A stretch of 61,045 nucleotides of DNA, filler included, from Hausera hauseri (lineage: Eukaryota), in assembly GCA_046269625.1 (NCBI GenBank). It is 11 parts of 11 records of this genome, joined end to end, with 100 filler letters (N's around TTAATTAATTAA, not from the genome) between each part and the next. Parts side by side here need not be neighbours in the genome. Positions count along the whole stretch, not along the records: positions 33,500 to 38,390 come from JBJURY010401479.1; 10 more parts are not named here. One strand, written 5' to 3'. Positions 1 to 61,045 of the stretch are shown here, piece by piece. Under the pieces are notes generated by a model that had not been told where the DNA came from, searched no databases, and worked only from the letters and a program-made list of their open reading frames with translations. Position 1 is the stretch's first letter. Every line of letters starts with the position of its first letter. Both the position numbers and the translations under genes were made by a program.

Positions 1-1560
1 ATTGGCCCGTCCTTTTAACGTTGTAACAGTTTGTGATATATAACTATAATAATTTTCTGCCCGTAGACATAGACATTAAAATGTCTCAGGGTTTCTTTAC
101 GGCTAGTGCCTCTAGTTCAGTGACTGAATAGTTTTTCTCAGCTTTCTTAAGCGATCGTCCTCCGTATGCATTTGGATGTTCCAATTCTTCATATTCTCTG
201 TTCTAAGTCAATTTGTAACCGATTCCTTATTTCTTGCTTCTGTTTTAATTATAAATGGTAAATTAAAATCGGGATATATCAACACAGGTTCACTTGTTAG
301 AATTTTCTTTATTTCGTCTAATACTTTCTGTTCGACGTCGGTCCATTTCCAGTTGATGCCCTTTTCAGTAGCCGATATAATGCTGCATCTATTTTCGATT
401 TGTCTGGTACATAGGTGGCATAATATCCGCATACGCCTAACCAATGCCTTAATTCTTTCTGATTCTGAGGTCACATACAATCTGATATTTTGCTCAGTAA
501 GGATTTTTCTGGCTTCTATCCGCCTTCTCCGACTATATGTCCAAGATAAGATACAGTATTTTGTGCCCATTTACATTTGGGGTTCAGTTTTAATCCTGCT
601 TGTTCCAACCGCATAAGAGTATCTTCGATGTCCTTTAGGTATTCTTCTTTTGTCCTTGATGCTATCATTACATCGTCTAAATATGCGAACGCGTGATATA
701 GTCCCATTAACATCTTATTCATCATTCTGGTAAAAATAGCTGGACCGGTTGTTATACCAAACGGCATGACGTTAAATTCGTAAACTCCGTCGTGTGTCTT
801 AAACGCTGCTTTATAACGATCATCTTCCTCGATTTCCACTTGCCAGTATCCGGATTGTAAATCAAGTGTGGTAAACCATTTCGCTCCTGATAATCTGTCT
901 AGAGCTTCTTTTACTGATCGTAGTGGAAAGGAGTCTTTCATCATAAGTGTGTTTGGGGCTCGGTAATCTATACAGAATCGATGTTTTGTGGTACCTTTTT
1001 CTTGACCATGAGTACTGGCGAATACCAAGATCGATAGCTTGGTCGTATTATGTCGGCTTTCAACATACGTTCTACTTCTTTTGTTATTTCAGGTCATAAC
1101 GAATGCGGTGGTGGATACCATTTAGGAATATTTTGCTCTTCTAAGTCAATTTCATCATTGGAGCCAGGTTTCTTTTTTAATAAAATTGTTAACCTTAAGG
1201 TTTTTGCTCTACCTATGTCTTCTTCATTTTGGGCAATAATCGACTTATGTTTGCACAATAATTCGTAAAATTGGCAGTACGCTTCTGGTGAAATTTTCGT
1301 TTCGATATGAGGTGGAAATTCAGCATATTTATATGGTTCTTCTTCGATAGTTATTGCTGATACCTTATAAGTATGACCTAACGTAGTATTGGCATATAAT
1401 TTCACAGGAGTTGGTGCGTTCTTGACTAATCTGACTAGTACTCTTCCTGTCATTAGTCTCGTCAAAATGTTGCTAAGTATGATATTTAAATTTACGTCTT
1501 CCTGTGGCTTAAAGTATACCGGTTGGTCATCTTCTTCGCGGATATGGGCGTATATTAGCA
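1..1560 (-). pseudogene. Gypsy pol: reverse transcriptase and RNase H (frameshifted)
   Basis: ORF 516-1028 has RFCIDYR, DLQSGYWQ, MPFG, YLDD; ORF 208-570 has EPVLIYPDFNLPFIIKTEA (RT-RNase H connection). Confidence 0.92.
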
Positions 1561-2599
1561 TTTCGGTTCTAGGTGGAATATTTTCATCGACGGGGATCCA
1601 TACTTCTCCTTGTTTCCTTTATTTCATTGTTTTAATCCCTTTCACTAGTCCAAGTTCAATTAGTTTTTCAGTCTGTAAATTTATTACGATATTAGGTCAT
1701 TGTTTCAGTATATAACATAATAATACTACGTCATCGGTTAGTTAGTCCATTATGGCGAATTCGTATTGAAGGATTTAACCCATTAATTGAACTAAAGGGC
1801 TCCATTAAAATTTCGGTTTGGATTTTTGCCCGAAGGCTCCTATGCTGCCGGGATCTTATAATGATGCTGGCTGTAATTGTTTTCGTAATGTCGGCGATAT
1901 TGATACTAATTTGATAAACGATTTCTCCGATCCGGTGTCTATTAAGGCTTAGACTTCCCAATCTTCAATGGTAACTTTTGTGAAGGGTCTTCCTTCCATA
2001 ACAACTCGACACGTCCTTCGGTCGTTTAATTGAAGAAATCTTATGTCCGTTTATCGTTATCTCTGGTGACGAAATAATATTTTCGGTCAGCTGCTTCAGT
2101 TCTTCGTTAGGGTATAAGTCGTTAACTGCCATATAACTCGCATTGTTTCTAATTAATGGTTCTTGTACTATTGGGTTTTGGAATGATTTCACTCCTTGTG
2201 TTCTCCAGACTGATGATCTTGTCTCTATATTGCGAGCTATCCTTGGTGAGTACAATATTCCGTGGTCGTTTTCCGCTCGTCGTGGATTAGTGATTTGCAT
2301 TTTCTTTAATACTGCATATTGTTTTTTTCCTTCATAAGGGTCTTCATAGGTAAAGAGTTTATGACAGAATGCCGATCTATATGACACCATAGATGTTTTG
2401 TCACAATCCTCATATATCAGAGCCGCTGGCGGCATGATAAGTAAGGGTGCTCTAATTACTGAATACATTCTATGTCTATTTTATCCGAGGATTTCTTCTC
2501 CTCCCTTAGGCTCGTCATCATCGGAGTTATTTCTTCGTGTCATTGCTTTCTTAGCCTTGTGTTCTAATCGAAATATGGGTCTTGCTCGTCGTTTATAAT

Positions 2600-4944
2600 T
2601 ATAGTACCCGACGTGGCGTTCAACGTCATTTTCCATCGATTTTCTTCATAGGCCTTAAGCATTTTTCCAAACGGTGTAATAATTGCGGTTAAAATCTTAC
2701 AGGAAAATCCTGTTAGTGTGAATATTTCATACCCATTTATAACCGCTTGGATTACCGACTTTACTAGTTGTACCATGAAAGAGATTGCTAAGAATCCAGA
2801 TGCAGATTGTTCAAAAATTTAAATCTTCCCATATTTTGTAGAGTATTTCTGTGGTTACCCGTTGGTAATGGTTCGCACCACGTAAGGATTCCCATTTAGC
2901 CTTGTAGCGGGTATCGTCTACTACTGATGCCATGGCTCGGTTTAATTCGTGCGTTCACTGTCGTGGAAAAGCGAGAAATTGTCGAAAAACTTCGATCTCT
3001 TTTGGTCTGTAAATAACCTTTTGAGATGTATCCTGGAATTTGTCGTCGGTAATTCCTTTTGCTAAATTAGTTCCAGTTAGTTTTTTAAGAATAATAGTGA
3101 TACCTCCATTGGGTAAGCTAACCCAATCTGTTTCGTTACGCCTAAACATCGGTTCGCCCAAACTTACTTTACAATCCTTTAAGATCGTAGGTTGTGTTGC
3201 GTTGTCTAACTATACCCGAGTGAGGGTCATGGCTAATCGTGGAGTGATTTGATAAATTACAGGTAGCTCCTGAATACATCGTTTTTCTTCAACATTAATT
3301 GGTACCTGTTTTCTCGCATTCATATGTTAATAAAACTTCGCCAGTAAATCGACCAAAAATACCTTCTCTCATGAGAATGATTGGTGAGACTAATTCTGGG
3401 TTCGCATAAATAAGAGCTAATTTTATCCAAATCATTTCCGTATCTAATTTGCAGTCGTTTGTTATCATTTTATGGTATTGTTCTTCTATTCCAACTTGTC
3501 CCTTATAATAAAAATAATCATCTCGGTTTTTCAGATAATCTTCGATTCTAATGTCTTGCGTTTCTAAGTTGTAGATTTTCGAGTTTATCTCCGTTTCTGC
3601 GACGAAGAATTCTTCGTAGTTAGTGGTGAACATTACTACTTCGCAAAGTGAAATCATTTCCTTTTTTATGAATTTCAATTCATGCTGATCAGAGATTAAC
3701 ATCGTAGGTGTATGATGATCTGATACGTCTTCACGCGCTCTTGAACTGATGTCGGATTTGTCTACGTATCGTTTCCCGGTAGTTTCATTAAATTTCAGTT
3801 CTTTGATCTTAATAAAATTACAGGCTTTTCCAGTGGGCGGTTCCCATATGACGACAAAACTTCTGAAGGCACATGTTCCGTCTTGTGTGTGACATTTTTG
3901 ATTGTCGATATATAGCTTAGTAACACCATAAAATATCACTTTCTGGACTCGCATTTCTGATTCGTAAAAATCTACCACTACTACGTTTGCTTCCAGTCCT
4001 CTTTCGGTATCGTATTCCGCTCCACTACAGTGCCCGTTATGTATATTTAGCCTCCCGGCTACTATCTTATACGCTCTGATTATTTTTCCGGGCTGCATTT
4101 CCAATTCCATGCTATCCCATTTCAGTCTTCCGGTTTCTCGGGCTTGCTTGCAATGTTGTCTTTCTAAATTCATTGGAATCGGAGGGGTTGTTGGTTTAAT
4201 TATCGAAGAGTGTCCGTGCATTAGTCCACAATAAAAAATACTACGAAATCGTCTCAGCATACATTTCATGCAATTAAAAGATATCAATTCTTGTTGTTGG
4301 TATAGGAAATAGTTCTTCTCTTTTGTTTCCAGTTTATGTGGTCTGGCGTTCTCACATGCTTCTAAGTCCATTAGTGAATATTTTTGTCCAAGCTTTAATA
4401 TATCACAATCGTAGACGGTAACAGCACCCATTTGTTTTATTAGCATCATTATGATGAGTAAGCTGACTAACCAATTTAATTCGTTCTTTCGGTTATTATT
4501 ATCCGTTTTCCTTAAATTGCGTATAATGTCTCCGAGTCCATTATTATTATTCCTTTTGTCGTTTTCTTTGTCTAACAATTTTGGCCAATTCACTTCATAC
4601 GGAAGCTTCCTAGATGCTTTTCGTGCCAAACTCGTAGCTCGATTTAGTTCGTTTTCTCGGTTTGGATTTGTCTTAATCGCCAAGTACAATAATACTTTTC
4701 TTAGCTGTTCTATCGCATTCTCCATCATAATCTTCTCGATTACTGAGTAATCAGTTAGGCTACTTTTTGACAGTTTAAAACGCGAGCTTCTCATTGTTCT
4801 GGCTGCGTTAAATATTGCCTTTTCTTTGTCATCTAATGTATCTCCGCGGAGACTTGAATAATTTACAATACGTATTAAATTCTTCATTAACTCGTTTAAT
4901 TCTTCATTATCTGTACTAAACGTATGAATCGACATTTGTCTCAA
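2600..4944 (-). pseudogene. Chuvirus-G-like (class III fusogen-type) envelope glycoprotein with internal signal peptide
   Basis: Hydrophobic WLVSLLIIMMLIKQMGA followed by VTVYDC, YSLMDLEAC, C..RRFRSIFYCGLMHGHSS and a Cys-rich ectodomain, ending in hydrophobic TM segments at about 2660-2830; pattern matches chuviral glycoproteins as recalled. Confidence 0.75.
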
Positions 4945-5189
4945 CTATCTAATCAATTCTCCATTATAGTTGATTTCTTCTCGGGGCTTCCTAGGCCTGC
5001 CGACTGGGCGTTTTGGTCTCGGAAGATAGGCTTACATCCCACTTAGCGGTACTAAATTCTTGTCGTATTGTTCCTTGTCTTCATCCGTCTGTAAATACTC
5101 GAAATGCATTGCTGCGTCTCGTACTCCCATGATTTGTTCTACGCATTTTTCCGTTTTAGCTTTTCGTGTGGCTTCTTTCATCTGTTCAT

Positions 5190-5415
5190 TAGCTATTGTC
5201 ACTACTATCCGACTTGTTTCGTTGGGAATAATTCCAACATCTATTAATTGTTCTAAATCATCGAGTATTATTCCTCTAAAGTAAAATCTGTAATTCAGCT
5301 CATTTGTTCCGCCATTATTTAGTAACCATTCGGTTACGTCCTTTACGTAGGAATGAGTGGTTAACTCACATTCTTTTTCTTCCATCCACTCGGATGATAT
5401 CATTAGTTTCATTAC
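5190..5415 (-). CDS. Ubiquitin-like (beta-grasp) domain at the element N-terminus
   Basis: VKDVTEWL..GG..YRFYFRGIILDD..LIDVGI..IVV resembles ubiquitin [21 protein letters not shown]; conserved in copy 2. Confidence 0.65.
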
Positions 5416-6064
5416 TTCGGGTTTAGTGTTCAAAATGTCTGCATATTTTTATCAAAATTTTCGGCACCGTGTTGTAAATTGTATTCTCACTAGATAATTT
5501 AGTCAAAGACAGAATAAGTTGTCTGAGTTTATTTTCAGTCATATTCACGTTAATTGATTCAATCAAGTTCTTCTCGGTTAACGCTGAGTCTAAGATCATC
5601 TCTACGTTGAATTTCCTGTTTTGCGGATACATTTCTATTTTCGCTAGGTATACTGGAGTTACCGGATTTCCGTCCGTTATTTCTTCTAAATAAGCATCCC
5701 ATTCTGGTTCATTCCCAATATCTGGGAGTTGTTGAGGGCCATTAGGGTCATTAGATTCATAAGTTTCAGTCCGATGCAGAATCATGGAATAACATTTCTA
5801 GCAAATTTTATTATGAAGTACCACTGTCGATTTCACCATCCTGTGACATAATATTACCGACACTATCATTCTGTGGATGTTTTGTTGTTTAGTAGACATT
5901 TAGTAAATACATTTTATTTATTTTGTTTTCTTTCTTACTTCATTTACTGTGTAACCCAAGTGATGGGTATCCTTATTACCACTGCTCTGTATATGTGTAT
6001 TGTTAGCCAGAGGTGGATTGGGTATTGATCGATTGATGCTAGAATCAATAGGAGATTTTAAAAT

Positions 6065-6164
6065 NNNNNNNNNNNNNNNNNNNNNNNNNNNNNNNNNNNN
6101 NNNNNNNNTTAATTAATTAANNNNNNNNNNNNNNNNNNNNNNNNNNNNNNNNNNNNNNNNNNNN
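6065..6164. other. Artificial contig-joining linker (44 N + TTAATTAATTAA + 44 N); also at 10187, 15463, 22725, 27864, 33400, 38391, 45924, 51918 and 56571
   Basis: Identical 100-nt spacer seen ten times; TTAATTAATTAA gives stop codons in all six frames. Confidence 0.98.
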
Positions 6165-6957
6165 CCATCAAATAACGAGAAAATCGTGACGAAATCGGGT
6201 AAAACGCAGACGACCGGTTTACCGTGGCAAATGCGCGGGTGATTCGGCAAAGGCCAGAAATAGTGTTGGATCGTCATTCGTGCAAATCGTACGGCAGTCC
6301 GATGTAGCGCAATGATAGAGAAATATGGTGGCAATGTTCAGCAATCGTGGATTCGCTGACTGATGCAAATTTCGACAGGTGTTGATGACGGTCGGCAAGA
6401 GGACTGAACTTCGGCTGATGTCGGTGTCGCACAAATAAATGAAGGCGGTGATTGTTATAATGACAATGTCAATGTTTGGTGACGATAAACAATTCAGTAA
6501 TGACCAGAAATTGTCGTTGTTGCAAATTATCAAGTGATATAGTTGATTTGCACAAATGTTGAAAATACCAATAACGAAATGCATTTTAATGTCCTCGGTA
6601 CTGTCCTGTTGCGTTAAACAATGAAAAATACGTCCAGGACGCTCAATCAAACGAAATGTCGATGATTACGACTATAGTACGCAAAATTTGGAAGATTGGC
6701 AACGATTTGGTATCGATGATCAAATTGATCAGATTGTTGGTATTCGGAAATTAACTGTTCTAAATATTGAAAACGTTCAGTAGATCCCGGGGCAGCACGT
6801 CCTGTGCTCATAACACACAATCCAAAATTTGAACAAAATTAGTGAAATTTCCGAGTCGGAAAATCGGGCCCAATTATGTACTCGACGCGGTGGCAACGGA
6901 CGCCCGACCGTATCCAACCAAATGGGCGAGAGGGCACCAGCCGCTTTAGGCACCACA
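6165..6957 (-). repeat. 3' LTR of family-B gypsy element (starts TGTGGTGCC at 6957; truncated by contig end)
   Basis: Immediately follows the polypurine tract; first ~95 nt homologous to 18590-18661 and 38279-38374. Confidence 0.75.
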
Positions 6958-6968
6958 TCACTCCTCCC
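6958..6968 (-). promoter_or_regulatory. Polypurine tract (GGGAGGAGTGA)
   Basis: Purine run directly abutting the TG start of the LTR, downstream of integrase. Confidence 0.75.
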
Positions 6969-7038
6969 GTGGCAAAGTAAAAACTATAAAAGGTAAAAAA
7001 GACAGAGAGAAAAACCGCAAAACGAAAAAGTATCTCTG

Positions 7039-10000
7039 TCAGTCAGTCTTAGTGTGGACAAGACGTTGGGCGCCTTCTAGTGATTGTTCCCTCCTATACT
7101 TGCTAAATGTGACTCTGCTTGTTTTGCCTTTATGCAGTGTGTTTGCTTGCAGGGTTTGAAGTTGGGGAAAATTGTCTGATTTTGTTGTGAGTGTTGTGTC
7201 GTGAAAAGATGAATCAAAATGAAGAAAATGAGAAGGTGAAGGAGGAAGCGAGATTGTTGAAGACGGATAGTTAGAGGTATTTAAGAAAGTGTTAGAAGAC
7301 GGAGGAGTGACAGAAGGTGTAGTGGCGGATAAAGGAAGAGAGAAAAGATTTAGAGTAGAAGTTGGAATTGAATTGTGTAAAAAAGTGGAAGTGGAAGATG
7401 AAACAAAGGTAGTGTTAGAGATAGGAAGAGAAATGGGGATAGAAGTAAAGAAAAAAGGAAGTCGCGAAGCGGAAGTAAAAGGGGCAGAAGACAATGTGTG
7501 AGAAGAAATGGAGGAAGAAAGCGCCGAAGACGAGGAGGGTGTGGAAGGAGAAAAAGAGAGAGAGAGAGAAAGAAAAAACAGCGAAGAGGTACAAGGCGAA
7601 AGAGAGCGACAAGATGTAGAAGGCAAAGAAAAGTAATTGGAGTGTGGTATGCAAGAGGTTGGAATGATGAAGGGTGTAGATGGAGAAATTAATGAAGTCG
7701 AAGTGGTGCTTGATGGAAAAAGTATTGTAAAAGGAGAAAGCAGGTTGTTATCAAGGGATGAAAAAGGTGTGGAAAGGCTTGAAGGTGCAAAATTGGGTGT
7801 GTAAAAAGAGGCTGAATTGTGAGAAGAAGTTGAAGTGGAAGTTTTGAAAGAAAACGTAGGGGAAAGTGGATTAAGAAATTGAGCAGAGATGGAAGGTGAA
7901 TTGTTGGATTGCTGCGCGTCGTAAAAAGATGTTGGTGAAGAAGTGACTTCGATGGGAGACGTATCGTCGATGAAGAAGGCCGGTTTAGCATTGTTGATGT
8001 GAACTGCTACTTCCTTTGTAGTCTTTGAGAATGATGATGTTGTGAGAGTGTAAGCGAATTACTTTGTAAGGGCCAACATAGTGAAGTTGAAAACCACATA
8101 GCGTCTGATTCTTTAACCAAACAAACTTGGAAGTATATAAATCATCGGGTATGTAAGGTTTATTTGCGTGTAACATTCTGAAAATGAGTCTTTGCTGATC
8201 TCAACGAAGTGTTTCTATGCCGCTTGTATAGTTTCGTCTGTAGAAGTTTTGTCCAGCTCAGTTAGCTCGAATAATGATCTGATAAAAGTGCCAGATAATG
8301 CTTCTGCAGGTGAACAGCATGTGGAAGTAGATGGTATGTTCCGCCAGCTAAGCAGAACGTACGGAAGGAGTGTAGTCCAACTGCGATGGGACTCAACAAG
8401 GATTTTGAGAGACGTTTTCATCGTTGGGTGAAAGCGTTCGAGAAGGCCATTCGATTGAGGATGATATGGTGACGTGTGAATGTGGTTAATTCCCAACCCA
8501 TTGACAATAGCTTTAAACAGGTTGGATTCGAACTGTGGATCTTGGTCCCAAATGATGTGGCGAGGTTATCCAAACCTGCTGATCCAAGTGCGGATGAAAA
8601 CGTCTGCGACAGTTTCTGTGTTGGTGTTCTGAAGCGGGGCGGCCTCTGGCCATCGCGAGGAGCGGTTCATCATTCTGAGGATGAACTGATGACCGTTGTC
8701 TAAGGGTAAAGGGCCTAAAAGGTCAATGTGAACAGATTTAAAATGAGGCGTGCAGGGGAAATGAAATAGTGGTGGCTTAGGTGCTTAATAACTTTGTATT
8801 TTTGGCATGTCACACACTGCCTAACCCATGCCTGACGTCAGAGCGCATCGACGGCCATACGACTTGGCGTTGTAAGAGTCGAAAAGTGGCCTTGGCACCG
8901 GGGTGATGCAACGAATAGATTCTGTTGAATGCTTCTTTTTGAAGCGATTTAGAAAGGATGACCTTAGGATTATTAGGTTTGGAAGTGTCAAAGGCCACAC
9001 CGTTGATGGTTTCGCACGATTTAAAAGACTTAAGAATGTCAGAAAGTGGCTGGTTTTGTTAAAGTTTGGATTGAGGAAAGATTGGTGTAAAATTAATCAA
9101 GCTGACCGATCGGGACAAGTCAGCTACTAAATTGTCGACTCCGTTTAGGAGTTTAATTACAAAATTAAATAAGGACAAATACGATATTTGCCTCTCCTGA
9201 CGTGGAGAAGGCGATTTTTTGGTGAGAATTTGAAGCAAGGGCTTGTGGTCCGTCTGTATGATAAAAGTTCGCGCAGTTAGTAAATGTTTAAAGTGTTGTA
9301 CAGCAAGGACTATTGCTAGCAACTGTCTGTCAAAGGTGGAATATCTCTGCTCTTGTGCTGTGAATTTTTGAGAGAAGAATTCCAATGGCTCATTGGATCT
9401 ATTTTTAACTTGATATAGGACAGTACCTGCAGCTGATATGGATGCATCCGTGGTTAAGAAGAGTTCTGCATGGGAGTCTGGATATGCCGGGATTTCAACC
9501 GTTTTTAAATTGTCATTGAGGTTATCGAAAGCCTTTACTAGGTTGGCAGTCCATTGAATGGGCTGTTTCTTCTTGCCAAAGCTTAATGATGCAAATGGAG
9601 CGGTCAGAGTGGAGCAATGTGGAACGTACTTATGAATGAAGTGCAAGGTTCCAAGGAAAGAACGCATTTCTGTTGATGTACGTGACAGTTGTATATTTTT
9701 GAGCTGTATGATGCGGTCTGGCTGAGGTGAATGTTTAGAGGAGCTAATAACATGCCCTAGGAAATTGACCTTATGTTGTAAGAAGGAGCATTTGGCGAAA
9801 TTAATTTGCAAATTGTTTTGGTGCAAGCGCTGGAAGATTAAACGTAAGTGTTCAGAGTGCTGCTTCGAAGAAGATGATGCAATTATGATATCATCAATAT
9901 AGGGATAGGCAAAGTCTAAACCTGATAGAACTGTATCGATATGCCTTTGAAAGGTCTGGGAGGCGCTACGAAGTCCAAAAGGCATAAAAAGGTATTCGAA

Positions 10001-10186
10001 AAGGCTCAAAGGTGTAATGACAGCCGTTTTCGGAATGTCTGCTGGGGCCACAGAAATTTGGTGGTATGCTTTGTGCAAATCAATGGAGGAAAAGATGGTC
10101 GAACCATGGAGCTAGTGAAGGATATTGTTGATTAATGGTAGCGGGTATGCATTCATTGTTGTTATGATGTTGAGTTGGCGGTAATC
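7039..10186 (-). mobile_element. Gypsy family B pol (RT-RNase H-integrase) with a long Ser/Thr/Pro-rich tail, degenerate
   Basis: ORF 9059-10078 has AYHQI, MPFGL, YIDD, TTDAS; HHPG zinc-finger region 8810-8998; TSPYHPQSNGLLERFH; YVGPY (GPY/F); low-complexity frame open 7989-7039. Confidence 0.92.
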
Positions 10187-10286
10187 NNNNNNNNNNNNNN
10201 NNNNNNNNNNNNNNNNNNNNNNNNNNNNNNTTAATTAATTAANNNNNNNNNNNNNNNNNNNNNNNNNNNNNNNNNNNNNNNNNNNN

Positions 10287-10433
10287 TTGTCGACCTAATA
10301 AATATCCATCTAATATTTGACTAATTGTGTTTTGTTGATGTTTTGTCGACCTAATAAATACCCGTCTAATATTTGACTACTTGTGTTTTGTTGGTGTTTT
10401 GTCGATCTAATAAATATCCATCTAATATTTGAC
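10287..10433. repeat. Tandem repeat, 56-bp unit, about 2.6 copies
   Basis: TTGTCGACCTAATAAATATCCATCTAATATTTGACT... recurs at 10287, 10343 and 10399. Confidence 0.9.
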
Positions 10434-10962
10434 TCATAAAGTGTCATTATTCGTGTGTAAAATTAATATTTATATAGAAGGAAGAAATATTAGTGATATA
10501 ACTCATAATTAGACGAATACATTGTACTGTGACATAACATGAATGTCAAACGGGACATTCGACTTTAGTAACATATTCGTTGAAAAAAGAAACGATTATT
10601 TGCTTTGCGTGGAAAATTGAAGAAGTGCGATATGGCATAACGTTTAGAAGCCCATATTGCTTAATTGTGATATTTGTTGCAGATTATTTACCAACAGAAA
10701 ATGTTGTATTTGTAGAACTTGTAAAATTCCGAGTCGCACTAAAGTACTGTTCTTTGTAAAGTAACCTCAGAATATGCATAATTTTTAAAGATACATAAAA
10801 TATGTCTTACTTTTAGCCTCCAAAGGATGTTAATAAATTTGCTCCACGCACAAGTTTGGTAAAAGGCCCTGGAGGACGAAGTGTTGGAGATGTACAACAA
10901 ATTCGACTGTCCATGGTTTAGATCTTTATATTTATTAAGATAACTTAACACATACATTTTAG

Positions 10963-13900
10963 GGCAGACCAGGTGAACCCGGGCCTCCTGGTCTTCCAGG
11001 TCCAATTGGAATTCCTGGTCCAGTTGGAGGAGTAGGCCAACCTGGTGACCAGGGACCTCCAGGATTGCCAGGCAGCCGAGGACCGATGGGTCCAGTGGGA
11101 GAAGATGGACGCCCAGGTCCATCTGGTAGAAATGGATTTAAAGGAGCAGTTGGTCGAATTGGCGGTAATGGACCGGAAGGTGAACCAGGATATAAAGGTC
11201 CCATTGGAGCTCCTGGCATTTATGTTCGATACTTACTATAATATTTGTTGAGACGTTGTTTAGGGTGATCAAGGTGATATTGGAATAAAAGGTGTTGTTG
11301 GTAACATGGGCGTGAAAGGAGATCGAGGAAAACCCGGAATTAAAGGTGCTGTTGGACTTCGCGGACTAAGAGGCGAACCTGGACTCAGAGGTTTACCCGG
11401 TTCCGTAGGAAAGCCGGTATCTATTAACGCAAAAATGTAGTAACTAAGAATTCCAGGGCATTCCAGGCACGGATGGACCTAGTGGACCACCGGGGGATGC
11501 AGGACCGCCGGGATCACCAGGTCCTCAAGGGTTTCAAGGACCAGAAGGGCCAAAAGGAGCAGTTGGTCAGCCTGGTCCTAAAGGAGACCAAGGCTTTTCG
11601 GGTTCGAGAGGTGGTAGAGGTGCTCCTGGATCTCCTGGACCTTCCGGGCGAAGAGGACCTCCTGGATTGACAGGAGAACTAGGATACAAAGGAGAACCAG
11701 GAAATAGAGGTGTTCCAGGACGAATGGGTCGAGTTGGCCTTCGGGGAATTCCGGGTACAGAAGGAGAACCAGGAATGACGGGTGTCAAAGGTCCTGAAGG
11801 AGATCCTGGCTTACAGGGATCACAAGGAATGCCTGGACAAGAAGGTTTGAAGGGACGTAGGGGAGACCGTGGTCCTCAAGGTCTTATTGGTGAAGCTGGT
11901 AAACGGGGTGTTCGAGGATCTTCAGGGACGGATGGAGTAAGAGGTTATCAGGGTAGCAGAGGTATGATGGGAATGAGAGGACCACCAGGGCCTGAAGGAC
12001 CTCCTGGAACTGTTGGAGTTATCGGCGATCCTGGATCGACTGGACCCATAGGAAATAAAGGTGCTCGAGGGGACTCAGGACCAAGTGGTTTAAGAGGAAA
12101 TCCGGGTCCTAGGGTAAGTATCATTTAATTCATTTATGTACAAGTGGAATTATTAATTAATGCGTGTACTTACTTCTTTCATGCTTATTTGCCATAAATA
12201 TGTGTGCATGGAAAATAAATTGAATAAATTCCACGAGTTGTTTCTTCTAATGTTTTATTATTTTTTACGAGCTAACCTCAAATTGTTTATTATACGTATT
12301 TTGTTGTGTTATGAATGAATTTTTAACATTTAGGGATCACGAGGAAAACGTGGACCTGATGGGCCCAGTGGCGAACAGGGGCAAAAGGGACCCAGTGGAG
12401 CAATCGGTAGTCCTGGAAATATGGGGCCTCCGGGTATAGGAGGTCCACCAGGACCTCAAGGACCTCAGGGATTACGTGGATCACCAGGTTCACCGGGAAA
12501 AAGTGGCGAAATTGGTCAAATTGGAATGCGAGGACAACGAGGTGATAGAGGTCCGAGGGGAAATCCTGGTCCTCCAGGACCATCAGGTTTACCAGGCTTA
12601 AAAGGACAAAGAGGCCAGCCAGGAAAACGAGGACCTTTGGGGCCTGAAGGCAGAGTAGGTTCGGAGGGGCCACCTGGGCCTCCGGGAAAAGAAGGAGATC
12701 CAGGGCCACCTGGGATGCCGGGTGATGTTGGACCTAAGGGGCCTATTGGAGAAAGAGGTCCACCTGGTGATATGGGAAGAGTTGGGCTTCCTGGTAGAAA
12801 AGGTCAGAAAGGCTCAACCGGACCTGTTGGATACGATGGCACTAAAGGTCTAGAGGGACAAAAAGGAAATAGAGGAGAGATGGGTGGCGCCGGTCCAATG
12901 GGAATTATGGGTAACACAGGTCCAAGAGGTCCCCGAGGTCAGAAAGGAGAAAGAGGTGATCAAGGACCAAGAGGTCAGTCTGGACCAAGAGGACAGGTGG
13001 GTCCTAGAGGAGAAGATGGCCCGGTGGGTCCTCCTGGAGAGCCTGGAATCCCGGGAGGAAAAGGAGTTCCTGGCGATTTAGGTCCGATTGGCGATAAGGG
13101 ATCCCCAGGAGATCATGGAGATCAGGGACCAATGGGTGATGCTGGAATTCCAGGACAACCAGGACCTCAAGGAGATGTTGGTCAGAAAGGAGCTAAAGGT
13201 GAGCAGGGAATGAGAGGCAGAAGAGGAGAGCCTGGTGAGCCTGGAGTAAAAGGAGTAAAAGGTCCGCTTGGGAAAAAGGGAAAAGAAGGCCATCCTGGAA
13301 GAGCTGGTGACAGAGGACAGCCTGGAGAACAGGGTGATCAAGGCCCGCCAGGACTTATGGGTGAGCCTGGTTTAGCTGGTGCACTAGGTTTGCCTGGTAG
13401 ACGTGGAAGTAAAGGACCAGATGGTTTACCTGGTAACAAGGGTGAACCAGGTGATCCAGGACCACAAGGACCCGCTGGTGCTGATGGACCGATTGGTGAA
13501 CCAGGAGCATCTGGGGAAAAGGGAGAAAGAGGCGAAAGGGGGATATTGGTAAATTGTGTTATGTAATATTAAAAATTTGATTTAAAATGTTAGGGAATTG
13601 CTGGTCCCACTGGCCCAGTTGGTCCACCAGGGCCTAGAGGACCACCAGGAAAACTTGGCCAGCAAGGCCCGATCGGTGACATGGGACCTCCGGGACCACA
13701 GGTAATTAATAATTATTTTTGATATTATTAATATTTTCAAAGGGTCCAGTGGGAAATCAAGGACCAGCTGGTAGACAAGGTATAAAAGGTCCGCCTGGAG
13801 TTGATGGACCACCAGGTAAAGATGGATTACCAGGAGAACAGGGACCTTCAGGAAAGGATGGCGATCCAGGCCCACCTGGTGAAGTCGGAAAACCAGGTGT

Positions 13901-15462
13901 AATTGGTCAGACGGGAGAAGTCGGTCCTCCAGGACCTCCTGGTCCGCCGGGTCCACCGGGTTTGCGTGGCGATACTGGCAGAATGGGAAAAGAAGGACCC
14001 GTAGGTCCTCAAGGAAAAATTGGTGAACCAGGTTTTACTGGAAAACGAGGAGATCCAGGAGATAAGGGACCTAAAGGACCAGTCGGCCCTACAGGACCAC
14101 TTGGTGATGTAGGTGAACTTGGAGATCCAGGAGATGCTGGAAATGCTGGTGTTATTGGTCCTCCAGGTGATTTAGGACCACCTGGAAACGATGGCTCTAA
14201 GGGATCTCGAGGTCCTGATGGCCCTACGGTAATCTCTTCGGGCGTTGTTTGACAATTTTAAATTCAAAGATCAACTATACTAGTTGAACATAAAACTGAA
14301 ATTATAGTTTATTGTCTAGATTCAACAAGAAATTTTATCGTTCTCTAATTTACAGTTTTTCCATACGTTTACTTATTTGAAGTTATATACAAATGAGAAC
14401 AAACGATATTTAGGGCGAAGCAGGTCCCAAAGGTGATCGAGGACCAAAGGGTGTTCAAGGTCCTGATGGTCCCATTGGTCCACCGGTAAATATCTAGAGA
14501 GTTCACAACACAGATTTTATGCATATTTAAATACAAGGGTCCTCCTGGTAATCCTGGGCCGAGAGGTGACATAGGACCTAAAGGTCCAGTTGGAGGTGTT
14601 GGACAGAAAGTTCAATCGTAATTTGTATAATTGTAATATAACTACTACAGGGGTTACCTGGAAAACCAGGGGAAATAAGCACAGACTATCAGGCTATCTT
14701 TAAAAGACAACGGAAGCCTGATGACGACGGGACAAGTCAGGTATAAGTGATATTGTGTGTATATGACACACACAATCATTTATTAGATTCAAAAAGATGA
14801 AGGTAAAAAAGAACGAAAATCATCAATAGATCCAAAGGATGAGGTAATGCCATAAATTAAAAGTGGATATTTTTAGGTATTCAGGACGAAGATATTTTCG
14901 AAGCACTATCGCGTGTTTCTACGTTATTAGATTTCCTCTACAGTCCGCCCGGTACCAAAGACTATCCTGCCAGAAGTTGCGCAGATATAAAAAGAGATTA
15001 TCAAAATAAATCCGATGGTTTGGTTTTATGTGTATAATGCTAGTTCAGTACGCAATCAGGAGAATACTTCATTGATCCTAATGGAGGAAACTGGAAGGAT
15101 TCATTGAAAGTCAGCTGCAATTTTGCCAAAATGGAAACGTGTATTGAACCGGATACATCAGATTACAAATTGTCGGCATATACCAAACAGCATTCAACAT
15201 GGTTCAGTGCGCTTGCCAATATTCCAAATCAGGTAAATCGGAATATCGTACGCGTTATCGTATTGCGTCTTTTCCACAGTTCATCTACAAAATTCCAAAG
15301 GAACAATTAATTTTCCTGCAACTTAGTAGCGAAAGCGTCAGTCAGCAGATCATTCTTTTGTGTGAAGGTCTTCCTATCGTTAGCGATTTGACTACAGATG
15401 CCGCAAATAAAGACAAGAATGCTGTGGAACTTCTTGGAGATGACAGCCAGATTATTTCAGCT
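10963..15462 (+). CDS. Fibrillar collagen alpha chain (multi-exon, Gly-X-Y helix plus C-propeptide/COLFI), truncated by contig end
   Basis: Long Gly-X-Y exons split by GT-AG introns of about 40 nt (e.g. 11224-11263, 11416-11455); COLFI motifs [15 protein letters not shown] and [19 protein letters not shown]. Confidence 0.95.
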
Positions 15463-15949
15463 NNNNNNNNNNNNNNNNNNNNNNNNNNNNNNNNNNNNNN
15501 NNNNNNTTAATTAATTAANNNNNNNNNNNNNNNNNNNNNNNNNNNNNNNNNNNNNNNNNNNNCCCATGTCGGGACCAGACCACTTTTCAACTCTTTATAC
15601 CGACTCACACATTCGCCCCACACCCATGATATTCACAGAATCGGAATGGGCTAGGCCCCGCGACATTTCATCTCATCTAATGCTGCTCAAATTTTGCTTC
15701 TAGAAGAAAGTTGCTTTTTCTTTCGCGTTTCCTGAGTTATGCTTTGACTATTTCGAAAAACCGACTGAACCATTGAACTCCGCTTAGCCGAATTGACCGG
15801 AAACCACTCTTAAACCACCGGAATATGACTCATACTCGTGGAATTTCTGACCCTCCCCCTCCCCTGGTCCGGAACCGACATATCTACCTACTTACAAGGA
15901 CTGTAGAGGAAGTTTCAAAAGCAAAATAGAACAAATTAAGTTTATGCTG

Positions 15950-16400
15950 CAAAAACAAGTTCATTTATCAACAAATATATCCATCTAGGTCTAATGTTTC
16001 CCAAAAATTCTTTACCGTGTTTATAATGATGACTAAAGGCTTAGAAAATAGCCACCGAAGGCATCAGTTACTTTCTGAATTGAAAAAATTCGCTTTCCAG
16101 AAATGATTTTTCATGTTTGGAAATAGATGGGAATACGATAAAGCCAAATCTGGCGAACAAGACAGGGATACACTGTTCAACGTGCGGGCAATTACTATTT
16201 AAAATGGGTAAATTTTTAACCACATTTTGCATCCAATTGATCCAACAAAATTGTATAAAATTCCTTTTGTAGCCATAAAAGCTACTGATACAATCATATT
16301 TACTGACGTTATCATTTTCAAGTTCTTTGGCATACTATAATCAGCTTCTATCCATTGTTTTCATAGCTATTTTGTCTTAGCGTGTAACAGATACCAGCTT
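15950..16400 (-). mobile_element. Older, highly decayed mariner-type transposase fragment
   Basis: Minus-strand remnants resembling VFWD.KGIL and SPDLA.S..HLFPNMK. Confidence 0.45.
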
Positions 16401-16485
16401 CATATACGTGGTAAGGCCCAAAAGTCCTTAGACATGCATAGATATAAAACAGCAAGAGCAATCAAATTTTACATTTGAAACAAAG

Positions 16486-18661
16486 TGTTAATTCGTCTAG
16501 TTCCACATAAATGTGCTGCGAGTAGAAATTTTTCTTTGGTTTTAAATTCTGGCATTCAAGGAATATAAGCTTGTAGAGCACCGCCGTTTTGTGCTTTACT
16601 ACATTTCTTTTGTGAAAATTGATAATTTGCACACCGAATTTAATTTTGACCATAAGTTTTGTATCTAACGATTCGATTTGCCGTGAATCTAAGAGGTTGA
16701 GACTGGCCAAAAGTACGTCATTATATCCAAATTAAAATAATTTAACTTCAACATCAATTAACGACTGTATTTGCACGTATAAATATTCATCACCAGTTAA
16801 TTCAGGCAAATATCGATCAATAGAATATTCTTCGTAACACATTAAAAAACACTGTGGGCTGGATACGTTTTACAATGACTTAACACAACTCAAGATCTTT
16901 GACTGTATCATTTGGTCGTTTGTCCGGCAGAATAATCGTCTTCGAATCCAAAACGTCAATAAATTTTAAGTAATAATTGATTACACGATCCATTATGTGT
17001 AATGACTTTCGACGTCTTTTGGAAATATATGTCTCTTTCGTTTGTTTCTCGATTTATGTGCATTTTGAAGTTACCCGACAAAATTACTGCTTATTTAGAC
17101 TTCGTACAGTGTTTTGTAAAATGGAATTAATTGAACAAAGCTTGACAAAAATCTGATAATAGAAAAAGACATTCTTCGAAAAATATGACGTAAATAAAGT
17201 CAAATTAAAATTGCAAAACTATTTTTTATTCAAACAAAAAACTTTTTACATTTAAAATGTTACAAAAGAATGGTACATGAAAAAAGTGCCGGCAAATCCG
17301 GCAACTTTAAAACCAAGCAACCCCACTGTCTTTTTATCTGCGTTCTGTAACACTTCACCGAGAACAGTATAAATGTGTAAACATCGATAAACGGGACCGA
17401 AATCCCCCAAATCTTCAACATTCATTATACTCGTATCGTTGATTAAAAATCATGTTAATTTATAAACACGACGATATCTGAGACAGCAACGCGATAACGC
17501 AGCAATATAGAGAGCACATAATAGAAATCATAGATTTACACAATTATATACAAATAGAAAGAACGTATGCATTAGAATAAACATCTTGATAATTATCAAA
17601 TCACGAACTGGGTAAATAATCACATTTTAAATGGTTCGGCAGTCGCCTCGATTCCACCATGTGAATGGGTTTTTCGAGATCACCCTTATTTTGTCTCAGT
17701 AATTCAGTGTTAATTTCACTGATGCGAACAAGAGCTTTCAACTTCTTTGATTCACACGCCAATTCAGGATAGAGTATTGAATAGAGTCGGACAAATTTTT
17801 AATATTCCTTTTGTGCCTCTTTCTCATGATAGTCTGCCAGCTGATTGCGATAAGTGTTCGTCACATTCTGACTGACATACTTCAACATTTCCATATCATA
17901 AAGAACGGATTTCGGTTTCTCGGGTTCTGGATTTTCCTTTTTAACAGGGGAGTCAAGTTCCAATTTACTGGCTTCTAACTGGGAATTCACTAATGTGGAA
18001 ATAGATACAGTGGAATTGTTGTCCTTCATCGAACCTGGAGATAACGTGGAATTGGGTGAGTTTAATGTTTGTAGACAGAGCTACAAAAGGCATGTTTCTA
18101 TCGAATGTGATAAAATTTGCAGATAATAAGAGATTCGATTTGATTTGGAATATGAAGGAGAAATTGAAAAAATTGACGATAGACTGTTTGGATATTAATC
18201 TTGAAGAAATTCTTGTAACATTTTTACTAAATTTTTAATTTGATTACTATTAGTTAATTATTTTGAAACGGATTTCTGATCGTGCATCTGAGAATAAGAA
18301 CTACAATTTTGCTGTGTAAGTTGAGTTTGAAGTCTGTATAATCGGTAGTTATTACTCGTTTCTCCATTGTGCGTAACCGCATCCAATGGAATAAGTAAAT
18401 CGGATATTTGATAAACTGAATGACAATTCACTGATAATTTCTGATGACCGGATAAATCGTCTTTTGTTGAGAATGAAAAACGAGATTGAAGTGTTTGAAG
18501 CACAGAACAAAGCAATGTTGCTAAAAATAGCTTAAATGTTGTTAAACTATTTGAATGAGATATTCGATAATCTTCTTTATTTATCCGACACGGCAATAAC
18601 TGACGCCCGGCCGTGCCCGACCAAAATGGGCCAAAGGGCACCGGCCGCCGTGGGCACCACA
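16486..18661 (-). mobile_element. 2176-bp solo-LTR-like insert (TG...CA) of family B inside the mariner 3' end
   Basis: Begins with the conserved TGTGGTGCC motif and ends ...TAACA; flanked by CAAAG/CAAGG (4 of 5 match, TSD-like); removing it rejoins the mariner stop region to its TIR. Confidence 0.75.
17355..17430 (-). pseudogene. EXOC6: Captured exocyst Sec15/EXOC6 fragment
   Basis: Translates VEDLGDFGPVYRCLHIYTVLG, matching the EXOC6 motif DFSPVYRCLHIYSVLG. Confidence 0.7.
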
Positions 18662-20115
18662 CAAGGCAACTATATAAGTTACATTTCTCAACATAGTTTC
18701 AATTGGCCTCGACGCACTTTCGCCAGAGCTCTACCATGCATTTGAACCCCAATTGGTAGAAAATTTTCCCTTTTTCGGAGAGATATTTCGCCATGTTTTC
18801 TTTGAGTTCCTCCTTTGATTCAAACCTCTGGCCCCTCAAGTGCTTCTTCACGTCGTTGAACAGCCAGAAATCACTGGAGGCTAGATCGGGACTGTATAGT
18901 GGGTAATCCAACTGCACAAATCCAGCTTTCGCCATCGCTTCTTGCGCTTGGTGTGATGAATGGACAGGAGAGTTATCATGCAGCAAATATAAGTCCTGCT
19001 TGTACGGCTTTCGTCGTAGGTTCCTGACTTCATTAACTAAACTGATATAATAATCAGAATTGATGATGCCCTCAGTAAAATCAATCTTTAAAACTCCTTT
19101 GGAATATCAAAAGGCACTAAACATCACACATTTGCGATGCGAAGTGCCGGAACGGAGCACCTTTGGGGCTTCTCCAGTGGCAACACCCACTCCTTAAACT
19201 CCCGCTTAGAGGAGGGAATGTAGAGACTCAAAGGGGTTTCATCTTCAGTAACGATACATGTTAAAAACTTGGGGCTAATGTCGCCCATGAGACGAATATT
19301 GTTTCCACATGCCGTTTTTTGCCTCCCCGTCATTTCGGCCGTCAAAAAATGTGGCACGAATCGGCTACACTATCTTCTGATGCCCAATTGCTCCAACATG
19401 TGCTGGACAGTTGTCTTACCAACACACAGTCGTACAGAGAGTTTTGATTATGTCATTTTCCTCGCATTCACCGCAATTGCCTTTAATTTTTCAAATTTCT
19501 ATTGTCCAATTTCTAATGGTCGTCCAGTTCTCTGTCTGTCAAAAACACTTGTGCGACCAGAGGAGAATTCATTTGTCCAATTATAAATAGTCGCCGGGAA
19601 TGATGCTTCACTGCCATAAGCATCACGTAGCTGCTTAATTATTTCTTTTTTCTCCACCTTCCGCAATAGTAAAAATCGTATGACACTTCGAAATTCCACT
19701 CCTTCGTACAGGATTTTCAAAAAATCGCAAAAAGCAATAAACAGCTAGAAGTTTATTTAAACAAACCATAGATTTTTTACCTATATATAATGCTTTAATC
19801 AAATATAAATTTTGGTTGTTCTAGCTGTTTTATTTTTATGCGAGTCTAAGGACTTTTGGGCCTTACCACTTACAGTCGTAGAGCGCTGTTAAAATCAATT
19901 TTATTCTTACTAAAATGACCCAAACATGATTCAGAAATTCTTATTTGACTTCGTTTTTGATTAATTGTTACATATCGCACCCATTTTTATAGAGCTTTTT
20001 ATCCATAACTCTTCATACAGAATACGACAAGCTAGTTCTATCACATCAATTCCTTCCCGAACATTTATTTGTCTATCACCTAATAGACTTGTTAAATGAG
20101 TTGTGACTTTGTTAT

Positions 20116-20920
20116 TGTAGTGCTTAGAGTGTGGTCGCACTGGAAGGGTTAGCGTGTCGATGGGAGGGCCTTCCCCGCCATGTGAATGATACCTGTAACC
20201 ATGAACTCATGTCCTATCAATACCTAAGGATGACATGACTCAGACGATTAATCACGTATTACAGTTAAAGAACGATCTGTTCCTACAACAAAACCACCAT
20301 GTCTCATACAACAACATCTTCCACTACTGCGTACAAACGAGAACAAGTATGTCACAGAAGACGGCGACACCTCAAGAGATTCAACAAAATTCGACAATCG
20401 TGAGGTAGTTTGAGAATGGCTGGTACGGTATCAGTCAATTGTATTTTCTACATTTCTCAGAAAAATCTCACTTGTGACATGACTGATACGTTGCTTAATG
20501 AGTCCAAACGATATAGAGATATTTATTTTAGTAATTTTTCATTATACAACGAACGACAATTATCACCATTTTATTTGGAATTGTTGAATACGTTTAAAAA
20601 TTGCAATGCCGATAACACGTTGATTGTAACAGATGATATGTTTGTGAATATGCCGATTGTGCCTAATGCGTTCAAATTCAATAACGTATTACTGATGTGC
20701 AAAATTCGGCACGTTAATCCAGTTGTACGTAATCAGTAAAGCCAATATTAGGTACCGAAATCGGAGTTCAGCAGTATGATGATATGCATATTGTATATAG
20801 ACTTTGTAAAGATATTAATTGAAAATACTGAATACTAGTTTTTTTTGAATTTATTATATACCTTGAATTGAATATATATTTATTATCGTTGGACTTATCT
20901 TCTTCGACTCATTAGCCGCA
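20116..20920 (+). repeat. Putative 5' LTR (TGTAGTGCTTAGAG...CGCA)
   Basis: GC-rich start similar to TGTGGTGCCTAAAG; ends in CA three nt before a PBS-like sequence. Confidence 0.55.
20470..20660 (+). pseudogene. Glycosyltransferase family 31-like fragment
   Basis: LLNESKRYRDIY...TDDMFVN resembles the GT31 motifs E...Y.DI and DDD.FVN. Confidence 0.45.
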
Positions 20921-20923
20921 AAT

Positions 20924-20935
20924 TGGTGTCAGAAG
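20924..20935 (+). promoter_or_regulatory. tRNA-Leu-type primer binding site (TGGTGTCAGAAG); second copy at 21213-21222
   Basis: Complementary to a tRNA-Leu 3' end (...CUUCUGACACCA); 18-mer CCGCAAATTGGTGTCAGA is identical at 20916 and 21205. Confidence 0.65.
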
Positions 20936-20945
20936 ATTCCATTCA

Positions 20946-21200
20946 ATGAGTTATTTGAATAAATATGTGATATTAAATGAAGAATCGTTTAAATTATTAC
21001 TCTGGGGCGGCGATGCCATTTTTCACAATGTTGAACTCCAGTACGACATTTTGGAACATTTAATGCCTTTACCAATTGGATTTAAACTTGGTCAGGTTGA
21101 TGAATTGAAAGTCTATATTCCATGGACAAAATTGGGTTCAGAAAGTGTTGTGATCACACTAAATACGGTCGAATGTATTTTAGCACTGAAATCGGATTTT
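20946..21200 (+). pseudogene. VPS13B: Captured VPS13B N-terminal (chorein-N) fragment, intronless
   Basis: MSYLNKYV..LLLWGGDAIFHNVEL..LP..FKLGQVDELKVYIPWTKLGSESVVITLNTVECIL. Confidence 0.85.
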
Positions 21201-21281
21201 TCAACCGCAAATTGGTGTCAGAGTTATCAAATTTCACGCATTCGTTTTTAGCAGTGACATTATATTTACGTAAAATCCATC

Positions 21282-21930
21282 ATGATTTTGCCATTATATA
21301 CAAGTCAGGAAAATAACAACGGTGCTACAAAATATGACACTTTACTACGATACTCATCTTTACCATTTTTACAGTCGAATCCAATCGAATTTTACACATA
21401 TGCAGAATGTATTAAAAGTTTATTTCAGTTGTCAAATGAAACAGTCAATATTTTGAGTCATTTAATTGGTTTATTTGTATTCTTAATTTTGTTGCTCAAC
21501 GATAATTTCGTTACGCTACCAAAAGCTAATACCAATTTCATGGACAGATTTGTTGTTACACTCGGCCTTATGTCATTTATTATTTGCATGTCATCATCCA
21601 TTTGTTATCATTTATTTATATGGCACAGTGAAGCGAGTAATCGGTTTTGGTTGTCGGTCGATTTGTTTGGGATATCGTTTGGGTTGACTGAATGTTTTAC
21701 TCCCGGTATTTATTTGGCATTTCATTGTTACACGAACTGGCGAATCATTTATTTGTTATTAGTATTGTTTATAATTGGAATTGCCCTTTGGATGCAGTTG
21801 CATCCTCGATACAAGTTACACAAATTTTAGAATTCGTATACTGTTCTTTGTTCTTCTGGCAACGTTTGGAGTGATTCCCACTTGCCATTGGATTTATCTG
21901 AATGATGGATTTTACAGTGGCATTGTTTCC
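21282..21930 (+). pseudogene. PAQR3: Captured PAQR3-like (progestin/adipoQ receptor) fragment, frameshifted
   Basis: CIKSLF.LSNETVNILSHLIG, SSICYHLF..HSE, DLFGIS, PGIYLAFHC, FGVIPTCHW. Confidence 0.8.
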
Positions 21931-22450
21931 GTACGTCTTTGGATTGTATTTTTCGTCAATATCGTATACATAGGGTTGTCCGATGGGTACGCGGAATCTA
22001 ATTTTTGTATAACACTCAATGAAACTATCATTTTAATGGTAATGATATATGTAAAAATAAGGCATAAATTTCGTGTCAAAAAGAGGCTTTCTTACTAAAT
22101 TATTTCCCTAATAAAAACAACTATTTATGTTTACAAGGCAATGGGGATAACTGCCAGTAGGGTTTTTTGTCGATTAATAATATAAATTAGATTTTTAAGC
22201 GAAAATAAAGTTGCGTTATCAGCAATCGGAAAATGCAAAAGAAATTAGTGGACAGAAAATATTCAAAATTGGATAGGAAATTCTCACAAAGAATTACAGT
22301 TTGCTGGCTAAAGAAAGACAAGTATAAAGAAAGACGATAAAGCATTTGACAGACGACGCCCCGACGACCAAATAAGTTATGAACCATGCAATAAAGGATA
22401 CCGTAACTCATTTGTAACATAAATATTAGTTATGCTTCGCTTTTCTTCCT

Positions 22451-22724
22451 CTATTTCATCTTGTTGTTACATTGGTTTGAAACACTGTATAGCTGTAAAG
22501 TCATTTCTTGTATAAACTCCACTGTTGTTTGCAGCTCACAAAGTCTGCCGTATAGTTTAGTCTCCAGTAAGGTCAGTGTGTTTGGCTCTCGTTTTTGTAG
22601 TCTGTGCAGTCCTGTTACTGTAGCACACGCCCTGCTGTTAGCCATGCCTGTACACGTGGCTGAGTTGCCAATTTTTGTATATATGATTACGCAATGGGCG
22701 ATGACCTGTTCACGCGCGTGCAAT
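22451..22724 (-). mobile_element. 3' end of a non-LTR (LINE-type) retrotransposon ORF
   Basis: LETKLYGRLCELQTTVEFI resembles C-termini of LINE ORF2 proteins. Confidence 0.45.
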
Positions 22725-22824
22725 NNNNNNNNNNNNNNNNNNNNNNNNNNNNNNNNNNNNNNNNNNNNTTAATTAATTAANNNNNNNNNNNNNNNNNNNN
22801 NNNNNNNNNNNNNNNNNNNNNNNN

Positions 22825-25800
22825 CATGTAAAATCTTAACAGCTATTATCACACCTTTCGGTAAATTCTTAAAGTCGTACGAAGAAAATAGATGGAAAGC
22901 GAATGTGGAACGACATGTTGGCTACCATAATAGGAAACTCAAAAGGAGACACATATTTAGTTACAGACGCAAATTGACAAATGTCAAGACACGAAGAGAT
23001 AACTTTGACGATGACGAGCCTAAGGGAGGAGACGCCGTCTCAAGGATAAATAGGCACAAAAACTACTCCGTTATAAAACCACCTTTACCAATATTACCGC
23101 CAACTGCACTTATATATGAAGGCTGTGAAAAACAATCTATGAGCTCATATCAAATAGATATTTATAGAAAACTGTTCAGCCTTGAAGATCCTTATGAATG
23201 ATCGAAATATAACGGAATATTACGTAAAGTGCGCGAAACGAAAAGAACATATGCCCCATATTGTCGTTCAGCGGTCAACGATCATGGAATAATATTTTCA
23301 CCTAGAATACCCAGGCCGAACGAAATATGAACAACATTCTCAAGAGACCATGAGGTGCAGAAATTTGGAAACCCAGAAATACAACTGCCACTTAGGAGTC
23401 AGAAAATGGAAAGCGCCAATTGCATGAATAATAAACTGTCCCTAAATGGAGAGCTAAGGCAGTTAATCGACCAACCTGTTGCAACCACCGAAGTTAGAAT
23501 TAACCGCTATAAGGTGTTAACGATTTAACATCCAAAGATAGTGCCAAATTACTATGGTACGGTTATCTAAGGTAGACCCTTCGTAAAAATTCAGTTAGAA
23601 GATTTGGAAGTTTATGCATTGATAGACACAGGATCTGATATATCAGTGATAAAAGATAACTCAATACCGCAGTTTTTAAGGAAACAACTATATCCACCTC
23701 CAACAACAGATCCAGGAAGTATTGGAGCTTTTGTACAATCATTAAAATGTAAATATCGATGGAATCCGAAAATTACATAATAGCACAATCTTTTAACCAT
23801 GAATATTCAGTAATGGAACAGCTAACGGATGATGCAGTATTAGTATGCGATTTGTTAAGACAATTACCAAATATCGCGGTAGACTTTCATGCTGGAAAAT
23901 TAATAGAACTTGGACCAATAAAAGGGGTAAAAACTAATAATGATAAAAAATTTGGAGAAGAAGGGATTCCGGTTGATGAGAATATTCCACCCAGAATAGA
24001 AATGTTGATTTACGCACAAACGTGTTCAGACGATGATTGGCCAGTATATTTTGAACCAAAAGAAACGCTAAACCCGAACATTATGCTCAATCATATACTA
24101 ACGAGAGTATCAACAGGCCGTGTACCAATCAGAATAGCTAACAACGCGCCAACCACAATTAAATGGTATGCTAATACTACCTTTGGTCATACTTATAGAG
24201 TATCACCAATAACTATAGAAGAAAAACCTTACAAATGTGCCAAATTGCCACTTCACGTTGAAACTAAGTTCACCAGAATGATATTGTCATTTTTATGAAC
24301 TCATATGCCGTTATAAACCAATTATGGCTAAAAATGAAGAATATTTGGCAAAGCTAAAGCCTTGAGATTAACAATTCCGCTTAAGAAAAAGCCGGGTTCA
24401 AACGATGAAATCGGTCTNNNNNNNNNNTCTAGAAGATTTAAAGATGCCAAAATGGTATCATCCGCCGCACTCATTAAGGCCGGAAATAACAAAAAATGTT
24501 GAATGAATGCTTAAAACTGACATAATTTGACCTAGTTATAGATCTTGTTATTCGCCAATAATCATGGTTAAAAAGAAAAGTACCACGAAACATCAATTTT
24601 ATATCGATTGTCGAGCGTTGAATGCCTTTATGATGACGGATTCTTTCCAATTACCATCGGTGAAAGAAGCCTAGGATAGGCTTTCTGGAGTAAATTGTTT
24701 ACCACACTAGAATTGCAAACTTGATATTGACAAATGGAAATAGATGAAAGCCGCTATAAAATCGAAGGATTAGTACATAGACGACGAAAGAAATATAATG
24801 TTATCCAACAAATCACTGAGTTTGTATAAAAGGACACGATACCGAAAGGCCACAAATTACGAAAACATTTACAAAGAAATGGTCATAAATATTGCGTAAC
24901 AGGATACAAAAGCCAAGAAAACGTTTGGTATTACTAACGGAAGGGTCGGAAATTAGTAGTTATTCCAAAAGGACTACGAACATAAGTACTAATGGCCGAA
25001 CACGACTGATACTTAGTTGGACGCATGTCTTGGAAAAGACAGAAAGGATACTAAATAAATATTACTGGCCAAGCATATACATTTATGTAAAAAATTGGGT
25101 AAACGCTTGTGAAGTATGTTCAACCAAACAGAGAAAAGTAAAAAATTGCATTGCCAAACTCAAACGGATAAACGTACCGGACAGACCGATGCAAGCAATG
25201 TCCATGGACATTGTAAGACCATTGTCTACAACTCATAAAAATAATAAATATATCCTAACGTGCATTAACCGACTAACTTACTTTGTCGAACTAATAGCAT
25301 TAATTTATTAGAAGACTGAAACTTTGGCAGAAACCGTGGTAAGGAAAATTATTTGCAGATATGGACCCCCTGAACAAATTTTGACAGATAGAAGAAGGAA
25401 TTTCCCAAGTGAATTATTCTACAAAATTACTACGATATTCGATTTTGAACGCTTAACTACCACAGCCTATCACCCCCAATGTAATGGAATGGTTGAACGT
25501 ATGAACGCAACGGTTATACGAATTTTGCCAACAGTAGTTGCAAAAGATCAGAAGGATTGGGATGAATTTTTAGAAAGCAACCAATTTGTTATAAATAAGA
25601 CGTCCCAGCCTGCCACTGGATTTACACCATTCTTCCTTATGTATGATAGAGATACCATATTACCAACGGATTTGGGAATGATACGGTACATAGCAAATCC
25701 AGAAGACTTAGAACAGAATTTCGTCGAAGTGTTACAGACAAGATTAAAAAAGTGTCGGAAAATGGCAAAAGAATTATGCCAAGAGTATCCTGAACAATTT

Positions 25801-27863
25801 AAAAAGCAATGTGATAAGAAAGCTAAAACACATGATCTAGAAGAAGGAAATTGGGTTTATGCACATTATTCAGTAGCCAGGAAAGTCACATTCTTGAAAC
25901 TCACTCGAACTAGAAGAGGAGCCTATGAAGTTATTAGAACCACACCGATTACAGTTTACGTTAATAAAAATGGTAAAAAAGACTATCAATACAAAGAGTT
26001 GTTGAAATAGAAATAAAGCCGGAGAAATGTTATAATTTCCGTTCGAGTAGCGAAAATCAGAGTCGAGGCAGAAAAGGAACGAAAACTTCTTCAATAATTG
26101 TTAGACCGATATCCTAATGCAAATAATTCTTGCACTAACACTAATTGCCTCATATATACCAAAAGTAAAAACTCAATGGACATTGGACTTAGTAGACGAT
26201 ATTTATGGATTCCACCAACTAACTGAGAAGCAAAGCATGTACAAAGACGGAGAGATATACAAAATTTGAAATCACTAAGAGTCTACGATATGGATGGGAA
26301 CAAAACATGAGCTTGGTTTAAAGCAAGGGAACCCGTTAGAAACGACATTAAATTCCAAATATTGTTCACATACCAAGCCGACACTACAGTGAGAACATGT
26401 GACTTTCCTTATGGAGCCCAAGAAAATGTTGCAAATTAAATTTTAGATGGACATATACATACAAACTTCAAATGTTCTACTATAATATGCATGGAACTCA
26501 AGCCTACATAATTACAGAGTTCAGGATAAATATGCCTAAACGGAATGAAACAAATCAAGCAAAGACGAACGACATAATGCGGAATACTGACCCACTGAAG
26601 CGAATCTTAGATAATAACATAATCGGAATTTTTAAAGATATCAAAAAGAAGTGTATTCAAGTAAAAACCAAAGTAGAATTACCATGCGACAGACAAATTT
26701 CCAATCAATTTAATACCCATAAAAAATTAACTCCTTTAGTGAATTACTATTATATCGGACGTAACAAACCAAACCCGTGTTATAAGCTACCACTGGTTCA
26801 TGAATATAAAATAGAATTCGATCTATATAGTACCTACCCAAATGAACCAAATGTTTATCTAAAAAGGTATTATTCGGAATCCGAGTATGGGAAATTTCCC
26901 TTCCAATAACTACGAGAAACCATCTATTATTTCCAGTACAACTGTTTCTACTGATGCTGTCACTTTGAGTGAAACGCCCGAGTGAGAAATAGAAAGTATA
27001 CCTGTTAAAATTTTGACACACCACAGAAGAATTGTTTCTCGTCGAAGAGAAATTAAACTACGATATTAAAATTGAATGTCGCACTCTGTATACTAATTGA
27101 ATTGTAGTATTAAAAAAAGGTTAGTCAGGAAGCTGAGTGTAATTCATTACGTTCACAACACGACTATGTAATTAAAGTCACCGCAGAAAGTAAGACTTAA
27201 AACCTTCACATTACAAACTCTAAGCGAAATTCGAGTGATGCAATATGAAGATACCAAAAATACGAATACCAAAGAAAATATAATCGAGCTAAATAACTTA
27301 CGATAATATCTATTTTAGTGTGTCAACCTTCGTTCTCGTAATAATAACGGCGATAATTTTCTTAGCTTCCAAAAAGTGTAATAAGCGATAATAATCATCA
27401 AGGATATAAACGGGTAAAAGGGTACCAAGACGAGCTTTATGACAGAATAACCTGACAACTACAGATCGGTTTATCTTATCATCAGACAGAGAAAATGTTC
27501 TGTTTCAAAACGATGATATGTCTTAGGATTGACCGAAGTGGCAACAAGGACGGAAGAGATAAATACAGTCAGAGAATACACTAAAAATGGTCGACGGAGT
27601 TATCGGGAGGTGGTAGTGCACAAATTTGCCAAACCAAGACAGGAAAGAAGGTATTTCAAACTGCACAATACGCAGGCAAAGAGGATGATGAAATGCTGGT
27701 CATGCCAGAAAGATGCGTATACAAGCCGGATATGCAATCTCCAACAAGCACCAAGATGTTTTGGTTGTAAGAAAGAAGGACATATTAGCAGGAATTGTCC
27801 GGAAAGAAAACCCATAATATGCTATGCGTGCGGTCAACATAGGCACATAAGACGAAATTGCAT
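22825..27863 (+). mobile_element. Family A gypsy copy 3: glycoprotein TM/tail, protease, partial RT (internal deletion near 24760), integrase, downstream ORF, CCHC knuckles
   Basis: ILTAIITPFGKFLK...ALIDTGSD in one frame; integrase YYWP..C..C, QILTD, TTAYHPQCNGMVER; collinear with copies 1 and 2. Confidence 0.9.
27529..27863 (+). CDS. Gag nucleocapsid-like region with three CCHC-type zinc knuckles (first degenerate)
   Basis: CWSCQKDAYTSRIC, CFGCKKEGHISRNC, CYACGQHRHIRRNC. Confidence 0.85.
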
Positions 27864-27973
27864 NNNNNNNNNNNNNNNNNNNNNNNNNNNNNNNNNNNNN
27901 NNNNNNNTTAATTAATTAANNNNNNNNNNNNNNNNNNNNNNNNNNNNNNNNNNNNNNNNNNNNAAAAATAGTT

Positions 27974-28325
27974 GTGAAACAATCGATCGAATTCCCTTCC
28001 CTGCCGCTACTCGTCCAATTAGGCGATCTGTGGAGTTTCCATTCACAGACGGGGCGTTATCACGTTTTGCCTGAATCGGACGTTCATTGCATTAGTCTGG
28101 ACCCACTGAATAATTTTGCAATTATTATGGTCAGTGATGATCTGTGGAATATGATCAATGATCATCACTGTGCACAGTTACTCGCCATTTACGATCATCT
28201 CGTTGACCAAGAGAAAATTATTCCGGTGAATTATGCACCGGCTAATTTATTCGTCGATTACAATCTGTATCTGTACAGGTTACGCTATCTGAAGGCCGAT
28301 AACATAACCGTTCAGGGTATTCGTC
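27974..28325 (+). pseudogene. PPM1D: Captured PP2C phosphatase PPM1D/WIP1 C-terminal catalytic fragment
   Basis: LGDLWSF..PESDV..SLDP..IIMVSDDLWNMI..LKADNIT. Confidence 0.8.
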
Positions 28326-28999
28326 TGTCACCACCATATTTATGTGCACATGTCATCAGCGATGATTTGCCGTCGGATATCATTGCCAGCAATGTTTTGT
28401 CGAGTAAACTTAGTGATTGTACACTTTACTCGGAAACATTGTCATACTGTATGGATTTCCAATCTTACGTCGGATTGTCCCAAAATGGACACAGTTCTGA
28501 TGCTGATATTTTACAACAATTTGTCAGCTGCAATGACCGGTTTCATATTTCCGTTAGTACATGGACAGGTGATCATTGGGAACAATTGCAGTTGGCATTC
28601 ACCAATCAGGGTCTGTCTTGTTTGCCGACAATTTTCAGTAGGCTAGAGAACAGAAATAATGATGACATCAATGACAAACTGTTAGCATTTCCCTGGTGTT
28701 TGAGTTGCATCAGTTGTTTGCCATCTGTGAGTATGACCGATGAACTCAAATTGTTCCTTGTCAATCAAATTTCCTTTACTGAATTCTGGACGACATTTTA
28801 TCATACAACTGTCAAATACAGTCTGTTTATTGATGCCGACACCATAGTCTGTAATGGCACCATGCGTTCTATTCTCGTCCATAAACAATCCCTTGTACAG
28901 AATTTCCTTACCGGCTTGTCATCACATCGAATTGCACCATTCCGTCGACGGCCGACATCACCTTGTATCTCGTCTGTACATACTGTATTACAATCATTG

Positions 29000-29166
29000 A
29001 GAAAGTCGGTATCGGAGATTGTTGATCTACTTTTACGTTTGAGTATTCATATCGACGAGGAATTGAGAATCATGTCTCATCAGGCCCTTATAATTATCAT
29101 ACGAGAATGCCTGAATTGGCCATTTAAGACCGTTCAAACCTTTCTTAGTTTTATCCGTAAAGAAAC
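29000..29166 (+). pseudogene. FRY: Captured furry (FRY)-like fragment
   Basis: LLLRLSIHIDEELR..SHQAL..W...F..FIRKE resembles FRY HMDEELR..W..F..FIVRE. Confidence 0.6.
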
Positions 29167-30060
29167 ACCTCAAGCGCAAGGCTTATGGCGTGGTGTTATT
29201 TATTTCATAATAATATTCTTATTTATGCCCATTTCGAAGCGTAATTTAACGTCAACCAGTTCAGTGCAAATTGATTTTATTCAATATTTAGCACTTTTGC
29301 TTTCAATATGCTGTATGACTCTTTTTGGATTTGCGGATGATGTACTTGAATTAAAATGGCTACATAAATTGCTATTGCCGACAATCGCGTCGTTGCCTTT
29401 GTTAATTGTATACATAATTTCAAATGGGATGACTTACATTGTTGTACCGATGTTCTTTAGAACGTTTCTTGACAAAATTGTCAATATTGGTTGTCTCTAT
29501 TATAAATATGTGGCGACGTTGGCCGTTTGCTGTACGAATGCCATCAATATTTACGTTGGTATAAATGGAATTCAGGCTGGCCAGAGTTTGATTATTGCGG
29601 TTTCTATTTGCTGCATCAATTTTGTTGAATTTGTTACCGGTTCGTTTTGGCAGTATCATCTTTTCTCTGTTTTATATGATCTCGTACGTTTTCTGTTGTC
29701 TCGGACTTTTGAAATACAATTGGTATCCAGCGAAGGCGTTCGTCGATGTTGCATTTTCCTATTATTCCGGCATGACTTTTACCGTCGTTGGAATTCTAAG
29801 TCATTTCAGAAAAACACTTCTTTTCTTTATTCCTCAGTTCAAATTTTGTCTATTTTATTCCACAGTTGTTGCACTTTATTTTTTGTCCACGACATCGTCT
29901 TTCGAGATATCGTGCAACTGTTGATAAAGTTACTCAATCTGCATTGAAGTTTAAATCGGCTTCATTGGGAAAAATTGGTAAACTGTGTTTTTACGTTTTG
30001 AAGTATTTGAAACTCGTACAAATTCGTGAACTCGATGATGGCCACATAGAAATTAATAAA
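29167..30060 (+). pseudogene. DPAGT1: Captured DPAGT1 (GlcNAc-1-P transferase), N-truncated, intronless, frameshifted
   Basis: [73 protein letters not shown]. Confidence 0.92.
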
Positions 30061-30967
30061 ATGGTCCAGTCACCTTGTCAAATCTACAAAACCCAAAACC
30101 GAATCATCTATGGAATTTCATGAATCTGTAATGAGACGAGGTGGAATTAAGGCACATTATTTCAAAGTCGGCCAGACTTATTCTTCTAATCACAGCGAGT
30201 ATCTGATTAGAGTTTCTGACTATGGACAAAATTTGTTCTCTTCTGGCCATTGTCGACTTTCTTCAGTAAACATCAGTTATATGCGCAATAGATTCATTAA
30301 CCATAAGGAGTCCACAGATCGATAAGATTTTCATCTTAACACTGTGCGGAAATTTTAGTAAAATAGAAAACAATACTTTAATCTTTTTCGGTGGTAGATC
30401 TTTGCCCCTCCAACCAAACAACTGTACATTTCCGTTGCGTTTTACAGAGGAAATAAAATCACACAATTGGTTCCTGATATATAAAGAAATTCTTTTTGAA
30501 GCAGGCTTCTTCGTGCAGATTTTACGATGGCGATATGGTTGTGCTTGTTATTGGATTCACAAAATATTGCAGTTGTTTATCTATAAAGGCAGAATAACGA
30601 AAGGATTCCAACAAAATATTTCGGGATCCGTTTCAGATGGAATGTCAAGCCACAATTATCGGTCAGATTCTTCAACAACAACAGCAACCTTCTTGACTTC
30701 AAATGACCACGTCGAGATACCACATTGCCCGGTTTGCTGTCTATCATCACGGTTTCCTTCTACCTTTTTGTCAATAATACCTTAATACAGACCGTACACG
30801 TCACACAACGTACCGAGACATTACAATTATAAACCCTCATCCATAATATCACCGCCTTCAGGGATTTTTATCTGACTCACAAAGGTTTGATTCTAACTGA
30901 CCTCCCACACATCATGTCCTCACAACGCCTTCTCTGTATTCACATCCACCCTATAATCCGCGGCGGT

Positions 30968-33399
30968 ATGATTTCTTCAACAACCAGTGATATCACAAAT
31001 AAGGTGTCCACATAATCCAAATCCATTCTCTAGTATCCCAAATCAAACCATCCACCTACTTCAATCGACACTAATTTTTCTTTAGCAAAAGTCCTACAAT
31101 TATAGCCCCACATTGCTCTGAATACTTTATAGACAATGAAAATTCTAGAAAAATTTAGCTCCACTTTCATCAATTCTGGTTACAATCCAACGGTATTACA
31201 GACTCGTTATCCTAAGCCCATAATCTACTGTACCTTTTACCTAACTCCATAAAGGCCTCAATCCGTAACTTATTGGACATCTTTCAACACCCTGACCCTT
31301 ATACGAAATTGTTCAATGCTGTATTAAAACTGACAGAACCACCAATTGATTCGATAATACAAAGCTTCTTTAATGAAAATGCAATGGGGACACAAAAATC
31401 TAGTGATTTTCTACGTACCCATTACGTACGCATTACCCATTCAAATTAGGGCTTTACTTACCGTTGTTGAAGATTCTGCAGCCTTAGATAAGATAGCTGA
31501 ATTGGTCGATAAAGCACACGAAGTCTTACAAATCCAATCACAACCCATCATATTAGCCGCAATCACGACCGACGACAATCAATGACATTCATCTATCGAG
31601 CACAGATTGAACCAATTACGCACCGAAAATGCGACACTACAACATGCAATCAACACCATCAATGGTAAGCTGAATGACCTTTCCTTACATCGACGGAATG
31701 CTTTCTAGCCTCATCGAACGCGTTCTCTTTCCAGAAATCGATCACCATCACCAACGCAATCATTTATATGTTATTACCACAACAAATTTAATAACAAAGC
31801 AAATAAATGCTGTTTAGGGTGTAGATATTATTCGCCGAATCTACGCTCGGATAACATAGTTTGCATCTGCCATGAAAAATTTGGATCTAATGCTTAGAAT
31901 TGTATTTCCGGCTGTAACTATAAAACTAACAATAACTATACCACTGATAGACGTTCCGATTTTTCTAACAGTAACCATCCTAATTCACCAATCCAAAAAA
32001 CTGATTTCGCCGCTAGTATTCTCGGCAGATTTTGGAAAAGGCAACTTACTTAATTCATCTTGCCGACACACTTCATTTGCAGTCTTTACACTAAAGTTGA
32101 TATCTCTAATCCTAACATTCAATCCATAGAATTTCTCATCGATACTGGCGCAGCGATCTCACTACTACCACTTTCTTTTCTGGCTCAGCATTCTTCACCT
32201 CAAATAATACCTTTATACACCGCCTCCGGTCAATCTCTACATATTGCCGAAATTTGCAAATTATCTTTCACTCTATTGAAATTTTTCTCTTCATTCCATT
32301 GGACATTTACAGTCGCTAACGTCCAGACGGCAATATTTGGCTCCGATTTCTTTTTGCACTATAATTTGCTAGTTAATTGTAACCGACGCTGCCTAAAATC
32401 GAATACACCTGTAAACCATAGCACAAGAATAGACAACACCTCAACGACAACACAGTTAACAGCAAGTAGGAAATCTAATTTAAAACAGGCAGTACCTCAT
32501 TATAATTCCAATAACTATTACGTTTTACATCGTAAGCTTCCAAAGAACAATGTCGACAGTCAATCACAGATCAATGTCGATACCCACGATCCGGTATTTT
32601 CAATAAAATTATTGAACAACGACACCCACTCAAATACGGTTCCGGACCCGACCATCCTACTCCAAACCCCACCCGATTCCTCATCAACAACCAACCACAT
32701 TATACCAAGTACTGCTAGCAACATTGGTTCATCATCTCTAACAACATTTCAGCAACTACCCGCAAGTTTACAACAATTCATCCATACTTTTTGTCCTCGT
32801 ATAATTCAGAAAGATCGGAATTTCACCCCGAAAACGGCATTTACCACCATATAATTACATGACATCAAAGACCAATTCCAGAAAAGGTTTGTCCATTGTC
32901 ACCTCGTCGCAGGCAGGCAGTAGAGGCGGAATTTTTGGAACCCAAAAAAAGCAAGTATTGCGCGTAGACCTAAATCTCCATGGTCTTCGCCTCTCCATGT
33001 TGTCCAAAAAGGATGGATCCTTTCAACCATGCGGCGACTACCGCCAGCTTAAAACTTTAACCATAATGGGTGCATATGCACTACCATTAATCAAATACAT
33101 ATTACATTAGCTTAATACTACTTCAGTTTATTTAACAATTGATTTAGTTAAATCTTACTACCAAATTCCTGTCGCACCGGAAGACATAGATAAAACTACA
33201 GTTACCACACCTTCTGGTCTTTATGAGTATTGTATATGCCTTTCGGTCTCCGGAATGCCGCGCAGACTTCAGCGACACATCGACTCAATCCTTTTAGACT
33301 TCACTTTTGCGCATCCATATAATGACGATATCTTGGTTGCCTCTACTTCTGTTAAACAACACGAGGAACACCTACGATCTATCTTCAAACGACTTAACC
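30968..33399 (+). mobile_element. Family B gypsy gag-protease-RT (degenerate)
   Basis: LPIQIRALL..LDKIAELVDK gag region, C.YH.KF knuckle-like motif, FLIDTGAAISLLP protease, CGDYRQL and YNDD RT motifs. Confidence 0.9.
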
Positions 33400-33858
33400 N
33401 NNNNNNNNNNNNNNNNNNNNNNNNNNNNNNNNNNNNNNNNNNNTTAATTAATTAANNNNNNNNNNNNNNNNNNNNNNNNNNNNNNNNNNNNNNNNNNNNA
33501 AAATATCAGAATGTGATCATTTCTCTGGCTACAAGACAATAAATATTCGTACAACTCGAATTTCAAAGTGCCACTGCATGACCAAAATGATTCCTTGATC
33601 CAACAATTTATTTCTTCACCTAAATCAGTAATACGATTGATGTTCTGTCAAAAGGAAAATATCCATTGAATCCCTTAGACTATATGTACATGTGTATATA
33701 TGTGAATTTTTTATTAAATAAAGATTGTAAAAAAATCAATAAATAAGTTTAGACGTTATTTTCTTACTATTCATTGTGACTTTATCTATTCATTTTCTTT
33801 CTATTCATATTGGAATTTATACTATAAATATTGGAATTATAGCCAAACTTAACAAACA

Positions 33859-35225
33859 TCATTTGCAATGTACAAGTAAATTGTAGTGGGACAAAAAGTC
33901 TGAACCCAATATAGGTGTGTGTACATTAGTTATTGTAAATTTCAATGTGAATGTGTTTGTGAAGTGCGGGAGAGTGAATGTCAATGTGGTGACTCCAAAA
34001 ATTTGTAAAGGTTCACCGGACGCAGTGAATAGTTGCTTTTGTGAAATGTAAATGTTGAATGTGTTGTGTTGGTGGCAGTAGAGAGATTGCTGCACCGGTT
34101 ATCGCCTTTGCTAGGACTTGCCGTGTGTCCTAGCGGCGAAATTAGTTTGTTGGAGATGGTGAGTTTCTACTACTGTTTTGTGTGAGCTTATTAGTGTTGG
34201 TCTTATTGTGTGTGCTGTAGGTACAGCCAGGTTGGCATGTGTGCTTTTGCGCCAAATTTTGAGTGGTAGATGCAAACGATATTGCTTGTTTTAAAACCAG
34301 TGGAATAAAATTTATAACCGATGCAGCATTTCTGAGCATTTTTGCCAAATTTACTATGATAATAGCAAATAAATGAGCGCGTGGGCGACGGCGACCGTCT
34401 TTGAAGTTGATTAAATACATTAGGGGAAGCAGGTCTAGAAAAACCCCGTCGAGGTAGTGTTAATGCGTTTAGTTTGTCGTTGATGTTGTTGATTGTTTTT
34501 GCTATGTTTCATTTTCTATGCGTAATTGCGCAATTTGTTGCTGCAGCACTGCATTTTGTTGTTGTTGATCTGTTGTCAATGCTGCAGAGATAGTTGGTGC
34601 TGCATGTGAGGGCAGTACTTCGTATGCCTTGTCTGCCAGTTTGGCTAGCTTGTCAAGAGCTGTGGAGTCTTCGACCACGGTAAGCAAAGCTCTTATTTGA
34701 AGGGGCACTGCATTTAAAAAATAACGACGAAGAAGCTTGAGACTGTGTTCAGAGGTTAAGCCAAGGGCGTTGAGGTGAGACAAGGATGTGCGAAGGAATT
34801 CAGAAGGCTTCTAAAGGCTCATGGCGCTGTCGTTAAAGAAACTTTGAATGATTGAATCAATTGAAGGCTCAGTAAGCTTGAGAACGGCATTATAGAGTTG
34901 TTATACGGGTCAGCGTGCTGTGGGATATCGATTATATTAGTGATTTTAGTTTTGATGGAATCTAGTAAGTGGAAAAAGAGGCTTTTGGGTTTGGCTAAAG
35001 AGTCGAGGACGTTTTGCGATTGGAGCCAAAATTGGTGAATTTTTTAAGCAATTTGAGTAGAATTTTGGCTATCGAGAAAATATTCGGTGCAGAGTAAATG
35101 AGTGAGGAGGGTATGTTCTGTAGAAATGTTGGAAGCGCTGTGTTTGTGTAAGTGAATAATGGGGAATTGTTGTTTGGTGAGTTTGTCCGTGGTGCCAGTT
35201 GTGGGCGACGAATCCATGCCACCAT
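33859..35225 (-). mobile_element. Family B gypsy gag and partial protease (degenerate)
   Basis: VPLQIRALLTVVEDSTALDKLAKLADK and PILGSDFL; homologous to 30968-32400. Confidence 0.88.
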
Positions 35226-35699
35226 GGATACGGAAATGAATATAAAGACAGATGTTGGTTGAGGAAGATTGTAGAGTTCCAGCGAGGGGTACTAGAGATC
35301 CGTTGTGTGTAAGGTAAAAATCAGAGTGGAGTAGGGTAGAAATGAAAGTATAAATGGTCGCAGTGTGTAAGTGCAATGCGGTGTGTATATGGACATGTTT
35401 ATTATTTAAGAAAAAGAAGATAGAGAAGGGAGAGGTAATGTTCCTGGGGGCGTGTTGCGGAACTGAATCGAAAGGCGCCGTCTGACCCACTGGCGCAGGG
35501 TGGGCGGCTGGGACCTCAGCCTCGCAGCGGCGGGTTCCAAATTCCGGGATAACCGACCTCCCCACCTGTATTGTTTTTCCTTCGGTTACTGTGACATTTA
35601 TCCTCAAAAGTAACACACATTCCTTTATATTAATAATGGTAAGAAACATTACCTTTTTATTAATCCACCCAATATTCATCACAATCAAATTTGTACATC

Positions 35700-36309
35700 G
35701 TCTTTCGTCTGATTTGAAATCAAATCGCAATTTTTTTGGTCCAAGGAGTGATCTCTCTTTGTTAAGGTCATTCACTTTTTCCCTCAAAGCGTAATTGAGA
35801 ACGTGTGTAGCAGTGTGATTTTGCATTATAGCACTACGTCGAGTCCCATGAACATCCAAATTCACCAAATCTCCAATTCGAAGTATGCCCTGCTGCACAT
35901 GACCAATGTGTAACATGTATCCACTAAACAGTTGCACATTTGTCACCTCAAAGTCACCAGCAAAAGCGATCAAGTTGCCTAAATCTGCCACTTGTCCACC
36001 TTGTTCTGCATAGAAGTTTGTTGAATCAAGAACGACACCGACTAACTTCTCAACGTTGGTCACTTGCTCAAGGAATGCACTTTTTATTTTAATGGCAATA
36101 ACTTTTGCCTGACACGGATTAATTTCATATTGTCCTTTGTTGTCAAATGAATAAAAGCATTTTCTACTGTCGTATGTTGATCTCATTTCTTGAGTCAGAA
36201 GGAAATTTGTATCGTGGACCTCCAACTCCAATTTGTATACATTATCACCAACAACTTGGTCACCAGAACTGACGATCTTACGGATTTCTTGGAACATTTT
36301 CATTTCCAC
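35700..36309 (-). pseudogene. AARS1: Captured alanyl-tRNA synthetase fragment
   Basis: GVVLDSTNFYAEQGGQVADLG, NHTATHVLNYALR, KLRFDF. Confidence 0.92.
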
Positions 36310-36313
36310 GTCC

Positions 36314-37601
36314 TTAACATAAAATCCTCAATTCTGAGCAGACTTTTAGTATAACCAACAAGCCTCTAGCAAATGCTTCTACACCGTATGCAATACGGCC
36401 AGAGACAGTTTCACTGTATTTTAAAAATTCCAAATGTGCAGCTAATTCAAATGCACCAGCACTCGGAACAACGCATTTGTCTTCAATAGCATTTTTAACG
36501 GCCTTTAATCCATCATTAATATCATCATTGATTTGTGTTAAAGTATGTTTATTCGGTCCGGCATAACCAAAACAATCTGGTGCTAGTTCATCAACGCAAT
36601 TTACGGCATAACCACCACTGGCTAACGCCATTCGTTCCATGTTTCTTCGCTTAGCACATCGAAGAGCTAAAATTCCTTCTTTGGCAAGCATATCCAACGA
36701 CAAAGGATCAGTTTCTTTTTCGTTTATCACAACAAAATTATATTTGGAATCTCCTTGAGCTGCAGATTCATCACAAACCTGTCTCTTCAGAGCTATAATT
36801 TTTAAACTCGTTCGTCAATAAATTGTCTTTCGGCTTAAACTAACTTTTCTTGTTCAACTGCACTCTTGTAGAAAAAACTAATGTTTATTTCAGTTTTTTC
36901 ATATTACAGCGACACAATGCAAGTTAAGATAAATGCATTTTAACCCTCTTCGGCATGTCCGGATGACGACCTCCAAGGTCGAGTACTAATCCATTGATCA
37001 ATTTATTATCCATATCTCGTTTATGTTGCATTTGCATAATTTCCACACTATGAAGATCCAGTGCAGAATCTGGATCATAAACACTCAATACAGCGTCTAC
37101 GATATGATCGCTCAACATGTTAGCCAAATCGTAGTGCAATTTCGTCTTGACGGACGTTCCAGCGACGTTAACTAAAGTTTGACGATCGAGCTTTTCGATA
37201 TCTCAAAACGGTTTCGTTATTTTCATCCTTTCTGAGACTTCAAGTGCCTTCACTTTTGCAAGATCGAAACCTTCGGTAATTAATGAAGGACGAAGTGACT
37301 GCATATATAGTCCATCATACATTAATCCATCAGCCTGCTTCAATAATTCTGCGATCATCAATACGATGCTTGTCGTTCCATCACCGGTAATATCATCTTG
37401 AGCAGTTGAAACTCGAGCAATTAAACTAGCATCTTTGGTTAATTTAATATCTCCAGCTCCAGATACCAACATCTCTAAAGTTCCTTTCGGGCCCAAATGG
37501 CTCTTAAAACATCCGAAATGCCTTTATAAGCTGTAAGATTGATATTGATTCTGTGACTTCGCATATTCAGCTTTGGGATTTAATGCAGCTATTGACACCA
37601 T
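36314..37601 (-). pseudogene. CCT6: Intronless chaperonin CCT6 (TCP-1 zeta) copy with frameshifts and internal deletions
   Basis: [66 protein letters not shown]. Confidence 0.93.
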
Positions 37602-37626
37602 CGATGAGAAATCTAGAAGTTTTAAT

Positions 37627-37637
37627 TTCTGACACCA
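37627..37637 (-). promoter_or_regulatory. tRNA-Leu-type PBS (TGGTGTCAGAA), 25 nt upstream of the CCT6 ATG
   Basis: Minus strand reads ...ACA-AT-TGGTGTCAGAA, the same motif as at 20924. Confidence 0.65.
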
Positions 37638-37639
37638 AT

Positions 37640-38374
37640 TGTTGTGGTCCATTAAAACTGACATGTTAAAATAAATATCGGATTGAAGACAAGATTCCAA
37701 AATGGTAGTATCAAAAAAATCAAATTAAATATTGCAAAACGAAATTGTGTAATTTTTTAGAACAGAATACAAAAGTCAAAATGGCAGCAAAATGCACGTG
37801 TGTACAACAATTGTCATTGAAGTCATTATCAATTTCGCAGTGTTAGTGTTTCGTACAGTCCTTAGTAGACGTGAGGTATTCCAACACTGGGACCTGCAAG
37901 TGGTAGAGCAGAAACGTGGATATTAAAAGTAGATTATTGTACGAGATAATCGGTAGTCTTCGTCATTTTCTAATAATTGTAAGTTATGAATAGACGCACG
38001 TTGTATCGGAGTATTAAATTGAGACGTAAGACTTCTTAAAATTTCACTAACTCGATGGTTAACTAAACCATCGGATATTTCTGAGTGATCTTTACTTTTA
38101 ACTGACATTGGCTGAGAAAATCGCCGAAGCGAATTTGATTTCGAATGTGATTGATCGCATGTCTCGCAATTTTGCGGTATCATTTATTATCGATGCCAGC
38201 AGAACATGCAATTATAAAACAATAGTTTTGTAAAGACCATCTAACGGAATCTGAAAAGGAAATTATACTGAATGGAGGATCGGGGCCCGACTATGGGCAC
38301 GAGGTGGCGGCAACGGACGTCCGGCCGTGTCCAACCAAATGGGCCAGAAGGCGCCGGCCACTGTGGACACCACA
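37640..38374 (-). repeat. Putative family-B 5' LTR, 735 bp (TGTGGTGTCC...ACA)
   Basis: Conserved GC-rich start shared with 6957 and 18661; CA end followed by the PBS. Confidence 0.7.
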
Positions 38375-38490
38375 CATTGACTCTTACAAGNNNNNNNNNN
38401 NNNNNNNNNNNNNNNNNNNNNNNNNNNNNNNNNNTTAATTAATTAANNNNNNNNNNNNNNNNNNNNNNNNNNNNNNNNNNNNNNNNNNNN

Positions 38491-41400
38491 AGACAATTTG
38501 AAATATTCCGAAATCGTGGTGTGGTTTCCAAGTCTTAAATCCAACACATACGGAGCTTGGCGAGTAATAATGAATTGTTACTGATTATAATAATTTAGTA
38601 TCTTCTTGTCTTTGGACTTCGTCTGTGGTTACTCCATTTTTCTTTGGTTTGCGCCCCGTCTTCATTCCACTTTTTCGTATCCCGTATATCCTCCTAATGC
38701 AGATTCGTCAACCCACCATTGGGTCTGTGTTTTCGGGATATAAGAAGCAATTAACGATAATACTAAAACTATCTGAACGTATGATATTGGTCTAGCAATT
38801 ATCGAGGAAGTTTTTGAAGCGCTTTGGAGTAGGTTGTGACGTTTATTGGGCCGTATCTCTATCTTAACAACTCTTTGTACTGACACAACTTCTTTCTCTC
38901 CATTCTTGTTGATATATACCGTGGTTGGCGTAACTCTGGTAACCTCGTACGGTCCTCTGTCGGTGCGGGTCAACTTCAATTAGGTGCTTTTCTTGGCTAC
39001 TGGATAGTGTACATAAACCCAATTTCCTGGTTCCCAATCATGTTGCTTCGCTTTCCTATCATACTGCTTTTTAAATTGCTCTTGATATTCTTGAAATAAC
39101 TCCTTGGCGATTTCCCAACACTTTTGTAGTCGCGTCTGCAATACTTCTGCAAAATTTTGTTCTAAATCATCGGGACTGACCGTGTATGGTGTCATTCCTA
39201 AATCTGTGGGCAACACAGCTTCACGTTTTTACATCATAAAAAACGGTGTAAATCCTGTTGTTGAATGTGACGTGGTATTGATGGCTAATTGAGTCCCTTC
39301 TAAAATTCGTCCCAATCTTTTTGGTCTTTAGCTACCACCGTTGATAGTATACGTATGACATTTGCATTCATTCGTTCTACCATTCCACTGCACTGCGGAT
39401 GGTACGCGGTAGTTGTTAATTGTTCGATTTCAAATATCTTGGTAATCTTCTCGAAAAGTTCACTGATAAAGTTTCTTCCTTGATCCGTTAATATTTGGTC
39501 TGGTGGTCCGTATCGACAAATAATTCTTCTTACTACGGCTTATGCCAAGGTTTCTGCATTTTGATCAATTAATGCTATCAACTCGACAAAATGGGTTAAT
39601 CAATCAATACAGATCAATATATATTTATTGTTCTTCTGGGTCGTAGGAAGAGGTCCTACGATATCGATTCACATGGCTTGCATGGGTCTATCGGGCACAT
39701 TAATTGGTTTTAATTCGGCTACGTAGTTTTTCGTCCTCTTTTGTTTGGTTACACACACTTCAGAGGAATTTACTCAATTTTTTACATCAATATATACTAG
39801 GACAAAAGTATTTATTTATTATTCTTTCTAATGTTTTCTTCCCGGATATGTGTCTGGCCAAATATGAATCATGTTCTGACATCAACACTTCGGTTCGTAA
39901 ACCTTTTGGGACAGCTATCAGTTTCTTCCCTTTTCGTTCGTAATATAAGATGTCTCCTTTATTCCCGTCATTTAAGACGCAGTATTTATGTCCATGACTG
40001 TGTAAATGTTTCTTTAATTGTCGTCCTTTTGGTATAATATCCTTTTTAACAAATTCTATAATCTGTTGAATAACTTTATCCTTTCTTTGTTCTGTTGAGA
40101 TTTTAATTGCTTTATCCGTCGTTAAGGTTTGTTGACGATCTATTATTTCTTCAAGTTGACTTTTCTTCATTATCGTAATTGCGCTTGTTTTAGTCTTTAA
40201 TCTTGATAGAGCATCGGAATGTACATGTTTATTTCCTGGCTTATACTGGAATTCGATATTATATCTGGAGATTTCTTCAATCCACCTGTTTAGTCTGCAC
40301 GTCGGGTTATTTGCTAAACCCTTTAAAGTTGTAACCTCCTTATGATTAGTGACGATTATGATTTTCTGCCCATACACATAAACGTTAAAATGTCGAAGTG
40401 CTTCTTTTACGGCCAGAGTTTCTAATACGGTAACAGAATAATTTTTCTCGGCCTTATTTAAACAGCGGCCTCCATAAGCAATCGGGTGTTCTAACTCTTC
40501 ATCTTCTCCCTTCTGCGCTAATTAATATCCAGTGCCTTCCTCACTGGCGTCTGTCTTGATTATAAAGGGTAAATTAAAGTCTGAGTAACGCAAAACAGGT
40601 TTACTTGTTAATATCTTCTTCATCTCATCGAAGGCTTTCTGTTCTACGTCTGTCCATTTCCATTTAATTCCTTTTTAAGTATACGGTATAAAGATGCATT
40701 AATTTTTGAATTATCTGGCACATGGGTTGCGTAATGTCAGCAGAGTCCTAGCCAGTGCCTCAATTCTTTCTGGTTTTGTGGTTCCATACAATCTGATATT
40801 TTATTCGATAGTGATTTATCCGGTTTCGATCCTCCTTCTCAAACTATATGGCCAAGGTAGGATACCGCATTCTGAGCCCATTTACATATCTACGAATTTA
40901 GTTTCAATCCGGCTTGTTCCAATCTCATCAGTGTGTGTTCATTATTCTTTAAGTGTTCTTCTTCTGTTCTCGGTGCTATCATCACGTCGTCTAAGTACTC
41001 AAATGCATGACCCAATCCCATTAACATTTTGTTCATCATTTTCGTAAATATGGCTGGCCCGGTAGTAATACCGAATGGCATGACGTTAAATTTATAAACA
41101 CCATCGTGTGTTTTGAATGCTGCCTTATAGAGGCCTTCATCTTCTATCTCCACTTGCCAATATTCGGATTGTAAGTCCAGAGTAGTAAACCATTTTTCTC
41201 CTGAAAGTCTGTCTAAAGCCTCTTTACTGATGGTAATAAAAAAGAATCTTTCATCATGAGATTATTTAATGCCCTGTAATCAATGAAGAATCGATGCTTC
41301 GTAGTTCCTTTCTTTTTAACCATAAGGATGGGTGAATACCAAGATCTATAACTGGGCCTAATTATATCGGCCTTAAGCATCCGTTCGACTTCCTTTGTTA

Positions 41401-44400
41401 TTTTGGGCCTTAGTGAATGTGTCGGAAGATACCATTTTGGCATCTTCTGATCTTCCAGGTCTATTTCTTCATTTGAACCGGGCTTTTTCTTGAGCGGAAT
41501 AGTCAGTCTTAATGTTTTAGCCCTACCGATATCCTCGTCGTCCTTAGCAATGACTGATTTATGGCGGTACAACAGCTCATAAAATCGACAGTAGGATTCA
41601 GGAAAGAACTTAGTTTCCACATGGGGTGGAAATTCGGCATACTTGTAAGGTTTTTCTTCAACAGTTATCGACGACACTCCATACGTATCTCCTAGAGTAG
41701 TATAAGCATGAAGCTTTACGGGTTCCGGTGCGTTGTTTGTTATCCTGATTGGTATACGACCGGAGTGTACTCTTGTCAGTACGTTACTGAGCGTTATATT
41801 TGGATTTAATGCCTCCTTTGGTTCAAAACATACCGGTTGATAGTCATCTTGTTGAACTTGAGCATAGAATATTATCTCTGTTCTCGATGGAATGTTCTCA
41901 TCTAGAGGCATCCACACCTCTCCGAGCGTTTTTTATACCTTTATTTGGTCTGGTTTCTATTAATTTTCCTGTTTGCTAGTAGATCGCTATATTTGGTAAC
42001 CTTTTCAGTAGATCACACCTTAAAACTACGTCGTTGGTTAATTGTTCCATAACTGTAAATTAATGGCGGAAAAACTGTCCAGCTATTTAAACTTCTGGGT
42101 TCCATTTAAACATGGGTATCGACATTTGGCCAAAAGCTCCTGTACTTCCTGGATCTTTTGTATACGGTGGATATAATTGTCTTTTGAGCGTTTGAGGTAT
42201 TGAATCATTTTTAATGTAAGACATCTCAGAACCTGTATCGATTAATGCATAAACTTCCCAATCTTCAATAATGATTTTGGCGAAAGATCTTCCTTCTATT
42301 ACTGTTCCAAAATAGTTTGATGCAACTTTTTGGCGTTTAGTCGCCGATATTTTATGTTCGTTGATTCGGATTTCTGGGGAGGATACTATATTTTCCGACA
42401 ATTGTCTTAATTCTCCGTTTGGATATAATTCATTGTTTTCTATTTTCAATTCTTCCGTTTCATATGTACTAATTAATGGTTCTCGATTATTAGTGTGTGG
42501 TTCCATATTCTGGAAGGTTTTTAATCTTGGATTTTCCCAAATAGTCGATCTAGTTTCTATATTCCGAGGTTCTTTGGGAAATATAATATTCTAGGGTCGT
42601 CGAGGGGCTGTCGATAGCACATTTTCCGTAGGACTCCGTAACGTTTCGTTACTTCACAAGGGTTTTCTAAGCTAATTGTCCTTTGGTAGATTTCCGTTTG
42701 ATGAGAGCTTGCTGATCGTTTGTCAGTCTTCATAGACTGGAGAAGTAGGGGGCAGCATAGGCAATAGTGCTTTAATGGCAGAATACATCTTATGTCTGTT
42801 TGTTCATGAAAATACTTCTCCTCCCTTTGGATCGTCATCATCTGAATTATTCCTTCGTATATTGGGTTTTGTAAATTTAAGCTTGTGCAAGAACATAGGC
42901 CTTCCTTTTCGTTTACGATTATAATAACCAACATGGCGTTTTACGTACGATTTCCATCTATTTTCTTCGTTTATTTTTAAGAATTTCCCAAAGGGAGTTA
43001 TGATTGCAGTCAATATTTTACATGAAAATCCGGTTAATGTAAATATTTCGTACCCATTAGTTACTGCCTAGATGACTGCCTTAATCATTTGTATTAAAAA
43101 ATATATTGATAAGAATCCGGATGCGGCTTGGCCAAAAATCAGAAATCTTCCCCAAATTTTGAAGAGTATTTATGTGGTTACTCGCTGATAATAGTTTACG
43201 CCGAGTAGTGACTCCCATTTAGCCTGATATCGAGTATCGTCTACTACTGAGGCCATAGCTCGGTTTAATTCGTGTGTTCGCTGTCGCGGTAAAGCAAGAA
43301 ATTATCTGAAGGCCTCGATTTTCTTAGGCCTATATATGCCTTTGGACAAGGTATCTTGAAATTTGTCGTCCGTAATCCCTTTTGCAAAATTTGTTACGGT
43401 TAATTTATTTGGAGCGACAGTAATACCTCCATTTGCCAAACTACCCCAATCTCTTTCACTACGCCTAAGCATGGGTTACCCTAAGCTTGCTTTACAATCT
43501 TTAAGGATGGTTGGTTGGGTATCATTATCCAATAACACTATCGTCAACGGTGTAGCTAACGTTGGAGTATTCTGATAAATAACAGGGAGTTCCTGAATGC
43601 AACGTTTTTCTTCAACGTTGATGGGCACATCCCTCTTTTCACATTCGTAAGTTAGCAGTACTTCGCCCGTGACCCCACCGAAAATTCTTTCTCTCATAGG
43701 AATTATTGGAGAAGCCAGTTCTGAGTTAGCGTATATAAGAGCTAATTTAGTCCTATTGATCTCGATGTCTAATTTACAGTCATTTGTTATCATTTTGTGA
43801 TATAATTCAGTTATTCCGACTTGCCCTTTGTAATAGAAGTAATCGTCTCTGGTTTCAGATAATCTTCAATTCGGATATTCTGCGTTTCAAACTTTTAAGT
43901 CTTCTCGTTTATTTCTGTCTCGGTGACGAAAAACGCCTCATAGTTAGTAGCGAACATCACTACTTCGCAACGAGTAATCATTTATTTCTTAATAAATTTT
44001 AGTCCATGCTGATCAGAGATTAATATAGAGGACGTAGGATGTCTGACGTATTCGCGTTTCCTTGAGTTGGTATCAGATTTATCTACATAACGCTTTCCGG
44101 TAGTTTCATTAAACTTTAATTCCTTAATTTTGATAAAGTTACAACTTCTTCCAGAAGGAGGTTCCCATATTATAACCGAACTTCTAAAAGCACAGGTTCC
44201 GTCTTGTAAATGACATTTTTGATTCTCGATATATAGTTTAGTGACACTATGGAACATAACTTTCTGTGCTCACATCTCTGATTCATAGAAATCCACGACT
44301 ACTACGTTTGCTTGTAATCCTTTTCCGGTGTCGTATTGCGCTCCGTTACAATGTCCGCTATGCATATCTAACCTTCCGACCAGTACTTTGTATGGCCTAA

Positions 44401-45923
44401 TTATCTTTCCTTGTTGCATTTCTAATTCCATATTGCCCATTGTACTCTTTCCGTATCCTTAGCCTGTTTGCAGTGCTGGTGTTCTAAGTTCATTAGGATT
44501 AGAGGATTTGTTGGTTTGTACTAACCCATGTGTACTAACCCATAGTGAAAAATGCTTCGAGATCGTCTCAGCATACATTCCATCCCATTTAATGATATCA
44601 ATTCTTGTTGTTGGTACAGAAAATAATTTTTCTCTCTCGTTTCTAGCCTGTGCGGTCTGGCATCTTCGCACGCTTCCAAATCCATTAAGGACTATCTCTG
44701 TCCCAATTTAAACTTATCACAATCATATACGGTAACAGCGCCTATGTGCTTTATTGGCATGATCAAGGTGAGTAAGCTGATTAGCCAATTTGATTCATTT
44801 TTCCGGTGGCCAACATCCGTCGTTGTCAAATTTCGTAACATATCGTCGAGTCTATTACTGGTCCATTTGTCTTCTTCCTTGTCAAATAGTCTTGACCAAT
44901 TCACTTCGCAGGGCAGCTTTCTCGCCGCTCTTCGTGCTAAGCTTATAGCTCTATTGATTTCATTCTCTCGATTAGGGTTTATTTTAACAGCTAAGTATAG
45001 TAATACTTTTCTCAATTCCTCGTTGGTGTTTTCTATCATAATCTTTTCTATTACTGATTCGTCGGTTAAGTTGCTTTTTGATAACTTAAAACGTGAACTT
45101 CGAATCATTCTGGCTGCATCGAATATTATCTTTTCTTTATTATTTAATACATCACCTCGAAGGCTTGAATAATTTACAATACGTATTAAACTCTTCATTA
45201 ACTCGCTTAATTCCTCATTGTTTGTACTGGAGGTCGGAATCGACATCTGTCTCAGTTCTCTAATTAGTTCTCCATTATAATAGACTTCTTCTCTCGTCTT
45301 TTTCGGCATACCAACTGGGCGTTTTGGCCTTGGCCCTTTTGTTGTCATTTCTCTCAGTGGTACTAAATTTATATCGTATTGTCCCTTGTCTTCATCCGAT
45401 TGTAAATATTCAAAATACATTGCAGCATCTCGGACTCCGATAATCTGTCCCACGCACTGCTCGGACCTTGCCGCACGTGCGGCTTCCTCTTTTGCCTGCT
45501 CATTAGCTATTGTTGCTATTATTCGATTTGTTTCGTCGGAAATAATCCCGACATCTATTAATTGTTCTAGATCGTCGAGTATTCTACCTCTAAAGTAAAA
45601 TCTATAATTTAACTCGTTTGTTCCGCCGTTATTTAATAACCATTCTCTTCCGTCCCTCACATAGGAATATGTAGTTAATTTACATTCTTTTTCGTCCATC
45701 TACTCGGACGATATCATTATTTTCATCGCGACCTCTGGTTTAGACCTCAAGATTTTAGCGTATTCCCTTATCAAAAGTATTGGCATCGTGCTATAAATCG
45801 TATTCTCACTAGATAATTTAGTTAATGTAGGAATAAGTTGTCTTAACTTATTTTCGGTAATGTTTACGTTAATTAGTTCGATTAAGTCACTTTCAATTAG
45901 CGCTTAATCCAGGAGCATCTCCA
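38491..45923 (-). mobile_element. Family A gypsy copy 2 (most complete): Ubl-glycoprotein-PR-RT-RH-INT-signal peptide
   Basis: ORF 44692-45699 joins the Ubl to the signal peptide and VTVYDC; ALIDTGSE at about 42235; YLDD at about 40990; RNase H and integrase motifs 40600-38860. Confidence 0.92.
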
Positions 45924-47250
45924 NNNNNNNNNNNNNNNNNNNNNNNNNNNNNNNNNNNNNNNNNNNNTTAATTAATTAANNNNNNNNNNNNNNNNNNNNN
46001 NNNNNNNNNNNNNNNNNNNNNNNATAAAAAAAAAAAAAAAAAACCCCCCCCCCCCCCCCCCGCGTTTTCTGCATTCTGGTGTATTTCAACAGGTCAGGTT
46101 CCTGAACATATTTTTACCTACATAAAAAAATACATTATTAAATAATTAAATTAGAGACAGACTGTTCAATTAGTTGCATCATTTTGTTTATAATCTCACT
46201 GCTATAACTATGGTAATATTAGGACACAATTTATCACAAACCATGACTTTAGAGAATCATTTTACATTTATACATTCATAGTTTATTCGTAATTTAGTTT
46301 TATTTGTAACAGAACATGCCTTTGTGCCAAGCAATGATGACCCTCAACTGTATGTTTAAAACTAAGAATATTAAAAACTTTACCCAATAAACAGGTAAAA
46401 TATTGATAACCAACAACAGTGAATTTAGGAAACATTTCTTTAGCTGATTTAATGACAGGTCTACTCATAATAAACTGCCATGACTTATCAAACTCTTCAG
46501 AACATAAAATAACACTGTGGCAAACAATGATGGCATAAAGGATAACTTGTCAGTTTGGGTCGAAATATAAACAAGAAGTCAAGAAAGAAAGTATGGGAAG
46601 TGATTTGTGCCTGCAGGAACTGAATTTAAATTGTTCAGATTGAATCACATTGCATAAATTGAAATTCAACCTGGAAGGACTCACACAAAGACAGACTAAA
46701 ACTAGAAGCACTCGGAGAGCGCAAACCTCCGCCAAGGCCAATTTCCTCTATCCTTTTCTCCGTGCTTCAGAAGCAAACCAAAACCAGTCTCGGCTCCTAT
46801 CTCCTCCATTATAAATTTCTTCAAGTCTGAAGTCAGATTTCAAAGATTACTACTTTTTTAACTTGCCATATCTCAGGCATAAAAGGGTCTACATAGTTGA
46901 AATTTTATTTCAGTAAAGACCAAGGTCTTGTGACGCTCACAGTCCAAGAATTTTTTCAATAGACCTTACTATTACAGGGTTAGGCCTTTTGTCATCGTAC
47001 GGAGCACAATGAAATTACATTGAAAGGGATAGTGCAGATTAGCTGGCGAATGACAAGGAAAGTGTCAAGTCTCATGTTATGAAACACAGGGCAGCCATCC
47101 TAAAAAAAACAACAACAACCTACCTTGCTACACAACATCGCCTTGGTCTTCATCACTGTCTGTCTGTCGATTCTGGGTAGCCTTTTTTGCACTCTGTAAT
47201 AGAATAGTGTCAAAAGTAATTAATATTTCACATTATAACAGTGGTAAAAT

Positions 47251-47415
47251 TCAAATTAATGAATTTTTTTTTTTACTTACCTTGTCCTTATTATACTTAG
47301 GTTGGTATTTCGAGCCTCCCTCACGGTAAGGGGCAAACTTCAGAATTTCAGCCAACTCTTCATTAACATCCTGTTTAGTTGCCCTTTTGTAGGTGTTCAA
47401 GCATGCTTCTATAAT
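47251..47415 (-). pseudogene. Transposon-associated DUF4806/BEN-like C-terminal exon
   Basis: IIEAC..ATKQDVNEELAEILKFAPYREGG resembles LK.AP.R.GG endings. Confidence 0.35.
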
Positions 47416-50208
47416 AGCAAGCACACATATGCAACTGTAGTGCCGACTTTGAATTTCAGACAAAGAATGATCATTCTGTAAACTATTGCAAACTTATTCT
47501 TCAGCTTCACAATGATGCAGGCTGTATCTGACACTGACCCAGAGCTGGCACAGATGTTTTTTCCTCCTTTTTCTCTGGAAATGTTAAAAAACACAAATAC
47601 TGGATGTAGAAAATATCTGAATAAACCTGCCTGTCTGACAACGTGACTATTTTGTTTATGATGCTCAATCAGTACATTACCGTCTTTCATTAGTGAGTCA
47701 TCCAAATTTCTGAATGCAGTCTAGCTAGTCAACAATCCAATAATGTCCATATTTACATGTCTAAAATCAGTAAATAATATATTTGACAACACATAAAATC
47801 CTATTTAAATAAGGCTAAACATGAACATTGAAGCTGTTTAATGTTAGCATACAGGTTTTACAGTTAAATATTTTTTTGTTAAATACACATATTTACCTGT
47901 GAAACATAACCCTTTTAGCTCTTTTAAACATGTAACAATTTCTGCAGTTTATACTATAGTATTTGTACGTTTAAAAAGCGTTTTTTGCACCGCGCTACGT
48001 TCTGCTCATTCATTTCAATGGTTAGCATTAGCATTAGCTCAATGCATAAAAATCCCCCTTGCGAAGCACGCCCTGGTCACGTGCCGCCCAATCCAGTATG
48101 GCTCCTGCTTTAGCTTATTGGCTAACTTCTTCCTACCGAACATGACATTGAACAATTGTGACTTTTAAAATACATTAAACATTATTATTTTTGCATAATA
48201 TGTAAATGCTATCCTTAATTGTGGTTGATAAAATTAGCAAAAACATATCTTACGCTCATTACGGCGAAAAAGGTGGAGCGGTAAGGCCTCATTTTAAAAT
48301 TGGCTGAAATCTTGTGTATCTTTGAAATAACGAAGCCTCAATGTGCATTGTATATGATTCTCTGTAATTACCTACCTTTAATGGATGGATGCACAAGAAA
48401 ACACGTCGATTCTTCAATAAATGAAGTGTTCGCTATTGTCCTCTTCAATCAATGCGCGGTTTGTACAGTGCCGACGTCACATCCGCATAGCTTGCTTCCG
48501 CTTTGAGGAACTAAAAGATAAGGTTTTGTTTCAGAAGCAAGTTAAACACTATCACGAACACTGTTGCTGGGGTGAAATGATACCTCAAATAATTCGATTA
48601 CTAAAAGTCCTCGAGGCAATTTATCTGCCTCGAAACTTCGTAAAATATATCAAATATAATCAGCGCACTTTCGTCCCGCCGGAATGTTATTTGTGTTACA
48701 CAACGTTAGCTTCCGGTTCCGTCGACGTGTGCTTGCTAAGCGCTATATTTAGCTTAAGAAGAAGAAATGAGTGCCTCAACAAAGCGCTTAAAAAACGACA
48801 GATTATTAAAAATGTGAACACAAAACAAAACAGAAAAGAAGACAATGCGCTACACGTTCTCGATGTTTTTCCACCGGAACAAAACAGCTGCTGCATGAAC
48901 CAAGCCTCCTGAGCTAACAACAGGTACGTTCTCTTTGCAAAATACAGTTATCTAGCTGATAGCTGATAAGTCATGTTAAAGATGTACAACAAGGAGGAGG
49001 TATATTTTGGCTAACGTTATTTGTGCTGACTAATCATGGTGACCTGGTAGGGTTTTATTAAACTTTGTTTAAGTTGTGTGATTAAAAACATAATTAAAGT
49101 ATAACAGCAGTAAAAGCACAAATAGAAAATGTAAATAAGTAATGTATGTAAGTAATTTGTATCTGATGTTGGATTAAAAAAACGCACAGCAACAGATTAA
49201 CAGAGCTGAAACACATTTATTTGTTGATATGCTTTTATCTTCATTTAACTGAGATACTTCGAGTAAATATTTCTTGTTTAAGTGTATTTATAGAAGATAG
49301 TAAGATTTATTTATTTATTTATTTATTGCTGCTGCTTTTATGACTTCAGTCTTCATTACTTCTGTCATATTTGTTTGTAGCTAAGCAGTGAAGACTAAAT
49401 CTTTTATTGCCTATATGGGAATCCTTCACCAACCTAATAACAGTCTTAAAAAATATGAATTTAATGTTATAACAAGTTTACTCAACAAAACTCAATTGCA
49501 ACATCCAAATGTTATTACCCATTTTACTTATTAAATTTCTAAAAAATAAAATCATATTCAATTTTCTAATCCATAACAATAAATTTACAGCATTTAGATT
49601 ATACTGTGATGGTTAAAAGTGATTCAATGACAGACTGATTTTAAGTAATGCCTCCTCAAACCTCACATACATAAATACAAGTAACTGGAACTTAAAATGC
49701 ATGAATTAATACAACTGGTTTTGTAATTTAACTTTGATTGTAGCTAAATATTGCAGAGATTGAGCTAAATATAAAGTTATTTTATATATCATTGCTCAAA
49801 GTTTTTATTATTTTTTATACATAAAATACAAGCTACTGTATTAGTTTCAAAAGCTTTATATTTTGAGAAAAGTTTTGAGTTTTATCCACTTTTGTTTGTG
49901 GATTATTGAAAATTATGTATAATGTGTTCTTTTTTCATGATGTTTTGGGGGCTCATTGAACCTTCTATCCACAAAATGATTCACTCATCAAGAACCAGAG
50001 CTGCTGAGGGAAGGAATGATCCAGTAACTACTGTCACAATGTACAATTTGTATTTACAGGTTCCATGTGTTCACATCATTTATGCTGTATGAATTTTGTG
50101 ACAACTTTTTTTTACTGTGGATTAGTGCTATACAACAATGTTATCTTCAGACTATGCTGTTGTTTATTTTTTTTAAATTGTGACTCTTCCTGCTTTTTCT
50201 TTTACCAG

Positions 50209-50474
50209 AGGCATTCCTTGCAGCCATTTGATGAGCTGTTCCTGTTCCAAATGTACTTGGCTGCAGGTGTCAAGGAGACAGACTTGGCAAAACATTTTAA
50301 TATTCACCCTTCCACTGTAAGCCGCATCACTACTTCATGGACCAATTATTTGTACACTCTTTTGGGGGCTTTGTGTATATGGATTGATGCAGTGGACATC
50401 CACGCTCACCTCCCTGATTACTTCAAAGATTTTCCTTATACTTGGGTCATAGTAGACTGTACTGAGCTGCAAGA
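50209..50474 (+). mobile_element. PIF/Harbinger-type (ISL2EU-like) transposase exon, HTH plus start of DDE domain
   Basis: DELFLF..YL..G..E.DLA..F.IH.STVSRI..SW.NYLY..LP..FK.FP.T.VI.DCTEL; bounded by AG/GT. Confidence 0.8.
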
Positions 50475-51536
50475 GGTTTTAGTTTTTGATGTTTGCTGCC
50501 ACAACAGCACTTTGTTTTGTTACTTTTTTTTTAGATTACAACTCCTGGCCTCCATGTGCACCCTGGGTCTAACCTTAAACAAAAATCCACCAAACATGAC
50601 ACAAACATATTAATGTACCAATTTCAAGATGTTTTATGTGCAGCTGTACGGTTCAGAGCATCAATACTGAAGTTAAAACAGTGATGAAAGTAATAAATTT
50701 CTATGTCAAACTATGTTAAAAGGCTAGATTTAATATTTTTAAAAATTTCCATGATGATTACATTTGAAAAATGTATACTAAAATCAGTATTAGTGTAATG
50801 TTGGAAAATTCACCTATGTTAAGTAATGTGACATGGAACTGATGTTGCTATTTCAACATTGATCAGAATTGCAAAATCTAAACAATAATCAATGTTGACT
50901 AAAAGTTAGCAAGTTCTTTCAAATTGTTTTCCCCTCATCTTTCCTTGTGTGATTTTTAGTTTTTTCTTTTAAGGGTAGCGCCTCCTCACAATGTTTTCAT
51001 GAGTTCTGTACAGGGGTTGGCGGCTGCATGACCCAGAGCACCTGTTCTCCTATGTTTATGTTCTGTCTTCTTCTGAATGGGTGTTCTGAAATGTAATTTC
51101 ATTGTGCTCTGTACAATGACAATAAAGGCCTTATCTTAAATTCACCTATGTTGAGAAAAATGACGTATAACAGACCTTAGTATTTCAACGTTGATCAGAT
51201 TTGCAAAATCAAAACAAAATTCAATGGCTATCCAACACAACCATCTGATGTTGAACAGTGACTAAATGTCAAAATGCCAGCTGGGATGATTGTTAGAAAA
51301 GTTGCATTTTCTATAAAATGACTGTTAAGGAAAATAAAGATTTGTTTAGTTGTTTTTATAACAAAATAACCCCCCCCCCAAATTAAATCCATTTCTTTTT
51401 ATGTATTTAGTGAGGCATCTTTAGACTAAAAAAACTGTCTAAAACAACAGCTTGCAGAGACTAACTACAATGAGGACAAATCTCTTTACACATGCACGCG
51501 ACATACCCGGTCAGGTGGCAAGCGAAACATTTGTTT

Positions 51537-51917
51537 AATGTTATAATGACGCTGGGTTGGAACGTTATATCTAGGTTTGTTAAAACGTTATTGAATAACC
51601 CTCAAAGAATGTTATAATAACGTTGGGTTGGAACGTTATATTTAGGTTTGTTCTAACTTTAGTCAAAACCTTCAAATAATGTTATAAAAACGTTAGGCTG
51701 GAACGTTATTTGTAGGTTTGTTCAAACATTAGTCGAAACCTTCAAAGAACATTATAACAACGTTGGGTTGGAACGTTGTATTTAGGTTTGCTAAAACGTT
51801 ATTCAAAAACCTTCAAAGAATGTTACAATAACGTTAGGCGGGAACGTTATATCTAGGTTTGTTAAAACGTTATTGAATAACCCTCAAAGAATGTTATAAT
51901 AACGTTGGGTTGGAACG
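51537..51917. repeat. Satellite/minisatellite, about 71-bp unit, more than 5 copies
   Basis: AATGTTATAATAACGTTGGGTTGGAACGTTATATCTAGGTTTGTT... repeated up to the contig end. Confidence 0.92.
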
Positions 51918-52322
51918 NNNNNNNNNNNNNNNNNNNNNNNNNNNNNNNNNNNNNNNNNNNNTTAATTAATTAANNNNNNNNNNNNNNNNNNNNNNNNNNN
52001 NNNNNNNNNNNNNNNNNGTTGGAACAAATTCCTCACAAAATAAATGTTCAACCATTTTCTCACATTATTAATCATCATTATATTTTGCACATCACTCTGA
52101 CTATTTGTTTTAAAAATGACCCATATTTACAGTAAAATTCGTTTCATTGTCAGTCATGTTTATACGAAACTAATTTTCGATTTTTCAAACTACAATATAT
52201 GCTGTCTCTTCGAATCACAACCAAAGTTATGAATCCTCAATGGATTTCATATCTATGCAATGAGTTTAAATGTTAGCTGTTTCATTCAACATTATGAACC
52301 AAATCAACCACTGTTCCTTCAG

Positions 52323-52568
52323 GTTCAGTGGTCTCCCCACAAAGAAACATTGCTGGTATCGGGCAGCAGTGATTTTCGTATTCATTTGTGGGATTTAGCC
52401 AAACATAATCAACCAGGAAATGGTGAATACAGTCCAGAATTAGCATTTATACACGCTGGACACATAGCTAAAGTTATCGACGTTAATTGGAATCTCAATG
52501 TGCCGTTTACAGTTGCCTCTGTATCGTACGATAACATATTACAATTATGGCAGCCATGTACCTTTTAG
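52323..52568 (+). CDS. Last exon of histone-binding WD40 protein RBBP4/7 (MSI1/p55)-like
   Basis: [49 protein letters not shown]; TTCAG acceptor and AATAAA after the stop. Confidence 0.85.
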
Positions 52569-54269
52569 TGGAATTCAATAAATGTTGTTTGTTGATCTTT
52601 TCTACGTCATATTTGTATTTTCCATTTTTTCCAATTGTAAAGTTTGAATTTTGAGCAGTGTTGGTAACTTAAATCATAAGATGAAATTCTCCATCAAATT
52701 TCCAATATTTTGATGTTCATAAATGACATAAAAAGGCACTTCCTAGATATATAGTTCAAATTTCCATAGCTACAAAGGTGATGTTTTTGTGCAAAGACAA
52801 TATGTGAATATGATTGGATTATATTATTTTATACATGTATACACATACAATTGACTCAACTTATAACAGCAAACATTTCAGTCTTTTTAATATACGTGAG
52901 TCGTTCAAAAAGTTCGTGGAAAAATTATTCGTAGGATTCTGTGAAACTTTCACATTTGTTTGCATAATTTGCATTCAAAACAAATAAAAAGTAAAAGTGT
53001 GCTTAACTCTACAGGGTATCCCAGAACGCGACGATAAGCTGGCAACAGGAGAAAGGCCTACTTGTACCGACACCTTAAGAAAAAAATTAGCGTTCTATGT
53101 ACTACGGCTCTCGAGTATCAGCCATTTTAATAAAAATCTAAAAAGTCGCTACCCTCAGAGAACCTCAACTTTGACACCTAAGATTATATCAGTAAATCAA
53201 TAAATAAAGCAGATCTATAAGGAAAACAACAGGCTAATTTAAAACATTTATTAAATTAAATAAATGTTCAAATTGTCTTGCCTCAGCTCTAATGCATGTT
53301 CTACATCTTAAAAAGATCTTTTCACGAGTCTAGCACATCCTTTTCTGCTGATTTGATCTGCACCTTCATTTATTCTCTTCCATAGTTCAGTTATGTTTTC
53401 CACTGGTTTTGGTATACAAATTCCTTCATGTGGCCCTATCGTATATGAATTTATCTGGAACGATGGCTCAGGAATGTTTGGAAGCTCCAACTTATTATCG
53501 ACAATAGTTACGAGACTCCCGTAATCGTAAAAATAAAATGTATAGGTTGATCTTCTTGGATGACACATTAGAAAATGAAGGAATGATGGAAATTGTATTA
53601 ACGTAAAAAAATTATCGTACTGATACAAAGTAAAAAAGCGAGTATTTTTAATATTAAAACAACAAAATCAAAATAAGGTCAGGTGAATCACACTATCATG
53701 CACTAACCCCCATGACTCCGTTATTTTTGATGTGGTACGCCGTTTTGAAGAATTTTGAATGTACAAATTTGAAAAAATATTCTTTTTTATTTTGAATGTA
53801 CAAATTTATTTAAATAATTCGGGTTCGGTGATACTGAATAATTTACATCAATCTCTGTTACTTCCAATTTTAAATTATTCGTAAAATAATACTAAATCCT
53901 AACGGAAACTGTACAAAAATATATTCAATGAAAATTAATTGCCTTTTGCTACTTGTTTCTTCACAGGCGTTTATTCAGTCATTATATACATCAACTTTTT
54001 AACTTAAATAATTTATTCTTGTTTGATAATCTTCGAGTCAAATTTTGCATTTGATGTATCCGGCATTTTTACCACGATTTAATTGAACATTACGAGATTC
54101 ATCATGATATCCACAATATTTTAGACTAAATTTCAAATTGTAAAGTAATTTTTTCTAACGTAATGTTGTTGAGATATGTTTTACATCAGATCGATAATTG
54201 GTGATGAGCATTAAGATATTGATATAGACTGTTCGGCTGCCAAATATACACAGACCAAAAGGTAAAAAG

Positions 54270-54358
54270 GCAGGACGAAAACCGTGCCGGCTTAGCTGTA
54301 CCGAACGGTGACCCGATTGCCAAAAATGGAGGACCATGTCCTAGACCGTGGCACTACA
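54270..54358 (-). repeat. GC-rich LTR-start-like motif (TGTAGTGCCACGG...)
   Basis: Same TGT(A/G)GTGC start and GC-rich block as the other family-B termini, but more diverged. Confidence 0.4.
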
Positions 54359-54399
54359 TTGTCACTCGCGGCTTTATCATTACAAAGTCGAATGACATG

Positions 54400-56570
54400 A
54401 TTTACTTCTCGGGGAGATGATTCATATCGACTCCTGCAGCCCTAAAGCACTATAAAACTGTAGTAAATGTAGAAAATAATAGCGATAAATACTGTTTTCT
54501 TTACAGCATTTCGGCCGTATTAAAATATGACAATGTGCCCAGAAATCGTGCAAATCGTTCAAAGCAATATCGTCAGTATTTTTCTGAACTGGACTTTGAT
54601 GAAAGCTGGATGCCGATGAAACTCAAAACCATTCAGGCTTTTGAACGGCGTAATCCGACTCTGTCAATCAACGTTTTCCGGTACAACTCGGTAATAAAAA
54701 TACCGGCAAACGAAGGAATTTACAAGAATCCTCACGTGGACATAATCTATCGAAGTCGGAACCCGAATGAACGTCCAATATACCTGTTGCTGTTGGAGCA
54801 GACGGAAAAATTTCATTACGTGACCATAACACATCTGGACAGACTGCTGAACATGGACCATGACCAGTTCATCCAAAAACAAATACGCTGCAAATGGTGC
54901 CCTATATGTTTGCATGACTTCAGATCAGAATCAACACGGAAAATACACTTGGCGTTATGCAGGCGAAACATATCGGTAATAACAATGTACGTTATGCCCA
55001 TCAAAAAGGAGCTGAGATTTAGTGACTGGTCGAAAACGGACAGTACGGCATATGGGGTTTATGCCGATATTGAAGCAATTCTACCGCAGCACAACGTATA
55101 CGACTAAAAGCACATTTTAATCGCCGTCGGTATGTTGAAAGTACCAATAAAAACCACGGGACAACCGCAGTATTACATTTTCCACGGATGGAGGCAATAT
55201 TGGAAGCGGAAATCGCACCGTTGTACAGTAACAACAACACTTAGCCTCTCATTTGGACAGACGAGGACGAACGCCTTACGTTTGCAGTCACAGATAAATG
55301 CTACCTGTGCCACAAAATGTTACCATTCGATAAACAGGAACGGCTCGTACCTGATCACGACCACTTTACCGGACGATACCTGGGAGCAGAATGCAATTCA
55401 TGCAATTTAGCACATCGTGTGCGACTATTCCTGTCTGTGATATTTCATAACTTCAAGGGTTATGATTGTCACCATATTTTGAAATGGACTATTAATTGAT
55501 TTCCACAATGGGAACTGTCCATAATCCCAACGACGATGGAGAAATACCTGTCTCTGTCGGCACGCATAAATCTGTTCCAGGTGCGATTCCTTGACTTATT
55601 ACAGCTCCTCAATGAGTCTCTAGCAAAGCTAGTAAATGCCTTGCTGGATGTGCCGTTAACATTAACGCAGTTTTTAATGCATATTGCATGTAGTAAAGGC
55701 ATATTCCCATATGACTTTGCTGTATCGTACGAGCGGATTCAGACAACAGAGGAATTGCAGCCGCAGTGGCCCAATGTAACAGAAGATGAATATCGCAGAG
55801 CACAGGAATCTTGGTCAGAGCTCGGCTGCAGAAGCCTACTGTATTACATGCTCCAGTATCTGAAACTGGACATGTACTTGCTGGCCGACGTGTTTCAGAC
55901 ATTTTGGACTAAGGTGTTGGCGGAAGATAGGCTGTAGTGGCTCAACTTTTACTCCATAAAGGGAATGAGTTGGACGTCGGCTCTGATATCACTGGACCGG
56001 GACACTGAGCTGTTGCAAGACCCAGAAATGTACCGAATGTTTGATGTTGGTATTCGTGGCAGAATCACGTTTGTCAACAAGTACCACGTACCCAGTGATG
56101 ATAACACCACATCACTGCGGTACATTGATATTAATAACCTGTACGGCTGGGCGCTTTCGCAACCCTTGCCGTACTCTTTATTTGAATGGTTAACGGACAA
56201 GCAAGATCTGGAGGCAATATTGGAAAATTTACCGAGAGTAGACACGACAGAAAATAGCTCAATCGGCTACCTATGGAAGTTGATCTCGTGGTACCGGATG
56301 AGTTGCATGACGCTGTGGACCAATTACCTGTCGCAACAATCAGCCAATGTCCGTTAGGCGGCTCAAAGTTAAAGAAACTCTTCATGACGCATGAACCGAA
56401 GCTGAATTACGTGGTCAACTGGCGTCTGCTACACTTCTACATGCAGCTCGAAGTACGCGTCACACAGCTGCATCACGCAATCAAATTCAATCAGGTGCCG
56501 ATATTCAAGGCATACATTGACGGACATTAGGAAAAATAAGTCGTAGCTTGAACAAAGTTCGAAAAGGACT
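54400..56570 (+). mobile_element. Degenerate Polinton/Maverick-type protein-primed family B DNA polymerase with endonuclease-VII-like insert
   Basis: D.YCFLYSI, SINVF, VYADIEAIL (exonuclease I), DHDHFTGRYLGAECNSCNL, FHNFKGYDCH, KGIFPYD, YIDINNLYGWALSQPLP. Confidence 0.85.
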
Positions 56571-57073
56571 NNNNNNNNNNNNNNNNNNNNNNNNNNNNNN
56601 NNNNNNNNNNNNNNTTAATTAATTAANNNNNNNNNNNNNNNNNNNNNNNNNNNNNNNNNNNNNNNNNNNNAAAATGTAATTAACATCACTGCTGGTGAAA
56701 GTGGAGCGCTGTACTCACATGAACACCCTCCACCCCCCACTTCCACACTAGGTCACCAACATTGGACATTGACCTCCTTTCTTGGTGCTTAAAATGGTTG
56801 GTTAACTTCAATCTCGCCGCTGCCTCAGTCTTCACACAAATTACACAAAGATGAAAAAAGGGATCTCAAACCAAGCTTGCATAAGAGCTATCCTGAGTGA
56901 TCCTAACTACCTTTACAATTTCATTTTTTAAAAACTTACTTTGGCATGTCGAAAAACTTTGTACCTCACAGATATAAATATGGTGTGCATGTTTATCAAA
57001 CACCATAGCATTTCAGTATCATTTGTAAGCATGTTTCTTGTGAAACACCAGCTAACGTGTTTAAATGTTGCAG

Positions 57074-57159
57074 GTGCCTTGAAGCAGTATTTGAGAGAGC
57101 TGCCAGAACCTTTGCTCACTTACAAGCTATTTGATGATTTTATTCAAACTGCCACATTG
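57074..57159 (+). CDS. RhoGAP-domain exon
   Basis: GALKQYLRELPEPLLTYKLFDDFI bounded by TGCAG and GTAAGT. Confidence 0.85.
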
Positions 57160-57275
57160 TAAGTATTTAAAGTCGTGTTTGTTTTGCACCAATGTTTATG
57201 ATGATTTAAGATGCGGTGATTTACACAAAGAGATAAAACTAATTCACAACAAAATTGTTTCCAGAAATAACCTAC

Positions 57276-57514
57276 CTGCAAACGCTTTGCGGGATGGTAT
57301 TTAGAAGCCAACTCTTTAGCTCCAGTATGCCGCGGACCCCATCTATACGATTTAGCACCATTCGTTTCGTCTGCCGTCTACAATTCGATAAATTAAAACA
57401 ACAAAGAATTTAACAAACTTGATATGATTCACTGACATCTCTAATTGATTCTTCTACCATGGAATTCTGGCAAATGTTGGCACTTAAATCGCCTTCTGCA
57501 GACAAATCTGACAT
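57276..57514 (-). CDS. PEDS1: First two exons of plasmanylethanolamine desaturase TMEM189/Kua-like gene (57514-57419, 57377-57276)
   Basis: Splicing across a 41-nt GT-AG intron gives ...ICQNSMVEE...YRWGPRHTGAKELASKYHPAKRLQ, matching TMEM189 RWG.QH.GA.ELA..Y..GKRLQ. Confidence 0.75.
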
Positions 57515-58571
57515 ATTCAACTGACCTATATTTTAATAAGTTCCATAACTAATCGTTTACTATTATGTATATCTTAAAATTCTGCATAATTTTTGCAGCA
57601 AAAATGATAAGTGCAATACTAAATAATAATACTTAAATAATTAAAAAATAACTAAATAGTATCACACAAATTATATAATAAATTTCTTAAATAGAAATTC
57701 GTTATTACTTGATATCGTTAACTTGATGTAAGGTCAATACAATAAAGAGAATACAAAACTACAACAGCTACAGTTGTGACCGACATTCTTTTAACTTATT
57801 TTTTACGATATAGGTCATTTTAACTTTTTGGCAAGAGACAAAAATTAGGAAAACATCATCCATTTCATATTCTAGAAATATTTTTTCAATCGATTTTTTT
57901 TCAATAGATTCTCCTTAAAAATTACCAACATTAGTTTGAACTAAAAGCAATATATAAATAAGCACAGCTACTGAATTAATCTAGTACAATTTTCACACTA
58001 AAAAGTTCAGAAATTATGAACTTTTATACGTATATCATTAAAATCAAATTTAAAAATTAAAAATATCCGAAATATACGTAAAACTAGTTCAATGAAGTAA
58101 CAAACAAGCAAAAAACGGCATTACACAAATACTTTAAAGCTTGATACATGAATTGCTAGAACTGTCATAATTGTGAAAAAATAACAATTTTAATTTAAGT
58201 AAAATTGTTGCCAATAGTTGCTGAGGTTTCCTTATTATCTTTATCAGAATTGCTGATTTGACTTTATTAATACGTTTTTCTATTTTTTAGGTTACAAATA
58301 ACAAAGTTTTGATTAAATAACAAATCACTATAATAGTGCCATCAATTGCTATGCTAGCATTTGTCCTGAAAAATTTAATGTAACAAAGCTTAATGTTTGT
58401 AACGTTTTTTTAAAATTAGTATATTGTAAATTTATAGTTCATTTAATTTTCTAAACAATTCTAAACCTTGTAAACAAATTGGATTAAATTTATACTACTT
58501 ACAAATGTAAGTAGAATAATTGTATTGTATATACCTATTTTTAGAATAACTCAAGAAAAGATTATATGTAG

Positions 58572-58642
58572 AATGAGAATGAGCAACCAATAGGAATAGA
58601 GTACAAATATAGATGTAATATGATTGGTTGCTCATTCTCATT
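58572..58642. repeat. Perfect 20-bp inverted repeat with 31-nt loop upstream of Rep
   Basis: AATGAGAATGAGCAACCAAT (58572-58591) pairs with ATTGGTTGCTCATTCTCATT (58623-58642). Confidence 0.9.
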
Positions 58643-58792
58643 TTGTATAAGAAATTGTTCAAGTTCAATTTATAAACAAGGCCAGTGAGTAATTAATCAT
58701 AATTATTTGATGTACTTTCAAGACATAATGATGTATATGAGAAATTGTATAAATTTGAAAATAATTTATGCATTTTCTCATATTACTAAAAA

Positions 58793-60363
58793 ATGTCTCA
58801 ATCATCGTCGTCTCAATTATTAAATAGAAGCCAAAGGAATGAACAAGTATATTTTTTAATTTTTTTTTAAATTTAAATTTTAAATTAAATTTTAAAGGGA
58901 TATCGAACGAATTTCACAGTAGCCAATGCGATTAACGGGCAATATGTCAGATTGTTTCCAGATAGTCACGATAACTATGCCAGAGCCTTGCAATTCCGTT
59001 TTCCAGATCCTATTCATGATTTGGTAGTCCCACCCGAAGGTGCTACCTTCAGGCATTTTATGACTGTTATCAAGTATGACGATTCTCTAGATATTTGTAA
59101 TTACATTTCAAATTTTGTTCGTTTGTCGTTACTGTATAAATTTTACATGAAGATGGTGGAAGATACGTCTTATACCGGTTTCCATCACCTTCATTTTTTG
59201 TTTTATTTGCGCAACCCTATGCGGTTGCATCGCTTTCGCGCTGTCTTTGGTTTTAATTATGTAATTCCATTTAAGGGTGATGTTTTCGCAGTGTACAAAT
59301 ACCATCAGAAAGACATCACCCCTAATATTTTTATGTTGCAAATAGGTAATCCTCCCATCGATGTTAATAAGGAAAACACGTCTAGAAAAGCGCTTTATAG
59401 GATGTTTGATGACGCTCCCTCGGTCAGTGAGGCCATGCACATAATGAAGGAAGGTGACCGAGCGGAGTTTGTCACAAGGCATAAAATGCTTCAGTCGTAT
59501 GTTAATAGTAAATTTAGGCCCAAGATTAATATTAATGCTGATTATGTGTTTACGTTGCCTCCATTGATCTTAGGTTAGAGAGGGGTGTTAATACGGCGTT
59601 GATTTTTGGGAGTAGCAACATAGGGAAAACCTGTTACGCCATGTCTCATGGCAAGAATCCCCTGATATTGCATAGCCTCCATGACACTCCAGCTGAGTGG
59701 TCATCGGAGTTTGACTTGATTATTTTCGACGATGTCGGGTTCAGCGATGTCTGCCCAGACATTTTTCTCTCCATAGTTCAGTGCAACCACGTACACGACA
59801 ATAGGTCGATACGTGGTTTGTACAAGAGTGTCGTTGTCCCATCTTCCGTTCGTGTCATATTCACGTATAATAGCCAGTCATCCTTTTGGCCTCGAAGGAT
59901 GGATTTGAGCCAAAAAGAGGCTTGCTTGAAACGATGTCTCCTGTACGATTTAGGGGATTTTATGCTCTGTCGTACAGGGGAGAATAGAGATCGATTTCTT
60001 CAAGAGAATAGGGTGGATTTCCGCAGGTTGGCAGATGAATTCAGTGAGCCACCTGCTATTCCAATTAATATTCCTGTTAATCAGTCGTTAAGTGTGAATG
60101 TTAGTGATGGTGAGGATTACCGAGATGATTCTATGCTGTCTACACCTGTTGTAAATATGGACAATCTTGTAAATTATCGCCCTGCATATCACAGTGAAGT
60201 TTTGTCCTCTTATCATATGTGTGATGAGGGGTGTTATGTACCACCTGCGGTGGATTATCTTAATACTGGTAGTAGTGCTGGAAGTGTTAATACAGCACCG
60301 GCTTATGTCAGATACACAGATATTGATGTTGATTTCGGCATTGACAATCATATCACATTGTGA
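58793..60363 (+). CDS. CRESS-DNA-virus-like Rep (HUH endonuclease + SF3 helicase), with a 51-nt intron and one frameshift near 59565
   Basis: Motif I RHFMTV, motif II HHLHF, motif III YHQK; Walker A GSSNIGKT, Walker B IIFDD, motif C IFTYN; exon 1 (58793-58846) splices in frame to 58898. Confidence 0.85.
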
Positions 60364-60441
60364 TTGGTTGCTCAATGTGTGTGTTTGTCAATATGTTAAT
60401 ATATATTCATTTTGTATTTTCGTGTTCTTATTTATTTTGTT

Positions 60442-60831
60442 ATGGCTATTAGTCCCGGCTTTCTATCTAATCTATTGCGTTTAAATTATTCGGTGGATTC
60501 AATGTGCGACCATCTTCGAAATATTGAGTCTCGGGGTAACCTTCCTCCGGAAGAACATACCGATTTGCAACATGTGGTTCGATTGGCAGTGTACAATTTC
60601 GAAATGATGAAAAGAATATTATGCCAATATGACAAGCTCAGTGGGGAATACGGGATTGATGATCCGCTGCATTTGTGCCGCATCCTGAAATCTTATGTCG
60701 ACAATGAGGAAGTGCGGGATATCTATAATAGTCCCAATGTTTTAGCGGAGGATATATGCGACAATCTTCACCGGAATGAGATATTGTGTAGTCAGTCGCC
60801 CTTCCCCGTGTGGATGGATTGTTACAGATGA
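60442..60831 (+). CDS. Orphan ORF (about 129 aa) downstream of Rep
   Basis: Open frame from ATG 60442, same GC-richer composition as Rep, followed by AATAAA signals. Confidence 0.5.
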   Translation: MAISPGFLSNLLRLNYSVDSMCDHLRNIESRGNLPPEEHTDLQHVVRLAVYNFEMMKRILCQYDKLSGEYGIDDPLHLCRILKSYVDNEEVRDIYNSPNVLAEDICDNLHRNEILCSQSPFPVWMDCYR

Positions 60832-61045
60832 ATGGCTCGAAACTGATGAATAATTGTATATATGTTAAATAAAATTTTTCACCTTCTTACATTTGTTTTA
60901 CGACCTTTGTTAGTAAAAAGACAAGACATATATTTTTCATAATAAAACACATATATTTGTACAACATCACACATATTGGCTTATAAGCCATTCTATACAA
61001 TAATTTCCACACAACATAGTCAATGGATTTTGATACATAATGTTA

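Follow-up and report, generated by a model that had tools for sequence, protein, structure and literature searches.

What is the 2.2 kb of DNA that interrupts a decayed mariner transposon in Hausera hauseri, and how did pieces of host genes come to lie inside it? The locus belongs to a window of 61,045 nt (the whole stretch of DNA analysed, filler included; assembly GCA_046269625.1) in which short contigs stand end to end with N/stop spacers between them, and the unit under study lies in the contig at 15563-22724 (JBJURY010033891.1). The insert was searched as protein with Pfam, PDB, full HMMER/phmmer and tblastn, and as RNA with Rfam, and was compared with the assembled contigs of one public run (X1), matched at 80% likeness. 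This run may be the source of the window itself, its summed depth is not a copy number, and contigs of this kind cannot prove that a junction is absent.

Table 1 Features of the insert, its mariner host and the sibling elements (positions in the window)
Feature	Position	Strand	Evidence or remark
Mariner left end (TA and terminal inverted repeat)	16405-16478		86% identity to 19872-19799, 74 nt
Mariner right terminal inverted repeat and TA	19799-19872		Pairs with the left terminal inverted repeat
Decayed mariner transposase, several frames	18699-19744	-	DDE_3 E 5.8e-7, HTH_48 E 0.002, Transposase_1 E 0.002
Target duplication, left copy CAAAG	16481-16485	+	One change relative to the empty site
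Target duplication, right copy CAAGG	18662-18666	+	Flank of the insert and empty mariner copies
Single TG...CA block, likely a solo LTR, 2,176 bp	16486-18661	-	Ends, empty mariner copies, no internal repeat or PBS
Conserved, GC-rich start of the LTR (head, family-B motif); its first bases are the CsRn1-type 5′ integrase motif	18577-18661	-	Three copies in the window
Cargo 1, C-terminal part and stop codon of WAC (WW domain-containing adapter with coiled-coil)	17601-18581	-	phmmer E 1.8e-49 to P0038
Spacer behind the WAC stop, possibly WAC 3′ UTR	17426-17600	-	Position alone
Cargo 2, EXOC6 fragment, 24 codons (72 bp)	17354-17425	-	Protein matches with PF20651
Far part with a terminal CA, presumably R/U5 or more cargo	16486-17353	-	Diverged X1 relatives along it
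Sibling purine tract (6958-6968) and, immediately behind it, the head as 3′ LTR start	6866-6968	-	Downstream of RT-RNaseH-integrase
Sibling cargo, decayed ARMC7, two frames	6219-6808	-	Begins some 150 nt into the 3′ LTR
Sibling 5′ LTR of about 735 bp (38374-37640) and tRNA-Leu-type PBS (37637-37626)	37626-38374	-	Same head

The mariner occurs with and without the insert

The mariner runs from the TA at 16405-16406 to the TA at 19871-19872. The insert (16486-18661) has the TG...CA ends, the CAAAG (16481-16485) and CAAGG (18662-18666) flanks and the placement that a first-pass annotation had given it, with the DDE frame of the transposase (18699-19106, minus strand) on one side and the left terminal inverted repeat (16405-16478) on the other. 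The annotation had proposed a comparison with uninterrupted copies of the mariner, and X1 showed empty sites: one mariner contig jumps 2,181 bp (16479 to 18661; side 36, ambiguity 4), equal to 2,176 + 5, and three contigs depart from the window at 16483, their consensus agreeing with 18665-18694 at 27 of 30 letters. These contigs represent further copies of the mariner, which is multi-copy, and need not come from the same locus. Rejoining had been expected at 16485/18662, and the empty site does rejoin, though not literally there because one copy of the duplication is lost in it; other mariner copies lack the 2.2 kb, and neither of the two outcomes named in advance as speaking against the insertion was seen.

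The empty site contains CAAGG once, indicating that the target duplication is either 5 bp with one substitution in the left copy or 4 bp (CAAG) with an extra A. When checked against the 4-bp duplication of the CsRn1 clade, the two readings cost one mutation each. The boundaries of the unit can be given exactly because it is nested in a multi-copy mariner. Three opposite-strand joints linking 18660-18682 to 19799-19818 are probably further empty mariner copies, with the left end mapping to the right terminal inverted repeat. Continuing the mirror of the terminal inverted repeat over the empty site gave no significant match, as 112 of 1,415 30-mers did equally well.

An assembly chimera of repeats would be in keeping with a window that strings together short contigs, and with the fact that none of the X1 contigs listed spans the right junction or the entire unit. 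However, a 320-nt X1 contig crosses the left junction with one difference, and a duplication that matches the empty site would not come from misjoining; a chimera is barely credible.

The unit opens with the head of an abundant LTR family

The insert had been described as starting with the family-B motif, which holds on the minus strand; in window orientation the motif lies at the right-hand end (18577-18661). Three minus-strand copies of this head (18661-18577, 6957-6866 and 38374-38283) have 62-66 of 84-85 nt in common, with a GC content of 61-67% against 33-41% behind them. Homology between the three LTRs ends after 85-92 nt, and the bodies align no better than shuffles. All three heads match TGTGGYG, the CsRN1 5′ end motif listed in Table 3 of Benachenhou et al. 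2013 (PMC3601003), at seven of seven positions. In X1, 225 contigs continue behind 18661 into flanks unlike one another (agreement 0.37), and the bin has a summed depth of 14,623 versus 6-12 in the flanks.

The head is the start of an abundant LTR family, since one sibling copy comes right after a purine tract downstream of a Gypsy pol and another opens a 735-bp LTR (38374) that reaches a Leu PBS, with the 5′ motif complete. For the sibling at 6957, the nearest solved structure of the RT is that of Ty3; a 339-codon Ser/Thr-rich frame with no Pfam match lies between its integrase and purine tract (7042-8058, minus strand). The LTR at 38374 ends in CA and is followed, after two bases, by a PBS matching 11 of 12 letters of TGGTGTCAGAAG, the tRNA-Leu(CAA) complement according to the passages cited (PMC8905726, PMC7997516); no identity was found for the body of this LTR. 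A hairpin structure for the head was discarded (z -0.56, 0.24 and 0.05), and an RNA-gene origin is without Rfam support: Rfam gave one chance-level match in the region (E 0.27) and none at gathering score in the window.

The identified cargo consists of WAC and EXOC6 pieces

The first-pass annotation had noted coding-like pieces in the insert besides EXOC6, and the largest of them proved to be WAC (18581-17601). HMMER with the minus-strand frame 18080-17604 returned 17 matches, P0038 being the best, and tblastn of P0038 against 18581-17604 gave 159 of 330 identical residues in one frame, reaching the last residue of P0038. The WAC frame comprises 327 codons, sense to the LTR head, with no frameshift and four premature stops, and this cargo is now dead. 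Nine of the 17 matches contain a WW domain, and member names read 'WW domain-containing adapter protein with coiled-coil'; among the ten clusters looked up (10 of the 17 matches), eight have named members, all trematodes or cestodes. Two of the 17, P0039 and P0052, were set aside as repeat-driven (17 and 6 stretches), with no tblastn match under masking. A 64-residue stretch of the frame is missing in P0038 and has no more than a loose alignment with two other WACs from flatworms. The first region of the frame, used in a word-based search, matched none of 163 candidates.

The EXOC6 fragment claimed earlier is real, but the significant match covers just 72 bp (17425-17354). Individually the matches are weak (E 0.019-0.25 in 5.8 billion), yet 36 of 48 candidates match, all with PF20651; 17-19 of 24 residues are identical in the seven proteins compared, and the score of 54.4 bits stands against a maximum of 19.4 in 30 shuffles. 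Beyond the 24 codons, an extended alignment did not reach significance (35 of 200 shuffles scored equally well), and 18200-18430, tried as further EXOC6, is WAC. Pfam was run on 35 ORFs, all six frames in full and 72 short windows from the insert, and PDB on six frames; no significant cargo match emerged. Both cargos lie outside Pfam domains. Host-gene sequence was identified for 1,053 of the 2,176 bp of the unit (48%).

Host sequence might also have arrived afterwards in an ordinary short solo LTR, as a LINE-made retrocopy, by a Helitron or by DNA-level copying, and an LTR of this length is indeed atypical for the clade. Against such a late insertion, WAC begins within the final five bases of the common head, exactly where family homology stops. 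Runs of A or T in the insert never exceed 6 nt, leaving no poly(A) tail, and internal repeats measure only 10-11 nt, none of them at cargo edges. The joints listed inside the insert in X1 are small indels only; none skips the cargo or joins the head to the far end, with the proviso that contigs cannot show absence. Late arrival is accordingly considered improbable.

A single unit with relatives along its whole length

No second LTR or long internal direct repeat was found inside 16486-18661, and the insert contains no PBS-like site within two mismatches, no purine tract bar one A-rich 11-mer, and none of the internal genes of an element. Relatives are present in X1 in every 130-nt bin of the insert, with a summed depth of 36-313 (head bin excepted) versus 6-12 in the flanks. 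The first 260 nt of WAC (18296-18557) have a summed depth of 253-313, several times that of the rest of the insert, and more relatives may have the head and the WAC start than the whole unit.

Support for the far end is weak. It matches the CsRn1 3′ integrase motif MSYYAMA at five of seven positions, as do at least as well 37% of the 955 CA-ending 7-mers in the contig, and it is unlike any other LTR end in the window. The far part (16486-17353) had no significant match in Pfam, PDB or Rfam. Four X1 contigs are listed as departing near the far end: one does so at the exact end, in another flank, and three diverge about 10 nt inside; none of the four has a PBS beyond it.

The chance-level 3′ motif and the three contigs that diverge inside the end would suit a one-ended or aberrant cDNA, with a true integrase head, a chance CA in captured sequence as its far end, and no past as a regular LTR; premature first strand transfer onto a host mRNA is an example of such a route. 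The recurrence of an 18-nt LTR-end-plus-PBS linker between cargo pieces in the host contig (see below) points the same way. On the other hand, the same end recurs in one contig with a different flank, diverged X1 relatives are collinear through 16486-16800, and the clean duplication implies concerted integration of both ends, which leaves this explanation with a small share of the probability. That the unit was mobilised by an integrase, as first proposed, is borne out by its TG...CA ends, the short target duplication, the empty mariner copies and the complete CsRn1 5′ integrase motif.

Sibling elements and other cargo in the window

The sibling at 6957 has cargo of its own. The first half of its ARMC7 matches PDB entry 7dvq_K (E 6.3e-7, human ARMC7 residues 12-64), and the second half, in a second frame, has armadillo-type features (0.96). 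Because the head follows the purine tract, this ARMC7 lies in U3, unless the LTR, whose far end is off the contig, is very short. The earlier proposal that cargo can sit within the LTR-bounded unit itself is thus upheld directly by WAC and EXOC6 and independently by ARMC7 behind a purine-tract-adjacent head, the unit itself being a likely LTR.

In the element at 38374 the PBS is followed at a distance of 37 nt by CCT6 (residues 1-235, collinear), then by an alanyl-tRNA synthetase piece and a gag-protease-like region (by eye; no Pfam match). This stretch (35650-37601, minus strand) has the decayed CCT6 from its ATG, and the CCT6 start has 8 nt in common with the PBS. Since CCT6 lies 3′ of the PBS, the lineage captures internally too, and not all of the cargo in the window is inside LTRs. 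Internal capture, together with a far end unlike other LTR ends in the window, would fit a deletion derivative, in which U5/PBS and the purine tract/3′ head were deleted from an element with internally captured cargo, fusing the 5′ head, cargo and 3′ tail into a non-autonomous unit. This requires two deletions, yet no trace of a PBS or repeat is left; it leaves ARMC7, immediately behind a head adjacent to a purine tract, without explanation; and a unit without PBS and purine tract could not retrotranspose, yet relatives occur along its whole length. A deletion derivative is therefore unlikely, although it is the strongest of the alternatives.

The 11 host fragments identified in four LTR-element contigs all have the sense orientation of their element (the antisense strand was scanned in two of the four); among them, PP2C and MOR2-PAG1 are below the Pfam cut-off. 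The mariner's own contig has, at 20362-21830 on the plus strand, fragments of a beta-1,3-galactosyltransferase, a linker, the VPS13 N-terminal part, a linker and PAQR/HlyIII. The linker is an 18-nt LTR-end-plus-Leu-PBS sequence that occurs twice in this array (20916-20935 and 21205-21222), which suggests repeated capture at the PBS. One of 32 candidates, from Schmidtea, matches the galactosyltransferase fragment; like the named WAC matches, it points to a probable flatworm host. At 27964-29944 (plus strand), a 660-codon open frame comprising PP2C-like, MOR2-PAG1 (furry-like) and DPAGT1 pieces lies upstream of a Gypsy gag-pol.

Two Gypsy elements (35140-35330, minus strand, and 30860-31010, plus strand) have a common pre-gag segment ending in Gly-Gly-Met, with 21 of 49 residues identical; the segment looks ubiquitin-like by eye, which neither Pfam nor PDB confirmed. 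Three related Gypsy-type elements, all decayed, occupy 1-6064, 22825-27863 and 38491-45923 at 70-72% DNA identity. In the one that was scanned, a frame for a Monjiviricetes-type fusion glycoprotein (E 1.6e-31) separates the gag-like frame from pol. Elsewhere in the window, a fibrillar collagen gene of the ordinary kind occupies 10287-15462; it has a COLFI domain, and its introns are very short, 33-47 nt as judged by eye. The contig at 46024-51917 contains an HTH_Tnp_4 (Harbinger-type) fragment and a 70-nt tandem repeat, looks unlike the other contigs and may be another animal's, possibly a fish-like one. Frames at 54421-56570 and 58889-60360 resemble, by eye, a Polinton-type DNA polymerase region and a CRESS-type Rep, with no Pfam match at 0.05.

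Proposed origin

At a probability of roughly 0.7, the insert is a solo LTR of a CsRn1-like Ty3/Gypsy element, and the LTR itself includes WAC and EXOC6 pieces that were derived from mRNA by template switching. The cargo pieces are likely to come from messenger RNA: WAC is one 327-codon frame and there is no poly(A). A full element with two copies of the unit, the two-LTR parent, was not seen, and only the head matches the siblings in the window. Length speaks against the solo-LTR reading: at 2,176 bp the unit is far longer than the CsRn1 LTRs of the training set (mean 330 bp) and than the sibling LTR of 735 bp.

The steps can be drawn from the standard LTR replication cycle. While copying U3, the reverse transcriptase would switch to co-packaged host mRNAs and then back to the RNA of the element, at a point some 85 nt away from the purine tract. 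The return would have to fall ahead of the head because the head holds the integrase end, and a forced return before the purine tract and integrase end would leave only about 85 nt conserved. The cargo would reach both LTRs during plus-strand synthesis, the integrase would put the full element into the 3′ end of the mariner, making the target duplication, and later LTR-LTR recombination would leave one LTR.

A wider and more speculative extension, 'Pack-LTR', is put forward with more doubt than belief: the LTRs of an abundant Gypsy lineage would consist of a fixed integrase head of about 85 nt and a few terminal bases, with an exchangeable host mRNA cassette between them, such that hundreds of LTRs have different genes. 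The basis for this is identified cargo behind two of the three heads. Equally tentative is the idea that cassettes are added in rounds at the head and at the recurring LTR-end/PBS linker. If 'Pack-LTR' were true, the solo LTRs across the genome would together form a library of fragments of host transcripts. Formation of a solo LTR removes cargo that lies between two LTRs, whereas cargo inside the LTR is doubled in each cycle and survives; an abundant family of this sort would distribute pieces of host genes with far greater persistence than the route described so far. Possible consequences are host-gene sequence entering the small RNAs that silence transposons, shuffled exons and inflated gene-family counts in annotation.

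Comparison with known systems

Reading frames in retroviral U3, such as MMTV sag and HIV nef, are precedents for coding sequence in this position. A full-text word search that reached few subscription papers, with hits judged by title and abstract start, found no publication on protein-coding host fragments in animal Gypsy LTRs.

The unit resembles CsRn1/Saci2-like Ty3/Gypsy elements, as far as these are described in the sources cited, in the TGTGGYG motif, the RT-RH-IN order of a sibling, a CHCC-type Gag motif seen by eye in a related element and a probable flatworm host; it differs in LTR length (2,176 bp, or 735 bp in the sibling, versus about 330-450 bp) and in the tRNA-Leu(CAA)-type PBS of the head-bearing sibling, where the clade uses tRNA-Trp (PMC3601003, PMC2582038, PMC12471100). 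As the tRNA-Trp PBS is not found, the unit is filed as CsRn1-like only. Further differences are the duplication of 4 or 5 bp and sibling LTR bodies that are mutually unrelated and include host genes. By eye, the CHCC Gag motif is complete in the 27964-33399 element, a contig without the head, and has its last Cys changed in the head-bearing 38374 element. This reading presumes the CHCC Gag spacing that we applied.

Host-derived sequence within an LTR is also known from TRIMp3 elements (Cassandra, Helenus, Ajax), where, in the account cited, it is 5S rRNA or tRNA promoter sequence in short paired LTRs, whereas here it is protein-coding mRNA with no Rfam match (PMC10886601). The unit lacks the TRIM/LARD layout of two LTRs with a PBS and purine tract between them. 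Ogre, Burro, LARDs and bdelloid ORF3 elements offer multi-kb LTRs (Ogre 1.9-6.5 kb) and acquired host-like domains, planarians included, but the extra ORFs described in these sources lie between the LTRs or in the polyprotein rather than inside the LTR (PMC6431247, PMC5408684). Captured DNA likewise sits between the LTRs in the account of the review (PMC6431247).

The closest parallel is with the animal template-switch retrocopies of Tan et al. 2016 (PMC5131818), which, as presented in the main text, are also partial mRNA pieces and multi-gene chimeras without poly(A) or a duplication of their own, amplified as non-autonomous units with preferred switch-back sites. All the Drosophila cases given there replace internal ORFs, and the retrocopy stands between a 5′ and a 3′ LTR, whereas here it lies in a single TG...CA unit, directly behind the LTR start, with neither a second LTR nor a PBS, and the cargo of the sibling lies directly behind the purine tract; this is a comparison with the main text, and the supplements could hold LTR-internal cases (PMC5131818). 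The unit is likely a variant of known LTR-mediated retroposition, with its cargo in the end-repeat and not between the repeats as usually described.

Follow-up and report, generated by a model that had tools for sequence, protein, structure and literature searches.

A decayed locus of Hausera hauseri that joins an LTR-like retrotransposon end to apparently intron-free CCT6 and alanyl-tRNA synthetase copies and to gag-protease remnants

Within a window of 61,045 nt, in which 11 parts of the Hausera hauseri genome assembly are joined end to end, we analysed a piece of approximately 4.9 kb from JBJURY010401479.1 (positions 33,500 to 38,390 of the joined stretch). The locus is a single fossil of the genome, now decayed, and consists of a retrotransposon end fused with apparently intron-free pieces of two housekeeping mRNAs and with a broken gag-protease region. 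Along the minus strand, a 735-bp LTR-like unit is followed by a primer-binding site (PBS), a copy of CCT6, a fragment of alanyl-tRNA synthetase (AARS), a 340-nt unit, a tRNA-like stretch, gag, and protease (Table 1). All of these segments are co-oriented, in sense, on one strand, and every one of them is decayed. We favour, with a probability of roughly 0.55, the explanation that the locus is an old and dead chimeric retro-copy, generated by template switching of a reverse transcriptase (LTR-mediated retroposition) and truncated later. Since frame translations reveal stop codons and frameshifts in the cargo as well as in gag and protease, the copy is genomic and old, and is not a product of cDNA contamination.

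Table 1. Features of the locus, with positions counted along the window.
Feature	Position	Strand	Basis
Putative 5' LTR, 735 bp, TG...CAACA	37640..38374	-	Sequence reading (TG at 38374, ...CAACA ending at 37640), composition
PBS-like 11-mer, TGGTGTCAGAA	37627..37637	-	Identity to tRNA-Leu(CAA) antisense probe
25-nt spacer, PBS to CCT6 ATG	37602..37626	-	Sequence only
Processed CCT6 (CCT zeta) pseudogene	36322..37601	-	Pfam, structure alignments, tblastn, frame map
Internal alanyl-tRNA synthetase fragment	35566..36321	-	PF01411, tblastn
340-nt unit	35226..35565	-	TG at 35564, CA at 35225; composition
tRNA-Leu-like 36 nt, sense, ending ...CACCA	35190..35225	-	tRNA-Leu(CAA) probe match
Gag-like remnant, three frames	34206..35219	-	Frame translations, protein-atlas leads
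Retropepsin-like remnant, ends after ...PILGSDFLSHYNLLVH	33862..34129	-	Atlas leads, motif reading
Tandem repeat, period 15, 3.1 copies	33758..33808	.	TRF

Reading of the sequence confirmed the arrangement proposed in the initial annotation, in which a TG..CA unit of 735 bp is succeeded by a PBS and, 25 nt later, by the ATG of CCT6 (at 37601). The first 110 nt of the unit are GC-rich (65 per cent) and the remainder is AT-rich (34 per cent); its terminal inverted repeat is weak (P-value = 0.16), and homologue and domain searches with an 86-amino-acid ORF located inside it were empty. Two nucleotides (AT) separate the end of the unit from TGGTGTCAGAA, which is the complement of the tRNA-Leu(CAA) 3' end and the exact 11-nt sequence with which the printed antisense probe for the mouse tRNA-Leu(CAA) begins (PMC7997516). 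By an estimate from base composition, such an 11-nt match should arise about 0.002 times per tRNA species in the piece. The spacer beyond the PBS, judged by its sequence, may be either a short CCT6 5'UTR or an element leader. We also considered TGGTGTCA, which is common to the PBS and the CCT6 start, as a mark of a switch point, and found it not significant.

The identity of the first cargo as CCT6 is upheld by matches of Pfam Cpn60_TCP1 to three pieces of the copy (E-values from 2e-17 to 2e-29), by CCT zeta as the best solved structures (E-value = 1e-48), and by tblastn alignments of full-length CCT zeta proteins, which are colinear with the copy from residue 1 to approximately residue 456 of about 531. 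The copy carries four in-frame stops and five frameshifts (frame map) and two in-frame deletions (14 and 30 amino acids), and it lacks the last approximately 75 codons, the 3'UTR, and a poly(A). A HMMER search of the whole library with a piece of CCT6 gave 62 per cent identity at best and no close parent; the named members of the match cluster are from fish, plants, and a nematode.

The second cargo, likewise correctly named in the initial annotation, matches PF01411 (E-value = 2.5e-20) and AARS proteins in tblastn searches. It is approximately 40–45 per cent identical to eukaryotic alanine-tRNA ligases (46 per cent for the best match), covers the last part of the catalytic/tRNA-binding domain and the first part of the editing domain, and is colinear over approximately 250 codons with two frameshifts. 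The fragment includes neither end of the gene and no poly(A). In protein-level alignments, intron-sized insertions are absent from both the CCT6 and the AARS copies, the largest insertions being 15–27 nt. The two copies are fused directly, within the few codons that encode G-F/L in both proteins, and are compositionally alike (GC content of 0.38 in CCT6 and 0.37 in AARS, with a GC skew of +0.19 in each), whereas the element parts differ from them. Homology to AARS ends at 'KTIQ', exactly at a break in composition, and none is found beyond; the adjoining GC-rich stretch, when tried as a continuation of AARS, scores below shuffles. A 30-nt GT..AG stretch (35662-35633) was rejected as a retained AARS intron, as its removal fits orthologues no better. 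There is no A-run at either cargo junction.

A short contig of 4.9 kb that stops 16 nt past the LTR-like unit might be suspected of being an assembly chimera of unrelated repeats and genes. However, the CCT6 and AARS segments are pseudogenes, broken by stops, frameshifts, and deletions, and not functional intron-bearing genes, and within the piece no repeat that might have led an assembler astray is common to both sides of the junctions. We regard such an artifact as extremely improbable.

Beyond AARS, the initial annotation had described a GC-rich leader (35566-35450). The GC-rich stretch is present, but its role as a leader was not borne out. The stretch opens the 340-nt TG..CA unit. GGTGGGGAGG starts at 35566, the first 117 nt of the unit are 67 per cent GC, and the remainder is C/T-rich. 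The unit has no Rfam match and no unusual fold, and RNA searches and folding ruled out that the GC-rich stretches of the locus are structured or known RNAs. It has no second copy in the piece and no sequence similarity to the 735-bp unit, for which kinship with the left flank was also rejected. A leader, a second LTR, and a further captured RNA are all possible identities for the 340-nt unit.

The unit is followed by 36 nt that match the tRNA-Leu(CAA) probe without gaps at 26 of 36 positions (+ strand), a similarity that is rarely reached in Markov-random pieces (P-value = 0.004); neither ARAGORN nor the Rfam tRNA model calls a tRNA there. This stretch lies in sense orientation, where it reads like the 3' terminus of the tRNA itself, and therefore does not qualify as a PBS. 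A sense tRNA-Leu-like 36-mer that ends in CCA is instead what is expected of an RNA that was copied as a template.

Since the 340-nt unit beside gag is unrelated to the 735-bp LTR, gag and protease may represent a separate element, either nested or merely adjacent. According to this DNA-level juxtaposition, a retro-copy composed of LTR, PBS, CCT6, and AARS was hit by a nested second LTR element, and deletions followed; the second element would comprise a 340-bp LTR (with its TG at 35564), gag, and protease, and its gag would be unconnected with the capture. It is in line with such a history that TG and CA bound the 340-nt unit, that the GC-rich start of the unit (approximately 117 nt) parallels the 110-nt start of the 735-bp unit, that AARS homology ends exactly at the TG, that the PBS-like TGGTGGCA comes after the CA, and that the LTR-like units have no sequence in common. 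Yet the PBS-like match is only 8 nt long, with about three chance occurrences expected per piece, and the better-supported tRNA similarity at this place has the wrong orientation for a PBS. Moreover, the piece contains no further copy of the 340-nt unit, and juxtaposition needs at least three independent events, all of them preserving orientation. We consider it unlikely, though more probable than the other alternatives. Under the template-switching explanation that we prefer, gag and the 735-bp LTR would belong to the same element.

The gag-like and retropepsin-like remnants lie in a C-rich stretch. Two knuckle-like motifs of the form C-x-Y-H-S-K-F-G are present in the gag-like remnant (34367-34326 and 34274-34239), and its leads in a protein atlas, which are derived from a language model, are DUF7041 (0.84) and Retrotrans_gag (0.81). 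The corresponding language-model leads for the retropepsin-like remnant are RVP (0.94 and 0.93) and RVP_2 (0.93). An AlphaFold model of the gag piece is all-helical, but it is of poor quality (pLDDT of 59). Neither the gag nor the protease piece has a Pfam match at E-values up to 10, no homologue of gag was found, and the retropepsin-like remnant has no relative in PDB. The gag and protease calls of the initial annotation accord with motif reading and atlas leads and are not confirmed by Pfam and homologue searches, and we treat both assignments as leads from the sequence. Searches with a 421-amino-acid ORF that runs from AARS into the gag region recovered distant AARS fragments only, and no chimeric relative. 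Neither the gag and protease pieces nor the LTR-PBS 24-mer was found in viral and metagenome contigs, collections that probably lack this genome, so that these blanks carry little weight.

The co-oriented LTR-like unit, PBS, apparently intron-free CCT6 and AARS copies, and gag-like and protease-like remnants are as originally described, but the element end that had been placed at 33777, with CATTG on both sides (33772-33776 and 38375-38379) as a possible TSD, did not withstand closer analysis. A tandem repeat (33758-33808) spans the proposed end at 33776/33777 and includes the left CATTG, and within this region CTATTCAT occurs at 33767, 33786, and 33801, compared to 0.22 occurrences expected there. 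CATTG is found seven times in the 4.9 kb, with a probability of 0.44 for one or more in the left region of 363 nt. In addition, the 85 bp from 33777 to 33861 have a flank-like GC content of 0.22, as opposed to 0.42 in the retro-derived part. The CATTG pair is a chance occurrence, and the retro-derived part ends at approximately 33862 without a 3' LTR. The piece contains no other copy of the 735-bp unit that could serve as a second LTR, and no reverse transcriptase, RNase H, or integrase; the element ends inside protease. The missing 3' LTR and TSD may be due to later truncation. The absence of both a second LTR and a valid TSD counts against the preferred explanation, in which the locus would have integrated as a unit.

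These observations bear on the proposal of the initial annotation of a gypsy-type family in which capture of host mRNAs is systematic, with the cargo placed between PBS and gag and with CATTG as a possible TSD; we take it to mean a single family that also spreads its chimeric copies. Co-orientation of LTR, PBS, cargo, gag, and protease would suit such a family, and secondary retroposition of chimeras of this kind is documented (PMC5131818). On the other hand, the TSD is refuted, 3' LTR, reverse transcriptase, and integrase are lacking, the lone copy at hand is heavily decayed, and no further copy was found in viral, metagenome, and protein collections, which probably lack this genome. Inside this piece, a systematic gene-capturing family has no support, and we judge it quite improbable. 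The Ty3/gypsy label itself needs a reverse transcriptase and an integrase, and the piece contains neither. Decidedly unlikely, too, is the broader notion that the 735-bp LTR and its tRNA-Leu PBS mark an active or recent family that regularly captures host RNAs, even its primer tRNA, past the PBS and propagates non-autonomous chimeras.

Template switching fits the locus because neither mRNA copy has a poly(A), one is 3'-truncated and the other internal, and the two are joined head to tail. We infer that the setting was most likely the virus-like particle of an LTR retrotransposon that used tRNA-Leu as its primer. During minus-strand DNA synthesis, reverse transcriptase would have left the element RNA for co-packaged cellular RNAs, copying first an internal stretch of AARS mRNA and afterwards CCT6 mRNA as far as its 5' end or close to it, before going back to the element RNA beside the PBS. 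Possibly a mature tRNA-Leu served as a third template, with copying begun at its CCA end. The product would be a provirus-like DNA with LTR, PBS, CCT6, AARS, the 340-nt unit, the tRNA-like stretch, gag, and protease. After integration, everything 3' of protease (reverse transcriptase, integrase, and 3' LTR) would have been lost, and the remaining parts would have decayed together.

Alternatively, free fragments (strong-stop or partial cDNAs of the element, cDNAs of mRNAs, and tRNA) could have been end-joined at a chromosome break, so that a chimeric provirus never existed. All segments are indeed fragments, a tRNA piece is included, and neither end of the locus has element termini with a TSD. 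However, end joining predicts random orientations, whereas the five or six segments here are all co-oriented; a complete U3-R-U5 LTR with its PBS is a finished product of reverse transcription, and CCT6 begins directly past that PBS. We give little credence to such patchwork repair.

Intron-free copies of housekeeping mRNAs are also typical of LINE-mediated processed pseudogenes. LINE products are truncated at the 5' end, retain the 3' end with its poly(A), and are bordered by TSDs. At this locus, by contrast, the copy reaches its ATG at the 5' end and lacks its 3' end, and poly(A) and a valid TSD are absent.

A closer parallel is found in the chimeras that arose by LTR-mediated retroposition in animals (Tan et al. 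2016, Genome Res 26:1663; PMC5131818), which contain partial, 3'-truncated mRNAs of several parents, have no poly(A) and no TSD, and are flanked by LTR-element sequence. As in those chimeras, the partial mRNA copies here are truncated at the 3' end without poly(A) or an L1-type TSD; they are apparently intron-free, probably lie inside LTR-element sequence, and come from more than one parental gene, which successive switches would have joined, as in the two-gene Drosophila chimera CG4799_CG11924_r (PMC5131818). A pair of LTRs with a 4-6-bp integrase TSD is absent here. Additionally, the cargo here is placed after the PBS and ahead of the gag region and does not replace part of the ORFs, and this copy, with its one LTR, is old and decayed, whereas the animal chimeras are polymorphic (Tan et al. 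2016). Maize Bs1, as cited in PMC5131818, similarly has sense fragments of several unlinked host genes in the interior of an LTR element, with pieces of three cellular genes between its LTRs. Unlike this locus, Bs1 is described there as having both LTRs, several copies with common switch points, and transcription. Copy-choice between element RNA and mRNA also links the locus to retroviral oncogene transduction and yeast Ty1 pseudogenes (Derr 1991; Schacherer 2004; both as cited in PMC5131818); according to the same source, those cases, unlike this one, are experimentally tied to active elements.

An accident of this kind is already documented in animals, and a single decayed copy neither gives rise to a gene nor puts an open question to the test. 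The finding would carry greater weight only if the same LTR and PBS adjoin different cargos elsewhere in the genome. If our reading is true, the locus adds an AT-rich eukaryote with little sampling to the cases in which the reverse transcriptase of an LTR element has shuffled fragments of host genes, and a sense copy of the primer tRNA, if it is included, would be a useful fingerprint of chimera formation inside the particle.

In the 4.9-kb piece analysed (positions 33500–38390 of the window), the initial annotation had described a long terminal repeat (LTR)-like unit and a primer-binding site (PBS) followed by the ATG of CCT6 (CCT zeta) and then by AARS (alanyl-tRNA synthetase), all on one strand, and this arrangement can be read directly in the sequence, on the minus strand. 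The 735-bp unit, the putative 5' LTR, opens with TGTGGTGTCC and closes with GGACCACAACA; two bases (AT) separate it from the 11-mer TGGTGTCAGAA, and the ATG follows 25 nt later. The 11-mer is identical to the first 11 nt of the mouse tRNA-Leu(CAA) antisense probe printed in PMC7997516, and is therefore complementary to the 3' end of tRNA-Leu(CAA), including the CCA. Because few such matches are expected by chance (approximately 0.002 per tRNA species and fewer than 0.1 over all species, estimated from the base composition of this piece), and because its position coincides with the start of the CCT6 homology, the 11-mer is likely to be a real PBS. The identity of the 735-bp unit as an LTR is less secure: the unit has no second copy in the piece, and its terminal inverted repeat (TGTGGTG-TCCA versus TGTTGTGGTCCA) is weak, being equalled by chance in 16 per cent of simulations. 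The contig ends 16 nt past the unit. The 8-mer TGGTGTCA occurs both in the PBS (37637–37630) and at the CCT6 start codon (37600–37593), and the LTR has TGGTGTC at its 5' tip (38372–38366); such sharing is not significant, as adjacent windows share an 8-mer at 8 per cent of positions in the piece.

Features of the minus-strand chimera and its surroundings
Feature	Position	Strand	Remark
Whole arrangement	38374 down to ~33862	-	735-bp unit, PBS, CCT6, AARS, GC-rich block, gag-like, retropepsin-like; sequence reading
735-bp unit	38374–37640	-	sequence reading
GC-rich block of 735-bp unit	38265–38374		first 110 nt
PBS	37637–37627	-	TGGTGTCAGAA
CCT6 copy	37601 to ~36322	-	ATG at 37601; residue 1 to ~456
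In-frame deletions in CCT6 copy	near 37430 and 36560	-	two, clean, relative to all orthologues
AARS fragment	~36321 to 35566	-	last homology 'KTIQ'
421-aa ORF	35044–36309	-	AARS through GC-rich block into gag region
GC-rich block before gag	35450–35566		117 nt, 67 per cent GC
340-nt unit	35564 (TG) to 35225 (CA)	-	GC-rich first 117 nt
tRNA-Leu-like stretch	35190–35225	+	match to antisense probe
C-rich, G-poor region	35449–33862	-	gag- and protease-like
Knuckle-like motifs CYYHSKFGKNAQKC and CIYHSKFGAKAH	34367–34326 and 34274–34239	-	93 nt apart, gag-like region; second broken by a frameshift
Period-15 tandem repeat ATTTTCTTTCTATTC	33758–33808		3.1 copies; AT-rich flank; contains left CATTG

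The open-frame mosaic after the ATG matches Pfam Cpn60_TCP1 on three pieces (E-values of 2e-17, 5e-17, and 2e-29). In a library of solved structures, animal CCT zeta is the best match (E about 1e-48), followed by yeast zeta (6e-30), with other subunits much weaker. Full-length CCT zeta queries in tblastn trace a single colinear path through three frames, interrupted by four in-frame stops and five frameshifts on the frame map. Relative to orthologues, the copy has two small insertions that keep the frame (of 5 and 6 aa), no intron-sized insertion, and two in-frame deletions, of 14 aa (42 nt) after 'LTKD' and of 30 aa (90 nt) between 'GYAG' and 'PNKH', which could reflect a skipped exon or cryptic intron of the source mRNA or later losses.

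The adjoining fragment codes for an internal part of alanine-tRNA ligase (PF01411, E = 2.5e-20), is 40–45 per cent identical to many eukaryotic AARS proteins, and carries two frameshifts close to its end. CCT6 and AARS join within a few codons ('AQNSGF' on the CCT6 side, 'RGL.VD' on the AARS side), a junction whose base-level placement would need the parental genes. The two copies are equal in composition (GC of 0.38 and 0.37, GC skew of +0.19 each), unlike the downstream sequence. The GC-rich stretch that follows does not continue AARS, to which its similarity scores below shuffles. The 421-aa ORF that spans it is not a fusion gene, having no homologue past AARS; it stays open there because the strand is G-poor, with few TAG and TGA codons.

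Both the 340-nt and the 735-bp units open GC-rich, and the two share no sequence. Each of the two GC-rich blocks (65–67 per cent GC in an otherwise AT-rich piece) marks the 5' boundary of a TG..CA unit; the blocks resemble neither each other nor any Rfam family, and their folding is not unusual. Immediately past the 340-nt unit, an ungapped alignment of the plus strand to the tRNA-Leu(CAA) antisense probe gives 26 identities over 36 nt, a score equalled by either Leu probe on either strand in 0.4 per cent of Markov-random pieces (P = 0.004). Since it is the plus strand that matches the antisense probe, the gag-sense strand reads like the 3' end of the tRNA itself (...CACCA); the stretch thus runs in sense with both gag and the cargo, and is not a PBS. 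It may record the capture of a third RNA, namely a mature tRNA-Leu (possibly the primer tRNA) whose copying began at the CCA end, in agreement with an all-sense template-switch mosaic and with tRNA-Leu priming. ARAGORN and Rfam call no tRNA at this stretch, and the T-stem pairing is lost; the stretch may also be the relic of a rearranged PBS. Alternatively, the 340-nt unit may be the LTR of a second element, with TGGTGGCA (35224–35217) as its 8-nt PBS, but this match is weak and approximately three such matches are expected per piece by chance. The 'GC-rich leader' of the initial annotation is GC-rich as described, and its role as a leader is ambiguous, given a 340-nt TG..CA unit followed by a sense tRNA-Leu-like stretch.

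Downstream, the sense strand has a skew of -0.37 to -0.59. Its translation yields gag-like text over three frames ('...KPSEFLRT...LLRRYFLNAVPLQIRALL...LDKLAKLADKAYEV') with two 'C-Y-H-S-K-F-G' motifs, and a retropepsin-like end ('GAAISLLP ... TPILGSDFLSHYNLLVH'), inside which the element breaks off at ~33862. The gag and protease pieces have no Pfam match up to an E-value of 10, no homologue, and no PDB relative. Protein-atlas leads are RVP (0.94 and 0.93) and RVP_2 (0.93) for the protease piece and DUF7041 (0.84) and Retrotrans_gag (0.81) for the gag piece, and the AlphaFold model of the latter is helical, at low confidence (pLDDT of 59). The C-rich part probably holds what is left of the gag and protease of an LTR-type element, which is not assignable to 'gypsy' because reverse transcriptase, RNase H, and integrase are absent from the piece.

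The element had been proposed to end at 33777, flanked by a CATTG target-site duplication (TSD; 33772–33776 and 38375–38379). Neither proposal holds. There are seven copies of CATTG in the piece; among random left regions of 363 nt, 44 per cent would include one, and 3 per cent would include one with the adjoining TG. The left copy lies inside a tandem repeat that crosses the boundary, and CTATTCAT (33767, 33786, and 33801) stands before as well as after the proposed end, through which the sequence thus runs without a break. Composition at 33777–33861 (85 bp) is flank-like, with a GC of 0.22 (flank 0.28 versus element 0.42). From this continuity and composition, the retro-derived sequence ends at ~33862, without a 3' LTR.

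The chimera probably arose when the reverse transcriptase of a retroelement switched (copy-choice) among co-packaged RNAs. Such copy-choice is indicated by the complete LTR and PBS, the CCT6 copy with its 5' end present and its 3' end missing, the AARS piece lacking both ends, the lack of poly(A), the sense orientation of all pieces, and the retroelement sequence downstream. The 3' half would have been lost later, and all parts would have decayed uniformly. A LINE-type origin is ruled out by the polarity of truncation, and cDNA contamination or a mix-up with functional genes by the many disabling mutations. No other copy or close parent was found in viral and metagenome contigs or in protein collections, which evidently exclude this genome. 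Neither these searches nor the piece itself lend support to systematic, recurrent capture by a gene-capturing family, as the initial annotation had proposed. Such retrocopies have been described in flies, mosquito, fish, chicken, and mammals (Tan et al., PMC5131818), two-parent chimeras among them, with 3' truncation, no poly(A), no TSD, and microsimilarity at switch points; precedents from Ty1, Bs1, and HERV-K are cited in the same work. The locus shares with that pattern its two parental genes, its 3' truncation, and the lack of poly(A) and TSD, and is a real, old chimeric retro-copy of an already known kind.

Follow-up and report, generated by a model that had tools for sequence, protein, structure and literature searches.

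Multi-copy Rep insertions in invertebrates have been published already: about 60 Rep copies are reported for the salmon louse and Varroa (PMC3198968), in a study that as early as 2011 proposed Rep-driven spread of endogenous copies, and 20 for the isopod Armadillidium (PMC4231630). The former source also names two planarian elements, the extrachromosomal PEVE and the integrated PIVE; planarian virus-like elements are likewise mentioned in 10.1101/551184. The HUH transposon groups of eukaryotes, Helitrons and Replitrons, are treated in PMC10288648, and CRESSV6, the P. pulchra plasmids and further Rep groups have been defined in PMC6668415.

The locus described here lies in a stretch of 61,045 nucleotides (the window), in which N-TTAATTAATTAA-N linkers connect 11 contigs, the last of them (56671-61045) being the Rep contig. 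Its frames at 58898-59563 and 59569-60363 are the two halves of one CRESS-type Rep. The best explanation, to which we assign a probability of roughly one half, is that this is a broken member of an integrated CRESS Rep family, deposited repeatedly by a divergent ssDNA virus or virus-like replicon in what is likely a flatworm; it is the family membership of this Rep that is new here. The features of the contig are as follows:

56672..56933, no strand: contig tip, probably DNA of another organism
57075..57158, plus strand: host RhoGAP exon (Pfam PF00620, E 1e-8)
57270..57515, minus strand: host exons, presumably of a TMEM189-like N-terminus, divergent from the Rep
58565..58649, no strand: large hairpin with 27-nt arms and a 31-nt loop, left edge of the multi-copy zone
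58615..58623, minus strand: TCATATTAC at the loop edge of the large hairpin, predicted nick site
58621..58634, plus strand: TGATTGGTTGCTCA, reversed CCAAT-like box, copy 1, upstream of the Rep
58735..58786, plus strand: second hairpin with 21-nt arms and a 7-nt loop (z -5.0), ending in TCATATTAC at 58778-58786
58793..58846, plus strand: predicted Rep exon 1 of 18 codons, ATG at 58793
58847..58897, plus strand: predicted 51-nt GT-AG intron, 96% AT, with in-frame stops
58898..59563, plus strand: N-terminal half of the Rep, HUH endonuclease with a single catalytic tyrosine and helical oligomerisation region
59560..59570, plus strand: reading-frame break, peculiar to the present copy or its assembly
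59569..60363, plus strand: C-terminal half of the Rep, SF3 helicase (to about 59960) and acidic tail of about 120 aa
60361..60374, plus strand: CCAAT-like box, copy 2, overlapping the Rep stop, upstream of ORF3
60442..60831, plus strand: ORF3, 129 aa, acidic
60846..60893, plus strand: weak direct repeat of the second hairpin (34/48), 2109 nt downstream of it
60860..61045, no strand: very abundant repeat with a 14-bp palindrome at 60977

The Rep shows the order HUH nuclease, oligomerisation helices, SF3 helicase. As the original prediction had it, all HUH and SF3 motifs are recognisable: motif I (FMTV, 59057), motif II (HLH, 59186) and motif III (YxxK, 59300) are followed by Walker A (59608), Walker B (59719), motif C (59857) and the arginine finger (59923), and all catalytic motifs are intact and in order. 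Its further claim, that the two domains are one Rep split by a frame break, is borne out by a profile of 119 relatives (found with the helicase alone and selected by length), on which ORF1 (57 bits, positions 20-188) and ORF2 (110 bits, positions 193-312) occupy adjoining stretches. A phmmer search with the helicase against 1.84 billion proteins recovered 256 matches at E<=0.001; among the 150 matches listed, identity is 27-40%, leaving aside one low-complexity false match (P0003) that was dropped. In the ESM Atlas both halves fall with Cressdnaviricota clusters (0.96), which together with the helicase identity of at most 40% upholds the view of a divergent CRESS-type Rep. When the profile of relatives was compared with the PDB, it matched Reps of circo-, nano-, redondo-, smaco- and geminivirus type, with no parvovirus Rep among the 33 matches, and for the helicase half E1/NS1 ranked 24th/30 in the ESM Atlas. 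The suggested check of an affinity to parvoviral NS1 thus came out negative, and an NS1-type Rep (Parvoviridae/PIVE) is ruled out. A model of ORF1 built from the alignment (pLDDT 74.5) resembles the Rep nucleases of circovirus, pMV158, redondovirus and geminivirus, as well as circovirus and genomovirus Rep folds; a single-sequence fold was poor (pLDDT 36). No match was returned by Pfam for the Rep, the Gemini_AL1 domains included, by a PDB sequence search with each half alone, by a word-indexed protein search with the helicase, or by searches of plasmid and phage sequences. Viral contigs searched with the window's own peptides or the hairpin arm likewise gave no match, and neither the protein nor the viral-contig searches yielded a close exogenous virus.

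The unclassified CRESS viruses and cruciviruses with GKT.FA.AHF and DG.VFDD helicase motifs have the domain order, catalytic motifs, F..P linker and arginine finger in common with the window Rep, at a helicase identity of 24-40%. This helicase type is CRESSV6-like. Unlike these viruses, the window Rep has an N-terminal extension, a predicted intron and a long acidic tail, is multi-copy in a host run, and has no capsid in its contig. The endogenous Reps of salmon louse, Varroa and Armadillidium occur, as far as these accounts describe them, in tens per genome, with one lineage per host and many copies broken, and the same holds here, whereas in the window element the hairpins are retained, as are a predicted intron and another ORF; the word 'intron' does not appear in the main text of PMC3198968. 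PEVE and PIVE have probably the same host phylum, Rep-like genes, and both free and integrated forms; the PIVE protein and the small PEVE segment are grouped with parvoviruses (PMC3198968), whereas the window Rep is CRESS-like. Helitrons and Replitrons, as characterised in PMC10288648, resemble the window element in being HUH elements of eukaryotes whose ends carry hairpins or short repeats. A Helitron has two tyrosines and an SF1B (PIF1) helicase and a Replitron one tyrosine, an HUQ motif and no helicase, whereas the window Rep combines one tyrosine with HUH and an SF3 helicase; the single tyrosine and SF3 helicase rule out membership of the former, and the HUH motif II and SF3 helicase that of the latter.

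Near the N-terminus, the ATG at 58793, the 18-codon exon and the 51-nt GT-AG segment are present as the original prediction described them. The segment exists in the DNA, an identical contig spanning 58593-58913, and a diverged sibling contig keeps 45 letters up to its contig joint at 58806. There is no methionine between the predicted acceptor and motif I, so that the Rep would need the intron to have a start codon ahead of that motif. Judged by its sequence, the segment is plausible as a Rep intron, and it agrees with host introns in size and AT content: the collagen gene of the window (11300-14250), which is long, has few small introns, of about 40, 41, 45 and 220 nt, in keeping with the description of the Rep intron as host-sized. 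Similar-sized introns are predicted in the Reps of related elements (L054, 56 nt; L057, 48 nt; L069, 45 nt; L071, 80 nt), and the Rep intron is therefore no sign of domestication.

Two sibling contigs, 99% and about 81% alike, run across the frame break unbroken, so that it is specific to the present copy or its assembly. In the 99%-alike sibling, of 612 nt, the five letter differences, like the difference in length, all lie within 43 nt at the break; because of this clustering, copies may have been joined into a mosaic there, either in nature or by the assembly. In genomoviruses an intron in the middle of the Rep separates nuclease from helicase. Here too there are splice-like sites on either side of the break, but a second, central intron is ruled out both by the F..P linker, which is conserved in relatives, and by the two siblings that cross unbroken; given also that no Gemini_AL1 domain was matched in Pfam, Geminiviridae and Genomoviridae are rejected as a home for this Rep.

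The copy-number check bore out a multi-copy family: the public run X1, which may be the source sample, has 316 contigs on 58200-60870, of which 180 are less than 90% alike, with up to 19 variants per site. The Rep-copy pieces listed have depths of 5-16, as against 3-9 for host pieces. Summed contig depth, which is not copy number, rises from 1.9 in the bin 58380-58469 through 10.5 (58470-58559) to 105 (58560-58649); the multi-copy zone thus starts at the large hairpin, and it includes ORF3 and runs into the abundant repeat at the contig end. Among the 40 best-supported of 198 differences, after removal of 6 non-coding ones and 2 in ORF3, 21 of 32 coding differences are silent (4/8 in ORF1, 17/24 in ORF2) against an expectation of 21-28% (p 1.6e-4). 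In one sibling the length of the Rep tail is changed by 45 nt, which keeps the reading frame, and other siblings are frameshifted near 59837-59846. Many diverged copies at host-like depth make it likely that the Rep copies are integrated in the host genome. The original prediction had reached a chromosomal location from the neighbouring gene, on which the present case does not rest: no contig bridges host gene and element, though near-identical contigs cover most bins and, on the host side, extend up to 58340. The contig joints listed include none running back, and circles are still compatible with the contig data.

The large hairpin (z -7.7 and -8.0; 0/200 shuffles) is a candidate replication origin. 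The CRESS origin nonamer has the consensus NANTATTAC, to which TCATATTAC conforms at 8/9 positions, including the core TATTAC, in an unusually long loop of 31 nt; TCATATTAC occurs three times in the window against 0.89 expected, a count reached in 5/100 shuffles. The TATA-like site (TATAAA) at 58748 and the Inr-like TCATATT at 58778 of the original prediction are both present, but they sit within the arms of the second, 21-bp hairpin, which it had overlooked, and the pair could equally well be part of this hairpin ending in the nick-site-like TCATATTAC. A third, weaker hairpin (58485-58524, z -3.1) lies just left of the multi-copy edge. The CCAAT-like 14-mer has two exact copies in the window against 0.01 expected. 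ORF3, into which diverged sibling contigs extend (joints 60421-60619 and 60522-60748), had no homologue in the searches run, the word-indexed one covering lengths of 70-226 aa, and showed capsid likeness in none of them. The direct repeat at 60846-60893 was not matched by chance (0/2000; 0/60 in a post hoc test), and gapped alignment of left and right found no significant wider similarity (29 and 74 of 300). Long terminal inverted repeats were not found in the element as seen, its right end lying beyond the contig. PEVE has a circovirus-like Rep and inverted repeats. Towards the contig end the summed depth of the right-end repeat climbs from about 1,600 to some 515,000, host pieces standing at 3-9, and its abundance reaches back to about 60811, the end of ORF3. 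The repeat was found nowhere else in the window and not in JGI metagenomes; four viral contigs share a 17-mer of it. Rfam gave sub-threshold miRNA-hairpin matches only.

We found 48 related contigs in IMG/VR. In most viral relatives a large ORF directly follows the Rep, and among the 28 in which the largest other ORFs were tested, 11 have a Pfam capsid (seven S-domain, three gemini/STNV-like, one circo-like). One relative, L054 (5699 nt; also L042), is linear, with terminal inverted repeats of 243 bp and further large ORFs, and no Pfam capsid was found in it; its Rep is split by the predicted 56-nt intron, upstream of which the match to motif I is weak. Three close relatives of its Rep, all from one metagenome (L057, L069, L071), lie in host-type DNA. 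Those of L069 and L071 are frameshifted, and that of L057 (1719-3560) sits between pieces of an Ulp1-bearing non-LTR element, in a contig ending in three 109-bp repeats with TGATTGGTT. Introns are predicted directly before motif I in these three, L057 and L069 having an alternative ATG. The four Reps share with the window Rep the helicase type and a predicted small intron near the N-terminus, whereas L054 differs from the window element in its terminal inverted repeats and large extra ORFs, and the intron positions are unlike. Against this subclade the nuclease half of the window Rep scores 50 bits, compared with 23-43 in 12 controls, and the helicase half 101, compared with 88-106. A quick helicase-only tree places it with the subclade and two full-Rep trees outside it (with long-branch warnings; bootstrap 45 in one of them), on a very long branch of its own (2.5-3.2 changes per site); the trees were built from relatives only. 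Elsewhere among the contigs, L075 (58 kb; repeated gene families, large-DNA-virus-like by eye) carries a helicase-only Rep fragment at 4845-5666, and L079 (6 kb) a CRESS-type Rep at 1704-4559 beside an ORF that looks PIF1-helicase-like by eye.

By analogy with CRESS Reps, the host would transcribe the Rep from the CCAAT- and TATA-like sites and splice it; the protein would bind the hairpin, use its tyrosine to nick TATT/AC and, as an SF3 ring, carry out the unwinding for rolling-circle copying of the element by host polymerase. From there, copies may enter chromosomes through Rep-made or repair joins, and selection would have acted during the element's replication. If the break is real, the present copy would move only with Rep supplied by another copy. 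A capsid, if there is one, would lie beyond the contig or on a separate segment.

Integration of a virus or virus-like replicon is backed by the silent excess, by the capsids in 11 of 28 IMG/VR relatives and by the arthropod and planarian precedents. It is weighed down by the lack of a close exogenous virus among the searches, of a contig bridging host gene and element, and of a capsid. The contig ends about 680 bp after the Rep, and its roughly 2.5 kb of element sequence shows no capsid gene, although in most viral relatives a large ORF comes directly after the Rep; as originally predicted, none is recognisable, there being no minus-strand ORF above 82 aa after the Rep and no capsid-like ORF in the contig. 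The imperfect nonamer and unusually long loop also count against it, and the shared left hairpin and a right repeat reaching the end of ORF3 are easier to understand as a mobile element with fixed ends. Such an element would be a capsid-less rolling-circle transposon with a Y1 HUH and SF3 Rep. Its autonomous copies, each made up of hairpins, Rep and ORF3 and measuring about 2.5 kb, would drive their own movement as well as that of a vast non-autonomous family with the same right end. This is possible, though on the whole we do not expect it. The left edge is sharp at the large hairpin; the second hairpin is weakly repeated, in direct orientation, 2109 nt on; ORF3 is retained in diverged siblings; the depth gradient from 1,600 to 515,000 extends back to about 60811; related Reps without capsid lie in host-type DNA (L057 in the Ulp1 element, L069 and L071 frameshifted); and Rep-driven spread has been proposed before (PMC3198968). 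Yet no right terminus is seen in the contig. The abundant repeat could itself be a SINE, MITE or satellite without relation to the element, with the contig breaking off at it. It was found nowhere else in the window, its left end is not shared with the left hairpin of the element (where depth is about 100), and the wider left-right similarity is not significant.

That the Rep belongs to a free virus population, episomal or infecting, mis-joined to host sequence, the break being an assembly mosaic, we consider unlikely. The foreign-looking left tip of the contig, the thin cover at 58380-58469 (depth 1.9) and the crowding of the 612-nt sibling's differences at the break would all fit, and L054 is an instance of such a Rep on a linear element with terminal inverted repeats. 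Dozens of variants, 80-99% alike and in the listed cases host-like in depth, are however unlike one infection, other siblings are frameshifted near 59837-59846, and the host side lies under near-identical contigs up to 58340. A single domesticated host gene with a gained intron, one of the options originally offered, is very improbable: the host-type intron, promoter-like motifs and silent-biased differences agree with it, whereas there are many copies, down to 80% identity, the present one broken, origin-like hairpins are retained, and small introns are predicted in the related, non-domesticated L054, L057, L069 and L071 as well.

At the least, the finding links a deep, unnamed CRESS Rep lineage with an animal, likely a flatworm, as its host, and shows CRESS-type Reps to be able to carry host-type introns and yet stay mobile. 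More doubtful is the proposal that, next to Helitrons and Replitrons, eukaryotes have a third kind of HUH transposon: a Y1 and SF3 rolling-circle element of flatworms that bears an intron but no capsid and drives a non-autonomous family of tens of thousands of copies through its right end. The literature searched, with most subscription journals and Repbase outside it, described no SF3-Rep transposon for which the ends were defined and non-autonomous partners known. If the transposon reading were true, a virus would have turned directly into a transposon while retaining its helicase, as PMC3198968 had suggested in 2011.

The minus-strand host exons at 57270-57515, presumably TMEM189-like, had no match in a Pfam search. 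The tip at 56672-56933 is 99% identical to 1.9-kb contigs in runs X2-X4, from three other organisms, is almost uncovered in run X1 and has a CpG o/e of 0.29; it is likely a mis-join with another animal's DNA. The left 262 bp of the contig thus indicate that the assembly is capable of mis-joins. Runs X2-X4 contribute small shares only and give no habitat evidence.

The host is an animal, judging by collagen and LTR elements in the window. A CCT6 copy (from the gene set 20916-21827 to 52233-52565) falls in a clade adjoining trematodes (SH-aLRT 100, and 98 for the group that includes both), in a tree of one decayed gene without nematodes or other fast lineages; because of this grouping, the host is likely a non-trematode flatworm. 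Host genes appear as decayed or fragmentary copies at 20916-21827, 27920-29944, 35047-36814 and 52233-52565; CCT6 and a WD40 protein were tested and the rest judged by eye. A decayed, Maverick-like type-B DNA polymerase lies at 54421-56570 (Pfam DNA_pol_B_2, E 2e-5), and two LTR retroelements, at 3298-4944 and 43479-45699, carry a fusion glycoprotein (Pfam Monjiviricetes_fusion, E 2e-31 in the first).
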